Shown: one piece after another, positions 1 to 64,000 of the stretch
Layout: the number at the start of each line of letters is the position of its first letter
Numbering within the stretch: position 1 is the first letter of the stretch
Origin: Parcubacteria group bacterium Gr01-1014_31
GTDB lineage: Bacteria > Patescibacteriota > Patescibacteriia > Buchananbacterales > GWA2-38-13
Direction: 5' to 3'
Assembly (NCBI GenBank): GCA_007376135.1
Contig: VMFR01000001.1
Span: forward strand, 142,554 to 206,553
Length of the DNA stretch: 64,000 nt
Position numbers and translations under genes: made by a program
Notes under the pieces: model-generated
Told to the model about the DNA's origin: nothing
Seen by the model: the letters and a program-made list of their open reading frames with translations, nothing else
The model's database searches: none

Positions 1-216
1 GTCGCACGCCGTCACGCGCCGGGGAAAATCGGTCTGGGAAGTGCTCCTGCGGGCAGCTATTCGTCCCGCGGACTCGCATTTCCCGCCCGCACCGCTCTCC
101 CCGGCCGGAGTACCGTGGGCGCAACTGCTGTCAGAGGTTCCGTCGTCGTGGGTCGTCGATGTGGACCCCGAGGAGATCTGATGCGCCGAATTGTCCACAC
201 CCGGGTCATACCGCCA

Positions 217-245
217 TTGACGTACCCCGCATTTGCGTCTATACT
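217..245 (+). promoter_or_regulatory. sigma70-like promoter TTGACG-17-TATACT
   Basis: -35 TTGACG (217-222), 17-nt spacer, -10 TATACT (240-245). A GC hairpin CCCCTGCCCGGGGG followed by TTTT lies about 25 nt downstream. Confidence 0.35.
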
Positions 246-346
246 AGGACATCAGCCGTAGCTTGCAGTCCCCTGCCCGGGGGATTTTCGTTTCCCGCGG
301 GCGTCGTTTCGGCAATTGGTGCGGCGGTAAGTGGTCAATTGACAAT

Positions 347-496
347 ATGCCGCAGGGAAATTCTAAGCGGTCCTCTATCAGTCGGCTCAAAACCTACGTC
401 GCATTGCAACTCCAGGCATACTACAGCGGCGACTGGGAGGTGTACGACCGGCTGGAGCAGAAGATCCGCAGTCTCGAGGAAAAAATAATCCAGTAG
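347..496 (+). CDS. hypothetical small protein (49 aa, basic N-terminus, coiled-coil-like C-terminus)
   Basis: ATG at 347 within ORF 263..496, downstream of the promoter at 217-245. No convincing RBS and no recognisable family. Confidence 0.15.
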   Translation: MPQGNSKRSSISRLKTYVALQLQAYYSGDWEVYDRLEQKIRSLEEKIIQ

Positions 497-588
497 GCGG
501 ACGTTCGTAGCGCCGGTATCCTTTACTTGATCCAGCGGCAAATGAGGTTGGCTTCCAGCGTATCATATAGTATCGTATACGTATCTCT

Positions 589-1089
589 ATGGCAGCAATT
601 CCCCTGCGGTATTATCCGGCCAAGGTGCTGCGAACCGTTGCCGCACCGGTGAAGGCTTCGCGGGCTGCTGAGTTCCGGCAGCTCTTTTTCGACATGGCAG
701 AAACGATGGCCGGTGCTAACGGCATCGGACTGGCGGCCCCGCAGGTTGGCACGTTGAAGCGCGTAATCGTCGTGAGCACCAGCGATGGGCCACTGGGGCT
801 GCTCAACCCGGAAATTGCGGACGCTTCCACTCGGTGGGATTCCGGCGAGGAAGGTTGTTTGAGCATTCCCGGGGTGTTCGGACTGGTCAAGCGCGCACAT
901 CAGGTCAAGATCAAGGCGCTCTCCATTGACGGAGAACCTTTGGATTTTTCGGCCTCAGGGCTGTTCGCCCGCGTGTTGCAGCATGAGATCGACCATTTGA
1001 ACGGCATTCTCTTTATTGACCGGATGCATAAATTAACCAGCGGCGCGGACCGTTTGCGCGAGCTGTGGCGGGCCGGCACGGCCTTGTAG
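589..1089 (+). CDS. def: peptide deformylase
   Basis: Carries the three PDF motifs: GIGLAAPQVG, EGCLSIPG and QHEIDHLNG. Confidence 0.95.
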   Translation: MAAIPLRYYPAKVLRTVAAPVKASRAAEFRQLFFDMAETMAGANGIGLAAPQVGTLKRVIVVSTSDGPLGLLNPEIADASTRWDSGEEGCLSIPGVFGLVKRAHQVKIKALSIDGEPLDFSASGLFARVLQHEIDHLNGILFIDRMHKLTSGADRLRELWRAGTAL

Positions 1090-1090
1090 C

Positions 1091-2083
1091 ATGGATATAC
1101 CGCGAACAAAGCTGGTTTTTTTTGGCACACCGGCGTTCGCGGCGGGCACTCTTGAGGCGCTGGTCGGCGCTGGCTATCCGGTGGTGGCGGTGGTTACCGC
1201 CCCTGACCGCCCCCGTGGCAGAAGTGGGGCACCAGTCGCCCCGCCGGTGAAGTTGGCGGCCGAGCGTCTCGGCATCCCCGTACTGCAGCCTGGCAAACTG
1301 TCGACGCTGCCGGATCTCGTGCGTCCTCAGGAACCCTTGCTGGGGGTTCTTTTCGCCTACGGCCGGATCCTGCCGCCGCAGGTGCTCCAGATGTTCCCGC
1401 ACGGTATCCTCAATATTCACCCATCGCTTTTGCCTCGCCACCGCGGCCCGGCCCCGGTCGTGGGGGCGATCTTGGATGGGTCCGCGACGACCGGGGTCAC
1501 CATCATGATCCTGGATGACCAGATGGACCACGGGCCCATCCTTGGGCAGCAGCGCGTGACCATTGCACCCGAGGAAACGGCACAACAGCTGACGTCCCGA
1601 TTGGCTGAAGTTGGGACCACGCTGCTGCTCTCGCTGCTTCCCCGGTATGTGTCCGGCGCACTGCACCCGCACCCGCAACCCGCTGCCGGCGCGACCGTGA
1701 CGCGTGAATTGCGCCGGGAAGATGGAGCGATCGTCTGGGAACGAAGCGCCCGCGATTTATACAACCAGTACCGGGCGTGTGATCCGTGGCCCGGTTTTTA
1801 TACGTGGCTGGGCAGCCGCCGGTTGAAACTTTTAGACGTCGGACTTGACGATGCGGTATCGCCGGTCCGAAAGCCGGGGATTCTCCAGGCAGCAGACGGG
1901 AAAGTGGTTATTTCTGCCGCTGCAGGGGCTTTGGTCATCGGCCGTTTGCAACTTGAGGGTGGGGTACCGATCGAGGCGTCCGCATGGCTCCGCGGCCATC
2001 CTGACGCGCGAGGAGCGCGGCTGCGCACGCCCCAACCACCAGCACCCACCCGATCCCCAGCGGATGATTCAGGTACGGCGTGA
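1091..2083 (+). CDS. fmt: methionyl-tRNA formyltransferase
   Basis: Formyltransferase N-domain (LVFFGTPAFA, NIHPSLLPRHRGPAPV) and the Fmt C-terminal domain. Sits directly after def, the canonical def-fmt pair. Confidence 0.9.
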   Translation: MDIPRTKLVFFGTPAFAAGTLEALVGAGYPVVAVVTAPDRPRGRSGAPVAPPVKLAAERLGIPVLQPGKLSTLPDLVRPQEPLLGVLFAYGRILPPQVLQMFPHGILNIHPSLLPRHRGPAPVVGAILDGSATTGVTIMILDDQMDHGPILGQQRVTIAPEETAQQLTSRLAEVGTTLLLSLLPRYVSGALHPHPQPAAGATVTRELRREDGAIVWERSARDLYNQYRACDPWPGFYTWLGSRRLKLLDVGLDDAVSPVRKPGILQAADGKVVISAAAGALVIGRLQLEGGVPIEASAWLRGHPDARGARLRTPQPPAPTRSPADDSGTA

Positions 2084-3443
2084 AAATATTGGCGACGGCG
2101 ACGGCTGCCAGCGCCATCGCAAAGCTTTCTGAGATCCCGGCTATGCCGGGATCTCTTTTGCGGGCCAGGAAAGGTGTGAGTATCAGGGTCGTCAGCCATG
2201 CCGCGTAGATCAGAGCTCCGAGCATCCCCAGTTTAAGCGCGATATCAAGGTACCCCCACTCGAAGGCGAACGTCGTATACCACCCATCGGGCTGTTGGCG
2301 GAGAATGCGGGGGTCCTGCGTGCGGTAGGAAACGGTTCGGCCAAAACCGCTGCCCAGCAGCGGGTGTTGCCCAATGGCTGCGGTCAGGGGTGCCAGTTGG
2401 CTGCGCCGTGTCGACGCCGCTGGTTCCCGCTCTAGTCCGGAGATGCGCTGCAGCAGCACGCCGCTGCCGTAGTTGCCAGAAACCAGTGCAACCAGAGACT
2501 GCTGGGTGAATACGACAAAGGCGAGCAGGAACAAGATCAGCAGGGCGCGCCAACGCAAGGCGTAGTGGAAAGCAGCTACGGCGAGCACCAAGAGGGAACC
2601 GACCGCCGCGGCCACCCAGAAGCTGCGTGATTGACTCACCACGATCGTCGCTGCAGCAGTGTACCAAACCACGCCAGCCGTGATCGTATCGGTAATGCCG
2701 GCAAAAGCACGGCGGCACAGCAAGGCTAAGAAAACCATTGCGCCGGCCAGCGCGTAGAGGTGCGATTGGAAAAAAACTCTGACGAGCGTTCCGCTGACGG
2801 GTGTGATCTCGCCCATGCCGCTGTCGCGGATGAGCTGGTACCAGGGGCCAAGGATTGACGCGGGCAGGTGCCCGAATGCCCAGAGTGTCAGCAATGTCGC
2901 CGTGCCGAGGACCAGCGTTCCGGCCGCCAGCAGCTGCAATACCCGGTGGAAGTCTTTTGGCGTTGCCAGCGCTTTAATGACCGCCGGCAGCAGAAAAAAA
3001 TATAACCATGCGTTGGCGTCCAAAAAAACGTTATTGAACGGGTGATGGATCAGCCCGTTCAGTGCGGCGTACCCGGCGGCGACCGCCAGGAGCGCCGCCA
3101 GCCGATCCCGGATCCCACGAGGGGGTAAAATGCCCTTGCGTTCCCGTGCCCGGCGGGCGAACCATACCGCCATGACGATGATGAAGATGATCATGCGCAG
3201 CGGCAGGCGGTCGCTCCCGAGCGGTACACTGAACCAATACCCTTTGCCCGCGAGCAGCAGATCAGCGAACGCCGCATAGACTCCCCAGCGCAGGTCCCGC
3301 AGCGTCGCGATCAGTACGAGTGCAGCGATGGCCAGTGTGGCTAGTGTATGGAGTCCCGGGCGGAAAAAAGTGGCCGCAAATAATATCAGGGCCCCAAAGG
3401 AGCCCGTTAACGACCAGCCGAAGAATTTATCAACGAGACGCAT
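1935..3443 (-). CDS. O-antigen ligase/polymerase family membrane protein (Wzy_C-like)
   Basis: About 12 TM helices and the Wzy_C-type motifs SQSRSFWVAAAVG and HPLLGSGFG. Start moved to the internal ATG at 3443 (MRLVDKFFGW), which abuts the stop of the upstream GT2 gene. Confidence 0.6.
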   Translation of the reverse strand: MRLVDKFFGWSLTGSFGALILFAATFFRPGLHTLATLAIAALVLIATLRDLRWGVYAAFADLLLAGKGYWFSVPLGSDRLPLRMIIFIIVMAVWFARRARERKGILPPRGIRDRLAALLAVAAGYAALNGLIHHPFNNVFLDANAWLYFFLLPAVIKALATPKDFHRVLQLLAAGTLVLGTATLLTLWAFGHLPASILGPWYQLIRDSGMGEITPVSGTLVRVFFQSHLYALAGAMVFLALLCRRAFAGITDTITAGVVWYTAAATIVVSQSRSFWVAAAVGSLLVLAVAAFHYALRWRALLILFLLAFVVFTQQSLVALVSGNYGSGVLLQRISGLEREPAASTRRSQLAPLTAAIGQHPLLGSGFGRTVSYRTQDPRILRQQPDGWYTTFAFEWGYLDIALKLGMLGALIYAAWLTTLILTPFLARKRDPGIAGISESFAMALAAVAVANIFTPYLNHPLGIGWVLVVGACAAALLARQDGRGAMRTPRSVPHPQVANGR

Positions 3444-3448
3444 ATGTG

Positions 3449-4324
3449 CTAGCGTCGTTGACCCGGGTGCAATATTTGGCTGACCCCTGCTAAAAGCAGG
3501 CTGAGCGGGAAAAGAGCCACGGCACATCCTGCCGCAAGTATTCCGTGGTGTTTCCGCAGATAGCGCACCAGGGAACGGTTGAATATCCATTGCCGTCGCA
3601 CCGATCGGATCTGCCCGAAACTCTGCCCTCCATGGTGGTTGACGCCGGCTTTGGCGCAGTACCATACCGGCAGCCCCTGGTCGTGTGCGCGCTTGCACCA
3701 GTCCACTTCCTCGAACCAAACGTGGAAATGCCCGTCCATTGGTCCAAGTTGCTGGAACGCCTTGCGGGTGATGAGAAAACAGGACCCGGCGACCTGCGGC
3801 GCTGGCTGGGTGGCCGAGTAGTCGAAATCCGCGGCGAAATAACGGGTGAACGTCGGCAGGCGCGGCAGCACGTGGTGGATCTTTGCCAGCAAAAGCAGCA
3901 GCGCCGGAACGGTCGGCAGTCCGCGAACGGATGGTTGTGGTCTGCCATCCAAGTGGTAATGCCGGGCGCCGACGATCGCAGCGCCGTGTTCACCAGCGCA
4001 ATCAACGAGAGTCGAAATGGCGAGCGGTTTCAACACCGTATCCGGGTTCAGGAGCAGCAGGTAGTCGCCGCGCGCTTGCTCGAACGCCAAATTATTGGCC
4101 CTGGCAAAACCCAGATTGTCGCCGGCAGCGATGACCCGCAGGTCAGTGATCTCGGAACGCAGGCGGTTGGCTATTTGCAAACTGCCATCTCCCGACGCAT
4201 TATCGACCACGATGATCTGGTCGCGGCAGTGTCCCAGCGCGCCGTTGATCGAGCGCAAACAGGCCTCCAGCACGCCGGCGCTGTTCCAGCTGACAATGAC
4301 GATGGTGACCAGCGGCCGTTCCAT
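3449..4324 (-). CDS. glycosyltransferase family 2
   Basis: N-terminal GT-A motif VTIVIVSWNSAGVLEACL...VVDNASGDGS. Start placed at MERPLVTIV. Confidence 0.8.
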   Translation of the reverse strand: MERPLVTIVIVSWNSAGVLEACLRSINGALGHCRDQIIVVDNASGDGSLQIANRLRSEITDLRVIAAGDNLGFARANNLAFEQARGDYLLLLNPDTVLKPLAISTLVDCAGEHGAAIVGARHYHLDGRPQPSVRGLPTVPALLLLLAKIHHVLPRLPTFTRYFAADFDYSATQPAPQVAGSCFLITRKAFQQLGPMDGHFHVWFEEVDWCKRAHDQGLPVWYCAKAGVNHHGGQSFGQIRSVRRQWIFNRSLVRYLRKHHGILAAGCAVALFPLSLLLAGVSQILHPGQRR

Positions 4325-4328
4325 AAGA

Positions 4329-5012
4329 CTAGACCGGAAAATCGTGCTTGCAGGCGATGATCTTTCGCGCCGTGCGATAGCGGCGGACTTCCGGAAGCCA
4401 CGGTAGCCACCGGTAGGCAAAACGTGGCAGCCAGACGCTCATGGTGCCGCCGGGACGGACCCGGAAGAGCGCTTCATCGATCCACACACCGATCTTGCCG
4501 CGTCCCGAAAGGGTGAGAAAGAGGTCCCAATCCTGAAAACGCCTCAGCGTTTCATCAAACCCGGGAAAATCGGCTCGTCGCAAGAGCGACGTCGTATGAA
4601 TGTAGGGTTCCTGGCGCAGGCGAGCAGGATCATATGGCCAAAGACGGAACAATTTATGGCCGAAAAAGAACGAAGAATACGCAAAGGCAGCGGATGGTGA
4701 AGCCGCGAGAGTTTGGTAAAAGGTTTCGATTGCGTTGGATTTAAGTTTTATATCAGCGTCGCAAAACAGAATATAGGGCGCACTCCCCTCCCATGCTCCC
4801 CTATTTCTAGCGGTTGACGCTCCTCTATTCTCCTGCCGGACTATTCGTATCGGCAGTCCAACGCCAATCGACGCATCAAGCGGAATCGACGAACCATCGT
4901 CAACGATGATGACTGAAAAATCGCCGAACGTTTGCTGACGCAGGCTTTGCAGGCACTCCGCGAGATCCTTGGCCTGGTCAAAAACCGGGATAATGACATC
5001 GATCTGCGGCAT
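4329..5012 (-). CDS. glycosyltransferase family 2
   Basis: IDVIIPVFDQAKDLAECLQSLRQQT...IIVDDGSS GT-A fold motifs. Confidence 0.8.
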   Translation of the reverse strand: MPQIDVIIPVFDQAKDLAECLQSLRQQTFGDFSVIIVDDGSSIPLDASIGVGLPIRIVRQENRGASTARNRGAWEGSAPYILFCDADIKLKSNAIETFYQTLAASPSAAFAYSSFFFGHKLFRLWPYDPARLRQEPYIHTTSLLRRADFPGFDETLRRFQDWDLFLTLSGRGKIGVWIDEALFRVRPGGTMSVWLPRFAYRWLPWLPEVRRYRTARKIIACKHDFPV

Positions 5013-5014
5013 GG

Positions 5015-6142
5015 TTACGAAAATATCTCACGAAATTGCGCCGTGCGGCTTTCCCACTGGAATTTTCGAGATACCAGGTCCTGGCCCTGGGTGCCGATGC
5101 GGTGGGCGAATGACGGGTCGCTCAGGTAGCGATGCAACGCCCGCGCCAACGCGTCAACATCATTCGGCGGAACGAGAACCCCGCTCACGTTGTGAATTAC
5201 GGCTTCCCGCACCCCTGGAATATCGCTGCCGATGACCGGCTTGCCGAAACTCGCCGCTTCCAGGTACACCATGCCAAAGCCCTCGCGATCGCCGTCCAGG
5301 TCAGCGAGGGGAGTAGAGACGACGAGATCGCACGCTTCATACCAAGCGGAAAGCTCTTGGTCGTCGACCTGCCCGGTAAAAACGACTCGGGGCGTTAGCT
5401 TCCGACGCTTGACTTCGCGTTCCAGCACCCCGCGTTCCGGACCGTCGCCAACAATGGCGTAACGTAGCGCCGGAATGACCGAAAAACGCTGGAGTAGCTC
5501 AAGCATTACCCGGTGATTCTTTCTCGGTACAATGCGCCCGACGGTAATTGCCAACTTGGCGTTGACGAGCCCGTAGCGCTGGCGTAATCGGTCGACGACG
5601 GTCTGGGGAACGCGATGCGGCGCAGACACACCCGGGGTAATGACTGATATCTGTTCCTTCGCCAGCCGGTAACGGGTTCGCGCGAACTCTTGCGTCGCGT
5701 GACTGTTGGCAACGATACGCTGTGCACCCCGGAGGATGCGCCCGGCGAGCCAACGGCGCCTTCCCCGAGGGATTGCAATGTCCATCCCATGAATACTCAC
5801 GACATAGGGTATCCTTTCTCGGCGCTGCAGGAGCCACGCCACCGTACCGTAGGGCAATACCTGTCCGACCCACAGCACCTCGGGTCGGACCGTCGGCATC
5901 AGATTTTTCAGTGTTTGCAGTGTTTTTTTCCAGCGCGGCCATTGCAACGTGCCCGTGGAAAGTAGCGGCTGACGAATGATGCGGTAACGTTGCTCGCGGT
6001 CGAACTCCGGAGCGTTCACCTGGGGTATGGTCAACACGGTCAGGGCATCCGCCGGAAGCCGGCGGCAAATCTCCCGGTAATACGAAGCGACGCCGCCGAC
6101 AGCGGGCGCAAAATCGTCCGAGATGAGGAGCGTACGTTTCAT
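5015..6142 (-). CDS. glycosyltransferase family 4 (GT-B)
   Basis: C-terminal EGFGMVYLEAASFGKPVIGSDIPGVREAV motif. Start at MKRTLLISDDFAP; its ATG overlaps the TGA of the flippase gene as ATGA. Confidence 0.8.
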   Translation of the reverse strand: MKRTLLISDDFAPAVGGVASYYREICRRLPADALTVLTIPQVNAPEFDREQRYRIIRQPLLSTGTLQWPRWKKTLQTLKNLMPTVRPEVLWVGQVLPYGTVAWLLQRRERIPYVVSIHGMDIAIPRGRRRWLAGRILRGAQRIVANSHATQEFARTRYRLAKEQISVITPGVSAPHRVPQTVVDRLRQRYGLVNAKLAITVGRIVPRKNHRVMLELLQRFSVIPALRYAIVGDGPERGVLEREVKRRKLTPRVVFTGQVDDQELSAWYEACDLVVSTPLADLDGDREGFGMVYLEAASFGKPVIGSDIPGVREAVIHNVSGVLVPPNDVDALARALHRYLSDPSFAHRIGTQGQDLVSRKFQWESRTAQFREIFS

Positions 6143-7560
6143 GTGCTGGCAGGTAGAGGACGCGGCAGGCGCCAAACCCGTAACAATGCGCAAATCCCCA
6201 GGTACGCCAGCCCGCCAAGTGTGGCGGTCGCAAAGACGCCAAAACGGACGCGCAACATGCCGATCGTCATAAGCATTCCGGCAGAAGCAACGATGATCTT
6301 GGCGGCGAGCGGCAAAAAGTCCTGCCATCGCACGTTCAGCACCTGACGCACGGCATACCAGTCCAGGCCCAAAAGCACCACGTTGGTCGCCGTGAACACT
6401 GCGGCGGATGCAAAATACCCGAACTGCGGTATCAGCATGATATTCCCGATCACCGCCAGCCCCATCACGATACCTCGATTTAAGGTCGTTTTCGCTTGCC
6501 GGTCGGTGGCGTTCAGCAGGTAACCGGAGGGGAAGGCCAGGAACATGAACGGCAGCGCGGCGGCCATCACGGCGAACGCCGGTGCAACTTCGCGGTACGA
6601 CGGCCATACCCGGTCGAGAATATCGGGCGCGAGTTTTGCCAGTCCCACCGCCATGGGAATACTGAGAATCGCCAGGTAGGCGCAGGCGCGGGTGAAGAGC
6701 TGCAACAAGCGCGGACCGCCGGCCCGGTACGCCTGGGCGAATACCGGGAACAGTACAGCGGCAAAGGTTGCTGGGATAACCTGCTGCAGCGATGTCACCA
6801 CCTTTGCGGGTATGGCGTAGTTCGCCACCGCCTCACTATCAGACAGATAGCCCAGCAGCACCGTGTCAACGACGTTATAGATCTTCACGAACAGTAATGA
6901 CAGCGCGAATGCAGGCACAAGTCGCAGCAGGGTGGCAACCGTGACCATATCCAACGATGGCAGCAGACGGAAGCCAAGAACCCGCCGTAACAAGACCAGC
7001 GCCAGCAAAAAATTCACCAAACTCGCGGCAACCAGCGTAAAGACAAGATGCAGGGTCGAGTGCGACGTTTGCACGACGATCGCGCCTCCGGCCAAAATGA
7101 CCAACTGCACCAGAACGGTCGCGATACTCTCGTAGCGAAAATTCCGCGCAGCTTTGAAGATACCCCAGAAACTCAGCGTGAAGGCGTCCAAAAAAACGAT
7201 ACCCAGCGCTGCGTACACCAAATACCGCACTTCCGGCGGACGTCCGGAAAGGCTGATTATGCCAGCTGCAACGGCGACGGTCAGCACGCTCAGCACGAGC
7301 TTCATGCTGACAATGGCGCGCAGGTACCGATTCCCCTCCTCCGGATGGCGCGCCGCTTCGCGGATCAGCACGGGCGTGATGCCCAGGTCAGTGGCGCTGC
7401 CGAACAGCGTGGCGAACGACAGGGCGAACAAATACGCTCCCAGGTCGGTTTTTGGAAGGTTTGCCGTCAGGTACCAAAAGTAGCCGAACGAGAGGATTTT
7501 CTGAACGACCGACGCGCCGGTCAGGAGTAATGTGTTGCTAGAGACGCTCAATGAGCGCAT
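6139..7560 (-). CDS. polysaccharide flippase (Wzx/MOP superfamily)
   Basis: A 473-aa protein with about 12-14 TM helices and a Wzx-like N-terminus (SNTLLLTGASVVQKILSFGYFWYLTANL). Confidence 0.75.
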   Translation of the reverse strand: MRSLSVSSNTLLLTGASVVQKILSFGYFWYLTANLPKTDLGAYLFALSFATLFGSATDLGITPVLIREAARHPEEGNRYLRAIVSMKLVLSVLTVAVAAGIISLSGRPPEVRYLVYAALGIVFLDAFTLSFWGIFKAARNFRYESIATVLVQLVILAGGAIVVQTSHSTLHLVFTLVAASLVNFLLALVLLRRVLGFRLLPSLDMVTVATLLRLVPAFALSLLFVKIYNVVDTVLLGYLSDSEAVANYAIPAKVVTSLQQVIPATFAAVLFPVFAQAYRAGGPRLLQLFTRACAYLAILSIPMAVGLAKLAPDILDRVWPSYREVAPAFAVMAAALPFMFLAFPSGYLLNATDRQAKTTLNRGIVMGLAVIGNIMLIPQFGYFASAAVFTATNVVLLGLDWYAVRQVLNVRWQDFLPLAAKIIVASAGMLMTIGMLRVRFGVFATATLGGLAYLGICALLRVWRLPRPLPAST

Positions 7561-7563
7561 ACC

Positions 7564-9690
7564 TCAACGCCCAAAACAATCAATTAAATCTTCGGTGCCG
7601 TCGTACCCGTTAATCGGCGGTGGAAGTGGTACTCCTCGCGGGTCGTAAAGAGACCGGATAGCGAACACGACATCGGCGATGTTGACACCACCATCGTCAT
7701 TCGTATCAGCAGCGTCGAGACAGGGAGGTCGAGCATCTGACAAGAAAAGGAATCTCAAGGTGAAGAGATAATCCGAACCGTCGAAATTGGAGTCGCCGTC
7801 GCTATCACCCCGAGTGAAGGGACCATTGCCTGCATAATAGTTGTTCATTATCGCGCGCAACTCCCCGGGGCGTGTTCGTGCAAAATCCTCGATACCCGAT
7901 GTTGAGACTCGCACGAAACCGTTCGCGTCAGACTCTTCGCGTATTTTCGTTTTCAGATTCTCAACCGCGAATATCACCCTTTCCGGTGCGAACGTCGTCG
8001 CAAGATGTTGTTCGAAAGCTGACATGAATCGGGAGCGAAACTCGTTGTTCTTGCTGAGATCAGTCCAAAAATCGAACTGCTCGAGAATCGAAATTGTATT
8101 CCACTCTCGAGCTCGTTCCTTATAGAAGCCCCAGTCGGAATCAAAAAGAACCCAGCGCCACTTACCGTCGGGGCGACCTCTCCAGATAGCAATGTTGTGC
8201 CTAAGCCAATCAATTCGATTGAGATATACATTCGTAATAACGTAATCCAGATAACTGTCCAGATCTATCCTGCTGGTTACATAGTTGTAATATTCCTCTT
8301 GCGACAAATCGTGCGTCGCGGCATAGTTGAGCAAAGTACGGTATTCTGCGTCGTCGCCATGTCGGACCTGCAGTTCATAATTTGACCACTCGAGCAAATC
8401 AATGTCTTCTAGGTTAAGATCATAGTGTGCTGCCAAAAAATGTTCATTCATCTTCTCGCGCAACCAATACGCACTAGTATTTATTGTCCCGTTAACGAGA
8501 TAGGCGCGGACTAGGAGATACGCCTGTGAATCAAAATCCATATTTGACGTCAGTTCGCGCGCGAGAGCATCCCGCAGGGGAAAATATATCGGCGTTTCCG
8601 ACCCGTAACGCAACAGCAACCCCTCGTATGAGGTGAACGGCTGGTCCGGAAAAACCTGATATAAAATTTCACCACTCCCATACCGCCTCCGTGCATATAG
8701 AGCGAGCGACGGGTGGTCGATATTGTGTCCATGCACCTCAACTCCGACATCTTGAGAAATAACATGGTTGCCATTAGGCAAGAAATAGTCGAGATGCGCT
8801 GGCAGCTCTTGGTACGGGGTTTGTGCATAGGACAAGGCAATCACCCCAGTACCGGTTTTTTCACGATCCAGAATGTAGGTAAATGTTTCAACCGGACTCG
8901 CAATCAGATTTGGTGCATATGTTCTCGCACGAACCATGACTGTTCCCCCAAGCTCCATCGGATTTGTGTACCCAGTCGACTGTCTGGTGGGTGTAGTGCC
9001 ATTGGTCGTGATGAAAATCGAGGCACCCTGGGTAGTGCTCATCAGAGTCAGCCTCTGTGGGCTTGGATAGAAACCACTAGGTATTGATGGCCCTGGCTTC
9101 CCTGCAACGCCATCGTACGCGGTCGAAATATTAGCGCCCCCAGGGGTTGGTACATCAAAAAAGCGCAAGGCGACCCAGCCATCAGGTTGACGGCCATAGC
9201 TTATGTCGTCTATTAGCTGCGGCACCTGAACCTCGTCAATCATCTCACGTTGCGGGGAAAATAACGAAATAGATTCGCCGTCGGCGTCAATACGAAAATT
9301 TGCGTGCAAGGCACCCGTACTTAGGCCGGTGCCGTCGGCGAATACGATTGCATACCCACGAGCCGGGATCTCAACCGACGGAAACGGCCATCTTGTTCGG
9401 CCCGAATCATCTGACAGGGAATATCCTCCTAGACCGACCGGAAACTGGTTTTGATTGTAAATTTCAATCCAATCGCTGCGATTATTTTCGTCGTCAAGCA
9501 AGCCATTCGCATTTCCCGAGACGACCTCATTAATACGCAACGGCAAAACCTCTGCGGGTCCGAGTGCAATTCGAACCGATACGTACACGATGCTCCCGGA
9601 GACTATTCCGGCCATTACGAACGTTCTCGCGAGTCGCTGGAAAGTGCGAATCTTGACCGCTGCAAGTTGTCTTTCTCCGTGTACTGCCAT
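7564..9690 (-). CDS. CotH-family kinase-like protein with N-terminal lamin-tail domain, CHB_HEX_C-like beta-sandwich and C-terminal dockerin repeat
   Basis: CotH core (YLVNGTINTSAYWLREKM...NVYLNRIDWLRHNIAIWRG...WRWVLFDSDWGFY). LTD motif (NEVVSGNANGLLDDENNRSDWIEIYN). Dockerin-like Ca-binding repeat DADTNDDGGVNIADVVFAI near the C-terminus. The gene is about 45-50% GC against about 65% for its flanks. Confidence 0.75.
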   Translation of the reverse strand: MAVHGERQLAAVKIRTFQRLARTFVMAGIVSGSIVYVSVRIALGPAEVLPLRINEVVSGNANGLLDDENNRSDWIEIYNQNQFPVGLGGYSLSDDSGRTRWPFPSVEIPARGYAIVFADGTGLSTGALHANFRIDADGESISLFSPQREMIDEVQVPQLIDDISYGRQPDGWVALRFFDVPTPGGANISTAYDGVAGKPGPSIPSGFYPSPQRLTLMSTTQGASIFITTNGTTPTRQSTGYTNPMELGGTVMVRARTYAPNLIASPVETFTYILDREKTGTGVIALSYAQTPYQELPAHLDYFLPNGNHVISQDVGVEVHGHNIDHPSLALYARRRYGSGEILYQVFPDQPFTSYEGLLLRYGSETPIYFPLRDALARELTSNMDFDSQAYLLVRAYLVNGTINTSAYWLREKMNEHFLAAHYDLNLEDIDLLEWSNYELQVRHGDDAEYRTLLNYAATHDLSQEEYYNYVTSRIDLDSYLDYVITNVYLNRIDWLRHNIAIWRGRPDGKWRWVLFDSDWGFYKERAREWNTISILEQFDFWTDLSKNNEFRSRFMSAFEQHLATTFAPERVIFAVENLKTKIREESDANGFVRVSTSGIEDFARTRPGELRAIMNNYYAGNGPFTRGDSDGDSNFDGSDYLFTLRFLFLSDARPPCLDAADTNDDGGVNIADVVFAIRSLYDPRGVPLPPPINGYDGTEDLIDCFGR

Positions 9691-9713
9691 GCCAACATTG
9701 TACCGTATTTCCG

Positions 9714-9745
9714 TAAAAAAAGAACGCCACCCGGGCGTTCTTTTC
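9714..9745 (-). terminator. rho-independent terminator after rpsI
   Basis: AGAACGCC-ACCC-GGGCGTTCT hairpin followed, on the minus strand, by a T7 run. Confidence 0.55.
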
Positions 9746-9763
9746 AGTGTAGGTAGTGATATT

Positions 9764-10267
9764 TTACCGCTTGCTCCACTGCGGAGCGCGGCGAGCGCGC
9801 TTGAGACCCGGCTTCTTGCGCTCTTTCATCCGGGAATCACGGGTCAGATAGCCATGGGGTTTCAACGTCGGGCGCAGTCCCGCATCCAGGAGCAACAAGC
9901 AGCGCGAAATGCCGTGGCGGACCGCTTCTGCTTGTCCGTGGTATCCGCCACCGCTGACCTTGACCGAACACCCGTGGTCGGCATCCTTACCGACCAGTTT
10001 CAGGGGCGCCATGATCAATTCCTGCAAGTCCGCCTGCGGGAAGTACTGCAGGAGCGGCTTGCCATTGACGGTGAACTCAATGGAACCTGGTATCAGTCGG
10101 ACCCGCGCTACCGCGGTCTTGCGCCGGCCGACCGCCGCCACATAGGTGTTTTTAGCGCGCGGCTTGGGGCTTACCGCCCTCACCGCGGTTTTGACGCGGG
10201 GGTGTGTTGCCTTGGCCGCTTTGGCGTGCGGCTTGGCTGCTGCTTTCTTTGTGGTCGTAGGGGTCAT
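9764..10267 (-). CDS. rpsI: 30S ribosomal protein S9, with a 50-aa K/A/P-rich N-terminal extension
   Basis: C-terminal GGGYHGQAEAVRHGISRCLL...RDSRMKERKKPGLKRARRAPQWSKR. Confidence 0.9.
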   Translation of the reverse strand: MTPTTTKKAAAKPHAKAAKATHPRVKTAVRAVSPKPRAKNTYVAAVGRRKTAVARVRLIPGSIEFTVNGKPLLQYFPQADLQELIMAPLKLVGKDADHGCSVKVSGGGYHGQAEAVRHGISRCLLLLDAGLRPTLKPHGYLTRDSRMKERKKPGLKRARRAPQWSKR

Positions 10268-10277
10268 GGCAGACAGT

Positions 10278-10652
10278 TTAGCGGGTGATGCGCAGGCGCT
10301 TCATCCGGGCGTTACGGAGGCGGTTTTTCGGCAGCATGTAATACACCGTGCGTCGCACCACTTCGCCGGGATTGCGCGGCAACATCTCGCTGATGCGCCG
10401 AGTACGGATACCGCCGGGGTAGCCGGACATGTCGTGGTACACATGCTGCTGAAGTTTTCTGCCGGTCAGGCGGATCTTATCCGCATGGGTGATCGTGACG
10501 AAGTCGCCGCAATCACGGCTCGGATCGAAACTTGGCTTGTGTTTCCCCATCAATAGGCGCGCCGCATTGGACGCCAAGCGACCCAGCGTCAACTCCCGGG
10601 CATCAAGCTCAAGATTGGCACGAACCACCGGTTGACGAACAGTCTTTGCCAT
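10278..10652 (-). CDS. rplM: 50S ribosomal protein L13
   Basis: Full-length L13 (124 aa; VTITHADKIRLTGRK...). Confidence 0.9.
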   Translation of the reverse strand: MAKTVRQPVVRANLELDARELTLGRLASNAARLLMGKHKPSFDPSRDCGDFVTITHADKIRLTGRKLQQHVYHDMSGYPGGIRTRRISEMLPRNPGEVVRRTVYYMLPKNRLRNARMKRLRITR

Positions 10653-10655
10653 ACC

Positions 10656-11009
10656 TTAGACGACAAATTCGATCTGGACCTCGGATGCGCCGTCGCCCGG
10701 CCGCTGGCCCAGCTTGGTTATGCGCAGATAACCGCCTTTACGGTCGCGGTAGCGCGGGCCCAGCACCTCGATGACCTTTTTGGTCGCATTTTTTACCGGC
10801 AGGTAGGCCAGCAGCCGCCGCCGGGTCGCCAGATCATTGGAACGCCCCAGCGTTACAAGCCGCTCGACGATCGGCCGGATCGCCCGTGCGCGGGCATCCG
10901 TGGTACGCACCTTCTCGTACAGGATCACGCTGACCGCAAGATTCCGCAGCAAGCTCCGCCGCCCAGCGGCGGTACGATCAAGGGTAACTTTACGTTTGCG
11001 GTGGCGCAT
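10656..11009 (-). CDS. rplQ: 50S ribosomal protein L17
   Basis: MRHRKRKVTLDRTAAGRRSLLRNLAVSVILYEKVRTT; 117 aa. Confidence 0.9.
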   Translation of the reverse strand: MRHRKRKVTLDRTAAGRRSLLRNLAVSVILYEKVRTTDARARAIRPIVERLVTLGRSNDLATRRRLLAYLPVKNATKKVIEVLGPRYRDRKGGYLRITKLGQRPGDGASEVQIEFVV

Positions 11010-11014
11010 ACGTT

Positions 11015-11848
11015 CTACTCAGACTTCTTGGATTTCTTCTTAGGCTTCTTTGGTTCACCGTCGGCAGCTGCTCCTTCGGAGCCCTCGGTTGCTTCAGCCA
11101 CCGGCTCCTCGGCCGTCTTTGTCTCTGCGGCCGCCTCGGTTTCCTGCAATGCCGCTTCGCCGACCTTATCAACGACAAAAGTGAAATGCTCGATCAGGTA
11201 TTTACCGGACTCAAGCAGGGCATCCTTGGGGGAAATAGTGCCGTCGGTCTCGATCTGTAGTACCAGCTTATCCCAGTTGGTCATCTGACCCACGCGAACG
11301 CTCTCGATCTGAAAACCGACCTTACGGACCGGACTAAACAGGGCATCTAGGGCGATCATGCCGACCTCCAGCTCCTCTTTTTCGCGAGCCTCGGTCGGCT
11401 CATAACCGCGTCCCTGCTTGGCGATGACTTCGATCTCCAGGCTCGCGCTCTTGTCCGTCAGCGTCGCGATAACCAAATCCTTATTGATAACTTCGGCCTC
11501 GCTGGTGCCGGTAATATCGCCTGCCGTGACCTTCATCTCGCCGTGAGCCGCTAACTTCAAACGCACCGGTTCTGCCGAATGTACTTTCAGGCGCACCTGC
11601 TTCAGATTCAAGGCAATCTCCACGAAGTCTTCCTTGATGCCGGGCAAGGCCGAGAATTCATGCTGTACGCCCTTCACGTTGAAGGAGGTGATGGCGGCAC
11701 CCGGCAAAGATGACAGAAGCACCCGCCGCAACGAGTTGCCGACCGTCGTTCCGTAGCCAGGGAAGAATGGTTCGATCGCGACGGTCGCCACGCGTTCGTT
11801 GTCGCCTGCAACGATGGTGACGGTCGTCGGCAGCGGGATGTGCTCCAT
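11015..11848 (-). CDS. rpoA: DNA-directed RNA polymerase alpha subunit, N-terminal domain only (no alpha-CTD)
   Basis: The alpha-NTD is recognisable (GYGTTVGNSLRRVLLSSLPGAAIT). The last 45 aa are an acidic then KKPKKKSKK tail in place of the helix-hairpin-helix CTD. Confidence 0.85.
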   Translation of the reverse strand: MEHIPLPTTVTIVAGDNERVATVAIEPFFPGYGTTVGNSLRRVLLSSLPGAAITSFNVKGVQHEFSALPGIKEDFVEIALNLKQVRLKVHSAEPVRLKLAAHGEMKVTAGDITGTSEAEVINKDLVIATLTDKSASLEIEVIAKQGRGYEPTEAREKEELEVGMIALDALFSPVRKVGFQIESVRVGQMTNWDKLVLQIETDGTISPKDALLESGKYLIEHFTFVVDKVGEAALQETEAAAETKTAEEPVAEATEGSEGAAADGEPKKPKKKSKKSE

Positions 11849-11890
11849 ACGGGTTGTAGTGATTTAAATACGGTGACGAAATTCGCTCGT

Positions 11891-12505
11891 TTAGCGCGAA
11901 TAGAGCTCAACGACGGCCTGAGCATTGAACAGCCCCTTGAGCAACTCGGGTTCAGGCTGGCCGATCACCTTGGCCTGGAAGCCATCGGTTTCAACGTTCA
12001 GCCACTCCGGAATGCCCTGCTTCTCGGCAGGCCGTCCCGCTTTGTCAGAAAAAAGTTTCTTCCCTCGTTTATTCTCTTTGATGGCGATGACGTCCTTGAG
12101 CCGTACCTGGTAGGACGGCACATCAACGCGCTTCCCGTTCACCTGCACGAAACCATGCCCGACGAGCTGCCGCGCTTGCGGCCTAGTCAGCGCCCAGTGG
12201 AGCCGGTACACGACATTGTCCAAGCGCATCTCCAGCATGCGGGCCAAATGTACGCCCGAGTCACCCTTCTCGCTGACGGCAGCGTGATAGTAATTGCTGA
12301 ATTGGCGCTCGGTCAGACCGTAGGTCCGCCGTGCGCGCTGTTTTTCGCGGAATTGCTGCCCATACGGCGTCAGGCGCACACGAGCATTGGGCCCATGCAT
12401 GCCCGGCGGATAGTTACGACGCATCAGCGGGCACTTAGCCGCATCACAAACCTTCACGCCTAGGCGGCGGCAGAGTTTATGTTTCGGACCCAAATAGCGG
12501 GACAT
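11891..12505 (-). CDS. rpsD: 30S ribosomal protein S4
   Basis: MSRYLGPKHKLCRRLG with CxxC...C zinc ligands and an S4 domain. Start moved to the internal ATG at 12505. Confidence 0.9.
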   Translation of the reverse strand: MSRYLGPKHKLCRRLGVKVCDAAKCPLMRRNYPPGMHGPNARVRLTPYGQQFREKQRARRTYGLTERQFSNYYHAAVSEKGDSGVHLARMLEMRLDNVVYRLHWALTRPQARQLVGHGFVQVNGKRVDVPSYQVRLKDVIAIKENKRGKKLFSDKAGRPAEKQGIPEWLNVETDGFQAKVIGQPEPELLKGLFNAQAVVELYSR

Positions 12506-12513
12506 AGGTATCG

Positions 12514-13005
12514 TTAAATGCGGCGCGGCTTCTTCGGCCGGCACCCGTTATGCGGCAACGGAGACACATCCTTGATGCTCAAGACATTGATGCCATTGGC
12601 GTTGATCGCGCGGATGGCCGCTTCACGTCCGGAACCAAAGCCCTTGACGAAGACCGAGACCTCGCGCAGGCCGTACTCATGGGCTTTCGTTGCCGCCTGG
12701 CGAACGATCATGCCCGCGGCGTACGGTGTCGACTTCTTCGGGCCGCGGAATCCGGTCCGGCCGGCCGAAGCCTGTCCGATCACATTTCCCTGAGGATCCG
12801 TAAAAGTCACGATGGTGTTGTTGTACGTCGCCTGAATGTAGGCACGGCCCGTCGGAACCTGGCGTTTGGCCTTTTTACCGCTGGCGGCACGCACCGGCTT
12901 GGATTCCGACGCCGCTTCGTTCGCGGCGATGAGAGCTTCCGGTGCAGCGATGGCCGGCGTTTCTGGCTTCGTTTGCGGTGTGGTGGTCTCCGGGATCATA
13001 GGCAA
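12514..13005 (-). CDS. rpsK: 30S ribosomal protein S11, with a 45-aa P/A/E-rich N-terminal extension
   Basis: Core [21 protein letters not shown]...[38 protein letters not shown]. Confidence 0.9.
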
Positions 13006-13395
13006 TTAGGTCTTCTGTGCGGTGGTCTTGCGTCCCGAACCCATCGTGCGACGAACGTTCCCGCGCACAGTGCGTGAGTTGGTTTTGGTCCGCTGGCCGC
13101 GCACCGGCAACCGTTTGAGGTGACGCACGCCGCGGTAGCAGCCGATCTCTTTCAGGCGCTTAACGTTCATCATAACCTCGCGGCGCAGTTCGCCCTCCAC
13201 CTGAAAACGCTTTTCAATGATCTCGCGCAGCGCGTTCACCTCGCGCTCGGAAAGATCCTTGACCCGCGTATTCGGGTTGACTTTGGCTTGCTGCAGGATC
13301 GAGATCGAACGGCTGCGGCCGATACCATACAGATACATCAGGCCGATCTCGACGCGCTTTTGCGGAGGCAGAGTAATGCCGCTGATGCGAGCCAT
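13006..13395 (-). CDS. rpsM: 30S ribosomal protein S13
   Basis: [30 protein letters not shown]. Confidence 0.9.
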
Positions 13396-13410
13396 AAGAA
13401 AATGAAGTGC

Positions 13411-13524
13411 CTAGCCTTGACGCTGGCGGTGCTTGGGCGTGATACAAATCACGTGCAGCCGCTTCTTGCGGCGCACCATCTTACAATCCTTACAAATCGC
13501 TTTGACCGATGCGCGAACCTTCAT
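13411..13524 (-). CDS. rpmJ: 50S ribosomal protein L36
   Basis: Not in the ORF track. The reverse complement of 13411-13524 translates to [37 protein letters not shown] followed by a stop. Confidence 0.85.
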
Positions 13525-13530
13525 GGTGAT

Positions 13531-13767
13531 CTAATAACGGAATACGATACGTCCCTTGGTTAGATCGTAAGGGCTGATCTGCACCTTGACCCGGTCACCG
13601 GGAAGGAGCTTGATGCGATTCATCCGCATCCGCCCCGACAAGTGCCCCAAAATCTCGGTCCCATTCTCCAGTTTGATCCGGAAATTCGCCGCCGGAAGAA
13701 GCTCAGTAACTTCCCCAACCGCCTCAAGAAAATCCTTGCTTGCTGAGGTGGGCGTCGATGTGGGCAT
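13531..13767 (-). CDS. infA: translation initiation factor IF-1
   Basis: S1-like fold; [42 protein letters not shown]. Confidence 0.9.
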
Positions 13768-13805
13768 GTGGTAAAGATTTTGGCAGTCTTTCTGGGCGAC
13801 GGAAA

Positions 13806-13836
13806 CTAAAAATTCGCAGTCCGCCTAAGGCGGACT
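13806..13836 (-). terminator. rho-independent terminator after alaS
   Basis: AGTCCGCC-TAA-GGCGGACT hairpin followed by GCGAATTTTT on the minus strand. Confidence 0.45.
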
Positions 13837-14046
13837 CGAATCACGTAGCCGCGGGCACTAACGTTTTGCCATTCATCCGCACGTGTATTTCAACTAGCGC
13901 TCGTTTGGCCGCGGAATGCCCAATTTCGCTTTCGTAAGCAAAATTTTGCCGCTTGTGAAGACTGGTTGAAAGGGTAGCCGAATTTAACGATTTTGTCAAA
14001 CCCACGCTGAAGATACATGGAATACTGATAATTTGGCTCCACCAAG

Positions 14047-15822
14047 CTACGTTTGCACTTCCTTTGCTGGCCGAACCACGGCCTTGATCCTGCGGATACC
14101 CGCTGAGGATGCCTCCTCTTTCAGTATGTGGAACGACCCCAATTCCGAGGTGTTGTGCACATGAGGTCCGGTGCAGATCTCTTTGCTGAAATCTCCCATT
14201 GTGTAGACCGAGATCTTGCCCGTATATTTGTGCCCAAAGAATCCCAGCGCGCCGTCCCGCGTTGCCTCAGCGGGCGACATTTCGTCGCGGCTCACCAGCA
14301 GCGCGCGCTTGATCTGCTCGTTGACCACATCCTCTACCCGCTTAAGCTCTTCGGCCGTCAATTTCGACTGGTACGAGAAGTCGAAACGCAGACGCTCCGG
14401 GGTGATATTACTTCCCTTCTGCTGGACATGCTCCCCCAGTACCTTCCGCAACGCGGCGTGTAAAAGATGGGTGGCCGTATGAAGCTTTGTGGTTTCCACC
14501 GACGTGTCTGCGAGCCCGGAGCGGAAACGACCGGCCGCTGCGGTCCTTGAGAGCTCCTGGTGCTGGCGGAATGCCGTAGTAAAACTCTCCCGTTCGACCG
14601 TCCAGCCGCGCTCCCGCAAAATCTCCTCGGTCAACTCGATCGGGAAGCCGTAGGTCTGCAGAAGATCGAACGCCTCGATTCCCGGCAAAACCTTGTCACC
14701 GCTGTTCTCCAGGCGTCGTTCAAGCTTTCTTGTCCCGCGCTCGATAGTCCCCGAGAAACGCTCTTCTTCGGCGCTGAACTGCTCGCGAATGAATCCAGCG
14801 TTTCTTTTCAGCCACGGATAGCGACCCTGGAACGTCGGAACGAACAATGCACCAACCTCGGCCGTGAACATCCCGGGAATGCCAAGTAAGCGACCGTAAC
14901 GAATGGCGCGGCGGATCAATCGGCGTACGACGTACCCGCGCTCGACGTTCGATGGTACCACGCCGGCCGGGTCACCCAGGATCATGGTGGCGGCGCGGAG
15001 ATGGTCAACGACGATGCGCAACGCCCGTTCGTCGCGCTTGGCTATCCGCGACTCCAGCAGTTCGAATGCCGGCACGAAGGTATCGGTCGAGTAGACGTTC
15101 GTCTGGCGGTTTAGGACGGCCACGGTGCGTTCCACCCCCATACCGGTGTCCACGTTTTGCTGGGTCAGTGGTTCAAAGCTGCCGGTTTCTGTTTTCCGGT
15201 ATTGCATGAACACGTCATTCCAGATCTCCACCCAGCGTTTGTCCGCCGGATCGAACACCTGCGGCGGTGCGCTTTGCCCTGTCCAGTAGAACATTTCGGT
15301 GTCGGGGCCGCACGGGCCGGTTTGTCCCGCCGGACCCCACCAATTGTCGGCTTTCGACAGTGCCCGAATGCGCTGTTCCGGGATACCCAATCTCCGCCAA
15401 GCCGCTTTTGATTCTTCGTCCAGGGCCGCGTCCTGGTCACCGGCAAAAACGCTGACTGAAATGAGCTCCCGAGGTATGGCTAGCCATTCCGGTGCGGTGA
15501 GAAATTCCCAGCTCCACTTGATCGCCTCGTCCTTGAAATAGTCGCCCAGCGACCAGTTACCGAGCATTTCAAAAAAGGTCAGGTGGGTATCGTCGCCGAC
15601 CTCATTGATGTCGCCGGTGCGCACGCACTGCTGCACGTCAGCCAGCCGGCGTCCTTGCGGATGCGGCTGCCCGAGCAGATGCGGCACCAACGGATGCATT
15701 CCCGCCGTGGTGAACAGCACCGACGGGTCATTGTCGGGCACGAGCGACGCCGACGGAATCACCGCATGCTGCCGCTGGCGGAAAAAGTTGAGGTATTTTT
15801 CGATGAGTTCCTGGGTGGTCAT
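14047..15822 (-). CDS. alaS: alanine--tRNA ligase, short form (catalytic, tRNA-recognition and editing domains; no C-Ala domain)
   Basis: N-terminal class II core (FTTAGMHPLVP, FFEMLGNWSLGDYFK) and editing-domain HxxxH/CxxxH motifs (HTATHLLHAALRKVLG...CTGPHVHNT). The protein is only 591 aa against roughly 870 for canonical AlaS. Confidence 0.85.
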   Translation of the reverse strand: MTTQELIEKYLNFFRQRQHAVIPSASLVPDNDPSVLFTTAGMHPLVPHLLGQPHPQGRRLADVQQCVRTGDINEVGDDTHLTFFEMLGNWSLGDYFKDEAIKWSWEFLTAPEWLAIPRELISVSVFAGDQDAALDEESKAAWRRLGIPEQRIRALSKADNWWGPAGQTGPCGPDTEMFYWTGQSAPPQVFDPADKRWVEIWNDVFMQYRKTETGSFEPLTQQNVDTGMGVERTVAVLNRQTNVYSTDTFVPAFELLESRIAKRDERALRIVVDHLRAATMILGDPAGVVPSNVERGYVVRRLIRRAIRYGRLLGIPGMFTAEVGALFVPTFQGRYPWLKRNAGFIREQFSAEEERFSGTIERGTRKLERRLENSGDKVLPGIEAFDLLQTYGFPIELTEEILRERGWTVERESFTTAFRQHQELSRTAAAGRFRSGLADTSVETTKLHTATHLLHAALRKVLGEHVQQKGSNITPERLRFDFSYQSKLTAEELKRVEDVVNEQIKRALLVSRDEMSPAEATRDGALGFFGHKYTGKISVYTMGDFSKEICTGPHVHNTSELGSFHILKEEASSAGIRRIKAVVRPAKEVQT

Positions 15823-15825
15823 AGA

Positions 15826-16899
15826 TCACGTCACAATAGTCCCGCCGCCAAGGACGTAGCTGCCGGAGTACAATACTGCGGACTGACCCGAGGTGACCGC
15901 GAATTGCGGGCGATCGAACACCAGGGTAACGCCGCGGGCAGATCGCGCCACGCTGCAGCGCTGCGAAGGCTGCTGGTAGCGCAGTTTTGCCGTGCACCGC
16001 AGCGGCAGGTCCGGGCGTCCATTGATCCAGTGCACGGACCTCACCTCGACGCGCTGTCGGTAGAGCGCGGGATGGCGCCGGCCGGCAGCCACAACCAGCG
16101 TATTGGTACGCACGTTCTTTTGTCCCACATACCAGGGCGTACCGCCGCCGATGCCGAGCCCATGCCGCTGGCCAATCGTATAATACCAGACTCCCGGGTG
16201 GCGACCAACCACGTTCCCGTCCGTATCCTTCACCTGCCCGGTCCGAGAACGAATGCGTTGCTGTAAAAAATCCCGCAAATCCACCTGCCCAACGAAGCAG
16301 ATGCCCTGCGAATCCTTCTTTTCCGCCGTCGGCAGATTCAGGCGACGCGCCGCCGCGCGGACATCCGTTTTTATCATCGCGCCGATCGGAAACAGTGTGT
16401 GCCCAAGCTGCGCGGCCGTCAACGCGTACAAGAAGTAGGATTGGTCTTTACGCGGGTCGACACCGCGGTACAGCCGGCCGTGCTTGGTGCGCGCGTAGTG
16501 TCCGGTCGCCATCATCGAACAACCCATGCTCTTCGCGTGCCGCCAGAAGAGATCGAATTTGATCTCGCGGTTGCATACCACGTCGGGATTGGGTGTGCGC
16601 CCTGCGCGGTACTCGCGGAAAAAATATCGAATGACCGAGCGCTCGTACTCGCGCTCAAAATTCACGCTCGAAAACGGGATACGCAGCTTCCGGCACACTG
16701 CTTGGGCGTCATGCTGGTCCTGCTCCCACGGACAGTCTTTGGCCAGCACCCCCGCCCAACCTTCAGAAGAAAAATTCTTCATAAAAATACCGACCACGTC
16801 AAATCCCTGCCGCACCAGCAGGGCAGCGGACAGCGAAGAGTCGACGCCGCCGGACATCGCCACGGCAATCCGCATTTTTTTTACCGGCATCGCGCGCAT
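15826..16899 (-). CDS. mnmA: tRNA-specific 2-thiouridylase
   Basis: PP-loop MRIAVAMSGGVDSS; full-length MnmA. Confidence 0.85.
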   Translation of the reverse strand: MRAMPVKKMRIAVAMSGGVDSSLSAALLVRQGFDVVGIFMKNFSSEGWAGVLAKDCPWEQDQHDAQAVCRKLRIPFSSVNFEREYERSVIRYFFREYRAGRTPNPDVVCNREIKFDLFWRHAKSMGCSMMATGHYARTKHGRLYRGVDPRKDQSYFLYALTAAQLGHTLFPIGAMIKTDVRAAARRLNLPTAEKKDSQGICFVGQVDLRDFLQQRIRSRTGQVKDTDGNVVGRHPGVWYYTIGQRHGLGIGGGTPWYVGQKNVRTNTLVVAAGRRHPALYRQRVEVRSVHWINGRPDLPLRCTAKLRYQQPSQRCSVARSARGVTLVFDRPQFAVTSGQSAVLYSGSYVLGGGTIVT

Positions 16900-16935
16900 A
16901 GGGTGCGCTCACCGTACGAAAATTCTCTTGAAACG

Positions 16936-16970
16936 TCAAACCGCGCAGCCGTTTCGCTGCGCGGTTTGAC
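16936..16970 (-). terminator. rho-independent terminator after clpB
   Basis: AAACCGCGCAGC-loop-GCTGCGCGGTTT hairpin with a T-rich tail on the minus strand. Confidence 0.45.
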
Positions 16971-16990
16971 AAGTTCGCAGACCGTGCGAA

Positions 16991-19600
16991 CTACTTTTTA
17001 ACGCCGATGATGACTTTCCCCTTTTGTTCGTCGATCGTGACGGTGTTGCCGGCCTTGACCTTGCCTGAGACGATCTCAAGCGCCAGCGGATCCAGTACCG
17101 CGCTCTGAAGCACGCGCTTCAGCGGGCGCGCCCCATACGTCGGGTCGTAGCCGCGCTTCGCCACCCAGGCCAGCGCCTTCTCGCTGAACTTCAGCCGGAT
17201 GCTCTGTTTGTCCAGACGCCGGATCGCGAGCTGTACCTGCAGATCAACGATCTTTCGGATATCCTGCGGCGAAAGCGAATGGAACGTGATGATGGCGTCC
17301 AGCCGGTTAAGAAACTCCGGTTTGAACGACTTGCGCAGCACTTCCTGAAGGCGTTCTTCCATGGCATGCTGATCGACCGCCTCGCTTCTGCGCTGAGTCG
17401 TGAACCCCAGGCTGTAATCGTGGATGATGTCCGAACCAAGGTTAGACGTCATGACGATGACCGTATTTTTAAAGTTCACCGTTCTTCCTTTGGCATCGGT
17501 GACGCGTCCCTCGTCAAGGATCTGCAGCAGCAGGTTGAAAACGTCGGGGTGCGCCTTTTCGACCTCATCGAGCAGCATCACGGCGTATGGGCGTCGGCGG
17601 ATGATCTCGGTCAATTGCCCGCCCTCTTCGTAGCCGACGTAGCCGGGCGGCGAACCGATGATCTTGGAAACGGAGTGGCGCTCCATGTACTCGGACATAT
17701 CCAATCGGACCAACGCGTGCTCATCATCGAACATGAACTCCGCCAGGGCCTTGGCCAGCTCGGTCTTCCCTACTCCGGTCGGACCAAGGAACAGAAAAGT
17801 CCCGATGGGGCGATGTTCCTCGCCGATGCCGGCCCGCGAACGCCGTACGGCATTGGCGACTGCGGTAATGGCCTGCAGCTGCCCGACCACCCTGCGGCCA
17901 AGCCCTTCCTCCATCCGCGCCAGCTTTGAGGATTCGCTCTCAAGCATCCGCGCCACCGGCACGCCGGTCCAGCGGGACACCACGCCGGCAATATCCTCCT
18001 CGCTCACGGTTTCCTTGATGATCTGACGGTCGCGCTGTAAACGATTGAGCTTGCTGGTCAGTTCCGTCATCTTCTTTTCCAGCGCCGGCATGGTCGCGTA
18101 TTTGATCTCCGCCACCCGCTGCAGTTCACCGCTGCGCTCAAAGCGCTCGGCTTGAAGCTTTAGCTTCTCGGTCTCCTCGCGGGCCTGCTTGATCTGATTG
18201 ATAAGGTCTTTTTCTCCGCGCCAGTGGATCTCTATCTCGTTGGCCACCTCCTCCGCGTCGGCAAGCTTTCGGTTCACCTCCTCCAGAGGTGAACCGGGGA
18301 TGCCCTCTTTCTTCAACGCCTCTTTTTCGACTTTCAGCTGCAGGATCTTGCGCTTCAGGACATCCAGCTCGTCAGGCATGGAATCGATCTCCATCCGCAA
18401 CCCGGAGGCGGCCTCGTCGATGAGATCGATGGCTTTGTCGGGCAAAAAACGATCGGTAATGTAGCGCTGCGAAAGATTGGCCGCCGCCACCAACGCCCCG
18501 TCCGTGATCTTAATGCCATGGTGCAGCTCGTACCGCTCCTTGATGCCGCGTAAAATGGCGATGGTGTCCTCCAACGACGGCTCGCCGATAAGTATCGGCT
18601 GAAAACGGCGCTCCAAGGCCGCATCCTTCTCCACATGCTTTTGATATTCCTTCAAGGTGGTAGCGCCGATCATCCGTAGCGTACCCCGCGCCAGTGCGGG
18701 CTTCAAAAGGTTGGCGGCATCGATGGCGCCCTCGGCGCCGCCTGCCCCCACAATGACGTGCAACTCGTCGACGAACAAAATGAAGCGGTCGGGCTCGTTC
18801 TCCAGTTCCTTCAGCACGGCCTTCAGGCGGTCCTCAAATTCACCGCGAAACTTCGAGCCGGCCAGCAACGCGCCCATGTCCAAGACCATCAGTTCTTTGT
18901 CCTTGAGGCTGTCGGGGACGTCGCCGTTGACGATCCGCTGCGCCAACCCTTCGACCACGGCCGTTTTCCCGGTACCGGGCTCGCCGATCAAGACGGGATT
19001 GTTCTTTTTCTTGCGCGAGAGAACCTGCATGACGCGCCGGATCTCGCGGTCACGGCCGACCACCGGATCCAGCTTGCCGCTGCGCGCCTGTTCGACCAGA
19101 TCGGCCGCGTACTTGCGCAAGGCCTGATATTTGCTCTCCGGCTCCTGGTCGACGACGCGCTGCGTGCCCCGCACCGATTTCAACACCGTCAGCACCTTAT
19201 CGTAGGTGATCCCAAGCTCTTCCAGGATGAATTTCGCTTCCGAGTTGACCTCGGTCAGCGCCAGCAGCAGATGTTCGGTGCTGACGTATTCGTCATGAAG
19301 TTGGTTGGCGATGCGTTCGCTGCGTGCCAAAACCACGTTAAACTCCGTCGTCAAGTGCGGCGCCACGACCAGTCCGGACACGACGGGAACTTTCTTTTCG
19401 ACCGCCGCGATGCGGGCGCGCAGCCGCGCGAGGTCGATTTCAAGTTTTTTGAATACCGAGAGTACCACGCTCTCCGGCTGCTCGATCAATGCCGAAAGCA
19501 GATGCGGCACCGTGATCTGCTGGTGCCCCAATTCCGCGGCATGTTGCACGGTCCGCTGCAACGCGTCTTGCGCTTTATAGGTGAATTTAGATGGGTCCAT
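16991..19600 (-). CDS. clpB: chaperone ClpB (Hsp100 disaggregase)
   Basis: 869 aa. Clp_N repeats, two canonical AAA+ modules ([13 protein letters not shown] and [18 protein letters not shown]) and a long coiled-coil M-domain. Confidence 0.95.
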
Positions 19601-19613
19601 GGTGAAAGATAAT

Positions 19614-19640
19614 TTAGCACTCAGTCGATATGAGTGCTAA
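19614..19640 (-). promoter_or_regulatory. CIRCE operator (HrcA binding site) TTAGCACTC-N9-GAGTGCTAA
   Basis: Perfect match to the CIRCE consensus, immediately upstream of the clpB start. Confidence 0.85.
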
Positions 19641-19641
19641 T

Positions 19642-19672
19642 ACCATACTATGCGCCGATCGTCCTGTCAATG
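19642..19672 (-). promoter_or_regulatory. sigma70 promoter for clpB (TTGACA-17-TATGGT)
   Basis: Read on the minus strand: -35 TTGACA (19672-19667), 17-nt spacer, -10 TATGGT (19647-19642), abutting the CIRCE repeat. Confidence 0.55.
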
Positions 19673-20815
19673 TCGCAGCCACTCCACGGTGAGGCTGCCC
19701 AATTCTGCCGCTATTCCTGCCGCCAGCAACGCCGGAAACAGGGCGTCCATGAATTTCGGAACAGCGGTAATTATCCGCGGTTGTCCGCGAAGGCGACGAT
19801 ACACGCGAAGGATCAAATAAGCGTCGACTCCGAGTGCCAGCGCACCCGTGAGCCCAATAACGGCAATGAACGCCGTCGGCGGGGCGAATATGAACACCGC
19901 GGGTACCGCGGCCACCGCGGCCAGCGCCATCCGCTTGGTCCGTTTCAGGTCGAACCAAAAGACTTTTTGCAGCAGAGCGCCAAGACTGATGAATGAGGTG
20001 AACGTCGTGATCAACCCAAAAGCATACAGCGCCGCCACGCCCGTCGAGGTAAGCCGTACGCGCAGTCCAGCGACGCTCTCGGGGGAGGTTTGCGCGCCGC
20101 TGACGCCCAGGACCACCGCCGTGAACAGGATATAGGTCAGAGCCGCCAGCACCGTACTGGCGGCAAGCACCCACGGCAGCCGGCGGCGGTAGCGGGCACC
20201 AACCTCATCGACGACATCCGGAACGATGGATACTCCCCAGATCGAGAATAATGCGACCCCATACGGAAGCAGCAGGCTCCCCCACCCCACCCCGCCCCAT
20301 TGCTCCCACCGCACGAAGGGGGAAAGACGCGCAACCAGCCAGGCCATGATCAAAAAGAATACCAGCAGCAACGCGACCTCCATGCCAACGACCGTCCGCT
20401 GTCCAGCCCAGATGACCGCCATACCGATCACGTAATATGCTCCGACGTAGAGCCAAGCCGGCCCGCCGAATACCGGCTGCAGCATCCCCGCGAGGAAATT
20501 CCCGCCCACCATCACGTACGCCGCCAGCGCGCCGAACAGTCCGACCGTATTCGAAAAGATCGCCAGCCTGCGCCAATGCGGCCCCAAACTGGCGCCGACA
20601 TACCCCGGCAGACGCATCCGCTGCGGGTAAGTGGCAACCACCTCGGCGTACATCGCGGCCGACAGGAATCCGACGCCGGACAGCACTAGGATGTGCATGA
20701 CCGTCGGCAAAAATCCGGCGCGGGCGGCAACGTAGGGCAATCCGAACAGCCCGACGCCGATAACGGTGCCGGTCATCAGGCACACGCCGTTAATGCTCCG
20801 CCGAATCCCCTCCAT
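19667..20815 (-). CDS. amino acid permease (APC superfamily)
   Basis: About 11 TM helices and an N-terminal GxGxFGLP motif (MTGTVIGVGLFGLPYVAARAGF). Start placed at MEGIRR (20815); the ORF-track start at 20983 would overlap ugd. Confidence 0.6.
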   Translation of the reverse strand: MEGIRRSINGVCLMTGTVIGVGLFGLPYVAARAGFLPTVMHILVLSGVGFLSAAMYAEVVATYPQRMRLPGYVGASLGPHWRRLAIFSNTVGLFGALAAYVMVGGNFLAGMLQPVFGGPAWLYVGAYYVIGMAVIWAGQRTVVGMEVALLLVFFLIMAWLVARLSPFVRWEQWGGVGWGSLLLPYGVALFSIWGVSIVPDVVDEVGARYRRRLPWVLAASTVLAALTYILFTAVVLGVSGAQTSPESVAGLRVRLTSTGVAALYAFGLITTFTSFISLGALLQKVFWFDLKRTKRMALAAVAAVPAVFIFAPPTAFIAVIGLTGALALGVDAYLILRVYRRLRGQPRIITAVPKFMDALFPALLAAGIAAELGSLTVEWLRH

Positions 20816-20823
20816 CGCGAAAC

Positions 20824-22173
20824 TTATTGAGTAGTCGCCCGGCCAACGCCGTAATACGTGAATCCTGCGCCCTGTGCCGCCGCGCGATCGATAATATTGC
20901 GTCCATCGAAAATGATCGGTGTGGCAACGGCTTTCCGTAGCCGCGCGAGATCCATGGTTGCGAATTCGTCCCATTCGGTGCATACCACCAGCGCCTCGGC
21001 GCCGTCCGCCGCCGCATACACGTCCGCACAGTACCGTACGTTCGGCAATACGCGCTTGGCCTTGCTCGTTGCCTGCGGATCGTACGCCGTCACGATCGCG
21101 CCGGATTTCCCGAGCGCAGCCATCAAGCGAATGGCGGGAGCATTCCGGATGTCGTCGGTATTCGCCTTGAAAGCGATGCCAAGGATCGCGATCCGTTTCC
21201 CATCAAGCACCCAGAGCTCGCGCTCAATGCGCTGCAAAAACCGCTGATAGGCGTGATCGTTGATGCGCTCCACCGCCGTGATAAGCGAAGCGTCGGCGCC
21301 CAATGTTTCCAGAGTATGCCGGAACGCCGCGATATCTTTCGGAAAACAACTGCCGCCGAATCCGATGCCCGGGCGCAGGAACTCGCGGCCGATTCGGCGG
21401 TCCAAACCGATGCCGTGCAGCACCTCATGGGCGTCGGCGCCGCCGGCTTCGCAGGCCTCCGCCATCAGGTTCGCGAACGAGATCTTGGTTGCCAGCAATG
21501 AATTGGCGCCGTGCTTGATGAGTTCGGCGCTGCGGATGGATACCTCGCACAGTTCCGCCGAAGTCCGCGACAGGATCGGGGCATAGACCCGACGCATCAG
21601 CGTGCGCGCACGGTCCGTGGAGGCGCCGACGACGATCCTCTCGGGATTCAGCGTGTCCTGGACCGCGGAGCCCTCGCGGAGGAATTCGGGGTTGGAAACC
21701 ACGTCGAATTCCTTTGCTCTGGGGTTGTAGCGGCGAATGGTATCGGCCACCTTCTCCGCCGTACGGACCGGCACCGTGCTTTTGTCGACAATGACCCGGT
21801 AATCCGCGGGTAGGGCGCGGGCGATCTCTTTTGCCACCTGCTCCACGTAGCGGAGGTCAGCCTGGCCATCGGCTTTGGGCGGCGTGTTCACGCAAATAAA
21901 AATAGCCTCGCTCTCGCGCACGGCCTCATCGATACGGTCGGTGAAACGCAGGGTGCCTGCCGCCAGATTGCGTTGCATCATCGCTTCCAGACCCGGCTCA
22001 AAAATCGTCGGGGTCCCGCGGCGCAGGAGCGCCAATTTTTCGGGATCGTTGTCCACGCAAATGACGCGATGGCCCAGCTCGCCCAAGCAGACGCCGGTCG
22101 TCAATCCAACGTAACCGGCGCCAATGATACCGACGGTAACGGGTTGCGGCGTGGAAGTGGTCATGGGGCGCAT
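20824..22173 (-). CDS. ugd: UDP-glucose 6-dehydrogenase
   Basis: N-terminal Rossmann GIIGAGYVGL and the catalytic GGSCFPKD motif. Confidence 0.85.
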   Translation of the reverse strand: MRPMTTSTPQPVTVGIIGAGYVGLTTGVCLGELGHRVICVDNDPEKLALLRRGTPTIFEPGLEAMMQRNLAAGTLRFTDRIDEAVRESEAIFICVNTPPKADGQADLRYVEQVAKEIARALPADYRVIVDKSTVPVRTAEKVADTIRRYNPRAKEFDVVSNPEFLREGSAVQDTLNPERIVVGASTDRARTLMRRVYAPILSRTSAELCEVSIRSAELIKHGANSLLATKISFANLMAEACEAGGADAHEVLHGIGLDRRIGREFLRPGIGFGGSCFPKDIAAFRHTLETLGADASLITAVERINDHAYQRFLQRIERELWVLDGKRIAILGIAFKANTDDIRNAPAIRLMAALGKSGAIVTAYDPQATSKAKRVLPNVRYCADVYAAADGAEALVVCTEWDEFATMDLARLRKAVATPIIFDGRNIIDRAAAQGAGFTYYGVGRATTQ

Positions 22174-22208
22174 TGTACGTTCGACGTTGCCATAGTGTCA
22201 AACCGACA

Positions 22209-24047
22209 TCAGCTGAAGCGGATCACGCGGCCAGGCGCCAGCGGCTGCGGTCCGCTGGTCGGCGGGGTGGGAGGTTGCGGACGGACCGGCACAGCCGGGG
22301 ACGGCTCGGTCGAAAGTACGCGCTTGGGCGACTCTGGGGTGGTTAACGGCCGCTCGTTGGCTTCCGGCTTGCGCCGGCGCCCGGAGAACGAAACGGGTTC
22401 GGCGCGCAGCGCTTCCGCCAAGCTGATCTCCTGGATGGGCTGCGGCACCACTTCCTGAGCCTCGCCGCTCTGGAGCGCGTTTTCGCGCTGAAGTTTGAAA
22501 CATTTCTTGCAATACACTGGGCGGATGCCGTCGGGTTTGAAACCGACCTCGACCGGAGTGCCGCATTCATAGCAATCCACCATGAAGCGCGGTTTTACCG
22601 GCACGGCGGGCGCAGCCGCAGGTTCGGTATTTACCCGCGGACGCGCCGTTGTCCGTTCGACGGGCGCCTCCGCCGAAACCGGAGTTCTGACGGCGCGGAT
22701 GACCGGGACAGCCGGGGCAGCCTCGACCCTCTCTCCCTCCTCGTCGTCCGCGACCATGCCGCTCCAACGCGCGATCTTGTCCTCGACGATCTCGCGCGGT
22801 TTACCGTACCGTTCTCGAGTGGCATGGATGATCTTATCGACGTTCCCGGCCTCCTTGGCCCAGTGTTCCAGTGGCGGCAAGGTGGTCGCGGAGAACGGAT
22901 TAGACGCGACCCCGTCGATCATGAGTTTCAGGTAAATGTCGTACTTAGCGAGGTTGACCAAATCCTCCTCATCGAAATAGGGAGCAAATTCCGTGGCCAT
23001 GAACTCCGCATCACCGGCGCCAACGCGGAACGACATGATCGTGCCGACGTTACCGAACACCGCCGCCTGGATCTCTTCCTCGACCTGCTCGACGTACTGG
23101 TGCGCAATGATGAGATTTAACCGGTATTTGCGCGCTTCGGACAAAATGTTCGCAAAACTTTCCGTAGCGAAATTTTGGAATTCGTCGACGTAGAGATAAA
23201 AATCCTTGCGTTCGCGTTCGGGAATGTCGATGCGGCTCATCGCCGCCAGCTGGATCTTGGTGATCATCATCGCCCCCATCAAAGCGGAGGCGTCTTCGCC
23301 CAGGCGGCCCTTGGAAAGGTTCATGATGAGGATCTTCTGGTTATCCATCACCTCGCGGATGTCAAAACTCGTGCGTACCTGCCCGACAATGTTGCGAATG
23401 AGTGCGGTCGACAAGAACTGCCCGACCTTGTTCTGAATGGGGGCAATGGCCTCGGCCTGGAAACGGTCAGGGTATTTAGAATACTCGTCGACCCAGAATG
23501 AGCGCACCACCGGGTCCTTGATCTTGGCGATGACCTTCTTGCGGTAATTCTTGTCTACCAGAATGCGCAGCACGCCCAGCAGCGTGCTGCCGGGGTAATC
23601 AAGGAGCGCCAGGATCGCGTTGCGCAGCACGTACTCGAGCCGCGGCCCCCAGGAGTCGGCCCACAATTTTTTGAACACACCAACCAGGCCAGAGGCGGTA
23701 AGATGTTTATGCTGTTCATTCGCTGACTCCATCACGTTCAGCGAGATGGGAAAATCCATGTCAGCGGGGTTGAAGTAAACGACATCGTTGATGCGGCTGG
23801 TCGGTATGTATTTGATGATCTTCTCCGCAAAATCACCGTGCGGATCCACCACTGCGACACCCTCCCCATTGATGATGTCCTGCACCACCATGTTCTCCAA
23901 TACCGTTGATTTCCCCATGCCGGTCTTTCCGATCAGGTACATATGCCGCCGGCGGTCGTCTTTCTTGATACCAAACTTCAACTTCTGGTTACGGAAGTTG
24001 GTCATCCCGAAGTACACGATACGCTGTTCAGATGGAAGGGGGTTCAT
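22209..24047 (-). CDS. soluble P-loop ATPase of the TraD/VirD4/HerA (FtsK-like) superfamily with a C-terminal zinc ribbon
   Basis: Walker A LIGKTGMGKST, Walker B FYLYVDEFQNF, then NLIIAHQYVEQ; no TM helices. A P/A/V-rich linker precedes a C-terminal CxxC...YCxxC motif (DCYECGTPVEVGFKPDGIRPVYCKKCF). The start overlaps the upstream gene's stop as ATGA. Confidence 0.6.
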   Translation of the reverse strand: MNPLPSEQRIVYFGMTNFRNQKLKFGIKKDDRRRHMYLIGKTGMGKSTVLENMVVQDIINGEGVAVVDPHGDFAEKIIKYIPTSRINDVVYFNPADMDFPISLNVMESANEQHKHLTASGLVGVFKKLWADSWGPRLEYVLRNAILALLDYPGSTLLGVLRILVDKNYRKKVIAKIKDPVVRSFWVDEYSKYPDRFQAEAIAPIQNKVGQFLSTALIRNIVGQVRTSFDIREVMDNQKILIMNLSKGRLGEDASALMGAMMITKIQLAAMSRIDIPERERKDFYLYVDEFQNFATESFANILSEARKYRLNLIIAHQYVEQVEEEIQAAVFGNVGTIMSFRVGAGDAEFMATEFAPYFDEEDLVNLAKYDIYLKLMIDGVASNPFSATTLPPLEHWAKEAGNVDKIIHATRERYGKPREIVEDKIARWSGMVADDEEGERVEAAPAVPVIRAVRTPVSAEAPVERTTARPRVNTEPAAAPAVPVKPRFMVDCYECGTPVEVGFKPDGIRPVYCKKCFKLQRENALQSGEAQEVVPQPIQEISLAEALRAEPVSFSGRRRKPEANERPLTTPESPKRVLSTEPSPAVPVRPQPPTPPTSGPQPLAPGRVIRFS

Positions 24048-25408
24048 ACCGTAGGCCCGGAAGGCGGGCCGGAGGGGGGTTCAAATGGCGCCACCGGTAA
24101 GCCTATCGGCGGTTCCGCACGCTTGGCCTCAGTGCGCTTGACCTGGGGAGTTTTGACGGTTATGGCTGGAAAGTGCCAAATGGTCGCGAGCTCCTCGGTA
24201 TTGAGGATCTCACCGTAGTAGCCTGGGGCATACTGACGAGCGCGTAGGCGATACCACCGCATCAGTTTATTCTTGCGCGCGTTTACCCGTTGGGTCTTAA
24301 ATAACCCATAGGCCTTGGTCATTTTTTTCTTATTAGGTTTGAAGCCGTTCATCTCGAGCGTGTTGAACTGCTTGATGGCCCCAAACAGGGCACTTCCCCG
24401 GGTGGCCTTACTGAAAGCGTATGTGCGGGCAATGTAGATCAGCCTGATTCGAGTATGAAAACCGATTTTACCTATCTTGTGCTCGATCGATTCTACGACG
24501 GAACGCTTTCCTGGTGGAAGATGAAGCATTTGGCTCGCCGGGATCAAGGTTTTTACCTTGCCGTCCGTTTGGCCACCTGTGCTTAACCCGCTAGCGACGG
24601 TACCGATGAGCTCCATGGGGAGGGTCAATAGTTTTTCCCACCACCGTTTGGGTGCTTCGTACCGAGCACCGATCAACTTGGCAACCAACGCCTGACCCGG
24701 ATGGCCCCAGTCGTTATTGGCTGGGGTAATGACAATTTGCAACCACGCCTGCTCATCAGGGTTAAGCTTGGCAAAAATTTCCAAAATGCTGGCCATGGGG
24801 TCCTTGAACTCACCGGAAACGGAGTCTTCGAACTCGCGATAGGTTCTGATCGGGTAGTACTGCTTATTTGTGAGTTTCAGTTCAGCCCCCCACATGTTGT
24901 AGCGGTCATTGGGAAACTTTATCCCACGCCAGCGCATCGCATAATCCTCAACCTCGGTAATCTCAGCTTCCGGGTATTGGGCGTAGACGGCCGCTTCGAC
25001 CAAATCGCGGAATTGTTCTGGCACGTGCATAAGGAATTGCACATACCCGCCGAAACTGACGATTTCCAACCCGATGGATTCTTCCATCTCACCAGCGATC
25101 CATTTATCCTCACGCTTTGGGTCGTTGTGCATGCCAGAAAAATGAGAAAAAATCTGCTCAACCGCCCGTGGTGTTTGCTCGGTGCTGCGAGGCACGTCGA
25201 ATGCCAACACGACATATTTCCTTTTGGCATCGTAGATGCCGCGCCGCCACTCGAGCCACATTGCCGCCCCGATGAACCCGGCCCAGGGCAACAGAAAAAC
25301 CCAGCCCCCATGGCCGAGCACCCACAGTGCCGCCGAGACTGGGTTTTCCGCCGCTGCGGCGGCAAACCCGGCAAAATCGATCGTGAAATTCATAGCCGGT
25401 GGCGGCAC
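24044..25408 (-). CDS. hypothetical membrane-anchored protein (one N-terminal TM, large soluble domain), partner of the ATPase
   Basis: 454 aa with TM helix WVLGHGGWVFLLPWAGFIGAAMWL and no recognisable family. The 4-nt overlap with the ATPase suggests translational coupling. Confidence 0.5.
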   Translation of the reverse strand: MPPPAMNFTIDFAGFAAAAAENPVSAALWVLGHGGWVFLLPWAGFIGAAMWLEWRRGIYDAKRKYVVLAFDVPRSTEQTPRAVEQIFSHFSGMHNDPKREDKWIAGEMEESIGLEIVSFGGYVQFLMHVPEQFRDLVEAAVYAQYPEAEITEVEDYAMRWRGIKFPNDRYNMWGAELKLTNKQYYPIRTYREFEDSVSGEFKDPMASILEIFAKLNPDEQAWLQIVITPANNDWGHPGQALVAKLIGARYEAPKRWWEKLLTLPMELIGTVASGLSTGGQTDGKVKTLIPASQMLHLPPGKRSVVESIEHKIGKIGFHTRIRLIYIARTYAFSKATRGSALFGAIKQFNTLEMNGFKPNKKKMTKAYGLFKTQRVNARKNKLMRWYRLRARQYAPGYYGEILNTEELATIWHFPAITVKTPQVKRTEAKRAEPPIGLPVAPFEPPSGPPSGPTV

Positions 25409-25464
25409 GCACGCCCACCCATGTTCGGCGGCGCGCCGACTTTTGCGTTTGTTTTTTATTACGG

Positions 25465-26628
25465 TTAGGCCTTGCCCGTTTTGAGCTGGTAGCGGTCGCC
25501 AACTTTGATGAAACGATCTTTGTTCGTCAATGCCAGATAAATCGTGCTTTTGCGCACCAAGCGACGCTTGCCGACCTCGCCGACGACCTCGTCGCGCGTC
25601 AGCGGGCGCTGGGCATCAGTGAGTACTTGGGCGACCACGTCGCTGACCGTGCCGGGCTGGTACCCCCACTCTTTGAGGGCGTAGATACCGCGGCCGACCA
25701 ATACGTACCGCTCATCCAGGATCAGCTCGTTGTGAATGGTCGCGGGGTACGCGACCTTATGGTCAAATTTCGCCTGATTGATCTGGTTGGTGATCTCGGT
25801 GAAATGCAGCGGCTTACCGCCCTGCTTGAGAATCAAGTAAATCTTATCACCCATTCGCCGCGGCCGCACGGTCGCCCAATGCGCAAGTCCCCATTCTCCC
25901 AGAAGGTTTTGCTCAATGCGGCGGCTGATGGTGAGGTAGGAATGCAAGATCCTATCCAGCGCCTCTTCCTCATCGTCGACGGCAACGGCTCCGACCGGCA
26001 AGAACCGCTGCCGGTTCTCCTTGAAAAAATCATGCTGCTTGAAAGAGGAGATCAACTCTTCCAGGCGGAAAACGCGCTGCTGCTCTTCAATAATGCGAGC
26101 GAATACCTCCAGGACTTGATGCACGAACTCGACATCAAGCAAGCGAAGCTTCCAGCCCGGGTACAAATGGTCGCTGGACCGGACGCGGTCGACGTGGTCG
26201 GTCAGCAGCTGGGACAAAACAAACCCCGTGGACTGCTGGTGCTGGCTGCCGTTCCCCAAATGCGACAAAAGTTCGTCGTACAGCTGCGAACCCTCGATGA
26301 TGCCTCCGTACTCGTGTAAAAGCCTGGTCACCGTATGCTGGAGGATGTCCAGTTTCTCTTTTGCCTGTGCCAGCGTGCGGATCTTGCGAACCGCAGCGCT
26401 CTGGATCTGACGGATACGCTCCCGGGTGATCTGAAAATTTTTGCCGATCTCTTCCAGTGTTTGAACCGGGGTGCCATCCAAACCGAACCGGCGCGAAACG
26501 ACTTCGCGCTCTTTGGGGCTCAACTCTTTGAGCAGCTCGGAAATGATCTCAGAAGGGTTGAAAAGGCTGGCCTCCTGAATATTCCGACTCTCGATGATTT
26601 GGTCCAGAATTGACTTTGGCGGGTTCAT
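25465..26628 (-). CDS. DNA-binding protein with N-terminal sigma-70 region-4 HTH and C-terminal HARE-HTH-like domain; not a bona fide sigma factor
   Basis: Residues about 25-85 (LSPKEREVVSRRFGLDGTPVQTLEEIGKNFQITRERIRQIQSAAVRKIR) match sigma-70 region 4. No region 2 is present. The C-terminal HWATVRPRRMGDKIYLILKQGGKPLHFTEITNQI...GIYALKEWGY resembles HARE-HTH. Confidence 0.55.
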   Translation of the reverse strand: MNPPKSILDQIIESRNIQEASLFNPSEIISELLKELSPKEREVVSRRFGLDGTPVQTLEEIGKNFQITRERIRQIQSAAVRKIRTLAQAKEKLDILQHTVTRLLHEYGGIIEGSQLYDELLSHLGNGSQHQQSTGFVLSQLLTDHVDRVRSSDHLYPGWKLRLLDVEFVHQVLEVFARIIEEQQRVFRLEELISSFKQHDFFKENRQRFLPVGAVAVDDEEEALDRILHSYLTISRRIEQNLLGEWGLAHWATVRPRRMGDKIYLILKQGGKPLHFTEITNQINQAKFDHKVAYPATIHNELILDERYVLVGRGIYALKEWGYQPGTVSDVVAQVLTDAQRPLTRDEVVGEVGKRRLVRKSTIYLALTNKDRFIKVGDRYQLKTGKA

Positions 26629-26682
26629 ACTAAAAATTGCTCTATCAAGCGAAAAATACTACTATAATGATTTTATGGTGTA

Positions 26683-26712
26683 AATATAGCATAAAGTTGA
26701 TTATTAGTCAAG
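26683..26712 (-). promoter_or_regulatory. strong sigma70 promoter TTGACT-18-TATATT for the sigma4/HARE-HTH operon
   Basis: Read on the minus strand: -35 TTGACT (26712-26707), -10 TATATT (26688-26683). Lies in a roughly 25% GC intergenic region; no terminator before the downstream membrane-protein and ATPase genes. Confidence 0.6.
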
Positions 26713-26725
26713 AAATCAGTTTAAA

Positions 26726-26757
26726 AAATCTTCCGGAATTTTTTTCCGGAAGATTTT
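26726..26757 (-). terminator. bidirectional rho-independent terminator after secF
   Basis: Perfect palindrome AAATCTTCCGG-AATTTTTTT-CCGGAAGATTT with T-runs on both sides. Confidence 0.6.
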
Positions 26758-26773
26758 TATTCAATGTTTGAAT

Positions 26774-27673
26774 TTAATGTTTGCGGTGATGCCGAAGACG
26801 CTGGGCTTCAACCAACAGCGGGCAGGCAACGAAGATCGACGAGTAGGTGCCAATGACAATCCCGATGATCAGGGCGAGGGCGAAATCGCGGATCGTTTCA
26901 CCGCCGAACGTGAGAATAACCAGCAGCGTCAGCAGCGTGGGCAGTGCCGTATTGGTCGAACGGACGATCGTCTGCCGAATGCTGGTTTCCACCAATTCGT
27001 CGAAATTCGCCGCCGGGTGATGCAGTAGATTGTCGCGTACGCGGTCAAAAACAACGATGGTGTCGTTTACCGAGTACCCAAACACCGTCAGCAGCGCCGC
27101 AACGAACGGAGCATTCACCTCAAGTCCGTAGAAGTAGCCAAGGGCTGCGAAAATGCCAATGGTGATGACGAGGTCGTGGACCAGGGCCAGAATTGCAATG
27201 GAGCCGTACTGCCATGATGGCACGGGGCGGTGGACTTTCCGGAACGCCAAACTGATGTAGGTGATCATACCGACGACCGCCAGCACGACGGCCCATAATG
27301 TTTTCCGCCGCAGTTCATCGCCGATCGTCGGACCGACCGCATCAAAACGCTGTTCCTCGGCTCCCGGGAAATCCTTGGCCAAACGATCGAAAAGCTGCTG
27401 GTGGACGGCTTGGGTGACGTGTGGGAAGCGCACCATTATCCCCTGTTCACCGATGGGCTGCACCGTCACGCTGACCTCGCCGGAGACCTCCTGCACGATC
27501 TGCCGCACATCCGCGACGCTCGGGCGCTGTGGAAAAGTGACTTCCAAAAGGCTGCCCCCGGTAAAGTCGATGCCAAGGCGCAGCTGCCATCTGAGGATGG
27601 CGGCGACGCTTAACCCGACCAGCAGGACCGAGAGAATGAACCAGGCTTTCCGTTTCGCGATAATGGCAAACAT
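26774..27673 (-). CDS. secF: protein translocase subunit SecF
   Basis: 299 aa, six TM helices, N-terminal IDFTGGSLLEV motif. Confidence 0.85.
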   Translation of the reverse strand: MFAIIAKRKAWFILSVLLVGLSVAAILRWQLRLGIDFTGGSLLEVTFPQRPSVADVRQIVQEVSGEVSVTVQPIGEQGIMVRFPHVTQAVHQQLFDRLAKDFPGAEEQRFDAVGPTIGDELRRKTLWAVVLAVVGMITYISLAFRKVHRPVPSWQYGSIAILALVHDLVITIGIFAALGYFYGLEVNAPFVAALLTVFGYSVNDTIVVFDRVRDNLLHHPAANFDELVETSIRQTIVRSTNTALPTLLTLLVILTFGGETIRDFALALIIGIVIGTYSSIFVACPLLVEAQRLRHHRKH

Positions 27674-27676
27674 ACA

Positions 27677-29413
27677 CTAGGCGTGAGGCAACGAGCGCGT
27701 GTTCACCCCATACAACCAAAAGAAACGGCGGGGGTTCCGACGCGGCTGGAACAACTGCAGCAGCACGTGAGATACGACCATCGCCGTGAAAATGTTCACA
27801 AAGATACCGAGCGCCAGGGTGATAGCGAAGCCCTTGACGATGCTGGTAGAGAACCACATCAGAATCAGGCTGGTCAGCAACGTGGAGGCGTTCGAGTCGC
27901 GAATCGACGGCCAGGCGCGGGAATACCCGATCGCAATGGCCTTCTCCAAAGCGTTGCCCGCGCGTAATTCTTCCTTGAGGCGCTCGAAAGTCAGGATGTT
28001 GGCATCCACCGCCATGCCCAGGCTCAGCACGAACCCGGCGATACCGGCCAAGGTCATCGTCACCGGGATAAATTTGAACAAGGCCAGAAGCAGCAGCCCG
28101 TATAACACCAGCGACAAGCTCGCCAACACGCCCGGCCAGCGATAGACCAGGACCAGGTAGACAATCACCAGCAATAAACCGAACGCGCCGGCGTTCAGGC
28201 TTTTAGTCACCGCCACCTGCCCAAGCGTCGCCCCGACCGCCTGCTGGGAAATAATGGTGATCGGCACCGGCAGCGCGCCGGCGTTCAGGCGCTCTTTCAG
28301 CTGTTTGGCCTCGGCGATCGTAAAATTACCGGAAATTACGGCACTCCCGGACGAAATGACGTCGCGTACGACCGGGCTGCTGATCTCCACTCCATCCAAG
28401 AAAATACCGACGGGGCGCCCAAGGTTCTTGCGGGTGATCTCGGCAAACAGTTTGCCGCCTTCGCTATTGAATTGCAACGACACCTGCGGTTCTCCCGTCT
28501 GCGGGTCAAAGGTGACCGTCGAACGCTGCAAGTGAGCTCCGCCCAGTTCAGTATTCACCCACGGCGTGCCCGAGGATGATGGCGCGGTCTGATACAAAAT
28601 GTGACTGCAGTGGGCTTCCAGCTGGTCCCCGCTGTCGCGGCGCTCGAGCACCTTGATGATGTGGTAGCCGAACTGCGACCGTACCAGCGTTGGATACACG
28701 GCGTTGACCTTTCCGGTCCGAAAACAAACATCCTCGAATTCCGGGACGAATACTCCCAGCTGCACCCAGCCCAGATCGCCGCCCTGCTCGGCGGAACCGT
28801 CGTCCGACTGTTCACGCGCCAGCGCGGCGAAATCCGCACCGGGCTTGATCGCCGCCGTCAAACCGGCGGTCGCGCGAGATTTCACCGTTTCATCCTCCGC
28901 CGCCGGGGTAGCCGTTGCGCTGCCCACCTCCTTAAATTCCAACCGAGGCGTTTCGTCGATCAGATCGATGGCGGCCGCTACATCCGTCACGCCCGGCAAT
29001 TCCACGATGACGCGCCACTCCTGGCCGCTGCGGGCAGTCTGCACGACCGCTTCGGAAACGCCAAAAATATTCACCCGCCGCTCGATCACGTCGCGCACAC
29101 CCTCCAGGGCACCGCTCGCCTCGCCGGCGGGCACCTTGGAAATGTCCGCGGTGTAGATCAGCTGCACGCCGCCCTGCAAGTCCAAGCCCAGGCGGTAGGG
29201 TTTCACCAGGCTTGCCGGGAGCGCGCGTCCACCCGGCAGTTGCGGAAAATCCAACAACGCCGCCAGGATCGCTAAAATAAAAATGCCCAGGCACCCCAGG
29301 CGAATTTTGGTTCGGCTGCTCATGCGCTTAACAGTGCTTCGTGAGTTAAAAATCAGCGCCGCATGACGCTCTCCATTGGTCGCTATGCTAGCAAGATGTG
29401 CGCAGTTTGACAA
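27677..29413 (-). CDS. secD: protein translocase subunit SecD with an inserted PpiC/parvulin-type PPIase domain
   Basis: SecD N-terminal TM, P1 head (LGLDLQGGVQLIY) and a C-terminal six-TM bundle. A parvulin signature (GGDLGWVQLGVFVPEFEDVCFRTGKVNAVYPTLVRSQFGYHIIKV) lies in the periplasmic domain at about aa 175-260. Confidence 0.8.
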   Translation of the reverse strand: MSNCAHLASIATNGERHAALIFNSRSTVKRMSSRTKIRLGCLGIFILAILAALLDFPQLPGGRALPASLVKPYRLGLDLQGGVQLIYTADISKVPAGEASGALEGVRDVIERRVNIFGVSEAVVQTARSGQEWRVIVELPGVTDVAAAIDLIDETPRLEFKEVGSATATPAAEDETVKSRATAGLTAAIKPGADFAALAREQSDDGSAEQGGDLGWVQLGVFVPEFEDVCFRTGKVNAVYPTLVRSQFGYHIIKVLERRDSGDQLEAHCSHILYQTAPSSSGTPWVNTELGGAHLQRSTVTFDPQTGEPQVSLQFNSEGGKLFAEITRKNLGRPVGIFLDGVEISSPVVRDVISSGSAVISGNFTIAEAKQLKERLNAGALPVPITIISQQAVGATLGQVAVTKSLNAGAFGLLLVIVYLVLVYRWPGVLASLSLVLYGLLLLALFKFIPVTMTLAGIAGFVLSLGMAVDANILTFERLKEELRAGNALEKAIAIGYSRAWPSIRDSNASTLLTSLILMWFSTSIVKGFAITLALGIFVNIFTAMVVSHVLLQLFQPRRNPRRFFWLYGVNTRSLPHA

Positions 29414-29422
29414 GCCCCCGCC

Positions 29423-31150
29423 TTACTCGCGGGTGCCGACCGTCCCCGGCGGCGGGAAATCCAATTCGCGATCCCAATTGACCCGCCAGATCTTGAGTAG
29501 CGGACGACCGTCCGCCGCCGCAACGATCTGTGGGAAAACGTTCTGCCGTTGCGCCAAAGCGGAAAAGAATAAGTGGGTCACGCGAGTTTGTTCGTCGAAT
29601 GCGCCCTTGCTGTCCATCGCGGCCGGACCGACCTCCACATACCAGAGGGGCCGGCCCTTTCTCGCTTCAAAGACATTTTGCCAATTCAAGTAGGCAAAAA
29701 TTCCGGCGTTCACGAATGTTGCCTGGTCGGCGTACCACCCGTAGCGAAAGAGATACCAGTTGATCGGGAACCAGCTGATGCGGTTATCCAGCACGACGAA
29801 TTCTTGTTCCGGATTGGCGGCGTCCGCGATCTGCCGCTGGAACCAACTGAGCAACGAAGGATAATGCCGCGGCGTCAACGTGGTTGGGATGCGCTGCTGC
29901 CGCCATGATTCCCAGGCGGAAAATCCGACCGGTGCCGCCCAGAACGTTTGCACCAGCTGCGGTATCGGCTTGACCGCGGAGAGCGTGGGAAAACAGGCGG
30001 CCGCGGCAATAGCGATCGCCAACCCGGCAAGCGGGAAAGAATACTTTTTTGGCAGTAGCGAGATTCCGGCCCCGAAAGCCAAAGCGTAGAATGGCAACAG
30101 TACCGCACTGCGTCCAAAATCGTTCAACGTCACCAGGGCAAGGACCGCCCCGACCACCCCGGTCCCGATGCTGAATACCACGACGGACTCATTGAGGTGT
30201 ACTCTTCGCAGCAGCGCATACAGCCAGCCCATCAGCGCGCCAACGCTTGCCACCACCGTCAACCCCCGGGCCTGATTTCCCGCGAACGTCAGAATCTGCC
30301 GCGCATCGCCCTGCCACAGCGCTTGATGGCTTGCCGGCCAATCCTTGGAAGTGTCCTGACCGAGCAGACGGGCTAATTGCAGGTCGAAATGTCCGCGGAG
30401 AAGATAGAGCTGCCAATTATAGTAGGCTAACGGCAGCAGCAGCGCGATCAGAGCTCCGGGAGCGAACCAAAAACCGCGGCGGCGAAAGCAGCGCTGGCGG
30501 ACGAACGTCCACGCCAGCGGCAGCAGAACCAACGCCGCGGAATATTTGGTCAGTAATCCGGCCGCGACCGCCGTTCCGACGGCCGCCCAGCGCAGTGTGC
30601 TGTACCGGTCATCCGCCGTTCGGACGGCGCGGTCCGCCAGGAACATGGCCAGGACGATCCAAAAAATGACGCCGGATTCTTGGATGGCCTGGCGGGAAAT
30701 GAAGATATGCCAAGGGAGTACCGACAGCAGCATCCCGGCGGCCAATGCCGCGCCGCGATAGCCCCAGCGGCGCAGTAAGAGCATCAGCAGCGCGACCGCT
30801 CCCGCGCCATAGAGCGCTGACGGCAGGCGTACGACCCACAGCTTGATACCCAGCGCCCGCACGGCCAGCCAAATGGTCGCAAAGTGCAGGGGCGGGTGGT
30901 CGTTGAAGCTCAATTGCGTCCAAGCCGGCAATCGTTCCTCATCCTGAAACCAGATCCATGGCGTCCCGAGCACCGTAGAGAACATAAAATCATTCCACCC
31001 GATCGCGCGGATGGCGTAGTTCCCTTCGTCGGTGCGGACCTCGTCGCGGTCCAAATACACCACCCGCAACGTCAGCGCCAACACCACAATGCCCGCGAAC
31101 GCGAGCAGCCACCGCCGATGAATAGCGGGACCTTGGGGTGCAGCAGGCAT
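29423..31150 (-). CDS. GT-C fold membrane glycosyltransferase (PMT/ArnT-like, GT39/GT83)
   Basis: 575 aa polytopic protein with an N-terminal DEG motif (RDEVRTDEGNYAIRA), typical of dolichyl/undecaprenyl-phosphate-sugar dependent transferases. Confidence 0.65.
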   Translation of the reverse strand: MPAAPQGPAIHRRWLLAFAGIVVLALTLRVVYLDRDEVRTDEGNYAIRAIGWNDFMFSTVLGTPWIWFQDEERLPAWTQLSFNDHPPLHFATIWLAVRALGIKLWVVRLPSALYGAGAVALLMLLLRRWGYRGAALAAGMLLSVLPWHIFISRQAIQESGVIFWIVLAMFLADRAVRTADDRYSTLRWAAVGTAVAAGLLTKYSAALVLLPLAWTFVRQRCFRRRGFWFAPGALIALLLPLAYYNWQLYLLRGHFDLQLARLLGQDTSKDWPASHQALWQGDARQILTFAGNQARGLTVVASVGALMGWLYALLRRVHLNESVVVFSIGTGVVGAVLALVTLNDFGRSAVLLPFYALAFGAGISLLPKKYSFPLAGLAIAIAAAACFPTLSAVKPIPQLVQTFWAAPVGFSAWESWRQQRIPTTLTPRHYPSLLSWFQRQIADAANPEQEFVVLDNRISWFPINWYLFRYGWYADQATFVNAGIFAYLNWQNVFEARKGRPLWYVEVGPAAMDSKGAFDEQTRVTHLFFSALAQRQNVFPQIVAAADGRPLLKIWRVNWDRELDFPPPGTVGTRE

Positions 31151-31214
31151 ACCATCATGATAGCACGCAAAAAACCGCCCGTATCCGCGGGCGGTTTTTC
31201 TTCAGCGCGGACGG

Positions 31215-31820
31215 CTATTCCTGCACGGTGACGGAGCGCAGCACGACGTCTTCCGTCGGTCGGTCATTCGCGTCCGTCGCCACCTTTTCAATGGCCGCAA
31301 CCACGTCCATTCCCTCCACGACCATTCCGAAGTTCGTGTGCTTGCCGTCCAACCAATCGGTCGCCGCCTTGGTCACAATGAAGAACTGACTGCCGTTGGT
31401 ATTCGGGCCGGCGTTCGCCATCGCCAGCGACCCGCGCACTAATTTATGCTCGTTGATCTCATCCTCGAAACGGTAGTCCGGTCCGCCGGTACCCCAGCGC
31501 GATTTGGCGGCCAGATCCTTGCTCAGCGGATCGCCGCCCTGGATCATAAAATCGCTAATGACGCGGTGAAACCGCGTGCCGTCGTAAAAGCCTTCCCGGG
31601 CCAGTTTGACGAAATTGTCGACGGTCTTTGGCGCGTCCGAGCGGTAGAGCTCGACCACGATCGTCCCCTTGCTGGTAACCAATGTTGCACGCATAGTTGT
31701 GGCAATTGGCGTCGGCGTCGGAGTGGGCGTCACCGCCACCCCGCCGGCCGGCAGATTAGAATTTTTTACGCAGCCGGCGATGAGGACGGCCGCAATGAGA
31801 AGAAATGATCGTGGTCGCAT
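31215..31820 (-). CDS. peptidyl-prolyl cis-trans isomerase, cyclophilin type, lipoprotein
   Basis: Lipobox LIAAVLIAGC. Cyclophilin motifs FHRVISDFMIQGGDP and SLAMANAGPNTNGSQFFI. Confidence 0.85.
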   Translation of the reverse strand: MRPRSFLLIAAVLIAGCVKNSNLPAGGVAVTPTPTPTPIATTMRATLVTSKGTIVVELYRSDAPKTVDNFVKLAREGFYDGTRFHRVISDFMIQGGDPLSKDLAAKSRWGTGGPDYRFEDEINEHKLVRGSLAMANAGPNTNGSQFFIVTKAATDWLDGKHTNFGMVVEGMDVVAAIEKVATDANDRPTEDVVLRSVTVQE

Positions 31821-31965
31821 AGTATTCTGTATTAACTATCCCCAAGCCATACACCGTTTCACCCTTGACGGGCCTCACCCTGCCCATCTCGCGTTTTTGA
31901 ACAGTGCAATATTGGGGATAAAGTAATAAACTGCCTTTTCTGACCGTCGATGCACGCGCTTTGTC

Positions 31966-31990
31966 CCGCTCCATCCTGGGGGGAAATCGA
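31966..31990 (-). pseudogene. tRNA-Gln 3'-fragment (T-arm and acceptor remnant)
   Basis: The minus strand reads ATGAAGGTTCGATTTCCCCCC. It matches the 3' part of the adjacent tRNA-Gln but carries a 3-nt deletion. Confidence 0.4.
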
Positions 31991-32007
31991 ACCTTCATAC
32001 TGGGCTC

Positions 32008-32103
32008 TCCCACACATTGCTGGGGGGGAAGGAATCGAACCTTCATTCGCAGCTCCAAAGGCTGCTGTCCTGCCATTAGACGACCCCCCAGCAATGTGTG
32101 GGA
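32008..32103 (-). repeat. 13-bp perfect inverted repeat (CCCACACATTGC.. / ..GCAATGTGTGGG) immediately flanking tRNA-Gln
   Basis: 32008-32020 is the exact reverse complement of 32091-32103; the two arms abut the tRNA ends. Confidence 0.7.
32020..32090 (-). tRNA. tRNA-Gln (anticodon UUG)
   Basis: Minus strand: TGGGGGG acceptor, D-arm, anticodon stem GCAGC/GCTGC with loop CTTTGGA, T-arm GAAGG-TTCGATT-CCTTC, CCCCCCA acceptor, discriminator G; CCA not encoded. Confidence 0.7.
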
Positions 32104-32199
32104 CCTTGCCCGACTCCGCGCCTGCCCCGTCGTATGACGGGGCCCTGTTTTACCCCACACCTTTCGACCTTAAATAGCAGAGCTACTTTGCTTGCCTAC

Positions 32200-32270
32200 C
32201 CGCGGGAGCAGAACTCGAATCTGGATTCACGGCTCCAAAGGCTGCTGTCCTGCCCTTAGACGATCCCGTA
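32200..32270 (-). pseudogene. degenerate tRNA-Gln(UUG) copy
   Basis: D-arm and anticodon arm are near-identical to tRNA-Gln. The acceptor, anticodon and T stems each carry one mismatch. No flanking inverted repeat. Confidence 0.4.
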
Positions 32271-32359
32271 GTTATGGAAGCGATAGTACTAAAGGTCAAA
32301 AGGTGTGGAGCGAGGACGACCCCCCCCAGGACGGGACGCAACGTCCACCGGTACCGGCA

Positions 32360-32587
32360 TCAACTGAACCGCACCGCGTTATAGATCTTCCTGGCAGCAA
32401 AGTACATGACGAAGGCGAAAAAGACTCCCAGATACCCGAAGGTGCCGACCTTGAGCGGCAGCGAAATGTGTTGGCCGACGATGAAGTTGACGACTTCAAG
32501 CACTAAGAGCACGCCCATCAGGATCATCACGATGAAGATGAGCATGACCACGGTCAGAATGGTTTCCAAAAGCCGGCCGGCGTGCAT
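32360..32587 (-). CDS. hypothetical small membrane protein (75 aa, two TM helices)
   Basis: Hydrophobic ORF in the gap between the tRNA locus and ftsX; no recognisable family. Confidence 0.3.
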   Translation of the reverse strand: MHAGRLLETILTVVMLIFIVMILMGVLLVLEVVNFIVGQHISLPLKVGTFGYLGVFFAFVMYFAARKIYNAVRFS

Positions 32588-32637
32588 AGGTACGAAGTGG
32601 TAGCGTAGCGGGCGGGGGGCGAAACGTCAATCCCGCC

Positions 32638-33561
32638 TCAAACTTTCAGGTAACGGCGCACGGCGAACACCGATCCCACCATATTTAGCGCCGACATTCC
32701 CAGCAGTTGCGAACCGAAGATGGCCACAAAGTTCTCGCGGAAATAGCCAGCCAGATCGAGCGGTACGCCGGTAAAGAAATCCTGAAGATACGGCTGCACC
32801 GCATTCAGCAACGGGAATGTGACCGCCACAGCGAGTCCGGTCGCGCACAGCGCGTACAGCACGCCCTCCAGCACGAACGGCGCGGTGATGAACGCGTTGG
32901 ACGCGCCGACCAGCTTCATAATGCCGATCTCGTCGCGGTGCGTATAGATCGCGACGCGGATGGTGTTGAACACGATCAGCGTGGCGATCAGGACGAACAG
33001 CGCCGATATCGCGATCCCCGCCTGGTTAATGCGGTCGGCGATCAGTCGGATCTCGTTGATCGTACGCTGGTGGTCCTTATAGTTCTCGTCGCTGACCAGA
33101 TCGCGGTACGGCGAATGGTTGAGCACCTGGATGATCTCCGGGTAGTCCGAGGGGTGTTGTGCGGTCACCACCAGCGTCGCTCCCAGCGGGTTGTCGCCCA
33201 GCTCCTCCAGAGTCTCCAGGATGGCAGCGTCACGGGCGTGCCGCTGGCGGAATTCTTTCATCGCATCGTCGGCGGTCACGAGCGTGATGGCGGTCACCTG
33301 TGAAAGCTTGCCCAAGTAGTCCTGCACCTCTTTGACCTTCGGCGTGTCCACCACCGGGTCAAAGTAAATGCTGACGTCGATCTTTTGCTCGAGGGAGGTA
33401 ACGGCGGAATCGGCGACGACATTGAGCGCCAGCAGCGCATTGACCGTCAACGACGCCAGCGCGATGATGCTGACGGTCACCAGCGACAGCCAGAAATTGC
33501 GCCAGAACCCTTGCCAGGCGAATTTAATGACGCGGTAGATGGTCACGAGCATATGCTTCAA
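32638..33561 (-). CDS. ftsX: cell division permease FtsX
   Basis: Four TM helices, a periplasmic domain and the FtsX C-terminal motif. Its start overlaps the ftsE stop. Confidence 0.85.
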   Translation of the reverse strand: MKHMLVTIYRVIKFAWQGFWRNFWLSLVTVSIIALASLTVNALLALNVVADSAVTSLEQKIDVSIYFDPVVDTPKVKEVQDYLGKLSQVTAITLVTADDAMKEFRQRHARDAAILETLEELGDNPLGATLVVTAQHPSDYPEIIQVLNHSPYRDLVSDENYKDHQRTINEIRLIADRINQAGIAISALFVLIATLIVFNTIRVAIYTHRDEIGIMKLVGASNAFITAPFVLEGVLYALCATGLAVAVTFPLLNAVQPYLQDFFTGVPLDLAGYFRENFVAIFGSQLLGMSALNMVGSVFAVRRYLKV

Positions 33562-34244
33562 CTCAACCGATAGCGCCCAACCGCCTCATCGGAGGTCAGT
33601 GTGCCCTGATCAAGTACCAGCACACGGCGCCGGATCTGATTAACCCTCCCCTCGTCATGGCTGACAAACAGCACGGTCGTACCGATCTGGTTGATCTTCA
33701 GCAATAACTCGATGATCTCTTGCGAGGTGGCCGTATCCAGGTTGCCGGTCGGCTCATCCGCCACCAGGATCTTGGGACCGTGGGCGAGCGCCCGTGCGAT
33801 CGCGACGCGCTGCTGCTCGCCGCCGGAAAGGTGGCGCGGGAAACGGTCGTGCTTATCGGCCAACCCGACGATCTTGAGCACCTCGGGGACGATCTTGCGG
33901 ATACGCGAGGGGCGCGCTCCGATCACCTGCATCGCGAATGCGACATTCTCAAAAACGGTCTTCTTTTGCAATAATTTGTAATCCTGGAAAACGACACCGA
34001 TCTGCCGCCGAAGGTAAGGCACTTCACGAGACCGGATGTGCGTAATGTCCCAACCGCCGACGACCACCTGCCCTTCGCTCGCCCGCTCTTCGGCGGTCAG
34101 GATCTTGACCAGCGTGGTTTTTCCGGTGCCGCTCTTGCCAACGATCGAGATGAATTCACCCGCCAAAACCTCGAAAGAAACGTTGGCCAAAGCGACCGTG
34201 CGCTCAGGGAAATAGATTTTGGATACGTTGCGGAAGATGATCAT
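33558..34244 (-). CDS. ftsE: cell division ATP-binding protein FtsE
   Basis: ABC ATPase: [37 protein letters not shown]. Confidence 0.9.
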
Positions 34245-34266
34245 GGGTTTTGAGGAACGCGCACGG

Positions 34267-34296
34267 CTTGAAATTTCTACCCCAGCGTGCGTATAC
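34267..34296 (+). promoter_or_regulatory. sigma70 promoter TTGAAA-18-TATACT for the tRNA Gly/Thr cluster
   Basis: -35 TTGAAA (34267-34272) and -10 TATACT (34291-34296); a second TATACT follows 2 nt later. Confidence 0.5.
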
Positions 34297-34357
34297 TGGT
34301 ATACTGCTGTCCCAACGGCATCGGGTCAAGGGATAAGTCTATTCCCGGCCGCCACGC

Positions 34358-34395
34358 GCGGGATTAGTACCATGGTAGTACGTCGGCTTCCCTCG
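34358..34395 (+). pseudogene. tRNA-Gly-like 5' half (acceptor, D-arm, anticodon stem-loop start)
   Basis: GCGGGATTAGTACCATGGTAGTACGTCGGCTTCCC parallels the intact tRNA-Gly 5' half and then loses similarity. Confidence 0.4.
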
Positions 34396-34511
34396 CCCCT
34401 CACCTTTACGATTGGCTCTCTGCGGGTGTAGTACAGTGGTAGTATGCTAGCTTCCCAAGCTAGAGATGGGAGTTCGATTCTCCTCACCCGCTCCAGGTAA
34501 AGGTGTGGGGG
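34396..34511 (+). repeat. imperfect 14-bp inverted repeat (CCCCTCACCTTTAC / GTAAAGGTGTGGGGG) enclosing tRNA-Gly
   Basis: 34396-34409 against the reverse complement of 34497-34511, one mismatch. The repeat brackets the intact tRNA-Gly. Confidence 0.6.
34423..34495 (+). tRNA. tRNA-Gly (anticodon CCC)
   Basis: GCGGGTG acceptor, anticodon stem CTAGC/GCTAG with loop TTCCCAA, T-arm GGGAG-TTCGATT-CTCCT, discriminator U, CCA encoded. Confidence 0.8.
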
Positions 34512-34522
34512 CAAGCAAAAGA

Positions 34523-34548
34523 CGCGAGTTCGATTCTCGTATCCCGCT
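34523..34548 (+). pseudogene. tRNA 3' half (T-arm plus acceptor 3' strand ATCCCGC) complementary to the upstream 5' half
   Basis: GCGAG-TTCGATT-CTCGT-ATCCCGC-T; the acceptor strand is the exact complement of GCGGGAT at 34358. Confidence 0.4.
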
Positions 34549-34599
34549 CGCTGCCGCGGTTCGGCAGGATATTCGCGCGGTTGCCTTAGGCCGAAGTAC

Positions 34600-34703
34600 T
34601 TTCACATCTTGCCTTGCCGGAGTAGCTCAGCCGGTAGAGCAGTGCTTTCGTAAAGCAAAGGTCGAGGGTTCGAGTCCCTCCTCCGGCTTGGCAAGATGTG
34701 AAA
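34600..34703 (+). repeat. perfect 14-bp inverted repeat (TTTCACATCTTGCC / GGCAAGATGTGAAA) enclosing tRNA-Thr
   Basis: 34600-34613 is the exact reverse complement of 34690-34703. The arms lie 2 nt and 1 nt from the tRNA ends. Confidence 0.7.
34616..34688 (+). tRNA. tRNA-Thr (anticodon CGU)
   Basis: GCCGGAG acceptor, D-arm GCTC/GAGC, anticodon stem GTGCT/AGCAA with loop TTCGTAA, T-arm GAGGG-TTCGAGT-CCCTC, CTCCGGC acceptor, discriminator U. Confidence 0.75.
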
Positions 34704-34884
34704 GATGCCGATCATTGTGGGTTTCCCGCCGTTCTCCTCTTTCGGTTATTGAAATATAGGGAGGAGGGACCCCGCCGACGGCGGTGGCGACTCCCACCTT
34801 CGGCTCCAGACAACTCCGTAAATAGGAAAGATCGGCGCCCGCAGCAGCCGATTTTTCATATCCGCTGCCCTCCGGAAACTGGAA

Positions 34885-36105
34885 CTACGGCGCGTACCGG
34901 TGGATGTTCATGCTGCGCAGGATCTCCCCCAGCCGTTGTTCAAAATAGTCGACCGGGGTCACGGTGATCACGCGTAGCCGCAGCCGCAGGTCGCTCCCCT
35001 CCCCGACCGATTCCTCGCGCAACAGCAGCACATACCCTTGGGCGGTGCGCATCGGCGGCGATACCTCCCCGTCCGAAATCTTTTCCGCCGCGGCAAAGAT
35101 CTGAACATCAAGGTCGTCGCGGCCGCGATACCCCAAATCTCCGCCAATTGCACGGCTATCATCGCGATTCACCTCGCTCGCGGTCGCCGCGAAACTGCTG
35201 GCGCCCTCCGCGAGCGACTGATGGATGGATTTGAGCCGTACGGCGGCCGCTTCCCAGGCCTGCGGGTCTTCCCAGAGCTTGGCGCGGACCGCGAGCTCCA
35301 GCAGGTAGGGCCTTACCAAGCGCTCGGAAAAATCATCCAACGACCAACCATAAAAATTCTCCCGCACGCTCTGCTCAAGCCGCTCCCTCGATCCGCTCTG
35401 CGCGATCAACTGCTGCAACTGCGCGTTCACGGCGGCTGCACCGACCTGCACCTGGTACTGTTCGGCCAGGCGGTCGATCGCCGCCTGCCCGACGAAACGA
35501 GTAAATGCCTGCCGCCGCAGTTCACCGTCGCCTTGCGGTCTGCCGGTCCGCACCGATGACCGCCGCAGCATTTCCACGTCGCGCAAATAATCATCCAGCC
35601 AGTATACCCGACCGTCGGCGTCCACGGCGGGGAGCGGCAGGACCCTCGCCAGCGCCGCCACGGCCCAGTTGCTCCAGCCGAATCGGTACGCGCCGACCAG
35701 AACTACGGCGAACAACATGGTTACGAGCGCAGCAAAAATCGACACGGCCAAAAGAGGAGTCCGCCGCCGTCTCTTGGCGGTTTGTGCCGGCCGCCGCGGC
35801 GGTCGGGTCGCTCTCCTTGCTCTTCCCGGCGGCAGCGCCAAAGGAAGCCTCGGGATGATCAACTTCAGCGCACGTGGAACCGACTTTTGCGGCGGAGCGG
35901 CCGCAGCCGCTGCGGTGGTAGTCGTTTTCTTTTTTGGACGCGTCGGGCGCTTGGGTACGCTCGCCTTGACCGCCGACGGCGCGGGCTTGCCGGCAACGAT
36001 CTTGGGGCGTTGCCGGTCCCGCTCGATCCACGCCAGCACCTCACGCCGCATCGCCGACAGTTCGTTTTCGGAAAATGTTTTTCCGTTCGAGGATAGATCG
36101 GGCAT
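34885..36105 (-). CDS. membrane-anchored PpiC/parvulin-type peptidyl-prolyl isomerase (PrsA/SurA-like)
   Basis: Basic, P/A-rich N-terminus, one TM (LLAVSIFAALVTMLFAVVLVGAY), and the parvulin signature GGDLGYRGRDDLDVQIFAAAEKISDGEVSPPMRTAQGYVLLL. Confidence 0.55.
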   Translation of the reverse strand: MPDLSSNGKTFSENELSAMRREVLAWIERDRQRPKIVAGKPAPSAVKASVPKRPTRPKKKTTTTAAAAAAPPQKSVPRALKLIIPRLPLALPPGRARRATRPPRRPAQTAKRRRRTPLLAVSIFAALVTMLFAVVLVGAYRFGWSNWAVAALARVLPLPAVDADGRVYWLDDYLRDVEMLRRSSVRTGRPQGDGELRRQAFTRFVGQAAIDRLAEQYQVQVGAAAVNAQLQQLIAQSGSRERLEQSVRENFYGWSLDDFSERLVRPYLLELAVRAKLWEDPQAWEAAAVRLKSIHQSLAEGASSFAATASEVNRDDSRAIGGDLGYRGRDDLDVQIFAAAEKISDGEVSPPMRTAQGYVLLLREESVGEGSDLRLRLRVITVTPVDYFEQRLGEILRSMNIHRYAP

Positions 36106-36111
36106 ATCACC

Positions 36112-36504
36112 TCACGGTACTTCGCGCTGGCGGCTAAAGAAATAGGACCACCAGGCGCGCCAGGGAGCCTTGTCCCGCGCATTGGCGGCCGGACTCGCCT
36201 CCGGGATGGGAGTATTGGTGGGCACGACGATCACTTTTTCGCCTGGTTTGGCGAGTCCCAACTCCAATCGGGCGCGGCTTTCGGCATACCCTTCAGAATC
36301 AAAGTATTTGATAAGTTCGCTCAACTCGACGTGCCGGGTTTGCAACGTACTGACCTCCTGACGCAAGGAAAGCAATTCGTCGTCCAGCGCCCGCGAGCGG
36401 CGATAATCCTTGACGTACGAAACCGCGACCACGCCGAGCAGCGTCAGCGAGATAAGCAGCACTGCCCAATATCCAAAACGCACGGAGAGATGTCGTGCCG
36501 GCAT
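36112..36504 (-). CDS. septum formation initiator family protein (FtsB/DivIC-like)
   Basis: 130 aa, one N-terminal TM then a coiled coil (DDELLSLRQEVSTLQTRHVELSELIKYF). Confidence 0.6.
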   Translation of the reverse strand: MPARHLSVRFGYWAVLLISLTLLGVVAVSYVKDYRRSRALDDELLSLRQEVSTLQTRHVELSELIKYFDSEGYAESRARLELGLAKPGEKVIVVPTNTPIPEASPAANARDKAPWRAWWSYFFSRQREVP

Positions 36505-36536
36505 AGGAGGAATGGCTCAACCAGTATACCGTTCAA

Positions 36537-39266
36537 TCAATGGTGCGGCGAGAGCACGTTTCGCTGGAAGATCCGACGCTGCCACAGCAGATACTTCATG
36601 ATCTCGATGACGCCCAGCACCGCGAGCGCTAAAACGCCGATCATCACCCAATCGGCGGGCAGCAGCGGAACCGTGCGAAAAACTTTCTGGAAATGGGGCT
36701 CGTACACGGCCAACATCTGCAGCGCCAGTCCGAATCCCACCGAACCCAATAGCCACAAATTTCCCAGCATCGTCTGCTGGAAGATCGAATGGCGCAGGCT
36801 GCGCAAGGAAAAAACATAGATCAGCGAAACGAGCGCCAGCTGCGTGAAGATCAGCGTCCGAAGGTAATCAATGGGAAGCCCGCGCCGGTGTAACACGAAC
36901 AGCAGCGCAAACAGCGGCACGGTGATAGCGACGCTGATGACCGCGATCATCGCTTTTGCCTCATGGCTGATGACCGGCTCGCGTTTATCGCGCGGCGGCT
37001 CGTCCAACACCTCTGGTTCGCCGGGTTCCAAGGTGAGCGCCATGGCCGGCAGGCTGTCGCAAATAAGATTGATCCACAAGATTTGCGCGGGCAGCAACGG
37101 CAGCGGCAACCCGGAAAGCATCGCTGCAGTTACCAGCAGCACTTCCGCCATGCTGTCCGAAAGCAAATAAAGGACGGCCTTGCGGATATTGTCGTAGATC
37201 ACTCGCCCTTGCCGCACGACCGCGACGATGGTATTAAAATTGTTCTCCAGCAAGATGAGGTCGGCGGTTTCTTTGGCCACATCGGTCCCCGAATTCAGGG
37301 CAATGCCGATGTCGGCAGCCTTGAGCGCCGGCGCGTCGTTCACCCCATCTCCGGTCATTGCGACGACCGCGCCTCGGCGCTGCCATGCCGTCACAATGCG
37401 CAGTTTATGCTTGGGCGTGACGCGCGCGAAAATATCGATGCTGCGGATGCGCCGCGTGAGCTGCTCATCGGTCATTCCGTCCAACGCCGAACCGTCGACG
37501 GCCCGATCGGCCGTCGCGGCCATGCCCATTTCTTTGGCGATGGCAACGGCCGTCAGCCGGTGGTCGCCGGTGATCATCACCGTCCGAATGCCGGCGCGTT
37601 GCGTGAGGGAAAACGCGTTCTTGGTCTCCTCGCGGAGCGGGTCCTTCAGGCCGATAAACCCGGTAAATATCAGCCCCGACGGCGGATCACTAAAGTCATC
37701 ATCGGCGCTCAGGCGCCGATACGCCAACCCCAACAATCGCAACCCGTGCCGACTGTGCTCTTCGTACGCTGCCGTCAGTCTCCGGCGCAGCGCCGCGTCC
37801 ATCGGTTTGACCTTGCCGGCCACTTCGGCGAACGACGAGAATTGCAGCACCCGCTCCGGGGATCCCTTGCAGTACATCATGCGCGCATTCTCCACCTGGT
37901 GCAGTGTGGCCATGTATTTAGTTTCCGAACGGAACGGGATCTCATCCAGACGCGGCTCGGCACGGTTCAGCTCGTCTGGGCGCGCACCGACCTGAGCGGC
38001 CGCCAAGAGCAGCGCCGTCTCGGTCGGATTCCCCAGCACCCGCCAATGGCGGAGCTCTTCGTCGGGATTTTCGACCACCGCGTCGTTGCACAACGCGGCT
38101 ATCTTCAGCACCAGTAAGCGTTCCGCCATGCGCGGGTCCTCGACGATCCGGTGAAAATCGTAGTGGTCGTCGGCGGTGATGACGCGTGATACGCGCATCA
38201 CGCCCTCGGTGATTGTCCCGGTCTTGTCCGTACAGATGATGGAGGTGCTCCCGAGGGTTTCCGTGGCCGCCAGACGGTGCACCAGCGCCCCCTGTTTCAA
38301 GATGGCGCGCATGCCGATCGCCAAAATGACGGTCACGATGACCAACAGCCCTTCAGGGATGGCCGAGACTGCCAACGCGACGGCCATATACAGCATGCTG
38401 TCCTCCGGATGGCCATCCGGAGAGAGGAACGGACGGCCCTGCAGCATGCCGATCAACGCCACGATCGCGGCAATGACGCAGACGACGACCGTGAGTTGCT
38501 TGCCGAGTTGCTCCAATTTCAACTGCAACGGGGTCGGCGGCTCACCGGTTTCTCGGACCAACATTGCGATCTGCCCCAATTCGGTTTCGGCGCCGGTGGC
38601 GCAGACGACCGCCGTACCCTCGCCCGAAGCGATCGTCGTGCCGAGGTACAGCATATTCTCGCGGTCGGGCAGCGACGCGCCGGGCGCTAACGTGGTGACC
38701 GTCTTGGGTGACGCCGCGGATTCCCCGGTCAACGGGGCTTCCACCACCGTCAGATCGATGGACTGCAAAAGGCGCGCATCAGCCGGAACGCGATCCCCGG
38801 CGCGCACCACAACGACGTCGCCGGGCACCAGTACATCCGTCGGTACCGCGATCTCGCGTCCGCTGCGCAACACGCGAGCCTTGAAGGTCACTAGCCGTCG
38901 TAATTGCTCGAACTCCTTGGTTGCCTTCCATTCCTGCAGGAAGCCGACGACGGTGTTGATCGCGATGACCGCGCCGATGACGAAAAAATCAAGCCAGTGC
39001 CGCAACACCAAGGTCAGCGCCAGCGCAAAAAGCAAAATGCCGATGACGGGGCTGCGCAGTTGACCGAGAAGAATGACCAGGCCGCCCAAACGCTTCTCCC
39101 GCGGCAGAACGTTGGGACCATGGCGGTGCAACCGGCGGCGTGCCTCCTCGGCGCCCAGTCCGCGGGCGGTGGTATGCAATTTCCGCAGGATCGCCGATTC
39201 CGCGGCGTGATGCCACATCGAAGAATTGGCGGCGGCTGTCGACATACGGACAGTATACCACACCAC
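36537..39266 (-). CDS. P-type cation-transporting ATPase (P2-type, Ca2+/Mg2+-like)
   Basis: DKTGTITEG phosphorylation motif, MITGDHRLTA, VAMTGDGVNDAPALKAADIGIA, and about 10 TM helices. Confidence 0.85.
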   Translation of the reverse strand: MVWYTVRMSTAAANSSMWHHAAESAILRKLHTTARGLGAEEARRRLHRHGPNVLPREKRLGGLVILLGQLRSPVIGILLFALALTLVLRHWLDFFVIGAVIAINTVVGFLQEWKATKEFEQLRRLVTFKARVLRSGREIAVPTDVLVPGDVVVVRAGDRVPADARLLQSIDLTVVEAPLTGESAASPKTVTTLAPGASLPDRENMLYLGTTIASGEGTAVVCATGAETELGQIAMLVRETGEPPTPLQLKLEQLGKQLTVVVCVIAAIVALIGMLQGRPFLSPDGHPEDSMLYMAVALAVSAIPEGLLVIVTVILAIGMRAILKQGALVHRLAATETLGSTSIICTDKTGTITEGVMRVSRVITADDHYDFHRIVEDPRMAERLLVLKIAALCNDAVVENPDEELRHWRVLGNPTETALLLAAAQVGARPDELNRAEPRLDEIPFRSETKYMATLHQVENARMMYCKGSPERVLQFSSFAEVAGKVKPMDAALRRRLTAAYEEHSRHGLRLLGLAYRRLSADDDFSDPPSGLIFTGFIGLKDPLREETKNAFSLTQRAGIRTVMITGDHRLTAVAIAKEMGMAATADRAVDGSALDGMTDEQLTRRIRSIDIFARVTPKHKLRIVTAWQRRGAVVAMTGDGVNDAPALKAADIGIALNSGTDVAKETADLILLENNFNTIVAVVRQGRVIYDNIRKAVLYLLSDSMAEVLLVTAAMLSGLPLPLLPAQILWINLICDSLPAMALTLEPGEPEVLDEPPRDKREPVISHEAKAMIAVISVAITVPLFALLFVLHRRGLPIDYLRTLIFTQLALVSLIYVFSLRSLRHSIFQQTMLGNLWLLGSVGFGLALQMLAVYEPHFQKVFRTVPLLPADWVMIGVLALAVLGVIEIMKYLLWQRRIFQRNVLSPHH

Positions 39267-39346
39267 AAATTTCAGCCTTGGGACAACTGCGTCGATTGCA
39301 AATTAGGCGAAAATATGCTATGCTCAACGCAATTACGTACCACCGA

Positions 39347-39422
39347 GGGTCCATAGCTCAGTTGGTAGAGCAGCTCCCTTTTAAGGAGACGGTCGCAGGT
39401 TCGATCCCTGCTGGACCCACCA
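39347..39422 (+). tRNA. tRNA-Lys (anticodon UUU)
   Basis: GGGTCCA acceptor, anticodon stem GCTCC/GGAGA with loop CTTTTAA, T-arm GCAGG-TTCGATC-CCTGC, discriminator A, CCA encoded. Confidence 0.8.
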
Positions 39423-39430
39423 CCAATTCT

Positions 39431-40237
39431 ATGTTCACGGCCATTTGGGACACCATCGTTTTCAAACCGCTGTTCAACTTCCTCATCTTCCTGTACCAGC
39501 GGTACACCGGCTACAACCTGGGAATTGCGGTGGTCTACATGACGCTGCTGTTGCGGATCGTTTTGCTGCCATTATCGGTCATGGCCGAACAGGGCAAAGA
39601 ATTCTACCGCCGCATTCACACCAAGATCTCGGAGGCTCAGCGCGATTTCGCCGATGACCCGGTCCGCCAGAAGCAGGCCATCCGCGAGCTCCTGAAGCGG
39701 CATAAGATCCGCCCTTGGACACGGGTGGTGGTGCTGTTGTTCCACATCCTTATTTTGATCGCCTTGTACCAGGTGTTCGTTGGTGGTCTGACCCGCCAAA
39801 AATTCGGTGCCCTCTACCCTTCGGTCGCTGCCCCGGACTTCATCAACACGAACCTGTTCTGCTTCGACTCGGTGCACAAGGTCGGCTGCCTGGATATCGC
39901 ACAGTCGAATTTGTGGTTCGCCGCGGTCGTGGCGATCGTCCTCTTCATCGAGATCACACTCTCCCAGCGCGGCTTGCGCAGCAAACTTTCCCAACCGGAG
40001 ATCGTCTACCGCTTCCTTTTTCCGGCGTTCACCTTCGTCGCGCTGGCGTTATTGCCCTCGGTGAAGTCGGTCTTCATTTTGACCTCGCTGCTGTTTTCTA
40101 TTATTATTAGTCTCGGGGGCACGGTATTTTTTTCCGCCGGACGCCGGCGCGAAGCGCAGGCGGAGATTAAAAAAACCGCGCCGCAAACCGCCGATGACCC
40201 GCTAGCGAACAACTACTATGGCCGACAGCCTCGATAA
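39431..40237 (+). CDS. yidC: membrane protein insertase YidC (short form)
   Basis: 268 aa, five TM helices, conserved YidC/Oxa1 core (LLPLSVMAEQGKEF...RELLKRHKIRPW). Start placed at ATG 39431; the ORF-track start lies inside tRNA-Lys. Confidence 0.8.
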   Translation: MFTAIWDTIVFKPLFNFLIFLYQRYTGYNLGIAVVYMTLLLRIVLLPLSVMAEQGKEFYRRIHTKISEAQRDFADDPVRQKQAIRELLKRHKIRPWTRVVVLLFHILILIALYQVFVGGLTRQKFGALYPSVAAPDFINTNLFCFDSVHKVGCLDIAQSNLWFAAVVAIVLFIEITLSQRGLRSKLSQPEIVYRFLFPAFTFVALALLPSVKSVFILTSLLFSIIISLGGTVFFSAGRRREAQAEIKKTAPQTADDPLANNYYGRQPR

Positions 40238-40793
40238 GATCATGTACTCGTTCGTGGTGGAGGACGTCCTAAAGGGCTTCTTCATCCATGTGCCGCCCGG
40301 CTACGTGGCGTGCGTGTACGACCTGGGCCGCGGGGTGCTGCGCAAAGTCTACGAGCCGGGCCTGCACTTGAAGATACCTTTCTGGCAGAAGGCCAAGCTC
40401 TTCAATACCCAAACCCTTGAATACAACATCAATCGCAACTTCGACCCCAACAAGCCGCGTTTAATGGGCGACCTTCCGATCATTTGCAAATCATCCGACG
40501 CCCGTAACGTGAAGGTCGAGGGGACCATCCTGCTGCGGCTGGACATCGATCGCATCCCGGAGATCTGGCAGAGTATCGGCGAGGAATTCGTGGAAAAGAT
40601 CGTCCGACCAACCGTCCGCAGCCGTATGCGCCTGGTCGCGGCCCGCCACCCCTCCTCCGACCTCATTACTTCCAAACGGGACTCGGTCGAGATCGAGGCC
40701 CAGCAGGAACTGGAGCGGGTGTTCTACCCGCGGGGAATCCTGGTGGAAAACGTGCTTTTCTCGGATATTGAAGAGGTTTTTAAGACCTCCTAG
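40218..40793 (+). CDS. SPFH/band-7 (prohibitin-like) domain protein, short
   Basis: SPFH-like core (GLHLKIPFWQKAKLFNTQTLEY...GTILLRLD); only 191 aa. Confidence 0.45.
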   Translation: MADSLDKIMYSFVVEDVLKGFFIHVPPGYVACVYDLGRGVLRKVYEPGLHLKIPFWQKAKLFNTQTLEYNINRNFDPNKPRLMGDLPIICKSSDARNVKVEGTILLRLDIDRIPEIWQSIGEEFVEKIVRPTVRSRMRLVAARHPSSDLITSKRDSVEIEAQQELERVFYPRGILVENVLFSDIEEVFKTS

Positions 40794-40814
40794 CGACCCC
40801 TGACGATCTCAAAA

Positions 40815-40838
40815 ACCCGCCTGCCTGGCGGGTTTTTT
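40815..40838 (+). terminator. rho-independent terminator
   Basis: CCCGCC-TGCCTG-GCGGG hairpin followed by TTTTTT. Confidence 0.6.
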
Positions 40839-40855
40839 CGGCTTTGTAATCGGGC

Positions 40856-40884
40856 TTGTCGGAGGCTGGGGCGACTGCTACAAT
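40856..40884 (+). promoter_or_regulatory. putative dnaB promoter TTGTCG-17-TACAAT
   Basis: -35 TTGTCG at 40856-40861 and -10 TACAAT at 40879-40884. Confidence 0.4.
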
Positions 40885-40905
40885 ACCCCCGCTTCTTCGG
40901 CACGT

Positions 40906-42285
40906 ATGACTACCCCTGAACCGCTGCTCGGACGCGTCCCACCGCAGAATCTTGAGGCTGAAGCGTCGCTCCTGGGGGCGCTCCTCATCGACCGCGATGC
41001 CATCATCAAGGTGTCTGATTTGCTGCACCCGGAGGATTTTTATAAAGACTCCCACCGCCACATCTTCGGTACGATGCTGGAGCTGTTCGAACGCCATGAG
41101 CCCATTGATCTGCTGAACCTGAGCAACCGTTTGGAGGAACGCAAGCAGTTGGAGGGCGTCGGCGGCCGCACCTACCTCACGAGCCTGACCAACCTCGTCC
41201 CCACCGCCAGCCACGTCGTTTCCTACGCTACCATCGTCCAGCGCAAGGCCACGTTGCGGCGGCTGCTGTCGGTGTCCGGCACGATGGCGGAGCTGGCGTT
41301 CCACGAAACCGACGATGTGGTGCGCCTGCTGGACGAAGCCGAGCAGCTCCTCTTTTCGGTCACGCAGCGATACCTGCGGCGGTCGTTCACCCCCATCCGT
41401 GAGGTTCTCACCGAGGCCTTCGATCGCATCGACGAACTGCACAAAGAGAGCGGCAAGCTGCGCGGCACGCCCACCGGTTTCCGCGATCTGGACAGCAAAC
41501 TGGCGGGCCTGCAGAACTCCGACCTTATTATCCTGGCGGCGCGGCCTTCCATGGGGAAAACTACGCTGGCGCTGGACATCGCGCGCCAGGTAGCAGTCAA
41601 GGGCAAAGTCCCGGTCGGCATCTTTTCGCTGGAAATGTCCAAGGAGCAGCTGGTGGACCGCCTGCTGTGCGCCGAAGCGGGCGTGAACCTGTGGAAAATG
41701 CGCACCGGCATGCTATCCGACCAGGGCGAGAACGACGACTTTACGCGCATCGGCCATGCCTTGGGCGTGTTATCCGAGGCACCCATTTTTATCGATGATT
41801 CCGCCAGCGCCAACATTATGGAGATCCGCACCAAGGCTCGCCGTTTGCAATCCGAACATGGGCTGGGCTTGATGGTCATTGACTATCTGCAGCTGATGGA
41901 AGGGCGCGGCGCGGAAAACCGCGTCCAGGAGGTCTCCGAGATCTCCCGCAGCCTGAAGGCCATCGCCCGCGAGCTTAACATCCCAGTCATTGCGCTGTCG
42001 CAGTTGTCCCGTTCCGTGGAAGCGCGCGAGACGCACGTGCCGCGCCTGGCCGACCTGCGCGAATCTGGCTCCATCGAGCAGGACGCGGATGTCGTGATGT
42101 TCATCTACCGCGAAGCCATGTACTCGCGCGACCTGCCGCCGGACCGCAAGAATATAGCCGAGGTGTATATTGCCAAGCACCGCAACGGTCCGACCGGCAA
42201 AGTGGCGCTCTTCTTCGACGAACAGCGCGTGACCTTCAAAACGGTGGAGAAACGGATCAACGACGACGCCGGACCTTCCTTTTAA
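40906..42285 (+). CDS. dnaB: replicative DNA helicase DnaB
   Basis: DnaB N-domain plus RecA-like core (RPSMGKTTLALDIA, Walker B LMVIDYLQLM, arginine finger region). Confidence 0.9.
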   Translation: MTTPEPLLGRVPPQNLEAEASLLGALLIDRDAIIKVSDLLHPEDFYKDSHRHIFGTMLELFERHEPIDLLNLSNRLEERKQLEGVGGRTYLTSLTNLVPTASHVVSYATIVQRKATLRRLLSVSGTMAELAFHETDDVVRLLDEAEQLLFSVTQRYLRRSFTPIREVLTEAFDRIDELHKESGKLRGTPTGFRDLDSKLAGLQNSDLIILAARPSMGKTTLALDIARQVAVKGKVPVGIFSLEMSKEQLVDRLLCAEAGVNLWKMRTGMLSDQGENDDFTRIGHALGVLSEAPIFIDDSASANIMEIRTKARRLQSEHGLGLMVIDYLQLMEGRGAENRVQEVSEISRSLKAIARELNIPVIALSQLSRSVEARETHVPRLADLRESGSIEQDADVVMFIYREAMYSRDLPPDRKNIAEVYIAKHRNGPTGKVALFFDEQRVTFKTVEKRINDDAGPSF

Positions 42286-42306
42286 CTCATTCTTTACACC
42301 CCGCAT

Positions 42307-42594
42307 ATGTTTCAAAAACTGAAACAGTTCAAGGAGTTGCGCTCGGCCGCGAAGACCTTGCAGCGCGAGCTTTCGGGAGAGCACATCACCATCGAACGCA
42401 ACGGCATCACACTGGAACTGGACGGAAACCTTGATGTCCAGCGCCTGACGCTGCCGCCCGGCATGAACCAGCAGGAGCTGGAGCGCCGTCTCCCCGAGGT
42501 CATCAACCAAGCGATCGACAAAGCGCAGCGGGTCGCAGCGGATAAGATCCGTGCCCGCGGCGGACTCGAGGGGCTCGGTTTGGGCAAGAGTTAA
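42307..42594 (+). CDS. YbaB/EbfC-like nucleoid-associated protein
   Basis: 95 aa protein upstream of recR, the conserved ybaB-recR synteny. Sequence similarity is weak. Confidence 0.45.
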   Translation: MFQKLKQFKELRSAAKTLQRELSGEHITIERNGITLELDGNLDVQRLTLPPGMNQQELERRLPEVINQAIDKAQRVAADKIRARGGLEGLGLGKS

Positions 42595-42615
42595 GTCAGG
42601 GACGCGCGCCGTCCG

Positions 42616-43242
42616 TTGTCTCTCGTTGCTGTGGGTTACTACCCCCGACCAATTTTGGAGCTGATCACCCAATTCAGCCGGTTGCCGGGCATCGGCCTGA
42701 AAACCGCTGAACGCTTGGTCGTGTTTTTGGCCGGACGCACAAAAACGGAAGTGGAGCAGTTCGGACGCGCCGTGCAGGCGCTGGCGGCGAGCCTGCAGAC
42801 CTGCGGTGAGTGCGGCAACTTTTCGGAAGGCAGCCCGTGCGCCATCTGCCGCAATACCTCCCGCGACCCGCAGCTCCTCTGCGTGGTGGCAAAACCGCAG
42901 GATCTGCTTGCGATCGAACGGACCGGCCAATTCACCGGGCGCTACCACATCCTCGGCGGCACAGTCGACCCGATCGTGGGCATGACCGTCGAACAGTTGC
43001 GCTTCGACGCCCTCTTGCGGCGTATCAAGCGCGATCAGGTGCGCGAGGTGATATTGGCATTCAACCCGGACGTCCCGGGCGAGGGAACGTCACTGACGGT
43101 CAAACATCTGCTGCAGCCGTTAGTGAAGGAGGGCGGTTTACGGGTGACCAAGCTTGCCCGCGGGCTCCCGCTGGGTTCGGATGTGGAATACGCGGATGAA
43201 GTGACGCTGTCCCATGCCTTAAGCAACCGGCGCGAGGCGTAA
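42616..43242 (+). CDS. recR: recombination protein RecR
   Basis: HhH (LPGIGLKTAERL), C4 zinc finger (CGECGNF...CAICRN) and a Toprim domain. Confidence 0.9.
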   Translation: MSLVAVGYYPRPILELITQFSRLPGIGLKTAERLVVFLAGRTKTEVEQFGRAVQALAASLQTCGECGNFSEGSPCAICRNTSRDPQLLCVVAKPQDLLAIERTGQFTGRYHILGGTVDPIVGMTVEQLRFDALLRRIKRDQVREVILAFNPDVPGEGTSLTVKHLLQPLVKEGGLRVTKLARGLPLGSDVEYADEVTLSHALSNRREA

Positions 43243-43256
43243 CTGCGTTGAAGGTA

Positions 43257-43286
43257 TAAAAAAGGCGGGTGCCCTAGGGCACCCGC
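43257..43286 (-). terminator. rho-independent terminator after purF (bidirectional)
   Basis: GCGGGTGCCC-TA-GGGCACCCGC hairpin with a T8 run on the minus strand. The purF stop codon lies in the loop. Confidence 0.55.
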
Positions 43287-44695
43287 TTGGCGGTATGTGT
43301 GGACGGTACGAACGGCGGGTAGTCCCCCGTCATGCACGCGTCGCAAACGTCGCGGCCTGGGAACAAACGTTCGCGGAACCCGGCGATGGAAAGATGCGCG
43401 TAGCAAGACTGAAAGCCCGAGATCGAAAGATGGCGCAGGCTGTCGGCGCCGATGTGCTGGCGGGTTCCCTCGATCGTCATGCGCGCGGCGATCAATTTGT
43501 CCGTGGTCGGTGTGGCGATGCCGTAGTAGCAGGGCCCAGTGATGCGTGGCGATGCCACCGCAACATGCACCGCGCCGGAACCGACCGCTTTCATCATTCG
43601 AACGACCACCCGAAGCGTATCGCTGCGGACGATGGAATCCTCAACCAGGAAAATGTCGCGACCCCGCAGCACCTCCTGGTTAGGCATGTGTTTCTGCGCC
43701 GCCAGTCGTAGACGGTCGTCTTCGCTGTGGCCTAAAAAGGCGCGTACATCGCGGCCAAGTCGCGTCCGGTTGATGCCACTCATGACCGGCAGCCCGAGGC
43801 GGTAGGCGAACGCGTTGGCCGCATCGCGGCCGGAATCCAGCATCGCTACGACCGCGCTCACTCCGACGGGGATACCCTCACCAGCGAGTACCTCTTCGGC
43901 CAGCACGGTACCGCACGCGGTGCGGAACGGGAAAACGCCGCTGCTGCCCGGGCTCATGAGGTACACCCGCTCGAAGCTGCAGCAGTAGAGCCGCGGCGCG
44001 ACGGGACGATACTGGATCGCCTGCGGTACGAGGTCGGGCCCGATGCGTACCATCTCACCCGGTCGGATCTCCCGCACCTTCGTCCAGTCCGGAGAAAATG
44101 CGCAATCCTCAGAGGCGACCGCGTAGCCGCCGTCGGCGCTGGCCAGCCAGAGTGGGCGGAAACCCCAGGGATCGCGCATGGCGATCAGTTGTGTGTCATC
44201 GATCAGCGCCACCAGGCTCCACGCGCCTTCCACATGCCGGAAGGCTTCCTGCAGGCGTTCGACCAGGGTGTTCCCTGGCGTCTGGGCAACCAAATGCAGG
44301 AGCGTTTCGGTGTCGGATCTGGCCCGGTAGACGGTCTGCATGGTTCGGCGGTATGCGTCGACCGACTTACCGTGGATGGCCACCGTATCGCCGTTGACGG
44401 CGATCGCGATCCGCCGACCGCCGATCTCGCCCACCAACGGTTGGGCGTCTTCCAGACTCCCGGCGGTGGCGTAACGGACGTGTCCGGCGGCGGCGCGGCC
44501 CTGGAACTGATCCAGCGGCAGCCGCTGCGCCAGATGGCTGGCAGAGCCGAGGCGATTCTGGTGCCGCAGCCCCTCCGCGGTCACCGCGGCGAGCCCCGCC
44601 GAATGCGGCCCACGGCCCTCGATCTCGACCATCATTCTGAGGACCGCCGCAGCCGCATCGGGCGTCGGTCCGATGTAACCGGAAACTCCACACAT
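43274..44695 (-). CDS. purF: amidophosphoribosyltransferase
   Basis: N-terminal MCGV class-II glutamine amidotransferase nucleophile, and a PRTase motif (DIFLVEDSIVRSDT). Confidence 0.8.
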   Translation of the reverse strand: MCGVSGYIGPTPDAAAAVLRMMVEIEGRGPHSAGLAAVTAEGLRHQNRLGSASHLAQRLPLDQFQGRAAAGHVRYATAGSLEDAQPLVGEIGGRRIAIAVNGDTVAIHGKSVDAYRRTMQTVYRARSDTETLLHLVAQTPGNTLVERLQEAFRHVEGAWSLVALIDDTQLIAMRDPWGFRPLWLASADGGYAVASEDCAFSPDWTKVREIRPGEMVRIGPDLVPQAIQYRPVAPRLYCCSFERVYLMSPGSSGVFPFRTACGTVLAEEVLAGEGIPVGVSAVVAMLDSGRDAANAFAYRLGLPVMSGINRTRLGRDVRAFLGHSEDDRLRLAAQKHMPNQEVLRGRDIFLVEDSIVRSDTLRVVVRMMKAVGSGAVHVAVASPRITGPCYYGIATPTTDKLIAARMTIEGTRQHIGADSLRHLSISGFQSCYAHLSIAGFRERLFPGRDVCDACMTGDYPPFVPSTHTAKRVP

Positions 44696-44787
44696 GAGAT
44701 ACCTCCCTTCAAGGTACGATTTGGCAAATTGACGAAGAACGAACGGCTCACCACTGTAGTCCTCCCGGACCCTGCGGTCAAGCGCGC

Positions 44788-44820
44788 AAAAAAACCGCCG
44801 TCCGAGGTGCGGACGGCGGC
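44788..44820 (-). terminator. rho-independent terminator after rplU
   Basis: CCGCCGTCCG-AGGTG-CGGACGGCGG hairpin followed by T7 on the minus strand. Confidence 0.6.
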
Positions 44821-44839
44821 TGAAGTTCGGATTTTTGGA

Positions 44840-45145
44840 CTAGATCGAAGTGATCTCGAGCGTAGTTGCCGGGTGGCGGTACCCGTGTTTCCGTCGGTAG
44901 CGCACCTTGCGCTTGAACTTGATGACCGTAATCTTTTTCGCGCGGCCCTGCGCGGCGATCTTGGCCTTCGCCGTACCGCTCAATTCCGGTTTACCGACCG
45001 CGACCTTGTCGTCCCCTTCAAAGGTAAGCAGCACGGGGAACTCGATCGTGGCGCCCACCTCTCCGGCCACATAGTCCACGGTCAAACGGCTCCCGACATG
45101 GACGAGGTATTGTTTTCCGATGCACGTGATGACTGCCTGTTTCAT
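44840..45145 (-). CDS. rplU: 50S ribosomal protein L21
   Basis: MKQAVITCIGKQYLVHVGSRL...KKITVIKFKRKVRYRRKHGYRHP. Start moved to the internal ATG at 45145. Confidence 0.85.
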   Translation of the reverse strand: MKQAVITCIGKQYLVHVGSRLTVDYVAGEVGATIEFPVLLTFEGDDKVAVGKPELSGTAKAKIAAQGRAKKITVIKFKRKVRYRRKHGYRHPATTLEITSI

Positions 45146-45194
45146 ATGCGGAGAATAAGGTATTGCTAGACTATAGCGGAAACCGGTCTCGCCG

Positions 45195-45674
45195 TCAAGG
45201 GATATTACCCTCTTGGACGAGGTCGCCGACGGCGAGGCCCGCGCGCTCCGCGAACCCGGCGGGCACCTCCAGGACGGCATCAACGTCCACGGCGGGACGG
45301 TACAGCGGCAACGGGCCGCTGCCGGACGGCGGCGGCACGTCGGCCGTGATCTGGACGATCTTGCCCCCGCGGATCCAAAGAAAATCCAGCGGCATGAGCA
45401 TATCTTTCATCCAAAATTGCGGACGTTGCGGCGGCACGAACGGAAAAAGCATGCCGCTCCCGTCCGCCAGGCGGGCGCGACCAGACAAACCCCGCGCCTT
45501 GCGTTCGATGGTATCGGCGATTTCCGCCTGTACCACGGCCCGCCCGATATTCAACGTGACCATAGATAATGGAGGGTCGGCCTGAGGACGCGCTCGCAGT
45601 GTGAGCCAGGCGAACGGCAGCAAAGCCACGAGCGCCGCTCCGGCGATTCCCATAGTGCGTCCCTGCATACGCAT
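45195..45674 (-). CDS. DUF192 domain protein (secreted)
   Basis: Signal peptide followed by the DUF192 signature (GMLFPFVPPQRPQFWMKDMLMPLDFLWIRGGKIV...AVLEVPAGFAERAGLAVGDLV). Confidence 0.6.
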   Translation of the reverse strand: MRMQGRTMGIAGAALVALLPFAWLTLRARPQADPPLSMVTLNIGRAVVQAEIADTIERKARGLSGRARLADGSGMLFPFVPPQRPQFWMKDMLMPLDFLWIRGGKIVQITADVPPPSGSGPLPLYRPAVDVDAVLEVPAGFAERAGLAVGDLVQEGNIP

Positions 45675-46705
45675 TAGGCGCTTCGGGGTTTCCTGCTCCA
45701 GCGCAACAGCCACGTTACGAGTACCACGAGCGCTGCCAGCGCGGCAAGCTTTCCTTTCGGCGAGGCCACCAGCGCCGCCATGCCAAATCCCGCCGAAAGG
45801 GAAGAAAGCAGGGCAACCACCTGGCGCGGCGACCACCCCCGTTCGATCAAGCGGAAATGCAAATGGCGCCGGTCGCCGCGGGCGATCTTGGCGCCGTGCC
45901 GGATACGTTCCACGATCACCCAGGCGGCATCGGCCACCGGCACGCCCATGACCAGCAACGCGGTCGTGATCTTGCTGCCAGAAACTATCGCCAGCAGCCC
46001 GAGCGTGAAGCCGGTAAAGACGCTCCCCCCTTCACCCAGGAACAATCGCGCGGGACTCAAGTTATGGGGCAAAAAGCCGATACAGCTGCCCGCGAACGCC
46101 AACGCCAATACGCCGGTGGCGGCTGACGGCGCGTCCCAGGCTAGACTCACTCCAAAAATAATCAACCCCCCGACCGCGCTGATGCTGGAAACCAGCCCGT
46201 CGAGTCCGTCCAGAAGCTTGGTCGTGTACATCATCCCGACCAGCCAGACGAACGTGAGCCAACCGGAGATCCACCACGGCACAGAGAAAACTCCGCCCAA
46301 GGGGTTGGTGACCAACTCGATGCGTACGCCGCCAGCGAGCACGACCGAGGCGGCAACCAGCGGCCCGAGCAATTGCGCCGCCGGCGGTAGGCGAAAACGG
46401 TCGTCAATGAATCCGACCGCCATCAGCACGGCGCTGCCGAGTCCGGCGGCGATCAACACGCCGGCGGTACTGTGCTCGTCCGGCAGCCAGCCCGCATTCC
46501 ATAAGAATATGGCGGCGCCCAGTACGCTGCCCCACAGCGCCAATCCGCCCAGCAAGGGAACCGGCCGGGCGTGCTGTTTCCTTCCGGCATCGGGCTGGTC
46601 CACCGCGCCGACCCGCCGCGCCAATGCGCTGACAAAAAATGAAAGCGCCCACGAGGTGAGCGCCGCGCCACCGAGTACCGCCAGATAGAACCACCAACGG
46701 GACAT
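45674..46705 (-). CDS. glycosyltransferase family 4 polyprenyl-phosphate N-acetylhexosamine-1-phosphate transferase (MraY/WecA-like)
   Basis: Ten-TM protein with VDQPDAGRKQHARPVPLLGG, typical of WecA/MraY cytoplasmic loop 1. Confidence 0.65.
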   Translation of the reverse strand: MSRWWFYLAVLGGAALTSWALSFFVSALARRVGAVDQPDAGRKQHARPVPLLGGLALWGSVLGAAIFLWNAGWLPDEHSTAGVLIAAGLGSAVLMAVGFIDDRFRLPPAAQLLGPLVAASVVLAGGVRIELVTNPLGGVFSVPWWISGWLTFVWLVGMMYTTKLLDGLDGLVSSISAVGGLIIFGVSLAWDAPSAATGVLALAFAGSCIGFLPHNLSPARLFLGEGGSVFTGFTLGLLAIVSGSKITTALLVMGVPVADAAWVIVERIRHGAKIARGDRRHLHFRLIERGWSPRQVVALLSSLSAGFGMAALVASPKGKLAALAALVVLVTWLLRWSRKPRSA

Positions 46706-46715
46706 AGCATCCGCG

Positions 46716-49499
46716 CTAGAGTACAGCCGGTTTTTTGACCGTCACTGAACCCCCGACGTCAAGGACGATCGTATCGCGCCGCTGTAGTTCGCCGCGGAGG
46801 ATCTTGGTAGCGATCACGTCGTCTACCCGCTCCTGGATGACGCGCCGCAGCGGTCGGGCGCCGTACTGCGGGTCGAATCCCGCGGCAGCCAGCTCATCGA
46901 TCGCCGCCTCGGTTGGCTGCAGCGCGATACCCTTGGCTTCCAAATGTTCCCCGACCTCTGCCAGCATCAAACGGGTGATCTGCCGCACTTCCTTGCGGCC
47001 CAGCGGTTTGAATACGACCACGCTGTCGAAGCGATTCAAAAATTCAGGTCGAAAGTGCTGCTGCAGCTCGCCGCCCATCAGCTGCTCCTTGATCTCGGGC
47101 ACCGCTACCCCCGCACCGACCAAACGCTGGATCGTCGGCGTGCAGGCGTTCGACGTCGCAATTAAAATGACGTTGGTAAAATCGATCGTGCGGCCGACCG
47201 CGTCGGTCAAGCGCCCGTCATCCATAACTTGCAAAAAGAGGTTCAATATCTCGGGGTGGGCCTTTTCGATCTCATCCAACAGCACGAGGGCGAACGGCCG
47301 CCGCCGTACCGCCTCGGTCAGGTATCCCCCGCTCCCAGCGCCGGAAAACCCGGGCGGGGCGCCGAGCAAGCGGTTCACCGAGGACTGCTCCTGGTACTCG
47401 GACATATCCAGGCGGATCATCTCACTCCCCCGGCCGAAGTACACCGCCGCCACGGTCTTGGCCAGCTCGGTCTTCCCTACCCCGGTCGGACCGAGAAACA
47501 GCAGGTTGACGATCGGGCGCCGGGTATCCCGCAATTCGGCGCGTGCGCGGCGGATGGCTGCGGACACGACGGTCACCGCCTCCTCCTGGTCCACCACGCG
47601 CTGATGGATATCGTCTTCCAGACGAAGCAGTTTCTCGCTTTCCTGCTGGGTTACGTCGGTCAGCGGGATATTGGTTTTCTCCGAAACCGTGCGGGCGACA
47701 TCCTGCCCGCCGACGTTCGCCTGCCTCCCCTTTTCGTTCAAGACGCGTACCGCCGTCTCATCCAAAATTTCTATCGCTTTTTCCGGTAGGAACCGGTCGT
47801 GCAGGTAGCGGCTACTCAAGGCAACGGCCTGTGCCAGCGCATCATAAGTAAAGAATACCTGGTAGCGCGCCTCCAACGGCCCGGCCTTGGCCTCCAGGAT
47901 CTGGATGGCGGCGTTCGCTTCCGGTTCTTCGATGTCCACCTTCTCCATCACCTGCCCGAGCGCGTGATTCTCCAGATATCGGGCGTAGTCCGCCGGCAAG
48001 GCAGTGGCAATGACCTGCAGGCCAGTCTGCGTCATAGCTTGGGCCAGCGCCCCGGCCAGGTCGAGCGCCGCCCCCCCGCCGGAGGTAATGCCAACCATCT
48101 TGGTGATGTCGTTGAAGAAAACGATGATGTTGCCGGAACGCTGCGCTTCCGACAAACAGTGCAGCAAGCGCTCCTGGGCCTCGCTCGGGCTGACCCCGCT
48201 GATCAGGCGCGCGACGCTGATGGAAACCAGCCGTTTGTCCTGCAGCATCGGCGGCACCTCTTCGGCGACCATGCGGCGCGCGATGCCATTGATAATGGCT
48301 CGCTTGCCGATGCCGGGATTACCCACCAGCAGCACATTCTGGCGCGCACCGGCGGCCAGGACGCGGAACATCTCGGCCACCTCGCGCTCGCGATCCTGGC
48401 ACGGTTCCAGGAATCCGACTTTCGCCAGTTGGGTCAGGTCCTGGCTGAAGTGGTCCAAGAACGGCGTTGCTACCGCGGTCATCGTCCGGTTGACCCCGGT
48501 GTGTTTGGAGCGATACGCGGCCTTGCGGCTGAACTGTTGCCCATGCTCCCGCTGTTCGCGCCGTACGCGCAGCCATACCGTAACGTTGGCGATCTTGTCG
48601 CCGTCGACGTTCAGATCGTAGAGCAGTTCGCGAACCAACTCGGAGGTCTTCACGCAGGCCTCCAGCAGTTCCGGCAAGTCGACCTTCTTCTGGCGTCCGA
48701 TGAACGCCTGGGCGTAGGCGGCCAGCAGCACCTCCCGCAATTCCGCCGACATGGATAAACGATTCCCCGTCGGCACCGCGTACCGGGGAAGGAGTTTAAT
48801 GATGCGCCGCCGCAGCTGGTCGAAGGAAACCCCCAGGCGGACGAACATCTCCGCAGTGGCCGGGAAGGTTAGGATGGAGACCAGTAAGTGTAGCGGCGCG
48901 ACGACCTGATGATTTCCGCGGCGGGCCAGCAGCCACGCCTTTTCGACCGCCGCGACCGCCGGTGCGCTGTAAAACTGGGCCAAGTCGAACTGCCGTACGC
49001 GGGGCACCTTCACGGCCGCTTCCCAGCGGTCCGGCAACGGCGATGGCTCGGCCTCGCGCGCGGCGCGACGCGGCAGATGCCGGATCTTGGACAGCTCCAT
49101 CGCAAAGTGAAAGACCAGGTAGCTGTCCGACAACACCGACATCCAGAACGTCAGCATCCCGACGCTCTCGCGGCGGTAAAACTGCCACAGCGGGTAACCC
49201 GCCTGGTTCAGGCGGGAAAGCTCCCACAGCAGGCTCCCCGCCCCCAGCGCCGCGAAACACAACAGCAGCGTCAAGACCGCATGCTCCGCGATCGTGAATA
49301 CCTGGCGCTGCCGCAAGTGCCAATCATCGATAGCGCGGCCCCAATACAACAGCCAGTCTCCCTGGCGCCCGACCACGGCGCGTCCGCGGCAAGTAGAACA
49401 CCACGACTCACCGGTCACCCCCGCGCCCTCGCAGGTCGGGCAGCGGTACGCGGTCACCAGCGGCGGGTCTTTCGGCCTAGGTGCCATACGGGGCAACAA
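46716..49499 (-). CDS. membrane-anchored Clp/Hsp100-family AAA+ protein with N-terminal C4 zinc ribbon and degenerate D1 ATPase module
   Basis: N-terminus CPTCEGAG..CSTCRG, then two predicted TM helices. Clp_N repeat region follows. D1 reads GNPGIGKRAI with Walker B FFNDITKM in place of GxPGxGKT/DE. D2 is canonical ([24 protein letters not shown]). No long ClpB-type M-domain. Confidence 0.65.
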   Translation of the reverse strand: MLPRMAPRPKDPPLVTAYRCPTCEGAGVTGESWCSTCRGRAVVGRQGDWLLYWGRAIDDWHLRQRQVFTIAEHAVLTLLLCFAALGAGSLLWELSRLNQAGYPLWQFYRRESVGMLTFWMSVLSDSYLVFHFAMELSKIRHLPRRAAREAEPSPLPDRWEAAVKVPRVRQFDLAQFYSAPAVAAVEKAWLLARRGNHQVVAPLHLLVSILTFPATAEMFVRLGVSFDQLRRRIIKLLPRYAVPTGNRLSMSAELREVLLAAYAQAFIGRQKKVDLPELLEACVKTSELVRELLYDLNVDGDKIANVTVWLRVRREQREHGQQFSRKAAYRSKHTGVNRTMTAVATPFLDHFSQDLTQLAKVGFLEPCQDREREVAEMFRVLAAGARQNVLLVGNPGIGKRAIINGIARRMVAEEVPPMLQDKRLVSISVARLISGVSPSEAQERLLHCLSEAQRSGNIIVFFNDITKMVGITSGGGAALDLAGALAQAMTQTGLQVIATALPADYARYLENHALGQVMEKVDIEEPEANAAIQILEAKAGPLEARYQVFFTYDALAQAVALSSRYLHDRFLPEKAIEILDETAVRVLNEKGRQANVGGQDVARTVSEKTNIPLTDVTQQESEKLLRLEDDIHQRVVDQEEAVTVVSAAIRRARAELRDTRRPIVNLLFLGPTGVGKTELAKTVAAVYFGRGSEMIRLDMSEYQEQSSVNRLLGAPPGFSGAGSGGYLTEAVRRRPFALVLLDEIEKAHPEILNLFLQVMDDGRLTDAVGRTIDFTNVILIATSNACTPTIQRLVGAGVAVPEIKEQLMGGELQQHFRPEFLNRFDSVVVFKPLGRKEVRQITRLMLAEVGEHLEAKGIALQPTEAAIDELAAAGFDPQYGARPLRRVIQERVDDVIATKILRGELQRRDTIVLDVGGSVTVKKPAVL

Positions 49500-49938
49500 G
49501 CCAGGGAATCGTCACGAAATAGGCGAAATTACGCCAGATGAAATAGCCGGCGGCGATCGGGGCGGCGATCCACACGGCGGCAACTGCCAACACGATCAGC
49601 AGCCACAACACCAAAAGCAGCGTGCGTCCCGCACCAACGAACAACCGCATGACGAAACTGATGATCCTCCCCTCCCAGTCGTACTGGCCGTACATCGGTA
49701 CAAAGAGGTTGCGCCACCAGAGGCCGACCCCCAAGCGGTGTTCCTCCTCCAGGATGACCGAAGCGAGGCTCGTCACCAACTGCCGCAAGCCGAAGCTGTA
49801 CCACCACAGCGGCCAAAAGAGCACTCGCCCGACCAGGTCCACGGCGAATATTTTTAGCGATGAAAGCGCGACGCTGTGGCTCATACCTTTCTGATTATAC
49901 CACAAAACTATCCCTCCCGGATGGCCCCTATGCGTCAC
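49477..49938 (-). CDS. hypothetical small membrane protein (153 aa)
   Basis: About four TM helices. Its 3' end overlaps the Clp-like gene start by 23 nt and it starts 12 nt after the tgt stop. Confidence 0.4.
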   Translation of the reverse strand: MTHRGHPGGIVLWYNQKGMSHSVALSSLKIFAVDLVGRVLFWPLWWYSFGLRQLVTSLASVILEEEHRLGVGLWWRNLFVPMYGQYDWEGRIISFVMRLFVGAGRTLLLVLWLLIVLAVAAVWIAAPIAAGYFIWRNFAYFVTIPWLVAPYGT

Positions 49939-49950
49939 AAATGCCGATAC

Positions 49951-51054
49951 CTACAGCGCGCCCGTCCGTATTGCCCGACGCAACCGTTCCATCAGATCGA
50001 GGTAGAACCGCAGATTGTGCAGCGTCGCCAACCGCGCCCCAAGCGGCTCACCCACCTTATACAAATGGTGGAGATATGCCAGCGTGTAGCGTCGGCACAG
50101 CAGGCAGGAGCAGCGCCGGTCAGGCGGGGCGAATCGCCGCCGGTTTCCCGCGTTCTTGATCGCCACCGTCCGGTAAAATCCTTTGGCGCGGAATGTCGGA
50201 ACGCCGCCCGACCACACGTAGAGGCGCCCGTGACGTGCCTCGCGGGTCGGTATCACGCAGTCGAACATATCCACGCCGAGCCGGACGGCAGCGACGATCT
50301 CCTCGGGCCGACCCACGCCCATCAGGTAGCGCGGCAGGCTTTCGGGCAGGAGCGGGAGCACGTTCCGCAACGTCGAGAGCATCTGCGACCGCTGCTCCCC
50401 CACCGCTAGTCCGCCGATCGCGAATCCGTCAAAAGGTAAAGCCGTGAGCTCTGCCGCAGACCGGCGGCGCAGCTCCGGATACACTCCGCCCTGCACGATA
50501 CCGAACATCAGTGGCCGCCGTTGCCCTATCGGCCGATACCGTACGGACTGGCGCGCCCACCGCGTGGTGCGGTCCACCGCAGCCGCCACTTGCTGCCGCG
50601 TTGCGCCATAGCCGACGCACTCGTCCAATACCATAATAATGTCGGCTCCCAGCTTGCGCTGGATGGAGATCGCGCGTCGGGGGGACAGCATCGAAACCGC
50701 GCCGCTGAGGGGGTCGCGGAAACGGACGCCCCGGTCGGTGATCTGCCGATAGCGCGCCAAAGAGAAGACCTGGAATCCCCCGGAATCGGTCAAAATGGGC
50801 TTCCGCCAGCCCATCATCTTGTGCAACCCGCCCGCCGCGGCAACGATCGCTTCGCCGGGACGCTGGGACAGGTGGTAGGTATTCGCCAGCACCGCATCCG
50901 CACCCATTTCTCCGACCTCCGCGGCCGTCAAGTGTTTGACGGCCCCGCGCGTGGCGATCGGCATAAAAAAAGGCCCCGGGATGGTGCCATGCGGGGTTGA
51001 CAAGCGCGTCAACCGTGCGCCAGAAATCTTAGAAACCTTCAGCAGTTTGAACAT
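49951..51054 (-). CDS. tgt: queuine tRNA-ribosyltransferase
   Basis: LTDSGGFQVFSL catalytic Asp motif and a C-terminal zinc site (CSCLLCRRYTLAYLHHL). Confidence 0.9.
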   Translation of the reverse strand: MFKLLKVSKISGARLTRLSTPHGTIPGPFFMPIATRGAVKHLTAAEVGEMGADAVLANTYHLSQRPGEAIVAAAGGLHKMMGWRKPILTDSGGFQVFSLARYRQITDRGVRFRDPLSGAVSMLSPRRAISIQRKLGADIIMVLDECVGYGATRQQVAAAVDRTTRWARQSVRYRPIGQRRPLMFGIVQGGVYPELRRRSAAELTALPFDGFAIGGLAVGEQRSQMLSTLRNVLPLLPESLPRYLMGVGRPEEIVAAVRLGVDMFDCVIPTREARHGRLYVWSGGVPTFRAKGFYRTVAIKNAGNRRRFAPPDRRCSCLLCRRYTLAYLHHLYKVGEPLGARLATLHNLRFYLDLMERLRRAIRTGAL

Positions 51055-51063
51055 CGGAACTCG

Positions 51064-53037
51064 TCATTGCCCGATCTCCACCACCAGGCCGCGCCCACCG
51101 CCGAACGGGTCATCCTCCAGATTGGAGGTAATGCTGCGCTTCAGGCCCACCACCGTGGAGTCCGTGACGGCGTCGTTCGCCGTCAGGCTGGTCTCGCTCG
51201 TCAGCAGTAAAAGTTTGCCTACCTGTTCTTGGGTGGGGGTCACGGCCATATCGAACCAGGCATTGACATCTTCGGCGGTCTGCTTGGCGGTGATGATGGG
51301 TATGGTCCAGGTGATACGCCGCTCCTTGGCATCGTAAGTCAGTTGGCCGGTCGTCGCCAAGAATTTCCCTTCCCAGACCACGTCCGCCGCCAATACTGTA
51401 CTGACCGTCACTTCCTTGACATCATGCAGGCTATTGCCCAGCGACCAATAGATGCGAAAACTTGTTCTCTCCCCCACCACCGGCGGTAGCGGACCGGACC
51501 CGACCGCAATGTTGTCGTCGTTAAAGTACCGACCCTCGGCTTTTAGCTCCAGCGCCGTATTCACGGAATTCGTGATGGTGCCGCTGCTCACTTCCTGTCC
51601 GGCGGAAAGACCGTTGATCGCGCCGATGACCACGCGCGCCGTGCTCACCGTCGCCAGGTCCCGCGTTTCGTCATCGATCGTTTCCGGCGCGACCAGCTGA
51701 AGACTGAAATCCAGCGTTCCTTCGGCCAGAGGTCCGAGCGCGGCCAATTCAGGTATCACATCCTTTGCCCAACGGATGGTATTATCGCTGACGGTACCGA
51801 GGTTTTTGTCGACGATGGTTTTGAGATCGACCACCGATGAATCAATGGAAGCCTCGATCAGCACATCCTCCAGGGTTTCCTGGCCCAAATTCTTATAGAC
51901 GATGCGGTAATTGAGGGTATCGCCGAGGTTGACCGGCTGGTCCGCGGACTGCCCATTGATAATGAGGTTGACCTGCAGCGACGGGCGCACCAACACGGTG
52001 GTCAGGCGCTGCTCCTGCTGCAGCGAAAACCCGCCGGTCTCATCGATCAGGCCGATGTGGGCGGTTAATACTTGTTCAGTGAAAGCCGCGTCCCCGGTCG
52101 CACCGCCGAACCCGCCCGTGATCTTGATAACGCCCTGGGCTTTGGCGCCCAGGGTCGTAAAATACCAACGGCTGTTCGGGTCCTTGCCGGTCAGACCGCT
52201 GAAATTAGCCACACTCGCCGGTGGCGATTTTGGCGCCGGCTCAGAGGTCCTGAAGATGAAGCCCGGCGGGTAATCCACCTGGATCAGCACGCCTTCGTAT
52301 GGTTTTTCCGCCGTATTTTCATAACTGATCTCGTAGCTGGACTCGCGGTCGGGCACCGCGCGTTCCGGCCCGTTGACCGACAGGTTCAGGATCGACGATG
52401 TGATCTGGAACGTTTTGGAAAAATCATCCTTGAACGTCGAACTGAAATTCTGCGGCCGGTAGTTCACGGTTCCCGCCAGCGTCTTCAGCCCCCCGACCGG
52501 ACCGACCACTTTCGCCGTCAGCTTGATCTCGCCGCCGTCGCCGGGCGCGAGCGCATTGATGCGCCAGCTGTTCGTATACTGATTGACCGGCGCGGGAACT
52601 GCGGACACGAACGTGAACCCTTCGGGGTAGCGTAGCGTCAGTTCGACCGAAGAGACCGCCACGCGGTCGGCGTTCCGATACTTCACGGTGTAGGCGACCT
52701 CTTCGCCGGAAGCGAGCTCCTTGGGCGCGACGATCTCCACGCGCACGCTGGACGGGTTCTCGCCGGCCCCAGCGCCGTCCCGGACGGTGCCGACCAGCCA
52801 TATCGAAGTAGCCGCCGTTGCCGCCACCAGCAGCGCCCAAGCCAGCAAACGCTTGGTCCAATTGATGTGGTAGATCTGCAGCCGCGACACATCGGGCACC
52901 TGCCCGTTGCCGTCGCGATAGATCTTCAGCAACTCCGGGTCGAGCCCGTCGCGCCGATTGAAGTGTTTCAAGCGTCGTCGCTCCATAGCTGTAATGCGGT
53001 TACGGCGCGACCGTGATGGTGGTACCCCAGAATGCAT
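51064..53037 (-). CDS. DUF11 (conserved repeat domain) cell-surface protein with N-terminal TM anchor
   Basis: TM helix LLAWALLVAATAATSIWLV followed by repeated beta-sandwich modules (e.g. YTVKYRNADRVAVSSVELTLRYPEGFTFVSAVP). Confidence 0.5.
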   Translation of the reverse strand: MHSGVPPSRSRRNRITAMERRRLKHFNRRDGLDPELLKIYRDGNGQVPDVSRLQIYHINWTKRLLAWALLVAATAATSIWLVGTVRDGAGAGENPSSVRVEIVAPKELASGEEVAYTVKYRNADRVAVSSVELTLRYPEGFTFVSAVPAPVNQYTNSWRINALAPGDGGEIKLTAKVVGPVGGLKTLAGTVNYRPQNFSSTFKDDFSKTFQITSSILNLSVNGPERAVPDRESSYEISYENTAEKPYEGVLIQVDYPPGFIFRTSEPAPKSPPASVANFSGLTGKDPNSRWYFTTLGAKAQGVIKITGGFGGATGDAAFTEQVLTAHIGLIDETGGFSLQQEQRLTTVLVRPSLQVNLIINGQSADQPVNLGDTLNYRIVYKNLGQETLEDVLIEASIDSSVVDLKTIVDKNLGTVSDNTIRWAKDVIPELAALGPLAEGTLDFSLQLVAPETIDDETRDLATVSTARVVIGAINGLSAGQEVSSGTITNSVNTALELKAEGRYFNDDNIAVGSGPLPPVVGERTSFRIYWSLGNSLHDVKEVTVSTVLAADVVWEGKFLATTGQLTYDAKERRITWTIPIITAKQTAEDVNAWFDMAVTPTQEQVGKLLLLTSETSLTANDAVTDSTVVGLKRSITSNLEDDPFGGGRGLVVEIGQ

Positions 53038-55753
53038 CGGTCACCAAGCGGTCGTGGTACTGCAGTACCGAGCCCTGCTGGCTCAGCTGTTCGCCGGCCG
53101 CCGGGTACGTCGTGCGTACGGTTTGGGCTCCGCCAAGGCGCAGGATCGAGAGCAGCTCGTCGCCCAACGTCCCGGGCTGCTTCTGTGCCAGCAGCGTGTA
53201 GGCATAATTGGCTTGGGCCAGCGTGAACGGCAGCCGATACACCAGCGTCGCGGATCTTTGCTCCCCTGGTTTCACCGCCAGCCAATGGGCAAAGACCGTT
53301 TTGCCCATTTCTTCATACGTCTCAACACCGGACAACGGGTCGCGCCGATGGGAACTCTCCACCGCCAAAAGGTCGGCGTCCTGAGAAAAACCAGGCTCGT
53401 CGGGCTCAAAAACGGCTCCCTCCGGCACCGCGAATCCTTCGGCGGTCAAGAGTTCGCTGCCGCGCGGGACGTACACGCGCACCCAGCTGTTGTTCTGCAC
53501 GCCGCTGAACGGATCGCTGCGGCTCCCTTGGTGCGTACGGGTAACGGTCAGCGTCACCACGAGCTGGCCGTCGGCGCCGACCATGACATCGTGGCGCAGG
53601 CTGGTCTGCACCACCCGGTCGGTCTTGCCTCCGGCGATATTGGTATTCACGACCATCAGGTAATCGCTCAGCCCCGAGGGCACCAACCGGCCGGTCCACC
53701 CCAGGTCGTCCATGATCTGCTGGGCCTGCTCATCGGTGCTATACACCATCAGATGACGTTCCTTGACGGCCGCATACATGACCGTCAGGAGGCGCTGCCG
53801 CTGCTCCGCGGTCAATTGCTGCATGCGCTCCAGGATCTTTGGCGCCAGTTGGCCGACGAACAGTTTCGGTTGATTCAGCGTCCGGTCGTACTCGACCTCG
53901 ACGATCTGCTGTGTCTCGGCGGTGAAATTCTCCGACGTGATGGTGCGGCCGTACTCCGGCATCGGGATCGGGCCGACAACCTCCAGAATGCGCTCCAAGA
54001 CGGTGTTCGTCACGCCGATCACGCCATCAACGCTGCCGCCCCGGGACTGCTCGATGAACCACGCCGCCTTGCGCGCGCTGGTCGGAAAATCCGGCCACCA
54101 GTTAGCGTCGTGAAATTCCCAGCGCGGATTGATGAGGTGCAGCGGTTCGGGCGACCGCACCAGCGCCAGCAGCTGTCCCTGCAGATCGTAGGTACCGCCG
54201 CCCGGAATCTCCAGGTTGGTGATGCGACCGTCCTCGACGTCCATCAGCGCGAAGCTGCCGACAAACCCGCCGGTGGCGCGCAGCTCCGTGTTGTTCTGAA
54301 AGAGCAGCAGATACCGCTGCCACTGGTCGCTCCCCAGCAACCGCAACACGGAACGGGTAATGGCCGCGGTGTCCAGCAGCGTGGATTCCAGTTCCGGCAG
54401 CGCCCGTACCGCGCGTAAAAATTCATCACGGGTGCCAAGCCCAAGCGTTTGGACCCCGACGTCATCCAGCACGCTCCGCGCCTGGGCAACGGCCGGCAAG
54501 GCCACGGCAAGATTCGTGTTCAGGTCGACGATCGCATCCAATGCCGACGGCCAGTCGGACCACCCGTCGCGCTGGTCAACCGCGGCCATACTGGAAGAAA
54601 AACGCTGTCCGACCTGGGCGAGCTGCTCCCCGGCGGAAAGTAACGAAAGCCCTGCGGTGAGCGTCCGCCGGCCCTGGGGGACGATCTGCAGCAGCGCGCG
54701 AGTAAAGAAATCAAGCCCCTCGTACTCGCCTCGGGCCGACTGGAATTCACGCTCTGCGCGCTGAAAGGCATCGGCTGCGGCCGCCAGGCGGAATTCTCGC
54801 AAGTGCTCCTTGCCGGACCATAGCGCGCTCAGCGCGGAAGCGGAATATCCCATCAGCCGGTCCCGCACGTCCGACACCTCCTGGTAGTAGACCCCGATCT
54901 GGATCGGCAGCAGCATGATTACGCAGGCCGTAATGAACTGCAGCGACCAACGCGCCAATCCGGAATGCGGCAACGGGTCGCTCGTCGGCAGCCCAACGGA
55001 TGGGGCCTCGCCCGGCCGAAACACGGCCTCCGTCGGCCGCTGGTTGTAGCGCGATTGCAGCACGCGCTGCTGGCGCTTCAGCGTCCGAAGACGGAATGGC
55101 CAGTAGAGCGCGCGGATCGGCCACGTCGCGGTACGCACCACCCCGGTCACGGACAACGCATTGACCCGAGCCAGGCGCTGCGTGCCGACGGATGGCGGCA
55201 AGGGAGCTTCCGCAGGAATTTCCTCGTGGGTTGCCATTGCGGGTTGGGCAGGGATATCCTGGGCCAGGATTCGAAGCTCTGGTCGCGGCGGCAGCCGGAG
55301 ATTCCCGGCCGCATCGAACAGGTCGGCCGTCTCCACTTGGGCCGCAACGGGTATTTCAAATGTTGCGGGCAGCCCGGGCAATTCAGCCTCCGCGGGGGAT
55401 CGAACGGCCTCAACCTCCTCGTTCACGGACGGCAACGCCTGCGGCGTCTCCCTATGAACGGCCGCTGGCGGAACGGCGCCAACCTCATTCACCCATACCG
55501 CAATTGCCGGGGTGGGCGGTCCCGACGGCGCCGCCGATACTGCACCGCTGACCGCCGCCGGCGGATTGTCTCCCCGGCGTTCAACAGCAGCGGCCGCAAC
55601 CACGGCTACCGTTGCCGGTTGCAAGGACGCGGCTACGCTCTTTTTCGGCAGCATACGTTTTTTCGAAAAAACACGGCCCCGCCGAATCGCAACCTTTCGA
55701 CGGGTTGCGCGGGCCGAACGTATCGCTTTTTTTATTTTTTTTACTCGCTTCAT
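53000..55753 (-). CDS. DUF4012 domain membrane protein
   Basis: K/R-rich and P/A-rich N-terminus, one TM, and the DUF4012 signature (LFQNNTELRATGGFVGSFALMDVEDGRITNLEIPGGGTYDLQG). Start placed at MKRVKK (55753), overlapping the upstream GT4 stop as ATGA. Confidence 0.6.
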   Translation of the reverse strand: MKRVKKIKKAIRSARATRRKVAIRRGRVFSKKRMLPKKSVAASLQPATVAVVAAAAVERRGDNPPAAVSGAVSAAPSGPPTPAIAVWVNEVGAVPPAAVHRETPQALPSVNEEVEAVRSPAEAELPGLPATFEIPVAAQVETADLFDAAGNLRLPPRPELRILAQDIPAQPAMATHEEIPAEAPLPPSVGTQRLARVNALSVTGVVRTATWPIRALYWPFRLRTLKRQQRVLQSRYNQRPTEAVFRPGEAPSVGLPTSDPLPHSGLARWSLQFITACVIMLLPIQIGVYYQEVSDVRDRLMGYSASALSALWSGKEHLREFRLAAAADAFQRAEREFQSARGEYEGLDFFTRALLQIVPQGRRTLTAGLSLLSAGEQLAQVGQRFSSSMAAVDQRDGWSDWPSALDAIVDLNTNLAVALPAVAQARSVLDDVGVQTLGLGTRDEFLRAVRALPELESTLLDTAAITRSVLRLLGSDQWQRYLLLFQNNTELRATGGFVGSFALMDVEDGRITNLEIPGGGTYDLQGQLLALVRSPEPLHLINPRWEFHDANWWPDFPTSARKAAWFIEQSRGGSVDGVIGVTNTVLERILEVVGPIPMPEYGRTITSENFTAETQQIVEVEYDRTLNQPKLFVGQLAPKILERMQQLTAEQRQRLLTVMYAAVKERHLMVYSTDEQAQQIMDDLGWTGRLVPSGLSDYLMVVNTNIAGGKTDRVVQTSLRHDVMVGADGQLVVTLTVTRTHQGSRSDPFSGVQNNSWVRVYVPRGSELLTAEGFAVPEGAVFEPDEPGFSQDADLLAVESSHRRDPLSGVETYEEMGKTVFAHWLAVKPGEQRSATLVYRLPFTLAQANYAYTLLAQKQPGTLGDELLSILRLGGAQTVRTTYPAAGEQLSQQGSVLQYHDRLVTDAFWGTTITVAP

Positions 55754-56883
55754 TTGAAAGTCATCAGGGCTTCTCGATAGATGTCCCACGTTTTCTGCGC
55801 CGTAACGTCCCACCGGTAACGGGAAACCACCGAGGACGAAATCGTTCGTACTTTCGCTCGTTCATTCTCGTCCAGCAGCAGCCGCATCACCTTGGCCATC
55901 TCCACCGGCTGGTCGGGGGGGAAGTATCGGCCCGCATCGCCGATGATCTCCGGCACGCTGGTGGTCTGCGATGCGGCAACCGGCGTTCCGCAGGCGAGCG
56001 ACTCAACGGCGATCAGCCCGAACCCCTCGGAAAATGACGGCACAACCGTCATGACCGCCCCCTGGAACAACGCGGGCAGGTCGGCATCCGGAATGAACCC
56101 CGGCGTCACGATCGATCCGGTCTCATCGTGCGCCAATGCCGCGGCGATCTTTTCGTCCTCTCCCTGGCGCGCACCGCCTAATACCAGTTGGCCGCGAAAA
56201 CCGAATGTTTTCCGCAGTTCGCCAAAGGCCGCGATCAACCCGGGCAGATTCTTGTGGTCGCGCCAGACCCCGGTGTAAAAAAGGTACGGCTGAGCGATGT
56301 GATACCGCTCCAGCGTGGCTTTGATTATACCATAATCCCTGGCCGGCTGGAACGAGGGCGCAACTCCGGGGTAGACTACCCGGATATTGGGCGCGCCGCG
56401 CGGCCAGCGCTGCGCCAGCGCCATGGCGGTAGAGCGGGAAACCGCGATCACCCGGACGGCCCGCCGGATGGCGGAACTCATGACCTGCCGGTAGGCCGCG
56501 CGGCGCCACCACCACCGCCGCTGGTTGGGGCCCGGAAAATCGAACGGCGTAAGGTCGTGGACGGTAACTACGAATTTTCCGCGAAAACGCAAAGGAATAT
56601 TGAAATTCGGAAAATGCCAGAGGTCGCACCGCTGGGCGGAAAGTATGGACGGAAGCTGCAGTTGTTCGCGCCAGCTGTACCAGGGGATATCCGACGTCAC
56701 CACTTTCACCATGTCGTGGCGCGGCAGCCGTGCCGCATCAGGCTCGCGCACCAGCACCACCAGCTCATCATTGCCGATGCTCGCCGCCAGCGCCTGCACC
56801 AGCTGTTGGACGTAGATGCCAATACCGGTCACCCCGCTGCCGAACATTCTGGCGTCAATGCCGATACGCATACTCAAACACAC
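55750..56883 (-). CDS. glycosyltransferase family 4
   Basis: EGFGLIAVESLACGTPVAASQTTSVPEI. Confidence 0.8.
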   Translation of the reverse strand: MCLSMRIGIDARMFGSGVTGIGIYVQQLVQALAASIGNDELVVLVREPDAARLPRHDMVKVVTSDIPWYSWREQLQLPSILSAQRCDLWHFPNFNIPLRFRGKFVVTVHDLTPFDFPGPNQRRWWWRRAAYRQVMSSAIRRAVRVIAVSRSTAMALAQRWPRGAPNIRVVYPGVAPSFQPARDYGIIKATLERYHIAQPYLFYTGVWRDHKNLPGLIAAFGELRKTFGFRGQLVLGGARQGEDEKIAAALAHDETGSIVTPGFIPDADLPALFQGAVMTVVPSFSEGFGLIAVESLACGTPVAASQTTSVPEIIGDAGRYFPPDQPVEMAKVMRLLLDENERAKVRTISSSVVSRYRWDVTAQKTWDIYREALMTFK

Positions 56884-58040
56884 AGCCGCGCGATAACCGG
56901 CGCCGTTTTACGCGCGGTTTCATCCCAAGAAAAATCCTGCGCCCGCAAACGTCCGGCCGCCGACAACCGGCGGGCGAAGCCGTCATCGCCAAGAACCGCA
57001 TCTAATCCTTCCGCGATCGACGAAATGTCATACGGATCAACCAGCACCCCGGCCGAGCCGACCACCTCCGGCAGGGAGGTTGCGCTGGATGCGATCACCG
57101 GCGTCCCGGCCGCCATCGCCTCCAGCGCCGGCAACCCGAACCCTTCATAGTACGAAGGATAGGCCAGGCACGCCGCCATCTGGTACAGCGCCGGCCGGTC
57201 CTCTCGCGCGACATACCCGAGGAAATGGATGCGTGCCGGTCGCCGTGATCCCGCCGCTTGGCGATAGAGAGTTTCGGCGCGCCAAACCGGGCGCCCGACG
57301 ATGACCAGGTCGGCGTCGGGCTGCAATCGGTCATAGGCCCGGATCAGGCTGCCAAGATTCTTCCGGGGTTCGAGATTGCCGACCGCCAGCACGAACCGGC
57401 CCGGCAAGCGGTAGCGTTGCGCGATCTCCCGCCGCCGTGGAGATGGCACCTCTTGAGCGCATGCCGGGTCATACCCGAGGTACGCCACCGTGATGCGATC
57501 TGCCGGCACGCGGTAACGGTCCTCCAGCTCGCGCCGGGTGTGCTCGGAGTTCACGACGATCTGAGACGCGCGTTGGCAAAGCCAGCGCGGATCGATGATG
57601 GCATGCCAGAACCTGGCCTTGGGTGAAAAGAACTCTGGATAACGCTCGAAGGATAGGTCCGCGATGCTGATCCCCAGCGGCGTTGCGGGACGCAGCGCCA
57701 CCGATTGGAGGCTGGGGAGAAAAACGGCGCGCGCGTTGGCCATGATGTCCAACCGCGGACGATGCAGGAACCGCACCGCCGCATTGAGCGCTTTACTGGG
57801 CGCGTTGATCTCAAAAATATCGGCGTTCGGCGCGGCCAACTCGGGCAGCCGCACCGGCCGCCGGCTGGTCCAGCACCACCGGTAGTGCAGCCGCGGCGTC
57901 AGTCGGGGCAGACGCATCAAAAGATGGTAGACATACTCGCCCACCCCCGAACGATACGACTCGGCTAAACACCGCGCATCCACGGCGACCACCGGCGCTC
58001 TACTTGACCCTGGCGTCGTTGCGCGACTAGAATGACCCAT
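56874..58040 (-). CDS. glycosyltransferase family 4
   Basis: YYEGFGLPALEAMAAGTPVIASSATSLPEVVG. Confidence 0.8.
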   Translation of the reverse strand: MGHSSRATTPGSSRAPVVAVDARCLAESYRSGVGEYVYHLLMRLPRLTPRLHYRWCWTSRRPVRLPELAAPNADIFEINAPSKALNAAVRFLHRPRLDIMANARAVFLPSLQSVALRPATPLGISIADLSFERYPEFFSPKARFWHAIIDPRWLCQRASQIVVNSEHTRRELEDRYRVPADRITVAYLGYDPACAQEVPSPRRREIAQRYRLPGRFVLAVGNLEPRKNLGSLIRAYDRLQPDADLVIVGRPVWRAETLYRQAAGSRRPARIHFLGYVAREDRPALYQMAACLAYPSYYEGFGLPALEAMAAGTPVIASSATSLPEVVGSAGVLVDPYDISSIAEGLDAVLGDDGFARRLSAAGRLRAQDFSWDETARKTAPVIARLCV

Positions 58041-58195
58041 ACCCGGGAGTACAACGGTCGTGCATATCTTCGTTCCGATTACTTCCTAAAATTGCCCTTG
58101 GTAGCATTTCGTTGCCCGCTGGCTCGTTGTACGACTGGGCATAGCTGTTTGAAAATTCACCCAACCTTTTTCTCTTTCCCTGAAAGGAGGCTACC

Positions 58196-58810
58196 GTGCC
58201 GTACCGCATCATCCCGAACGGGCTCACGCTCTCGCGGATCATCCTCGCCCTGCCCTTCTTCTTGGTGGCCTACGCTTCGGCCGACCGCCCCTGGTGCCAT
58301 ACGCTGGCCCTTTTCCTCTTTGCCTTCATCATCCTGACCGATTTTCTGGACGGTCGACTGGCGCGGCGCTGGAACGCCGTCTCCCTGATGGGCAAGGAGC
58401 TCGATCCCATCGCCGACAAGGCAGTCGTTGCGGCGGCGTACATCGTGCTCGCTTCCTTGCACAGCAATAACTGGCTGTTGCCGGTCCTCGCCTTCGTGCT
58501 CATCTTCCGTGACTTCCTTGTCAGCCTCCTGCGCGGGTTCGCTGCCCGCTGCCAAACCGTCATTGCTGCCCGTCAAAGCGGCAAACTCCGCACCGCCCTC
58601 TCCCTCAGCCTCGCTTTTCTCCTCCTCGCCCGCATTCCCTACCGCACGACGCAGCCGCCCTGGCTGCTCCAACTCCCGAACGCCATTCCCGGGGTCATCA
58701 TTGACGCCGGACTGTGGGTTCTCCTGCTGTGGACCGTCTATTCGCTCTTCGATTACTGGCGCGCCAACCGCAACGTCGTCTGGCAAGTTCTCAATGCACC
58801 CCAAGGGTAA
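58196..58810 (+). CDS. CDP-alcohol phosphatidyltransferase (PgsA-like)
   Basis: DGRLARRWNAVSLMGKELDPIADK matches the D-G-x2-A-R...G-x3-D-x3-D signature. GTG start after GAAAGGAGG. Confidence 0.75.
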   Translation: MPYRIIPNGLTLSRIILALPFFLVAYASADRPWCHTLALFLFAFIILTDFLDGRLARRWNAVSLMGKELDPIADKAVVAAAYIVLASLHSNNWLLPVLAFVLIFRDFLVSLLRGFAARCQTVIAARQSGKLRTALSLSLAFLLLARIPYRTTQPPWLLQLPNAIPGVIIDAGLWVLLLWTVYSLFDYWRANRNVVWQVLNAPQG

Positions 58811-58842
58811 CTCCCGGTACCTTCCTGCCCAGGGCTGCCACG

Positions 58843-60045
58843 TCAGCCCTGGCTCTTTTTTTTACTCTCCGCGACGGTTCCGGAGGCCGGGGCAATGACC
58901 GCACGGCCCTCGCGCAGCGCGTCGCTCACCTGATGCACGTGCGAACGCCGTTCCAGCAGCCGTTGCGCTTCCCGCTCGATGACCGCTTTGATGCGATCCC
59001 GGAAGTGCGCCGCACTGAACTGCTCGGCGTGTTTCCGGATGACGGCAGAGGAATACCGCGCGGGCTCAAAACGCATCACCGCGTCGGCCAACGACTCCCA
59101 AGACTGCTCATCGAACAGCATCCCCGTCCTGCCGGCAATGACCGTTTCCATGGAACCGCCCGCGGCAAAGGCAATGACGGGTCGGCCGGCGGCCATCGCC
59201 TCTATTGCCGTGATGCCGAAATCCTCCACCTGGGGCTGAATGAACGCCAAACACCGCGCGTAGCGGTCGGCCAGTTCCTCGTGCGGCAGCCGGCCCAGGA
59301 ACGTCACATTGGGTTTGGACATCGCGCGTAATTTCTCCGATTCCGGACCGTCGCCAAAGACCTGGAGCGGCATGCCCAGCCGGTTGAACGCGGAAACGAC
59401 CAGGTCGAACCGTTTATACGGCACCAGGCGTCCGCCCGTCAAAAAATAGCGGTCCGGCTGCGCCGCCATGTGGAATCGATCCACCTCCACGGGCGGATAG
59501 ATGACTTCCGACTCGCGCCGGTAGTACTTGGCGATGCGCTCGGCGACGTTGCGCGAATTAGCGATAAATACGTCCACGCGGTTGGCCGCGAGCTGGTCCC
59601 AGAGACGGAGGCGCGTCAGGATGCGGCGGATCTCCCACTTCACGAATCGCGGGTACGGCAGATCGTTGACGTACTGATGCGTGTCCGACCACAGATAGCG
59701 GGTTGGCGTATGGCAGTAGCACACGTGTACGGTGTTGGAACGGGTAATGACGCCCTTGGCCAGCGCCGAACATGAGGATAACACCACGTCGTACGCGCGC
59801 AGGTCATAGCTCTCGGTCGCGGTCGGCATCAACGGCAGATACCACTGCGGATGTCTCCGGGCCCAGGGAAAATGCTGGAGAAAGGAAGGGATGATGCGGT
59901 GGCCGGCAAACAGGTGACGAAGCCGCTCTTCGTTATACACCAAAGTGTAGGTCGGGGCCTGGGGCCAGATCTGCTGAAATACCTGCAGCACGCGTTCGGC
60001 GCCGCCTTCCTGCGTCAGGTGGTCGTGGACAAGCGCGAGTTTCAT
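58843..60045 (-). CDS. glycosyltransferase family 4
   Basis: GITAIEAMAAGRPVIAFAAGGSMETV. Start placed at MKLALVHD (60045), overlapping the upstream stop as ATGA. Confidence 0.75.
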   Translation of the reverse strand: MKLALVHDHLTQEGGAERVLQVFQQIWPQAPTYTLVYNEERLRHLFAGHRIIPSFLQHFPWARRHPQWYLPLMPTATESYDLRAYDVVLSSCSALAKGVITRSNTVHVCYCHTPTRYLWSDTHQYVNDLPYPRFVKWEIRRILTRLRLWDQLAANRVDVFIANSRNVAERIAKYYRRESEVIYPPVEVDRFHMAAQPDRYFLTGGRLVPYKRFDLVVSAFNRLGMPLQVFGDGPESEKLRAMSKPNVTFLGRLPHEELADRYARCLAFIQPQVEDFGITAIEAMAAGRPVIAFAAGGSMETVIAGRTGMLFDEQSWESLADAVMRFEPARYSSAVIRKHAEQFSAAHFRDRIKAVIEREAQRLLERRSHVHQVSDALREGRAVIAPASGTVAESKKKSQG

Positions 60046-61451
60046 ACATTGGGCATTCGGCGGCGGCGGACGATCGCCCATGGGGTCTTGAGCAGCGTCT
60101 GCAGGTCCAGCCATGGCGACCAGTTCTGGATGTAATAGCTGTCGAGCTTGACCTCCTCGCCGAAATCCAAAGGCCAGCGGCCGCTGACCTGCGCGAGGCC
60201 CGTGATGCCCGGCCGCACGTCCAAAAGCTGCCGTTGCACCCGGCTGTAGCGGGCAACCTCCTCCAATTCGTGCGGACGCGGCCCGACCAGGCTCATGGTG
60301 CCGCGGAGCACCAAAAATAGTTGCGGTAATTCGTCCATGCTCCACCGCCGGATGAGGCGTCCGACGCGCGTCACCCGCGGGTCGTTGGCGAATTTGATCA
60401 TTGGGGTGCCCTCGCGCAAATTTTTCTGCTGCGCGGCGAACGCGGGATCATAGCGCAACTGGTGCGCGTTGTGAACCATGGAACGGAATTTAATGAAACG
60501 GAAGCGGCGGCCGCGTTCCCCCACCCGGTCGTAGCTGAAGAGCGCGGGAAGCCCGGAGTCCAGCACGACCGCCACGGCAATGACGGCCATCAGCGGCAGC
60601 AGCAGGACGATCAATGCGGCCGCAACAATGATATCGAAACCCCGTTTCCAAATTTTCCCCCACCCGTCCAGCGGCGTGCGCTTCACTTCCACCATCGGCA
60701 CGCCGGCCTGGATGATGACCTGGAAATTCGCGACCTTGGTCCCGAGCAGGTCGGCCGTATAAGTATAATCCAAATGGTGCTCCTGGGTCAGCGCCAGCAG
60801 CTCCAGCGTTTGCTGCTGGTTCAGGTTGGGACCGGCCTGCACCACTTCGTCGATCTTGTCCTCGCGCGCCAGTCCGGTGATCTCCTGCGCGACGGACGGC
60901 GCGAAATCCGGGAACTGCGCGACGATGCGGTACCCCAGCGTGGGCCGCCTGGTGAATTCGCGCCGCAGGTCGGCGGCCACGCCGTTGCCGCCGATCAGCA
61001 CGAGCCGGTGCACGCCGATCCCCCACTGGTACAACACCCGCTGCAGCGAGCGGATCGCCACCCGCACCAAAAAGACGAACAGGACCGATAGCACCCACGC
61101 GCCCAGTAAAATGAAACGCGAGTCAAAAAGATAACGGGTGAAGAACATCACCGCCATCACTCCCGCCAAACACGTCGAACAGCCGAGCGCTATCTTTGCC
61201 AGTTCGTCGAACAGCCGGCGGTTGGGCGTAATGCGGTACAGGCCGGCGATCGCGAACACCAGTATCCCCGCAGCGCTGGCCAGCGCCGCCCACGGCAAAT
61301 ACGCGCCAAGCGGCAAACTGAAAATGACCGGGCGGATGACGCGCACCTGCGGCAGAAAACGGATCTGGTACGCGACCGCAGTTGCCGCCAGCAGCGCCAG
61401 ATAATCCAGCGGAACTGCCGCCGCGGAGAAAAATAGTTCGGAACGTTTCAT
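60042..61451 (-). CDS. polyprenyl-phosphate glycosyl-1-phosphate transferase (bacterial sugar transferase, WbaP/CpsE family)
   Basis: Five N-terminal TM helices and a C-terminal catalytic domain (LRGTMSLVGPRPHELEE; DGLPQL-type motif). Confidence 0.8.
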   Translation of the reverse strand: MKRSELFFSAAAVPLDYLALLAATAVAYQIRFLPQVRVIRPVIFSLPLGAYLPWAALASAAGILVFAIAGLYRITPNRRLFDELAKIALGCSTCLAGVMAVMFFTRYLFDSRFILLGAWVLSVLFVFLVRVAIRSLQRVLYQWGIGVHRLVLIGGNGVAADLRREFTRRPTLGYRIVAQFPDFAPSVAQEITGLAREDKIDEVVQAGPNLNQQQTLELLALTQEHHLDYTYTADLLGTKVANFQVIIQAGVPMVEVKRTPLDGWGKIWKRGFDIIVAAALIVLLLPLMAVIAVAVVLDSGLPALFSYDRVGERGRRFRFIKFRSMVHNAHQLRYDPAFAAQQKNLREGTPMIKFANDPRVTRVGRLIRRWSMDELPQLFLVLRGTMSLVGPRPHELEEVARYSRVQRQLLDVRPGITGLAQVSGRWPLDFGEEVKLDSYYIQNWSPWLDLQTLLKTPWAIVRRRRMPNV

Positions 61452-61555
61452 GGTCCTTGGTCAGTTGTATGTAAAATCGCCCAAAAACGGTCGGAAATCC
61501 GTTGTGATTCTATCAAAATTGTTGGCTAAAAGCAACCACTTTTCTTGATTTTTCC

Positions 61556-61584
61556 TTGACAAGATTTCCCGCGCGTGGTATAAT
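61556..61584 (+). promoter_or_regulatory. consensus sigma70 promoter TTGACA-17-TATAAT driving rnpB
   Basis: -35 TTGACA (61556-61561) and -10 TATAAT (61579-61584); the P1 helix of RNase P RNA starts about 12 nt downstream. Confidence 0.7.
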
Positions 61585-61595
61585 TTTTCCGCTGT

Positions 61596-62030
61596 GGATA
61601 GCCAGGCGGTCGCTCCGATACACAATCGGAGAGGAAAGTCCGAACACCCTGGTTGTCAATTGACAATCTGTCGCGGTAGTGGGTAACGCCCACCCGGGCC
61701 GCAGCAATGCGGCTTGAGGACCAGTTCCACAGAGACCATACTAACCCCGAAGGGGTTATCCCGAGCGACGCCCGCAAGGGCGGAGTCGAGGGATCTCCCA
61801 TTCAGGGCAAAACGTGAAAAGTGTGGCGAGGTCATTGGCTACAAGTGGGAATTCCCGGTAGCTGACGGCTACGCTACTCCGCGCCCAGCGATGGGACGCG
61901 CGTGGTAAACTCTACCTGGTGCAATGCCAAGTTTGGTCGGCAGCATGAGGCCGCCAGCAATGACGGTCCCAGAGAGATGATCGCCACCCGCCTTCGGCGG
62001 GGACAGAATTCGGCTTACCGGCTATCTGCA
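61596..62030 (+). ncRNA. rnpB: RNase P RNA (bacterial type A)
   Basis: P4 hallmark GAGGAAAGTCCG, the 3' ACAGAATTCGGCTTA element, P1 pairing GGATAGCCAGG/CCGGCTATC, and GGTAACGCC (P6/P7 region). Confidence 0.8.
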
Positions 62031-62035
62031 GCAAT

Positions 62036-62068
62036 AAAAAACCCCGCCTCAGCGGGATTTTTTATTGC
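62036..62068 (+). terminator. rho-independent terminator after rnpB (extended palindrome)
   Basis: GCAATAAAAAA-CCCGC-CTCA-GCGGG-ATTTTTTATTGC. Confidence 0.65.
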
Positions 62069-62215
62069 CTAAAGCGTTTGCGTCCTGGTCTTTTTTCTGT
62101 CATTCGCCGTAACGGGTCGCGACCGCGATCACATCTTTGTCATAAGCGGCACGCTCGCAATCTGCGGCGTCGCGCTCATCCTGGGCTCCCGGCCCTAGTC
62201 TGCCCGTGGCAACGA

Positions 62216-62247
62216 AAAATCGCCCCTCCCGGGACGATTTTTTTGAC
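62216..62247 (-). terminator. putative terminator after rnhA
   Basis: Imperfect hairpin ATCGCCCC-TCCC-GGGACGAT with T-runs on both strands. Confidence 0.35.
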
Positions 62248-62261
62248 CGAAGGCAGAAAAA

Positions 62262-62657
62262 TCACGCGCCTGAGTCGATGGCCTCGTTCACCAGGCGGTC
62301 CGCTTCCTTGTTGCGCTCGCGCGGCACGTGGGCAAATTTCAAAAGTTTGAACTTCGACCGCAGATTCCATATTTTCACGAACAGCCGGCCCAGCTCCGCA
62401 TCCTTTATCTTATATTCCTGGTTCAATTGCCGCACGACGAGTTCCGAGTCAAGATAGAATTGCAATTCCTGCAGCCTGAGTTTTTCCGCTTCTTCCAGGG
62501 CCAACAGCACTGCCAGGTACTCGGCCTGGTTATTGGTCGCATGCCCGATGAATTTTTTAAAATGATGCGTCTTTCCCCCGACTTCAATAACGACGCCAAC
62601 TCCTGCGGGGCCGGGATTACCTCTCGCACCACCATCGGTGTGGATGATTGCCTGCAT
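62262..62657 (-). CDS. rnhA: ribonuclease HI
   Basis: DEDD catalytic residues in TDGGARGNPGPAG...NNQAEYLAVLLALE...RERNKEADRL. Confidence 0.85.
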   Translation of the reverse strand: MQAIIHTDGGARGNPGPAGVGVVIEVGGKTHHFKKFIGHATNNQAEYLAVLLALEEAEKLRLQELQFYLDSELVVRQLNQEYKIKDAELGRLFVKIWNLRSKFKLLKFAHVPRERNKEADRLVNEAIDSGA

Positions 62658-62659
62658 GT

Positions 62660-62760
62660 AGGTTCTATGTACTATGTTCTAAGTGCTAAGTGCGAACGAT
62701 TCACGACGGATTGATAACCGTACTTAGAACTTAGTACTTAGCACGTAGTACTTATACTCA
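62660..62760. repeat. AT-rich inverted arrays of heptamer repeats ((TNCTAWG)x4 ... (ACTTAGN)x5) in the recJ-rnhA intergenic region
   Basis: TTCTATG-TACTATG-TTCTAAG-TGCTAAG, then a 33-nt spacer, then ACTTAGA-ACTTAGT-ACTTAGC-ACGTAGT-ACTTATA. About 35% GC in a 65% GC genome. Confidence 0.6.
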
Positions 62761-64000
62761 ATTCACCTTTTGCACATCAACTATTTTCAGTTGCAGCTCG
62801 CGGTTGCCGTTCCATTGGTTGATGTCTACTTCGAACACCACGTCAATAACGTCGCCGGTTTTCAGTGCCGGGATGCGGTCGACGATGGAAAATCCTATCA
62901 GTTTGACCACCGGACTGCCGCCGTGCTGCGTTACCATTAAGCGCAGGTGGCGGCCGGTATTGCCCACCGGCGTGACCGACTGCACCTGCAGTGCGCGCGA
63001 CACGAATCTCGGTTTAGGATTACCGGTGCCGAACGGCTCCAGTCGCTGCAGCTCCTCCTGCAGCTGAAAGGTAACTTGCGCCAGATCCAGCTCCGCGTCA
63101 ATGGGGAGTATTGCCGCCACTTCGTCATCCGTCAAGGCGGCGGCGGCCAAGTGTTCCAGGTGTTCGCGGAACGGCTTGAGCGACGCCTCATCCTTGAGCG
63201 TGAAACCGCAGGCGAAATAGTGTCCGCCGAACCGGCTGAGGTACTCGCGGCACTCGGAAAGTGCCTCGGTGATGTTGAATCCGTGGACCGAGCGGCCCGA
63301 ACCGACCCAGTTCCCCTCGCCGGTGCGGCCGACCACCACCGCGGGACGCCCGAATTCGTCCGCGATCCGCCCGGCCACCAGCCCGACCAACCCGGGCGAC
63401 CAATCCTTGCCGTGGGCGAAGAGCAGCTTGCGCTCCCCTGCCGGGATCACCTGGCCGCGCGCGGATTGCCTCATCTGCTCGGTCAGCTGCTGGCGCTTGC
63501 GGTTTTGCTCATCCAGTTCCTCCGCCAGGCGTTCCACCTCGGTCGGGTCGGTCTTGACCAGCAAGTGGTAGGCCGACGAAGCATGGTTCATTCTTCCGGC
63601 GGCGTTGAGCCGCGGCGCCAGACCGAAACCGATGGCCTGCGTGTCCACGGACTCCGGCGCGACCTTGGCGACGTCCATCAGCGCGCGCAGCCCCAGCCGT
63701 CTGGTTTTCCGCAGCACGGTCAGTCCATAATGGACCAACGTCCGATTCTCTCCGACCAGCTCGCACATATCCGCCACCGTACTGACGGCGACCAAATCAA
63801 GCAGCCACTTCTCGTAGCCGACGGGCGGGAATTTTAACTTGGGGTGCTTCGCGCGCGTCGCATCCGCCAGCAACGCCTGTACCAGCTTGAACGCCATGCC
63901 GGTGCCCGACAGGTGCGGGTACGGATACGTTTCCCCGGGGAGCTTGGGATCCAGCAGCGTGAAAGCTTGCGGGAGAACGTCGGGCGGATTATGGTGGTCG
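62758..64000 (-). CDS. recJ: single-stranded-DNA-specific exonuclease RecJ (5' end beyond window)
   Basis: DHHA1 motif GGHYFACG and a C-terminal OB fold. The frame stays open past the listed ATG to the window edge (…DHHNPPDVLP…GTGMAFKLVQALL), so the DHH domain lies upstream. Confidence 0.8.
   Translation of the reverse strand, partial: DHHNPPDVLPQAFTLLDPKLPGETYPYPHLSGTGMAFKLVQALLADATRAKHPKLKFPPVGYEKWLLDLVAVSTVADMCELVGENRTLVHYGLTVLRKTRRLGLRALMDVAKVAPESVDTQAIGFGLAPRLNAAGRMNHASSAYHLLVKTDPTEVERLAEELDEQNRKRQQLTEQMRQSARGQVIPAGERKLLFAHGKDWSPGLVGLVAGRIADEFGRPAVVVGRTGEGNWVGSGRSVHGFNITEALSECREYLSRFGGHYFACGFTLKDEASLKPFREHLEHLAAAALTDDEVAAILPIDAELDLAQVTFQLQEELQRLEPFGTGNPKPRFVSRALQVQSVTPVGNTGRHLRLMVTQHGGSPVVKLIGFSIVDRIPALKTGDVIDVVFEVDINQWNGNRELQLKIVDVQKVN

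Follow-up and report, generated by a model that had tools for sequence, protein, structure and literature searches.

How did a gene for a CotH kinase-like protein come to lie between the end of a ribosomal protein operon and the first gene of a surface-glycan operon in a Parcubacteria genome, and what would its product do there? The locus is found in a 64,000-nt stretch, referred to here as the window, of a 539-kb contig in the MAG of the groundwater bacterium Parcubacteria bacterium Gr01-1014_31. We consider it reasonably probable that a foreign gene was gained by this Parcubacteria lineage between the rpsI terminator and wzx, and that it encodes an exported surface protein whose CotH domain is likely a binding module.

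The features of the locus are listed in Table 1. The r-protein/rpoA operon ends with rpsI, which constitutes the left border of the insertion. The arms of the terminator hairpin that follows rpsI were recovered by a repeat finder as a 100% complementary inverted repeat, and the hairpin is supported by RNA folding; a promoter and terminator scan missed it and called nothing useful. On the other side, the inserted gene is separated from the wzx start codon by three nucleotides, and both borders are as the first-pass annotation had described them. This junction implies that the CotH-like gene and wzx would be co-transcribed, and their translation is probably coupled. The gene order of the recipient operon is also found in the related contigs L002 and L004-L007. 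Regarding the start of the inserted gene, an alternative codon, Met26 (position 9615), gives a 683-aa product, as in the Logan gene call; Met1 is preferred because it provides a basic region ahead of the hydrophobic helix. Shine-Dalgarno motifs, of which there are almost none in the genome, were of no help in this choice. The TACAAT hexamer was not called by a consensus promoter scan, and its position would fit a possible leaderless or short-leader start of the inserted gene; in the relatives, TATACT is found 6-17 nt upstream of the wzx ATG.

Table 1. Position of the features of the locus in the window and the evidence on which each is based.
Feature	Position	Strand	Description or evidence
Inserted gene	7564-9690	-	708 aa, 708-codon ORF; TSC76971.1, annotated 'hypothetical protein'
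rpsI	9764-10267	-	Ribosomal protein S9, 167 aa; Pfam Ribosomal_S9, E 3e-43
Intrinsic terminator after rpsI	9711-9744	-	11-bp stem (arms 9718-9728 and 9734-9744), 5-nt loop, T-run
-10-like hexamer TACAAT	9697-9702	-	6 nt upstream of ATG at 9690; read from sequence
Spacer GGT, 3 nt	7561-7563	-	Inserted-gene stop TGA, then GGT, then wzx ATG
Recipient operon	1935-7560	-	Pfam and gene calls on identical Logan contig L001
wzx flippase	6139-7560	-	First of the recipient operon genes; Pfam
GT4	5015-6142	-	Recipient operon; Pfam
GT2	4329-5012	-	Recipient operon; Pfam
GT2, second gene	3449-4324	-	Recipient operon; Pfam
Wzy-like polymerase/ligase	1935-3443	-	Recipient operon; Pfam
N-terminal hydrophobic helix, aa 24-43	9562-9621	-	Sequence; signal anchor or signal peptide after Lys/Arg-rich segment
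Lamin-tail domain (LTD), aa 51-156	9223-9540	-	Pfam LTD (PF00932), 50.4 bits vs gathering score 34.3
CHB_HEX_C_1 / Fn3_assoc Ig-like domain, aa 204-272	8875-9081	-	Pfam E 3e-13 and 6e-10
CotH kinase-like fold, ~aa 280-620	7831-8853	-	Pfam CotH and Foldseek
Degenerate N-lobe motif	8683-8715	-	H326-P327-S328...R334-R335-R336 vs family (S-R-x-x-P)-Q-K-S-x-x-I-x-A-R; alignments
C-lobe catalytic elements	8128-8214	-	D494 and N499 ('IDWLRHN' catalytic loop), D517-x-D519 ('FDSDWG'); all kept
Dockerin-like C-terminal module, aa 626-708	7567-7815	-	Two 12-residue Ca-binding loops; C657 and C705 conserved
Ca-binding loop 1, aa 629-640	7771-7806	-	DSDGDSNFDGSD; EF-hand-type
Ca-binding loop 2, aa 662-673	7672-7707	-	DTNDDGGVNIAD; EF-hand-type

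On the question of origin, the related contigs are informative. In five of these (L002, L003, L004, L005 and L006/L007), rpsI is directly followed by wzx at a distance of 81-97 nt, the gene order from alaS to priA is fully kept, and the CotH-like gene is missing from the rpsI-wzx site throughout L002-L007. The contigs are graded in their distance to the window, with r-protein identities from 97% down to 64% (97%, 83%, 66% and 66% for RplQ). Alignment of the window to L002 by blastn produced two blocks, window 11749-9763 with L002 3-1979 (85.9% identity) and window 7521-1009 with L002 2099-8610 (77%), between which lie 2,241 nt in the window and 119 nt in L002; the left block stops exactly at the rpsI stop codon, window 9763. 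Each relative displays its own, different hairpin and T-run at the 3' site of rpsI, and a terminator-plus-TATACT spacer precedes the wzx ATG. Since the site is empty in all five related contigs, this is a lineage-specific insertion of one gene at the head of the Wzx/Wzy operon. That the gene was instead ancestral at the site and lost in the relatives, or that assembly or binning created a chimera at this junction, is very improbable. The intergenic spacers evolve fast here, the borders are not mappable to the base, and the data consist of MAG or contigs only, all of which would suit such an origin; nevertheless, an ancestral gene requires independent clean deletions in L002/L003, L004, L005 and L006, each leaving a terminator-plus-TATACT spacer, and is at odds with the GC3 outlier described below, while a chimera is opposed by the synteny of both flanks and by the same join in two assemblies, the independent Logan assembly being 100% identical to the window over 12.4 kb.

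A single ORF was inserted, and no mobility signatures (integrase, IS element, direct repeats or tRNA target) were seen around it. A search for flanking direct or inverted repeats returned only short chance-level matches besides the terminator hairpin, no tRNA is located within 20 kb of the gene, and tblastn against phage and plasmid collections gave no match that exceeded 28% identity while spanning more than one third of the query. This gene transfer is ordinary and well documented; its value is that the horizontal gain of a single gene by a streamlined CPR genome can be seen cleanly and at the base level, with the empty site present in five relatives.

Base composition points in the same direction. 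The first-pass annotation had placed the gene at 45-50% GC against about 65% on both sides; the measured values are 50.3% for the gene, 59.5% for the flanks and 60.0% for the window, in which the gene is the lowest-GC stretch of 2.1 kb. Against 32 long genes, its GC of 0.503 vs 0.608 corresponds to z = -3.5 and its GC3 of 0.518 vs 0.739 to z = -4.6, the most extreme in the window, and its synonymous-codon KL divergence reaches 0.225 vs 0.05-0.13 in genes of like length. The inserted gene is compositionally foreign and deviant at synonymous sites, and together with the empty site this bears out the precise insertion of foreign DNA that had been proposed. Its GC3 of 0.52 falls between the 31-37% GC3 of a source such as the Parcubacteria contig L008 and the 0.74 of the host, and therefore suggests a long residence.

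The gene came from an organism of lower GC, conceivably another member of the Parcubacteria; among 1.84 billion representatives no homologue above 37% identity was found from which the donor could be identified, and because of this the transfer could be old, or the gene very fast-evolving. The nearest relatives, 28-37% identical, belong mostly to Ignavibacteria, Bacteroidota, Calditrichota, KSB1 and Planctomycetota, with a few Clostridia, and the best 80 genome loci (28-34% identical) are scattered over many phyla. A donor among cellulosomal Firmicutes, as had been suggested, does not agree with these results: the relatives are mostly of the FCB group, Clostridia being a minority and no closer, and the same architecture is found only in another Parcubacteria genome. 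This sole architectural match, P0188 (748 aa), is encoded on L008, a contig of 38% GC whose EF-P and S6 cluster at at least 90% identity with those of Parcubacteria bacterium GW2011_GWA2_38_13. P0188 was considered as a donor lineage and rejected, because it is an orphan too, its identity to all other proteins being 35-39%, and is no nearer in sequence to the window protein than the FCB-group matches; it was kept only for its architecture. CotH domains gave 4,777 hits at E <= 1e-30. In a NJ tree of 122 CotH domains, the branch of the window protein was long and its neighbours were unstable, and the tree was not used.

The genomic context of the relatives bears on whether the operon position carries a functional meaning. 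Next to such genes in 80 other genomes lie T9SS cargo, glycoside hydrolases, carbohydrate esterases and CBMs, and not Wzx or glycosyltransferases. This survey links the LTD-CotH family, which comprises more than 38,000 clusters at 50% identity, with secreted glycan-degrading enzymes, and argues against the functional link to glycan export that had been read from the locus; the position in the operon alone gives no ground for assigning the gene to that pathway. Literature searches gave no relevant record of CotH in polysaccharide loci or in CPR bacteria, and no experimental study on the function of LTD-CotH proteins was found.

Regarding the product itself, the N-terminal helix behind a basic segment predicts an extracytoplasmic protein, as did the first-pass annotation. 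In the AF2 model of the whole protein (pLDDT 83, pTM 0.76, 430 residues at pLDDT >=90), a helix spans aa 3-30 and is followed by a low-confidence linker at aa 35-46, a layout also displayed by P0188. The LTD is modelled with pLDDT >90 as an Ig-like beta-sandwich, for which Foldseek returned the Ig-fold tails of lamin A/C and B1 (target TM 0.5-0.67), and a profile built from the relatives finds the subsequent Ig-like module in 8AYR and 6Q63. The LTD, CHB_HEX_C-like and CotH domains named previously all score above their Pfam gathering scores, and NCBIfam gave no match for the protein. The 'hypothetical protein' TSC76971.1 can be given a new annotation name.

The dockerin repeat fared less clearly. 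The isolated tail scores 17.0 bits with Dockerin_1 (PF00404; E 0.007), below the gathering score of 22.9, and the homologous tail of P0188 exceeds it with 26.7 bits. Conversely, in the two loops the residues at positions 1, 3, 5, 9 and 12 have side chains of the acidic or amide type, each loop is followed by a predicted helix (aa 641-650 and aa 671-680), and no other such EF-hand-type loops appear in the six-frame translation of the window. The dockerin-like tail is predicted to bind Ca2+, and AF2 assigns it low confidence (pLDDT <50 over aa 623-708 when the whole protein is modelled; 45.5 when the tail is modelled alone from an alignment of two sequences). The cysteines of the tail are common to the window protein, P0188 and P0178. 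As had been stated, no cohesin partner is visible, none being detected in a scan of 27 large ORFs from the window.

The CotH domain is well supported as a fold. Pfam CotH (PF08757) matches aa 372-588 (7927-8577) with 88.6 bits (threshold 23.8; E 7e-25), most block means of pLDDT in the region exceed 85, and Foldseek pairs it with Bacillus cereus CotH (5JD9/5JDA) at E 5e-13, probability 1.00 and target TM 0.72. The catalytic elements of the C-lobe are retained: phmmer to 5JD9 aligns D494, N499 and D517 with B. cereus D224, N229 and D247, and over 122 CotH domains these positions are conserved in 113, 122 and 122 cases, respectively. D494 and D517 would be equivalent to B. subtilis D228 and D251, because the same 23-residue spacing is observed; the latter two residues are essential (PMC7821199).

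The N-lobe is a different matter, and the Pfam match is limited to profile positions 49-289 of 322, while four relatives match from position 1 or 3 to position 320 or 322 with 136-177 bits. The conserved basic residues of the S-R...Q-K-S motif, presumed to bind nucleotide, are not kept in the window protein. In the column of P327, 119 of 122 domains have a basic residue (K in 108, R in 11) and Pro occurs in the window protein alone; the Arg of 'SR' is lost in a 3-residue deletion, a second deletion of ~28 residues lies just upstream of the motif (aa 288-294), and T366 stands where 118/122 domains have D or E. The lost Lys may correspond to the ATP-binding Lys; a profile of the N-lobe only had no match among PDB sequences, so that this residue was not mapped onto 5JD9. 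Relocation of the ATP-binding Lys occurs in some active kinases. A check of the CotH catalytic residues, which the first-pass annotation had called for, is therefore answered in two parts, the Asp residues being kept and the conserved N-lobe Lys missing. The domain looks partly degenerate and, because its N-lobe is missing about 30 residues together with the near-invariant Lys and Arg, it more likely serves in binding or adhesion, as a pseudokinase or weak kinase, than as an efficient protein kinase.

For these reasons we regard as unlikely the proposal of an active, secreted CotH protein kinase from cellulosome-type Firmicutes that phosphorylates surface or host substrates and is integrated with glycan export. 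It does account for the CotH fold with its catalytic Asp and Asn and metal-binding Asp, for the export signal and dockerin-like tail, and for the tight coupling to wzx, and it has a precedent in the cellulosomal LTD-Fn3-CotH-dockerin proteins (PMC6083626), for which a kinase or structural role has been suggested (PMC12484212). Against it stand the N-lobe losses and the partial Pfam match, the FCB-group affinities, the sub-threshold score and the cysteines of the tail, the lack of a cohesin among the scanned ORFs of the window, and the neighbours of the family elsewhere.

The N-lobe degeneration could also be read as the beginning of decay, in which case the gene would be a neutral passenger, recently acquired, still intact and functionless in its host. 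Its restriction to one lineage, the degenerate conserved N-lobe residues with two further deletions relative to the family, and the lack of cohesin, VTC or DUF4956 partner genes nearby all agree with this; yet a 708-codon ORF remains open (a chance of ~1e-15 by our own arithmetic), the fold is of high confidence, CPR genomes are streamlined, the intermediate GC3 suggests long residence, and a disruption upstream of wzx would be polar on it. We consider such a passenger improbable. We hold in the same low regard a more specific adhesin model, in which the CotH domain of an episymbiotic CPR bacterium would bind no nucleotide and would act with the LTD, the Ig-like domain and the Ca2+-dependent tail in binding a host-cell or matrix glycan or protein, in which capture at the head of the Wzx/Wzy operon would cause adhesin and surface glycan to be displayed together, and in which P0188 would mark a small, CPR-specific subfamily of reduced CotH-dockerin proteins exchanged among Parcubacteria.

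Most likely the product is tethered at the surface, serves in binding and is impaired as a kinase. In the sequence of events that we favour, a foreign gene would have landed between the rpsI terminator and the wzx start codon in a Parcubacteria (CPR) lineage and would now open the Wzx/Wzy surface-glycan operon as its first cistron. After export, the product would stay anchored in the membrane through its N-terminal helix, and its LTD, Ig-like and CotH-fold domains would be displayed at the cell surface together with the putative Ca2+-binding dockerin-like tail. The junction with wzx would tie its expression to the glycan operon, and the operon position would be an outcome of the landing site rather than evidence of a glycan-export role. 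The 5' end of a surface-glycan operon is nonetheless now occupied by the new gene; the finding extends a very large protein family to Patescibacteria, and the reduced N-lobe offers a natural variant with which to ask if extracellular CotH domains need kinase chemistry.

Bacillus subtilis CotH is a spore-coat kinase that phosphorylates CotB and CotG. The Bacillus proteins (5JD9/5JDA) have in common with the window protein the atypical kinase fold, the catalytic Asp, the loop Asn and the metal-binding Asp; sequence identity is ~15% and the N-lobe is not alignable. Bacillus CotH has one domain and acts in the mother cell; it carries neither an export signal nor an LTD or dockerin. The window protein lacks the basic residue that is conserved in the K-S motif.

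Cellulosomal CotH proteins, namely Cthe_0044 CseP and Cthe_0239 (LTD-LTD-Fn3-CotH) of C. thermocellum and those of anaerobic fungi, join CotH, with or without LTD/Fn3, to a dockerin, as here (PMC6083626, PMC12484212). A role as kinases or structural components has so far only been suggested for them (PMC12484212). They dock to scaffoldin cohesins, for which the large ORFs of the window offer no counterpart, and their dockerins differ from the Cys-containing, sub-threshold variant described above.

Secreted proteins with LTD, CHB_HEX_C/Fn3_assoc and CotH domains from Bacteroidota, Ignavibacteria, KSB1, Planctomycetota and Clostridia, annotated as 'CotH kinase family protein' or 'lamin tail domain-containing protein', display the same order of LTD, Ig-like domain and CotH, an N-terminal export signal, and 28-37% identity to the window protein over aa 50-590. 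Both have the C-lobe motifs D-W-x-x-x-N, K-W-R-W-x-L-x-D-x-D and R-E-K-x-N-E. The window protein is shorter (708 aa vs 950-1,200), has one LTD and a dockerin-like tail and lacks a T9SS sorting domain; relative to the family, it is missing ~28 residues from the N-lobe and ~10 from the 'H-x-x-R-W' segment, and it has Pro in place of the near-invariant Lys. Its gene lies in a glycan-assembly operon of a CPR host, whereas the family is found beside glycan-degrading enzymes.

The closest system in architecture is P0188, also of Parcubacteria and of similar size, which aligns end to end (aa 37-706) with an identity of just 35%. Unlike the window protein, P0188 keeps the S-x-R...Q-K-S motif and matches the CotH profile over 3-320 with 137 bits; its gene is native in composition (36.6% GC on a contig of 38%) and adjoins a PMT_2 glycosyltransferase and a DNA methylase rather than wzx. 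Both proteins consist of a TM anchor, one LTD, an Ig-like domain, a CotH domain in which the same part of the N-lobe is deleted and, after a short linker, a dockerin-like tail, and both tails keep R-G-D, P-x-C-x-D-A-A-D and a C-terminal Cys.

The window protein is deposited as TSC76971.1, where it is annotated as a hypothetical protein, and contains an LTD (aa 51-156), a CHB_HEX_C_1/Fn3_assoc domain (aa 204-272) and a CotH domain (aa 372-588, E 7e-25), all of them above the curated Pfam thresholds. Its gene is preceded by rpsI, after which an 11-bp hairpin and a T-run are found, and followed by a Wzx-type flippase gene whose ATG lies 3 nt past the CotH stop (TGA-GGT-ATG), so that these three domains and the placement between the rpsI terminator and wzx described in the first-pass annotation were confirmed. 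The coordinates of this and other features are listed below.

Positions of the features discussed in the window
Feature	Position	Strand	Size
First GT2 gene of the glycan operon	4329-5012	-	
Start of wzx, aligned with L002 2060-2098	7521-7560	-	
CotH-like ORF	7564-9690	-	708 codons
RpsI	9764-10267	-	
VirD4/TrwB-like type IV secretion coupling protein with treble-clef zinc finger, followed by 454-aa ORF	22209-25408	-	
454-aa ORF	24044-25408		454 aa
SecD homologue	27677-29413	-	
Mechanical ORF with YidC/60KD_IMP domain	39140-40237	+	
tRNA-Lys	39347-39422		
DUF11 repeat surface protein and DUF4012 protein	51064-55813	-	657 and 937 aa
Two GT4-type glycosyltransferases	55750-58040		
RNase P RNA (class A)	61594-62033	+	440 nt

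Five related contigs share the gene order alaS, infA, rpsM, rpsK, rpsD, rpoA, rplQ, rplM, rpsI, wzx, GT4, GT2, GT2, wzy, with fmt, def and priA on the opposite strand, and in all five rpsI is followed by wzx after 81-97 nt. These relatives are graded in their distance to the window: the contig L002 displays 96% identity in RpsI, 97% in RplQ and 82% in Wzx, and identity in RpoA is 81% for L004, 69% for L005 and 64% for L006. In a blastn comparison with L002, the alignment ends precisely at the rpsI stop codon and starts again ~40 nt within wzx. This empty site is best explained by a single gain in the lineage of the window, the alternative being several clean losses; as one gain suffices, and the gene is a GC3 outlier, the sequence evidence indicates with high confidence a lineage-specific insertion, in agreement with the precise insertion of foreign DNA originally proposed. 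In an independent Logan assembly, 12.4 kb match the window at 100% identity, and a chimera, or an ancestral gene lost in the relatives at the cost of those several losses, is considered very improbable. A search for signs of mobility found no flanking repeats, tRNA, integrase, or phage or plasmid relatives.

In all relatives the terminator is followed by TATACT 6-17 nt ahead of the wzx ATG; in the window it is followed by TACAAT 6 nt ahead of the ATG at 9690. Thus, the CotH gene occupies the place of first cistron of the operon, and wzx has lost its own spacer. Among the start codons of 19 genes in the window, almost none has a Shine-Dalgarno-like motif upstream, and several promoter-like -10 elements lie 6-7 nt from the ATG, which suggests that leaderless or SD-independent initiation is frequent in this lineage. 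Over its first 30 nt, wzx shares only 53% identity with the closest relative, as against 80-100% directly after, and codon 4 encodes Leu instead of the Tyr conserved in all four relatives; the right-hand junction may have rebuilt these codons. Downstream of wzx, the GT4 protein shares only 50-78% identity with those of the relatives' operons, and the glycan locus itself seems labile in composition and evolution. The DUF11 and DUF4012 proteins and the adjoining GT4-type genes probably make up another envelope/glycan cluster, the second in the window. RpsI carries a Lys/Ala-rich N-terminal extension of ~46 residues, present as well in the called genes of L002-L005 and L007 (164-175 aa in all; 130 aa in the L006 call), and the adjacent L13 has 90 aa in the NCBI call versus 124 aa in other sources.

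Regarding base composition, the gene has 50.3% GC against 59.5% on either side and a window mean of 60.0%, so the contrast first described was correct in direction and overstated in size (45-50% versus 65%). It is the lowest-GC 2.1-kb stretch of the window, and the GC and codon-usage profile showed it to be deviant relative to 32 long genes, both in GC3 (0.518 versus 0.739 +/- 0.048, z = -4.6) and in total GC (z = -3.5), with a synonymous-codon divergence ~2x that of genes of similar length. The remaining GC dips are mild or, at 61-63 kb, explained by the RNase P RNA gene, whose 440 nt against a 367-nt model indicate that it carries insertions. The 454-aa ORF, without Pfam match, has the second-lowest GC3 among long genes (0.64), and the first GT2 gene of the glycan operon the lowest of the native-looking genes (0.586).

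When 1.84 billion representatives were scanned exhaustively, 38,134 family matches reached E <= 1e-3 and 4,777 of them E <= 1e-30; apart from the protein itself, the closest was only 35-37% identical. The best 80 loci in species-representative genomes (28-34% identical) come chiefly from Ignavibacteria, Bacteroidota, Calditrichota, KSB1, Marinimicrobia, Planctomycetota and Lentisphaeria; a few are Clostridia and none Patescibacteria. With such identities spread over many phyla no donor can be named, an origin in cellulosomal Firmicutes found no support, and a distance tree of CotH domains was uninformative on this origin. One relative of 748 aa, P0188, can be aligned over its full length at 35% identity and has the same architecture: a TM anchor, one LTD, an Ig-like domain, CotH lacking the same part of the N-lobe, and a Cys-containing dockerin-like tail. 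Its contig has 38% GC, and the EF-P and S6 encoded there cluster with Parcubacteria GW2011_GWA2_38_13; a source among lower-GC Parcubacteria, with later amelioration, would fit P0188, itself an orphan, as a lead only.

Catalytic residues were assessed by phmmer alignment to the B. cereus structure 5JD9, in which D494 and N499 of the catalytic loop correspond to D224 and N229, and the metal-binding D517 to D247; each of the three is retained in 113-122 of the 122 domains compared. From the shared 23-residue spacing, we infer that D494/D517 correspond to B. subtilis D228/D251, either of which inactivates CotH when mutated (PMC7821199). The kinase N-lobe has lost ~28 residues (the 'TDPxNLF...GIY...NFWxDW' segment), the Arg of 'SR' within a 3-residue deletion and a ~10-residue 'H-x-x-R-W' segment; Thr occupies position 366, a D/E column, and Pro327, found only in the window protein, replaces the Lys of 'Q-K-S' (K or R in 119/122 domains), a site that would be the lost ATP-binding Lys. 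Hence, of the catalytic Asp/Lys expected for a kinase, the Asp residues stood and the Lys did not. Consistent with a degenerate N-lobe, the protein matches only positions 49-289 of the Pfam CotH profile (88.6 bits), as against essentially the whole profile for P0188 and three further relatives, P0004, P0002 and P0178 (136-177 bits). The chances that catalysis is impaired are about even; an active kinase, to which the retained Asp residues would point, appears unlikely given this damage. A decaying passenger could show similar erosion, and we regard such decay as quite improbable.

The AlphaFold2 model (44 sequences; pLDDT 83, pTM 0.76) is of high confidence in the LTD, Ig-like domain and CotH region, and low in the linker (aa 35-46) and tail (aa 623-708). 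Foldseek retrieved B. cereus CotH (5JD9/5JDA) as top match (E 5e-13, target TM 0.72), and lamin Ig-folds for the LTD. The proposed dockerin repeat falls below the Dockerin_1 threshold (17.0 versus 22.9 bits); its two loop-helix units are nevertheless present, as two textbook 12-residue Ca-binding loops, each with a predicted helix after it; translated in six frames, the window shows no other loops of this kind.

A Lys/Arg-rich N-terminal segment precedes a 20-residue hydrophobic helix (aa 24-43), a layout that resembles a signal anchor, as in P0188, and favours Met1 (9690) over Met26 as start. The product is predicted, with moderate confidence as to location, to be tethered in the membrane, its folded domains all lying outside the cell membrane, and would be made along with the Wzx/Wzy machinery through the 3-nt junction. 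The retained C-lobe and damaged N-lobe suggest a role in surface binding or adhesion with weak or no kinase activity, and this overall explanation is considered somewhat probable, the insertion being its firmest part. Also in the window, the SecD homologue contains a PpiC-type peptidyl-prolyl isomerase domain (Rotamase_3, aa 172-258) between SecD_1st and SecDF_P1_head, apparently an unusual in-protein fusion, and the tRNA-Lys lies inside the mechanical ORF holding the YidC/60KD_IMP domain (aa 128-323), so translation of YidC must in fact begin downstream of that tRNA.

The neighbours of 80 family members in other phyla include T9SS cargo (19/110), further CotH or LTD proteins, GH43, GH3 and GH2 glycoside hydrolases, carbohydrate esterases and CBM6; a pair of VTC (polyphosphate polymerase-like) and DUF4956 genes lies beside LTD-CotH genes at three loci, and Wzx and glycosyltransferase families are absent from the 25 commonest neighbour families. 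Judging from this survey, the family usually occurs in a setting of extracellular glycan degradation, a hint at the function of the uncharacterised LTD-CotH family, and the operon position of the CotH gene reflects where the DNA landed.

Our literature searches yielded nothing relevant on CotH in either CPR bacteria or glycan-assembly operons. Dockerin and CotH are already known to be combined in Cthe_0239 and Cthe_0044 of C. thermocellum (PMC6083626); cellulosomal CotH proteins may be kinases or structural components (PMC12484212). The window protein belongs, in reduced form, to the known LTD-Ig-CotH family of secreted proteins, and is of interest because the empty site is so cleanly documented for a CPR genome and because the kinase N-lobe is naturally degenerate.

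Follow-up and report, generated by a model that had tools for sequence, protein, structure and literature searches.

The locus described here raises the question of what a soluble ATPase does when it is encoded beside a protein of the membrane and a protein that carries domains of the transcription apparatus, and whether such a set of genes was inherited or acquired. The window is the whole stretch of DNA that was analysed (64,000 nucleotides). It belongs to a chromosome of the Parcubacteria group (CPR/Patescibacteria, ultra-small bacteria): it agrees at 100% identity with a MAG of this group, and C is 100% identical to a protein of Parcubacteria group bacterium Gr01-1014_31. The genes are named A, B and C in the order in which they are read. 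They probably specify a two-polypeptide, membrane-anchored translocation ATPase of the VirB4/VirD4 superfamily and a co-transcribed partner that binds RNA polymerase or DNA. Their place was given by a sequence-only reading and corresponds to three open reading frames of the minus strand. The features are listed from the 3′ to the 5′ end of the module.

22172..22201, minus strand: promoter-like site of the downstream gene ugd (TTGACA-18-TACAAT)
22209-24047, minus strand: gene C, 612 aa; P-loop ATPase and CxxC-x17-CxxC zinc ribbon
24044-25393, minus strand: gene B, 449 aa; Pfam DUF8128 (PF26449) by way of its homologues
25465-26628, minus strand: gene A, 387 aa; sigma-70 region 4 and HARE-HTH
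26683..26711, minus strand: sigma-70-type promoter of the A-B-C module (match to -35 and -10)
26724..26758, minus strand: intrinsic terminator hairpin 3′ of secF (folding and sequence)

The open frame of gene B is 24044-25408, and its homologues start at the ATG at 25393. The A-B spacer measures 56 nt up to the GTG and 71 nt up to the ATG. The 56-nt gap without terminator of the sequence-only reading is the former, and no terminator was found in this spacer, whose folding is no better than that of shuffles (z -0.26). The stop of B and the start of C overlap as ATGA, as had been described; this was read directly from the sequence. Also as described, ugd and then a permease gene follow C in the orientation of the module, and the promoter-like site of ugd marks the 3′ limit of the latter.

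Upstream of A, the spacer 26629-26773 has 24.8% GC and is the only place in the window with 100-nt windows below 30% GC, in agreement with its earlier description as the sole strongly AT-rich intergenic region (about 25% GC). The terminator on its secF side has a perfect 15-bp stem and a 5-nt loop, with an A-run before and a U-run after (dG -21.4 kcal/mol, z -6.3; 0 of 200 shuffles equally stable). Its shape is bidirectional, as had been proposed. The promoter motif of the earlier description (TTGACT-18-TATATT) was found, but with a different spacing: -35 TTGACT, a spacer of 17 nt rather than 18, and an extended -10 (TG-n-TATATT). Of 48 related loci, 44 have an orthologous TTGACn-17-TATAnT site 5′ of A; the same pattern is found in 14% of shuffles and in 6 of 54 regions upstream of secD. 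This promoter is phylogenetically conserved.

The sequence-only reading would be contradicted by homologues that never co-localise. They do co-localise: C directly follows B in 76 of the 80 species loci, and B has A directly upstream in 51 of 78-80, some of them in different contexts (best 80 loci in both cases). Three of the four exceptions to the B-C pair are at or near contig ends; about 77 loci can thus be evaluated, and 76 of these have the pair. A and C are still adjacent in a genome where B is on another contig. A, B and C are a conserved linked unit. A is missing beside B-C in about a third of the species and is therefore not obligatory to the pair. B is present in at least 561 species (3,229 clusters at 50% identity); the survey covers the best 80 loci and the best 150 representatives, and its breadth rests on ABY1-type lineages. 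A single class, in which the order secD-secF-(A)-B-C ... mnmA-alaS is conserved, accounts for much of the A-B-C adjacency; this order is found in Buchanan-, Kerfeld-, Komeili-, Uhr-, Magasanik- and Falkowbacteria. secD-secF is immediately upstream in 58 of the best 80 loci. Three loci that are more distant also have the trio, and in two of these the surroundings differ; its other contexts are those of loci L093 and L094. Within about 10 kb around the 80 loci, the recurrent neighbours are secD/F, A, mnmA-like and alaS-like genes only. No T4SS channel gene, relaxase or second VirB4-like ATPase recurs over this distance, and no VirB3, VirB6, VirB8, pilin, relaxase or second VirB4-like ATPase is encoded in the 64-kb window. 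The merging of B and C into one neighbour cluster was discarded as a single-linkage artefact (no fused ORF or direct edge).

The domains assigned to A by the sequence-only reading were recovered with Pfam: Sigma70_r4 (residues 32-84, nt 26377-26535, E 5e-15) and HARE-HTH (residues 264-321, nt 25666-25839, E 3e-7). A also has a conserved middle region and a further C-terminal region that resembles a helix-turn-helix. Among PDB sequences, A is most similar to region 4 of RpoS/SigA/RpoD (E 5e-13). No sigma region 2 or 3 was found in A (Sigma70_r4 is the only sigma domain given by Pfam), and the NCBIfam sigma models are all far under their cut-offs, with matches limited to residues 3-96. A sigma factor of the sigma-70 family is ruled out by a region 4 without region 2. 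Region 4 of A is like that of RpoD (the module that binds the -35 and the beta-flap), and HARE-HTH is the fold of the RNA polymerase delta subunit. A is most likely an accessory protein, binding RNA polymerase or DNA, that would regulate the motor or work with it.

C matches the Pfam families TrwB_AAD_bind, DUF87, TraG-D_C and zf_Tbcl_2. Its nucleotide-binding domain is RecA-like and has both Walker motifs of the VirD4/VirB4/FtsK/HerA superfamily: Walker A is GKTGMGKS (nt 23907-23930) and Walker B is FYLYVDE (nt 23181-23201). The ATPase part covers residues 1-430 (nt 22758-24047) and includes, in the structure model, a helical insertion between the Walker motifs (residues 111-221). The C-terminal domains of VirB4 proteins also bear a helical bundle between these motifs. 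In structure comparison, VirB4 scores slightly above TrwB, and C is nearest to T4SS ATPases rather than to FtsK or HerA. At the level of profiles, neither Pfam VirB4 family (CagE_TrbE_VirB, AAA_10) matches C; NCBIfam VirB4_plasma gives 26.5 bits (cut-off 590), and the profile of C meets TrsE in one short stretch (E 2e-6). A disordered linker rich in Pro, Ala and Val joins the ATPase part to the zinc ribbon (CxxC-x17-CxxC, residues 492-516, nt 22500-22574), and the protein ends in a conserved peptide, PGxV(V/I)(K/R)F (nt 22212-22235). No hydrophobic segment reaches KD19 1.6 in C. The earlier description of a soluble ATPase with a zinc ribbon and no TM helices is thus upheld. The zinc ribbon is absent from 22 of 76 orthologues. 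It is found in 32 and lacking in 18 of those with A, against 22 and 4 of those without A; a tie between the ribbon and the presence of A was rejected on these counts. The only literature found for "CxxC-x17-CxxC" concerns small proteins of Methanosarcina that bind zinc.

B is a VirB4-N-terminal-domain-like protein rather than a generic single-TM protein. A hydrophobic anchor lies at its N-terminus (about residues 14-50, nt 25244-25354), and basic residues come next. The alpha/beta domain that follows (about residues 58-405, nt 24179-25222) has the fold of the VirB4 N-terminal domain; an EELAxxWHFP motif is conserved, and the tail is rich in Pro. The hydrophobic stretch, the only one in B, has a KD19 of at least 1.6 in 19 of 26 family members; in the protein of this locus it peaks at 1.43 only. 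Given the basic residues that follow the hydrophobic helix, the alpha/beta domain is placed inside the cell and would be cytoplasmic. PF26449 is found in precomputed tables for all 120 listed homologues of B, one of which is 98% identical, and is also annotated on neighbours of C orthologues. What could be learned about B came from structure comparison and PHROGs alone: no match was found to NCBIfam, PADLOC or Pfam (a set without PF26449), nor with its profile among PDB sequences. No relative was found in IMG/VR with the alignment of B, and no mention of DUF8128 in a literature search.

Two proteins unite a B-like half with a C-like one. In gp156 of Bacillus phage G (825 aa), the B-like half is supported by hhalign (97.5%), hmmsearch (E 7e-18) and Foldseek (E 9e-19), and the C-like half is 29% identical to C (E 1e-44). 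phrog_5156 shows the same arrangement, with B matching at 25-359 and C at 402-806. The second is a fused B/C paralogue of 740 aa, encoded directly 3′ of B-C in a CPR MAG and sharing 45% identity with C in its ATPase half. Such a fusion is probably present also in an actinobacterial conjugative coupling protein (812 aa), encoded in a T4SS cluster of an Embleya plasmid (TrbL, PrgI, VirB4, Replic_Relax, NlpC/P60): the profile of C matches it with E 1.5e-73, and that of B gives weak collinear matches. When the Rhodococcus, Bradyrhizobium and Haladaptatus ATPases were compared with B, their N-terminal regions showed no detectable similarity to it. The sequence-only reading had found that the layout matches no standard conjugation, competence or T7SS system; this is half right, as the membrane protein is no generic single-TM protein: B is VirB4-like, and fused versions exist.

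Since B resembles the N-terminal part of VirB4, B and C together would correspond to the two domains from which a T4SS ATPase is built. The VirB4 ATPases themselves (TrwK of R388; VirB4 of Thermoanaerobacter pseudethanolicus) have both domains in one protein, whereas two polypeptides are found here; furthermore, C has no significant match to VirB4 profiles and no VirB3, VirB6 or VirB8 neighbour. The differences from type IV coupling proteins (VirD4/TrwB/TraD/DotL) are of another kind. C has no TM domain of its own, its anchor being on the separate B; B has a VirB4-like cytoplasmic domain and C a zinc ribbon, both of which canonical coupling proteins lack. Coupling proteins go with relaxase or T4SS channel genes, whereas none is found near C, although their genes may be located far from virB4 (PMC12102498). 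A precedent for a split ATPase of VirB4 type is TrsD-TrsE of the staphylococcal plasmid pGO1 (MPF-FATA): trsD, a small gene whose product has remote similarity to the VirB4 N-terminus, lies directly 5′ of the VirB4 ATPase gene (PMC12102498). TrsD differs from B in size (227 aa against 449 aa) and belongs, with TrsE, to a complete conjugation operon; no similarity between B and TrsD was detected (hhalign probability <1%). gp156 and its relatives (PHROG 5156; phages JL, Slash and the SPO1 group) have a B-like domain and then a C-like ATPase in one protein. Contrary to the split B-C pair, they are fused and phage-encoded, with no N-terminal anchor detected and about 29% identity to C; gp156 adjoins gp155, an ATPase with a P-loop like that of VirB4/TraG.

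In the mechanism that is proposed, B and C would form one machine, a hexameric-type ATPase of the VirB4/VirD4 superfamily divided between two polypeptides. B would provide the membrane anchor and the cytoplasmic domain of VirB4-N-terminal fold, and C the RecA-like motor with its helical insertion; the flexible tail of C (zinc ribbon and terminal peptide) could serve to dock cargo or partners. One transcript from the conserved strong sigma-70-type promoter would carry all three genes, with translation of B and C coupled in this genome by the ATGA overlap, and A may regulate the motor or act alongside it. The machine would drive or gate the passage of a macromolecule, be it DNA or protein, through the cell envelope, either as the coupling ATPase of the monoderm-type T4SS that these bacteria have elsewhere in the genome or as an exapted stand-alone motor. 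Envelope transfer is the most parsimonious role. As T4SS genes neither occur in the window nor recur in the 80 loci, a link of B-C to a T4SS is inference only.

Patescibacteria form a large share of bacterial diversity and are host-dependent. In Quinonero-Coronel et al. 2025 (PMC12102498), 5,713 VirD4-like genes are reported from 2,918 of their genomes, of which just 148 are near virB4; these "orphan" genes, about two per genome, number in the thousands and are assigned no role, and exaptation is suggested. C is very probably one of them. The orphans are already published; the split architecture and the partners are new, and neither the DUF8128 partner, the VirB4-like split, the sigma4/HARE-HTH neighbour nor the conserved promoter is described in the passages of that paper that were consulted. 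One orphan class is hereby proposed to be half of a split ATPase of VirB4-like plan, whose missing half is DUF8128, a family that gains a structural assignment. The pair is usually co-transcribed, by prediction, with a sigma-region-4/HARE-HTH protein, which defines a testable three-protein system, and CPR genes are now linked both to unexplained ATPases of large Bacillus phages and to conjugative coupling proteins of actinobacteria. Before that of the Patescibacteria, no T4SS had been shown to be essential for growth (PMC10633639); in Southlakia epibionticum, T4SS genes are reported as essential and a t4cp homologue (not necessarily an orthologue of C) as non-essential (PMC12102498), which speaks against the proposed mechanism. 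It is doubtful, though conceivable, that A-B-C is a lineage-wide, self-contained CPR machine derived from T4SS ATPases, working outside any T4SS, in which a membrane-docked motor of VirB4/VirD4 type has its cargo or activity tied to the transcription apparatus through A. Such a motor could export or import nucleic acids at the interface between host and epibiont, or couple transcription to translocation across the envelope.

Among the alternatives, a T4SS-independent DNA motor exapted at the membrane (for uptake, nucleotide scavenging, chromosome resolution or recombination), with the zinc ribbon and possibly A binding nucleic acid, is unlikely but deserves some weight. It is consistent with the lack of T4SS genes nearby and, following PMC12102498, with t4cp genes far from virB4 that could have been exapted, with ABY1 T4SS loci that co-localise with comF, recG and radA, and with the inability of these reduced genomes, where B-C is a core pair, to make nucleotides. 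DNA binding is only putative, however; the zinc-ribbon family has zinc binding as its only known property (PMC12704099) and is missing from the 22 orthologues mentioned above; the closest structures to C are those of T4SS ATPases rather than FtsK or HerA, and the fold of B is specific to VirB4. Of the three functions that had been suggested (DNA translocation, defence, secretion), defence is the least likely, and an anti-phage module built on an ATPase of HerA/DptH/MADS type appears very improbable. C does match mad8 of PADLOC over nearly its whole length (E 2e-16; HerA and DndH weakly), and stand-alone C-like ATPases of a Bradyrhizobium plasmid adjoin CHAT/TPR genes. The likeness to the PADLOC systems (MADS, Dnd/Dpt, HerA-based) is limited to this single gene, however, and their other components were not found: B has no PADLOC match, neither A nor B has a system-specific one, and no nuclease, Sir2, methylase or other effector partner was found nearby. 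GC3 is host-like, and the site is fixed amid housekeeping genes in hundreds of species, whereas defence islands are patchy. A function of B-C with SecDF in Sec-dependent protein export, for which the order secD-secF-(A)-B-C could argue, is extremely unlikely. secF and A are divided by a strong terminator and a separate promoter, and the trio occurs without SecDF in L002, L093 and L094. As mnmA and alaS downstream are similarly conserved, the position of secDF looks like plain conserved gene order, and we know of no precedent for a partnership of SecDF with proteins of B/C type.

The proposed split translocation ATPase is also to be considered for its origin. The sequence-only reading held that the block may have been acquired, from a GC of about 50-57% against 65% in housekeeping genes. 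The lower GC is real but the gap is smaller: A has 56.0%, B 54.4% and C 58.4%, against 58-63% in the neighbours and 60.0% in the window. These few points, the AT-rich spacer upstream and the relatives of C on plasmids and in Bacillus phages could point to a recently acquired remnant of a mobile element (decayed conjugative element or prophage), which is hardly credible. The GC3 of A (0.73) and C (0.75) equals that of the neighbours (0.72-0.78), with B alone lower (0.64), and the GC deficit is in codon positions 1 and 2. The same gene order is found in loci from 28% to 63% GC. No integrase, relaxase, repeat or flanking tRNA was found around the module, and B has no relative in IMG/VR. CPR orthologues of C are 47-94% identical, against at most 39% for plasmid and phage relatives. 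From the host-like GC3, the conserved synteny among housekeeping genes and the presence of B in so many species, A-B-C is an inherited core locus and not an acquired island, contrary to the earlier suggestion, and B-C is a vertically inherited core function of the CPR lineage. The Sulfitobacter plasmid relative of C (39% identity) is a lone ATPase amid transposases and is uninformative. Elsewhere in the window, the CotH/LTD gene (7564-9690) has 50.5% GC, which is below A, B and C.

The three genes under study lie on the minus strand, with secD and secF upstream and ugd, then an amino-acid permease gene, downstream. Their layout and composition are as follows (neighbour genes: total GC 58-63%, GC3 0.72-0.78; whole window: 60.0%).

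25465-26628, minus: A, sigma4/HARE-HTH protein, ORF of 387 aa; total GC 56.0%, GC3 0.73
24044-25393, minus: B, membrane protein, 449 aa from the ATG used by homologues; total GC 54.4%, GC3 0.64
22209-24047, minus: C, P-loop ATPase, ORF of 612 aa; total GC 58.4%, GC3 0.75
within 26629-26773: terminator hairpin directly after secF, perfect, 15 bp, with an A-run before it and a U-run after it; dG -21.4 kcal/mol, z -6.3
within 26629-26773: promoter of A, TTGACT-17-TATATT with TG upstream

The reading frame of B stays open up to a GTG at 25408. The A-B gap (56 nt if B starts at the GTG, 71 nt if at the ATG) contains no terminator, its folding being about that of shuffled sequence (z -0.26), and the TGA of B and the ATG of C share an ATGA overlap, as the sequence-only reading had reported for both junctions. 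The 35-nt gap following C includes a promoter-like TTGACA-18-TACAAT site proper to ugd (22172-22201, minus), whose -10 hexamer overlaps the first in-frame ATG (22173); the second ATG (22164) is about 7 nt past the -10. This arrangement would be consistent with a leaderless mRNA for ugd, with Met4 of the listed ORF as its first codon.

C carries Walker A and B motifs and matches Pfam TrwB_AAD_bind, DUF87 and TraG-D_C, in agreement with the ATPase initially proposed; its best PDB sequence match is TrwB. Past residue 430 it has a disordered Pro/Ala/Val-rich tail with a CxxC-x17-CxxC zinc ribbon, closed by a conserved peptide PGxV(V/I)(K/R)F. The ribbon is found in 54 of the 76 C orthologues, independently of the presence of A. 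A domain of this type binds zinc in small proteins of Methanosarcina (PMC12704099).

Going by the precomputed annotation assigned to its homologues (one is 98% identical), B is a member of Pfam DUF8128 (PF26449). It has an N-terminal hydrophobic helix (KD19 hydrophobicity 1.43 in the window protein, at least 1.6 in 19/26 relatives). The rest of the protein is predicted to be cytoplasmic according to the positive-inside rule, because RRGIYDAKRK follows the helix. B homologues end with a variable Pro-rich linker and then PPxNLP(I/V), a motif conserved at the terminus; the tail of the window protein (residues about 425-449; 24044-24120) is shorter and divergent (EPPSGPPSGPTV). This motif and the terminal peptide of C suggest short docking motifs for a partner.

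B and C appear to be the two halves of one protein type. B matches positions 25-359 and C positions 402-806 of PHROG family 5156 (824 positions). A member of this family, the 825-aa gp156 of Bacillus phage G, resembles B by profile and structure comparison (hhalign 97.5%, hmmsearch E 7e-18 and Foldseek E 9e-19) and is 29% identical to C (E 1e-44); it adjoins gp155, a VirB4/TraG-P-loop-like ATPase, and the gp155-gp156 pair spans positions 4294-8436 of locus L085. Similar proteins are found in phages JL and Slash. In L095, a CPR MAG, B-C is directly followed by a 740-aa paralogue combining a B-like N-terminal domain lacking the anchor with an ATPase 45% identical to C. An Embleya plasmid with a complete monoderm-type T4SS cluster (TrbL-like, PrgI, VirB4, Replic_Relax relaxase, NlpC/P60) encodes an 812-aa coupling protein that matches the C profile (E 1.5e-73) and, in two weak collinear stretches, the B profile. 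The C profile scores far better on these fused proteins than on pGO1 TrsE (VirB4, E 2e-6) or TrsK (VirD4, E 0.01). Thus a distinct branch of the VirB4/VirD4 superfamily probably comprises B+C, gp156 and the coupling protein of the actinobacterial plasmid, with a putative VirB4-like N-terminal domain ahead of the ATPase. According to PMC12102498, pGO1 TrsD-TrsE provides a precedent for splitting, the N-terminal-like part being carried by a separate upstream gene, but TrsD has no detectable sequence similarity to B.

C-like ATPases, several fused to a B-like domain, are encoded by large phages of Bacillus and by a handful of other phages (SPO1 gp27.4, CP-51, JL, Shanette, D6E, Microcystis phage Mwe-JY31); some are recorded as 'MsbA-like', which looks like misannotation. 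In L095 (4292-8285), the 740-aa paralogue is followed by two cysteine-rich proteins (67 aa and >426 aa) with many CxxC motifs and no Pfam match; these could be zinc-ribbon partners, akin to the ribbon of C.

A was correctly recognized from sequence as a sigma4/HARE-HTH protein. The sequence of its sigma-70 region 4, TLEEIGKNFQITRERIRQIQ, closely resembles primary sigma factors (best PDB matches: region 4 of RpoS, SigA and RpoD, E about 1e-12 to 5e-13). In the strongly conserved C-terminal half lies a HARE-HTH, the fold of the RNA polymerase delta N-terminal domain (NCBIfam RNAP_delt_lowGC: 41.7 bits, cut-off 42). A sigma factor is ruled out because regions 2 and 3 are absent and the C-terminal half contains a HARE-HTH; the most likely role of A is that of an accessory protein binding DNA or RNA polymerase.

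The spacer upstream of A (26629-26773; 24.8% GC) is, as noticed at first sight, the only strongly AT-rich intergenic region, being the sole part of the 64-kb window with 100-nt windows below 30% GC. The perfect terminator described there was recovered, and so was the promoter, with a spacing of 17 instead of the 18 first given. TTGACn-17-TATAnT scores at least 10/12 upstream of A in 44/48 loci (GC roughly 28-58%), usually with an extended -10, TATG(A/C)TATAnT, versus 14% of shuffles and 6/54 secD upstream regions. A possesses an RpoD-like region 4.2 and might therefore bind the promoter of its own gene. In nine Buchananbacteria-type loci (L001, L004, L006, L008, L009, L013, L014, L015, L079), an inverted repeat GTCAA-N2-4-TTGAC upstream of A includes the -35, giving two facing -35-like half-sites; the window copy (26696-26711) has TTGA-N8-TCAA instead (TTGACTAATAATCAAC).

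Homologues of A, B and C number thousands each and, where named, belong to Patescibacteria, Parcubacteria or Buchananbacteria. C has a 100%-identical match, recorded as a hypothetical protein, in 'Parcubacteria group bacterium Gr01-1014_31'. The B profile retrieved 3,229 clusters at E<=1e-3 (1.84 billion representatives searched), and B relatives occur in at least 561 species (alignment-based pattern scan, one genome per GTDB species). In the best 80 loci among these species (tblastn), C is directly downstream of B in 76, A directly upstream of B in 51 and secF upstream in 58; co-localization of the trio in related genomes, a check proposed by the sequence-only reading, is thus confirmed. Of the four exceptions to B-C adjacency, two (L043, L077) stop at a contig end just past B and L050 has 452 apparently non-coding nt before the contig end; one of the four is a real B-C separation. 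B directly follows secF in loci whose titles name Uhr- or Magasanikbacteria, and likewise in other loci devoid of A. The linkage is more than frozen synteny, since A-B-C is found in other surroundings in two loci (L093, followed by rpiB and rpe; L094, with a 4-nt A/B overlap and efp opposite) and A-C are still adjacent in a marine MAG whose B is on another contig amid unrelated genes. When all neighbours in the 80 loci were clustered, the recurrent ones were limited to secD/F, A and genes resembling mnmA and alaS; no VirB3-, VirB6-, VirB8- or pilin-like gene recurred.

B would very probably anchor C to the membrane and complete it as a VirB4/VirD4-type motor, co-expressed with A from the conserved promoter, B and C being translationally coupled in this genome. 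Because of the family relationship, this motor could transfer DNA or protein across the envelope, and an envelope translocation ATPase is, in this general form, the favoured reading. The T4SS cluster of Southlakia has no recognizable coupling protein (PMC10633639). Two specific forms fit the data. B-C could be the remote coupling ATPase of a T4SS. It could also be an exapted stand-alone motor handling DNA independently of any T4SS, which seems rather improbable. A defence module, among the roles first considered, draws on similarities to mad8, HerA and DptH, but its fixed place in the synteny and the lack of any effector make it unlikely. A partnership with SecDF, for which gene order is the sole argument, is less likely: a terminator intervenes, the promoter is separate and loci without SecDF exist.

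A-B-C does not represent a novel type of system. Databases name C 'type IV secretion system DNA-binding domain-containing protein', B DUF8128 and A 'sigma factor-like helix-turn-helix DNA-binding protein', and PMC12102498 already reports orphan coupling-protein genes in Patescibacteria. In the literature searched, no mention of DUF8128 was found, nor any description of its VirB4-N-terminal-domain fold, the split architecture and fused relatives, the association with a sigma-region-4/HARE-HTH protein or the conserved promoter. The module is relevant to T4SS and CPR specialists and offers a clear experimental system.

The composition of the module does not indicate acquisition. Its GC (54.4-58.4%) is at or below the lower end of the neighbour range (58-63%), but the deficit lies in codon positions 1 and 2 and therefore reflects amino-acid composition. 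The acquisition suspected by the sequence-only reading is, as a recent event, contradicted by both GC3 and synteny. The lowest coding GC of the window (50.5%, GC3 0.52), below that of A, B and C, is that of a CotH/LTD surface-protein gene (7564-9690, minus; 708 aa; Lamin-tail, CHB_HEX_C/Fn3-associated and CotH kinase domains), which is a better compositionally atypical candidate than the A-B-C module.

Follow-up and report, generated by a model that had tools for sequence, protein, structure and literature searches.

The tRNA-Gln(UUG) gene at the center of the window (the whole 64,000-nucleotide stretch of Parcubacteria DNA that we analyzed) is enclosed by a perfect 13-bp leader-trailer helix and bordered by the remains of older tRNA-Gln genes. 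The genome is that of an ultra-small Patescibacteria (CPR) bacterium related to Uhrbacteria. We consider it somewhat likely (probability about 0.55) that a small replacement-tRNA cassette has this gene as its payload and that the locus is a graveyard of repeated tRNA-Gln invasions. In the best reading, the cassettes of the window are remnants, devoid of an ORF, of an element that invades tRNA genes and has a clamped replacement tRNA as cargo. In related genomes, such a cassette lies together with a nuclease gene in a split tRNA-Gln gene, which suggests a selfish element, so far undescribed, that writes over tRNA genes and itself supplies the substitute. The literature that we searched describes neither nested replacement tRNAs nor GIY-YIG genes within tRNA-Gln.

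A perfect helix stacked on tRNA-Gln

Based on ARAGORN and Rfam (62.1 bits), the functional tRNA-Gln(UUG) lies at 32020..32090 on the minus strand, with no encoded CCA and with discriminator G73 at 32020; it is identical to the gene in strains L001 and L065 (71/71). Its leader arm UCCCACACAUUGC (positions -13 to -1; 32091..32103, minus strand), which has zero substitutions between strains, is 100% complementary to G73 plus the trailer arm CAAUGUGUGGGA (32008..32019, minus strand). The 7-bp acceptor stem is thereby extended by 13 more pairs, C(-1):G73 and then 12 leader/trailer pairs, and tRNA-Gln has the duplex around a mature RNA that is looked for in an RNase III stem (13 bp on the acceptor stem). 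The first-pass annotation had described just such a perfect helix, and the tRNA calls and complementary arms agree with it. The 20-nt arms 32008-32027 and 32084-32103 are 100% complementary; therefore, its coordinates, 32008-32103, are exact. Both 12-nt strings that it gave are also correct, with the outermost U:A as the 13th pair. The cassette RNA is predicted to fold into a cloverleaf with a coaxial clamp (dG -59.5 kcal/mol, z = -6.5, equaled by 0 of 200 shuffles).

A chance origin of the helix was rejected: the tRNA-Thr and tRNA-Gln sites are the two best spaced inverted repeats of the whole 64-kb window, and when 93 distinct tRNAs of related loci are scored for how many of the 13 positions pair, the distribution is bimodal, with a background at 0-9 (mode 4) versus a group at 10-13. 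An assembly artefact was rejected because the layout agrees in five independent assemblies (L066, 100% identical; L064, L065, and L067, ~97%; L001, ~85-90%).

Selection on the helix and its distribution

The 13-bp leader/trailer helix is a selected structure, kept by compensatory substitutions and purifying selection. Across 12 divergent tRNA-Gln cassettes, which were picked for having arms, 92% of cells are paired and double (compensatory) changes occur in 10 of the 13 pairs, which none of 500 shuffles matched. The clamp has a fixed length of 13 bp and three invariant pairs, C-1:G73, C-6:G, and U-13:A. Between the window and L001, the Gln arms are identical at 25/25 and the Thr arms at 29/30 positions, compared with 79% in neighboring non-functional DNA, and for both Gln and Thr the strain-to-strain conservation of the arms equals that of the tRNA itself. 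The tRNA-Gln helix looks functional, and the view that it is a real structure and not an accident is upheld by both the covariation and the strain conservation. G:U and A:C mismatches in the arms (8 versus 6) do not discriminate between an RNA and a DNA helix. The leader arms are C-rich and G-poor, with 57 C:G versus 18 G:C pairs, which points to a strand-specific constraint.

Most tRNA genes lack the helix. When relatives were sampled without bias, it was present at just 5 of ~22 tRNA-Gln genes and, leaving aside the window and L001, at none of ~50 Gly, Thr, and Lys tRNA genes. The clamped tRNA-Gln genes of relatives are mostly those without an encoded CCA. Within the window, tRNA-Lys(UUU) (39347..39422, plus strand; ARAGORN), which encodes its CCA and serves as an internal negative control, has no flanking helix. 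The proposal of a systematic pre-tRNA architecture did not survive these counts.

Debris of older tRNA-Gln genes

The remains of tRNA genes, which had been treated as a side remark, are the main clue to the locus: the clamped tRNAs are cassettes nested in or beside older, disrupted tRNA genes. The 3' fragment that had been noticed beside tRNA-Gln is real and is placed at 31975..32007 (minus strand, running from 32007 to 31975). Repeat and sequence comparison identifies it as the decaying 3' half (~positions 37-73) of an older UGGGG-type tRNA-Gln, which starts at about tRNA position 37, abuts the trailer arm directly, and is identical to the functional copy at 28/32 and to L001 at 26/33 positions. 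Next to the leader arm, the segment GGCGCGGAGU...AAGGU (32104..32123, minus strand) joins the arm to a hairpin and is similar to the GGCGCGAAGU junction seen where cassettes are nested in L047 and L055; from this sequence comparison, it may be an element remnant. The hairpin itself, also reported in the first pass, is the GC hairpin GCCCCGTCGTATGACGGGGC (32124..32143, strand not assigned). It belongs to a family with the conserved end GGGCAGGC/GCCTGCCC, whose members are inserted in loops of relatives' dead tRNA copies; the end motif occurs in the D-loop inserts of L040 and L041 and in the T-loop insert of L036.

Further along, the copy that had been called mismatched but full-length is a tRNA-Gln pseudogene (32200..32270, minus strand), which at 28.8 bits falls below the Rfam gathering score of 29 and has non-standard pairs in three stems (acceptor, anticodon, and T). 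Its lesions vary by strain: L065 has 2 nt inserted, whereas L001 has a deletion on the 3' side. The pseudogene cassette has a trailer-side arm (32155..32176, minus strand; CCACACCUUU motif on the complementary strand) that pairs with a leader-side arm, CCACACCUUUUGACC... (32287..32308, minus strand); the arms are 22 nt long and 86% complementary, and together they are identical to L001 at 43/44 positions. A 15-nt motif of the leader-side arm recurs upstream of tRNA-Lys in L001. Just upstream of this cassette sits the 5' fragment (~positions 1-13) of a further, UGGGGGG-type tRNA-Gln (32312..32329, minus strand; 11/11 match to tRNA positions 2-12).

A cassette that splits tRNA-Gly, and arms at tRNA-Thr

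Similar arms had been claimed for tRNA-Gly and tRNA-Thr, and both genes have them. The functional tRNA-Gly(CCC) (34422..34495, plus strand; ARAGORN and Rfam), with an encoded CCA and 74/74 identity to L001, is the payload of a second cassette. Its arms, found as inverted-repeat matches on the plus strand, are 14 nt long and 93% complementary: the leader arm CCCCTCACCTTTAC (34396..34409; CCCCACACCTTTAC in other strains), followed by a 12-nt spacer on the 5' side, and the trailer arm GTAAAGGTGTGGGG (34497..34510). These arms are decaying between strains (17/28 identical to L001), and in the trailer arm L001 has a 118-nt insert and L065 has mutations; thus, the helix is dispensable at tRNA-Gly.

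The tRNA-Gly cassette splits an ancestral, syntenic tRNA-Gly at the anticodon. Repeat matches place the 5' half (positions 1-36), which ends in the anticodon CCC, at 34358..34392 and the 3' half at 34512..34549, both on the plus strand. The acceptor strand GCGGGAT of the 5' half pairs perfectly with ATCCCGC of the 3' half, the halves match the orthologues in L002, L004, and L023, and their acceptor stem covaries relative to the inner copy; the 3' half is identical to the tRNA-Gly of L002 and L004 at 34/37 positions versus 30/37 to the inner copy. When 34393-34512 is deleted in silico and the halves are joined, ARAGORN calls a tRNA-Gly(CCC). As they stand, the outer halves have broken anticodon stems and sequences that vary between strains. 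A promoter-like site (34268-34297) lies upstream of the outer half, an observation on transcription that favors the cassette model.

The functional tRNA-Thr(CGU) (34616..34688, plus strand; ARAGORN and Rfam) has no encoded CCA and is identical to L001 (73/73). Its leader arm CTTTCACATCTTGCC (34599..34613) and trailer arm GGCAAGATGTGAAAG (34690..34704), both on the plus strand and detected as an inverted repeat and by folding (z = -6.8), are a perfect 15 nt and are set off from the acceptor stem by a UU/UU loop. We found no old tRNA-Thr halves near this cassette: alignments to five tRNA-Thr were no better than shuffles (p 0.1-0.96), so tRNA-Thr has arms but no detectable debris. It is one of several clamped tRNAs of this kind, which count against the cassette model. 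At tRNA-Lys, the L001 gene differs from that of the window by a 45-nt insertion bearing the CCCCACACCTTTTGGACC motif. This difference, the strain-specific pseudogene lesions, and a comparison of L041 with L043 are signs of turnover that favor the model.

These observations bear on a pure RNA-processing design, in which tRNAs of this lineage would have long leader-trailer stems released by RNase III and the fragments would be unrelated local duplication or decay. Such a design accounts for the compensatory changes, fixed length, and invariant pairs, for arms conserved as much as the tRNAs, and for their presence at three of the four window tRNAs. L043 likewise has a clamp around an intact tRNA-Gln with an encoded CCA, the arms lying outside that CCA, and CPR bacteria retain rnc (PMC12641178); an RNase III-type step on the clamp would be feasible. 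No rnc gene or RNase III signature was found among the ORFs of the 64-kb window, which is a piece of the genome. We nevertheless judge the pure processing design unlikely, given the unclamped tRNA-Lys, the absence of the helix at ~50 Gly, Thr, and Lys genes and at 17 of ~22 tRNA-Gln genes in the unbiased sample of relatives, and the decay of the tRNA-Gly arms while the tRNA stays. The fragments are also non-random, in that the anticodon is where the old halves are broken and the arms directly adjoin them.

Related elements with a GIY-YIG nuclease gene

In other Patescibacteria, elements sit inside tRNA-Gln genes, within or just after the anticodon. The full form begins with an old tRNA-Gln 5' half, twin GC hairpins, and an 80-aa GIY-YIG gene; a complete tRNA-Gln, in most cases lacking CCA, comes next between a leader and a trailer arm, and the old 3' half frequently follows. 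Our set comprises nine distinct elements from 19 loci in five gene neighborhoods, with the nuclease ORF in L002 and L039-L063. Every one of the nine has the ORF between the old 5' half and the tRNA-Gln, 5-65 nt upstream of the latter, and throughout the five neighborhoods the insertion site is always at tRNA-Gln positions 35-37. No clean empty/filled allele pair was recovered among these loci; the structures of L041 and L043 are not the same. Five of the nine elements have a clear 10-13 bp clamp and four do not (none in L058 and L054, weak only in L041/L043), and the latter count against the cassette model.

The L002 ORF matches GIY-YIG (PF01541, E = 1e-14). The catalytic residues are invariant, and between genomes the proteins share 66-75% identity, compared with 37-43% for the FtsX proteins of the same genomes. 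At 80 aa, the protein consists of the catalytic domain only, has no DNA-binding domain, and lies outside the homing clade; its closest solved structures are UPF0213 (1zg2, 1ywl) and SLX1, a clade separate from I-TevI/UvrC (PMC1564403). This domain content and clade, like the decaying tRNA-Gly arms, weigh against the cassette model.

ORF-less forms, consisting of leader arm, tRNA, and trailer arm, occur between old halves in L047 (old 5' half / CCCGCACAGAGC / tRNA-Gln / CCTTGTGCGGGA / old 3' half) and at the window tRNA-Gly, and directly ahead of an old 3' half in L036 and at the window tRNA-Gln. This nesting favors the cassette model: the paired outer tRNA-Gly halves, their in silico regeneration, the L047 layout, and the abutting 3' halves in L036 and the window. 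In L055, the cassette tRNA that a GIY-YIG element has entered is of the CCCGCAC type and is nested in its turn. By tblastn (and Pfam on the window), there is no nuclease gene in the window or L001, so the GIY-YIG link rests on architecture homology, the junction motif, and L055; among the first 38 loci, tblastn found a nuclease gene in L002 only.

We also considered whether the arms are the terminal inverted repeats of a MITE-like miniature transposon that carries a tRNA by accident, with its transposase elsewhere and with a role for the arms at DNA ends only. The right cassette boundary coincides with the arm end in four cases, and the motif CCCRCAC(C/A)TT is common to the Gln, Gly, and pseudo-Gln arms of the window, and is found beside tRNA genes in L036 and L001; of the five places in the 64-kb window that match it exactly, four are tRNA flanks. 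The same arms surround a non-tRNA hairpin in L012, and strains differ in the presence or absence of such sequences. However, arm sequences diverge widely with pairing retained, unlike transposase-binding ends, and they are internal in the GIY-YIG elements because the ORF lies outside them. The strand-specific constraint suggested by the C-rich leader arms and the fact that no transposase and no target-site duplication were seen (the sole candidate for a duplication is 13 nt at tRNA-Lys in L001) also speak against such a transposon, which we regard as decidedly improbable.

Classical integrase islands or prophages at tRNA genes (attL/attR), later almost entirely deleted and leaving the inverted repeats as incidental, could be read into the displaced 3' fragments downstream of intact tRNAs (an integration hallmark), the 100%-identical 16-21-nt copies 50-175 nt downstream in L008, L021, L025, and L002 tRNA-Thr, and the ~45-nt direct repeats of the anticodon stem-loop around the GIY-YIG unit in L040, but are very improbable given that Pfam found no integrase or transposase in the 64-kb window, that at tRNA-Gly and in L047 a complete tRNA stands between two displaced old halves, unlike after a single integration, and that the arms show covariation and conservation.

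Several other candidates were rejected. For a phage origin, the arm-plus-tRNA pattern had 0 matches in viral contigs, and the GIY-YIG protein had just two weak Staphylococcus phage matches. Rfam introns and ribozymes had no match in window 31500-35200 or L040 1800-2500 (E <= 1-10), which rules out known RNA families or introns in the inserts; for a group I intron, there is no self-splicing ribozyme core by Rfam, and the inserts are too short. As for the arm motif being a promoter, CCCGCAC lies just 3' of an extended -10 box in L052 and L053; the window arms have no preceding -10 and abut the tRNA.

A possible route of invasion and its significance

Under the replacement-cassette model, insertion would destroy the resident tRNA gene, and for this reason the element would supply a working copy. 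The UPF0213/SLX1-clade nuclease would presumably initiate the invasion with a cut in the DNA of the tRNA gene, the weakest step of the model. The payload would be transcribed from the resident promoter in a long RNA together with near-identical dead halves and sometimes the nuclease mRNA. By clamping the 5' and 3' ends of the payload, the helix could make it an independent folding unit, and clamp plus acceptor stem would offer a ~20-bp duplex to a double-strand-specific nuclease such as RNase III, with RNase P, 3' trimming, and CCA addition to follow. The window copies may have lost the nuclease gene or may rely on one elsewhere. The payload tRNA retains an intact presumed target, which a simple homing model fails to explain and which counts against the model.

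More tentatively, and at rather less than even odds, an undescribed selfish class may serially overwrite tRNA genes of Patescibacteria in "Russian-doll" fashion, with a minimal SLX1-like GIY-YIG nuclease driving insertion at the anticodon and the 13-bp clamp of the supplied replacement tRNA acting as a self-contained folding and processing signal; it would have spread from Gln to Gly, Thr, and Lys in the high-GC lineage, with ancestral genes replaced. If true, essential single-copy tRNA genes of reduced genomes would be turned over by selfish DNA, beyond simple inheritance, which would affect tRNA-based phylogeny and the annotation of CPR tRNAs (half-tRNAs and pseudogenes) and bear on ideas about the origin of split and intron-containing tRNAs. 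The widespread minimal UPF0213/SLX1-like GIY-YIG nucleases of bacteria would gain a first biological context and a testable substrate. The 13-bp extension of the acceptor stem challenges the usual RNase P and 3'-processing pathway and is therefore a natural system for studies of CPR tRNA maturation.

Comparison with known systems

Like the RNase III stems of bacterial rRNA operons, the clamp is a leader/trailer duplex that encloses a stable RNA and covaries, and it could likewise insulate folding and offer a double-stranded cleavage site. Unlike them, it encloses single tRNAs with 13-15 bp and, through the C-1:G73 pair, stacks directly on their acceptor stem; most tRNA genes lack it, it is carried along with the cassette, and its cleavage is putative.

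Phage T4 segB is a free-standing GIY-YIG homing endonuclease gene in a tRNA gene cluster, tied to non-reciprocal spread with neighboring tRNA genes (PMC2330249). The CPR elements similarly have a GIY-YIG gene among or within tRNA genes; however, the protein, of the UPF0213/SLX1 clade, consists of an 80-aa catalytic domain without a DNA-binding domain, it is cellular and not phage-borne, and its gene lies within an interrupted tRNA gene, with a complete copy of the same tRNA after it in every case. Islander-type islands (PMC4383910) share the tRNA-gene target (often the anticodon loop), the compensated damage, and the displaced tRNA fragment. In contrast to these islands, the CPR element has no integrase, measures 0.1-0.45 kb, can keep both old halves, and compensates with a whole new clamped tRNA instead of a replacement 3' segment; the combination of integrase, hybrid regenerated tRNA, and 3'-only displacement that defines tyrosine-integrase islands is not seen.

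Archaeal tRNA introns and split tRNAs also break at or next to the anticodon and have GC-rich complementary flanks that join the parts, and there is evidence for a mobile-DNA origin of archaeal tRNA disruption (PMC3293823, PMC4390854). Here, by contrast, the outer halves are decaying pseudogene pieces, not exons, and the helix encloses an inner complete tRNA. The perfect helix does not fit a bulge-helix-bulge geometry (two 3-nt bulges, a 4-bp helix, and functional exons), and the host, unlike those of archaeal split tRNAs, is a bacterium with type A RNase P RNA.

Closer to home, CPR rRNA genes contain insertion sequences, some with LAGLIDADG or GIY-YIG proteins (PMC11270868). Group I introns occur in bacterial tRNA genes (PMC3984707) and, reportedly, in tRNA genes of Patescibacteria (preprint 10.1101/2025.07.03.662931). 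Like the rRNA insertions, the elements described here are small invaders of stable-RNA genes in the same phylum, sometimes with nuclease genes, and the GIY-YIG-bearing rRNA insertions are not intron-like either. Unlike those insertions and group I introns, they have no Rfam ribozyme, and the host gene is replaced by a second copy, not spliced.

tRNA genes of the window and their flanking helices

ARAGORN and Rfam identified four tRNAs encoded in the window, including tRNA-Gln(UUG) on the minus strand (32090..32020). Its 7-bp acceptor stem is continued by the flanking leader (5') and trailer (3') arms, giving 20-nt strands (32008-32027 and 32084-32103) that are 100% complementary; this confirms the perfect 13-bp inverted repeat reported in the first-pass annotation. 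The first of the 13 extra pairs is C(-1):G73, and CCA is not encoded, with CAAUG directly following G73. RNA folding of the region yields a 13-bp clamp stacked coaxially on the cloverleaf (dG -59.5 kcal/mol, z = -6.5). A chance origin is excluded: the best two spaced inverted repeats of the entire 64-kb window surround tRNA-Thr and tRNA-Gln, and counts of paired leader/trailer positions (of 13), taken over 93 distinct tRNAs of related loci, are bimodal, either 0-9 (mode 4) or 10-13. Acceptor stems of the replacement tRNAs are very rich in GC (UGGGGGG/CCCCCCA).

The proposed recurrence of the helix at two other tRNAs was borne out. The tRNA-Thr arms (15 nt) pair perfectly, with a UU/UU loop between arms and acceptor stem, and the tRNA-Gly arms (14 nt) are 93% complementary, with a 5' spacer of 12 nt. 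The further suggestion of a systematic design across tRNAs does not hold: tRNA-Lys of the window has no arms, and in a sample based on FtsX, only 5 of ~22 tRNA-Gln were clamped, while no clamped Gly, Thr or Lys genes were found outside the window and the related strain L001.

The genome was placed by its FtsX relatives in Patescibacteria, near Candidatus Uhrbacteria, and the order tRNA-Gly, tRNA-Thr / ftsE ftsX / tRNA-Gln is kept within this clade. The neighbours are ordinary chromosomal genes (rpsI, rplM, rplQ, rpoA, rpsD, alaS, mnmA, clpB, secDF, cyclophilin, ftsEX, dnaB, recR, tgt and recJ), and no integrase, transposase or nuclease genes were detected among the genes of the window. The layout is not an assembly artefact, because independent assemblies share it: L066 (100% identical to the window), L064, L065 and L067 (~97%) and L001 (~85-90%). 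The window has ~60% GC; the names of several related assemblies bear lower GC-style tags (38, 41, 45, 46). It also encodes a bacterial type A RNase P RNA (61594-62033, 145 bits), immediately followed by a 17-bp terminator hairpin (62031-62068).

Nested tRNA genes in the window

The tRNA-Gly cassette (leader arm, complete tRNA, trailer arm) is bordered by the halves of an older tRNA-Gly. The 5' half (34358-34392) lies just upstream of the leader arm and ends in the anticodon CCC, and the matching 3' half (34512-34549) lies just downstream of the trailer arm. The outer acceptor strands, GCGGGAT / ATCCCGC, pair perfectly and differ from the inner ones (GCGGGTG / CACCCGC) by compensatory changes. 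Both halves match the syntenic tRNA-Gly of three related loci (L002, L004, L023); the 3' half is identical at 34/37 positions to these relatives versus 30/37 to the inner copy. When 34393-34512 is removed in silico, ARAGORN calls a tRNA-Gly(CCC). Together, the outer halves and the rejoined gene indicate that the cassette sits inside the anticodon of an ancestral tRNA-Gly. A promoter-like site (34268-34297) lies upstream of the outer half.

At tRNA-Gln, the expected 3' fragment is present directly after the trailer arm (32007..31975). It begins at approximately position 37 and is the 3' half of a former UGGGG-type tRNA-Gln, matching the working copy at 28/32 positions. The mismatched full-length copy described earlier was likewise recovered (32270..32200) as a pseudogene scoring 28.8 bits, just under the gathering score; three of its stems contain non-standard pairs, it has its own 22-nt arms, and its lesions differ from strain to strain. 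The spacer hairpin noted in the same annotation (32124-32143) lies upstream of the working gene, and a 5' fragment of yet another tRNA-Gln lies upstream, beside hairpin and pseudogene. Beside tRNA-Thr, no old halves were detectable. Altogether, the debris is what is left of older tRNA genes.

GIY-YIG elements within split tRNA-Gln genes

In the related locus L002, 299 nt separate the tRNA-Gln from an old tRNA-Gln 5' half upstream of it; between the two are GC hairpins and a small ORF that matches GIY-YIG (PF01541, E = 1e-14). Its protein has 481 close homologues, whose source names, where given, are Patescibacteria groups. We examined nine distinct elements in 19 loci, situated behind ftsX, recJ/rnhA, dnaX, a nucleotidyltransferase gene and a glycosyltransferase gene. 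In 9/9 elements, the ORF is 5-65 nt upstream of a tRNA-Gln(UUG) and downstream of an old tRNA-Gln 5' half ending ...CCUUUU(G), after which come twin GC hairpins and GAAGC/GGAGG. The new tRNA is often trailed by a second copy of "AGCCUUUU, hairpins, GAAGC" and the old 3' half. With hairpins and element excised, the two halves join up again apart from one additional U, so that the insertion maps between U35 and G36.

The twin hairpins (CGCC-NNN-GGCG, then CNCGCC-NNN-GGCGNG) precede GIY-YIG ORFs in L002, L039, L040, L041, L054, L055, L058 and L061. They lie inside the old anticodon (U35^G36), have covarying stems and variable loops and are often repeated past the new tRNA; similar pairs occur in T-loops (L055) and D-loops (L039, L061). 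Small GC hairpins of a family sharing the conserved end GGGCAGGC/GCCTGCCC interrupt the D-loop or T-loop of dead tRNA-Gln copies (L040:1897-1925, L041:1892-1921, L036:8529-8566); the spacer hairpin of the window (32120-32143) is a member.

Locus L055 is nested at three levels: after the oldest half comes a decayed CCCGCAC-type leader with its tRNA 5' half, which is itself interrupted by hairpins, a GIY-YIG gene and the newest clamped tRNA-Gln. The locus thereby connects cassettes of the window type with the nuclease elements. Cassettes without an ORF also exist. A pattern search for the leader motif plus tRNA-Gln start recovered L047, which has no ORF in its cassette and reads old 5' half / GGCGCGAAGT / CCCGCACAGAGC / tRNA-Gln / CCTTGTGCGGGA / old 3' half; L036 has the same arms, with an old 3' half directly after. 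The GGCGCGAAGT junction of L047 and L055 has a similar counterpart in the window, GGCGCGGAGU...AAGGU, ahead of the leader arm; this segment may be a remnant of "hairpin + GAAGC" after ORF loss.

The arm motif also occurs without a tRNA payload, as L012:11973-12088 has a 75-nt non-tRNA hairpin, with no match to an Rfam family, between arms TCCCGCACCTTTTC / GAAAAGGTGCGGGA. In four metagenome matches (L049, L050, L052, L053), CCCGCAC precedes tRNA-Gln without a complementary trailer, in L052 and L053 4 nt past an extended -10 box (TGGTAAAAT). CCCGCAC may thus go back to an old leader or discriminator-like sequence, with the trailer arm matched to it later.

Residues Y6, Y17, R27 and E63 are invariant in 17/17 GIY-YIG homologues. 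Among solved structures, two bacterial UPF0213 proteins (1zg2, 1ywl) and SLX1, a structure-specific endonuclease, come closest. The nuclease belongs to the minimal Slx1-like clade, a group separate from the homing clade of I-TevI/UvrC (PMC1564403), and hardly occurs in phage genomes. Between genomes it is 66-75% identical while FtsX is 37-43% identical, which fits either strong constraint or horizontal spread. The L002 ORF (L002:5908-6150) has one in-frame TGA, exactly at an invariant glycine (HNKGD), which either marks a recent pseudogene or points to TGA=Gly recoding there.

Selection on the helix

Covariation was assessed by aligning 12 different clamped tRNA-Gln cassettes over the leader (14 nt), both acceptor strands and the trailer (14 nt). 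Across the 13 leader/trailer pairs, pairing is kept in 92% of cases and 10/13 show both-side changes, a result not approached in 500 shuffles or in slid registers. Compensatory examples include CCCACAC/GTGTGGG (window) versus CCCGCAC/GTGCGGG (L036) and TTATCAGCACGGC (L002) versus TTGTCAGCACAGC (L040), with matching trailer changes. The pairs C-1:G73, C-6:G and U-13:A are invariant, and pairing ends at 13 bp in most cassettes.

Between the window and L001, the arms are identical at 25/25 (tRNA-Gln) and 29/30 (tRNA-Thr) positions versus 220/279 (79%) in pooled neighbouring non-functional segments (p ~3e-5, a binomial estimate from those counts). The Gln and Thr arms are therefore under purifying selection. 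The tRNA-Gly arms, only 17/28 identical, are not; in L001 alone, the Gly trailer arm is split by an AT-rich 118-nt insert (L001:6830-6950), whereas in L065 and L067 it has lost 1 nt and changed G>A.

The helix goes together with the lack of an encoded CCA, which is missing in 14/16 clamped versus 16/77 unclamped tRNAs (Fisher p = 8e-7, in a biased and phylogenetically non-independent sample). In the CCA-encoding clamped cases, the old tRNA-Gln of L043 and tRNA-Gly of the window, the helix begins past CCA. Counts of G:U-type (8) and A:C-type (6) mismatches favour neither an RNA nor a DNA helix. The leader strand is consistently C-rich and G-poor (57 C:G versus 18 G:C), a hint that its role is tied to one strand and hence to RNA or single-stranded nucleic acid.

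A candidate element that invades tRNA genes

The sequences document the nesting, the presence of a nuclease gene in the full-length relatives, selection acting on the helix and turnover between strains. We infer an element that invades tRNA genes at the anticodon and, being unable to splice out, would bring a tRNA of its own. The payload tRNA would be transcribed in a long precursor along with near-identical dead halves. The clamp would let it fold as an independent unit and supply a ~20 bp duplex to a double-strand-specific nuclease, followed by RNase P, 3' trimming and CCA addition. The weak points of the tRNA-invasion reading are that the window has no nuclease gene, the GIY-YIG nuclease has no DNA-binding domain, the presumed target is kept intact in the payload tRNA, direct repeats of ~45 nt around the GIY-YIG unit are at odds with simple homing and the clamp is missing in some elements.

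A group I intron, a bulge-helix-bulge intron and an integrase island each failed their defining test, and no intron or ribozyme was found by Rfam in the GIY-YIG element. One preprint reportedly places group I introns in Patescibacteria tRNA genes. The element would belong with the selfish elements in tRNA genes. It would work like tRNA-targeting islands and homing-endonuclease genes, but differs in compensating by a whole replacement gene and in its minimal SLX1-like nuclease; the helix would work like rRNA operon leader-trailer stems, but on single tRNAs. CPR rRNA genes are known to carry insertion sequences, some of which encode GIY-YIG proteins and are not intron-like (PMC11270868). The full-text literature searched yielded no description of nested replacement tRNAs, clamped bacterial tRNAs or GIY-YIG genes inside tRNA-Gln.

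Turnover and small insertions among strains

Before tRNA-Lys, L001 has a 45-nt insertion, GGGTCCATAGCTC[GGCTTGCCCCACACCTTTTGGACCTCAAAGCC] (L001:1916-1960 versus window 39330-39347), comprising a 13-nt duplicate of the tRNA 5' end and 32 nt with the pseudo-Gln leader arm motif CCCCACACCTTTTGGACC. The window lacks it, which indicates recent gain or precise loss. Structures also differ between two assemblies of one locus (dnaX, GIY-YIG): the old tRNA-Gln upstream of the element is intact, clamped and CCA-bearing in L043 (1845-1919), while L041 (1880-1960) retains just the 5' half of it, the D-loop carrying a hairpin. L064, L065 and L067 have 36 extra bases (TCACCGCATCCTGCGGGATCCCGCCAGCGGCGGTGA) downstream of the tRNA-Thr cassette, at window 34774/34775, that the window lacks.

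A second kind of small insertion/duplication at CPR tRNA genes repeats the final 16-21 nt of the tRNA with 100% identity, 50-175 nt beyond the 3' end of the intact gene and separated from it by GC-rich hairpins (L008:13202-13219, L021:1267-1287, L025:9691-9707 and L002:3693-3709). These resemble attL/attR repeats, but with no element between them.
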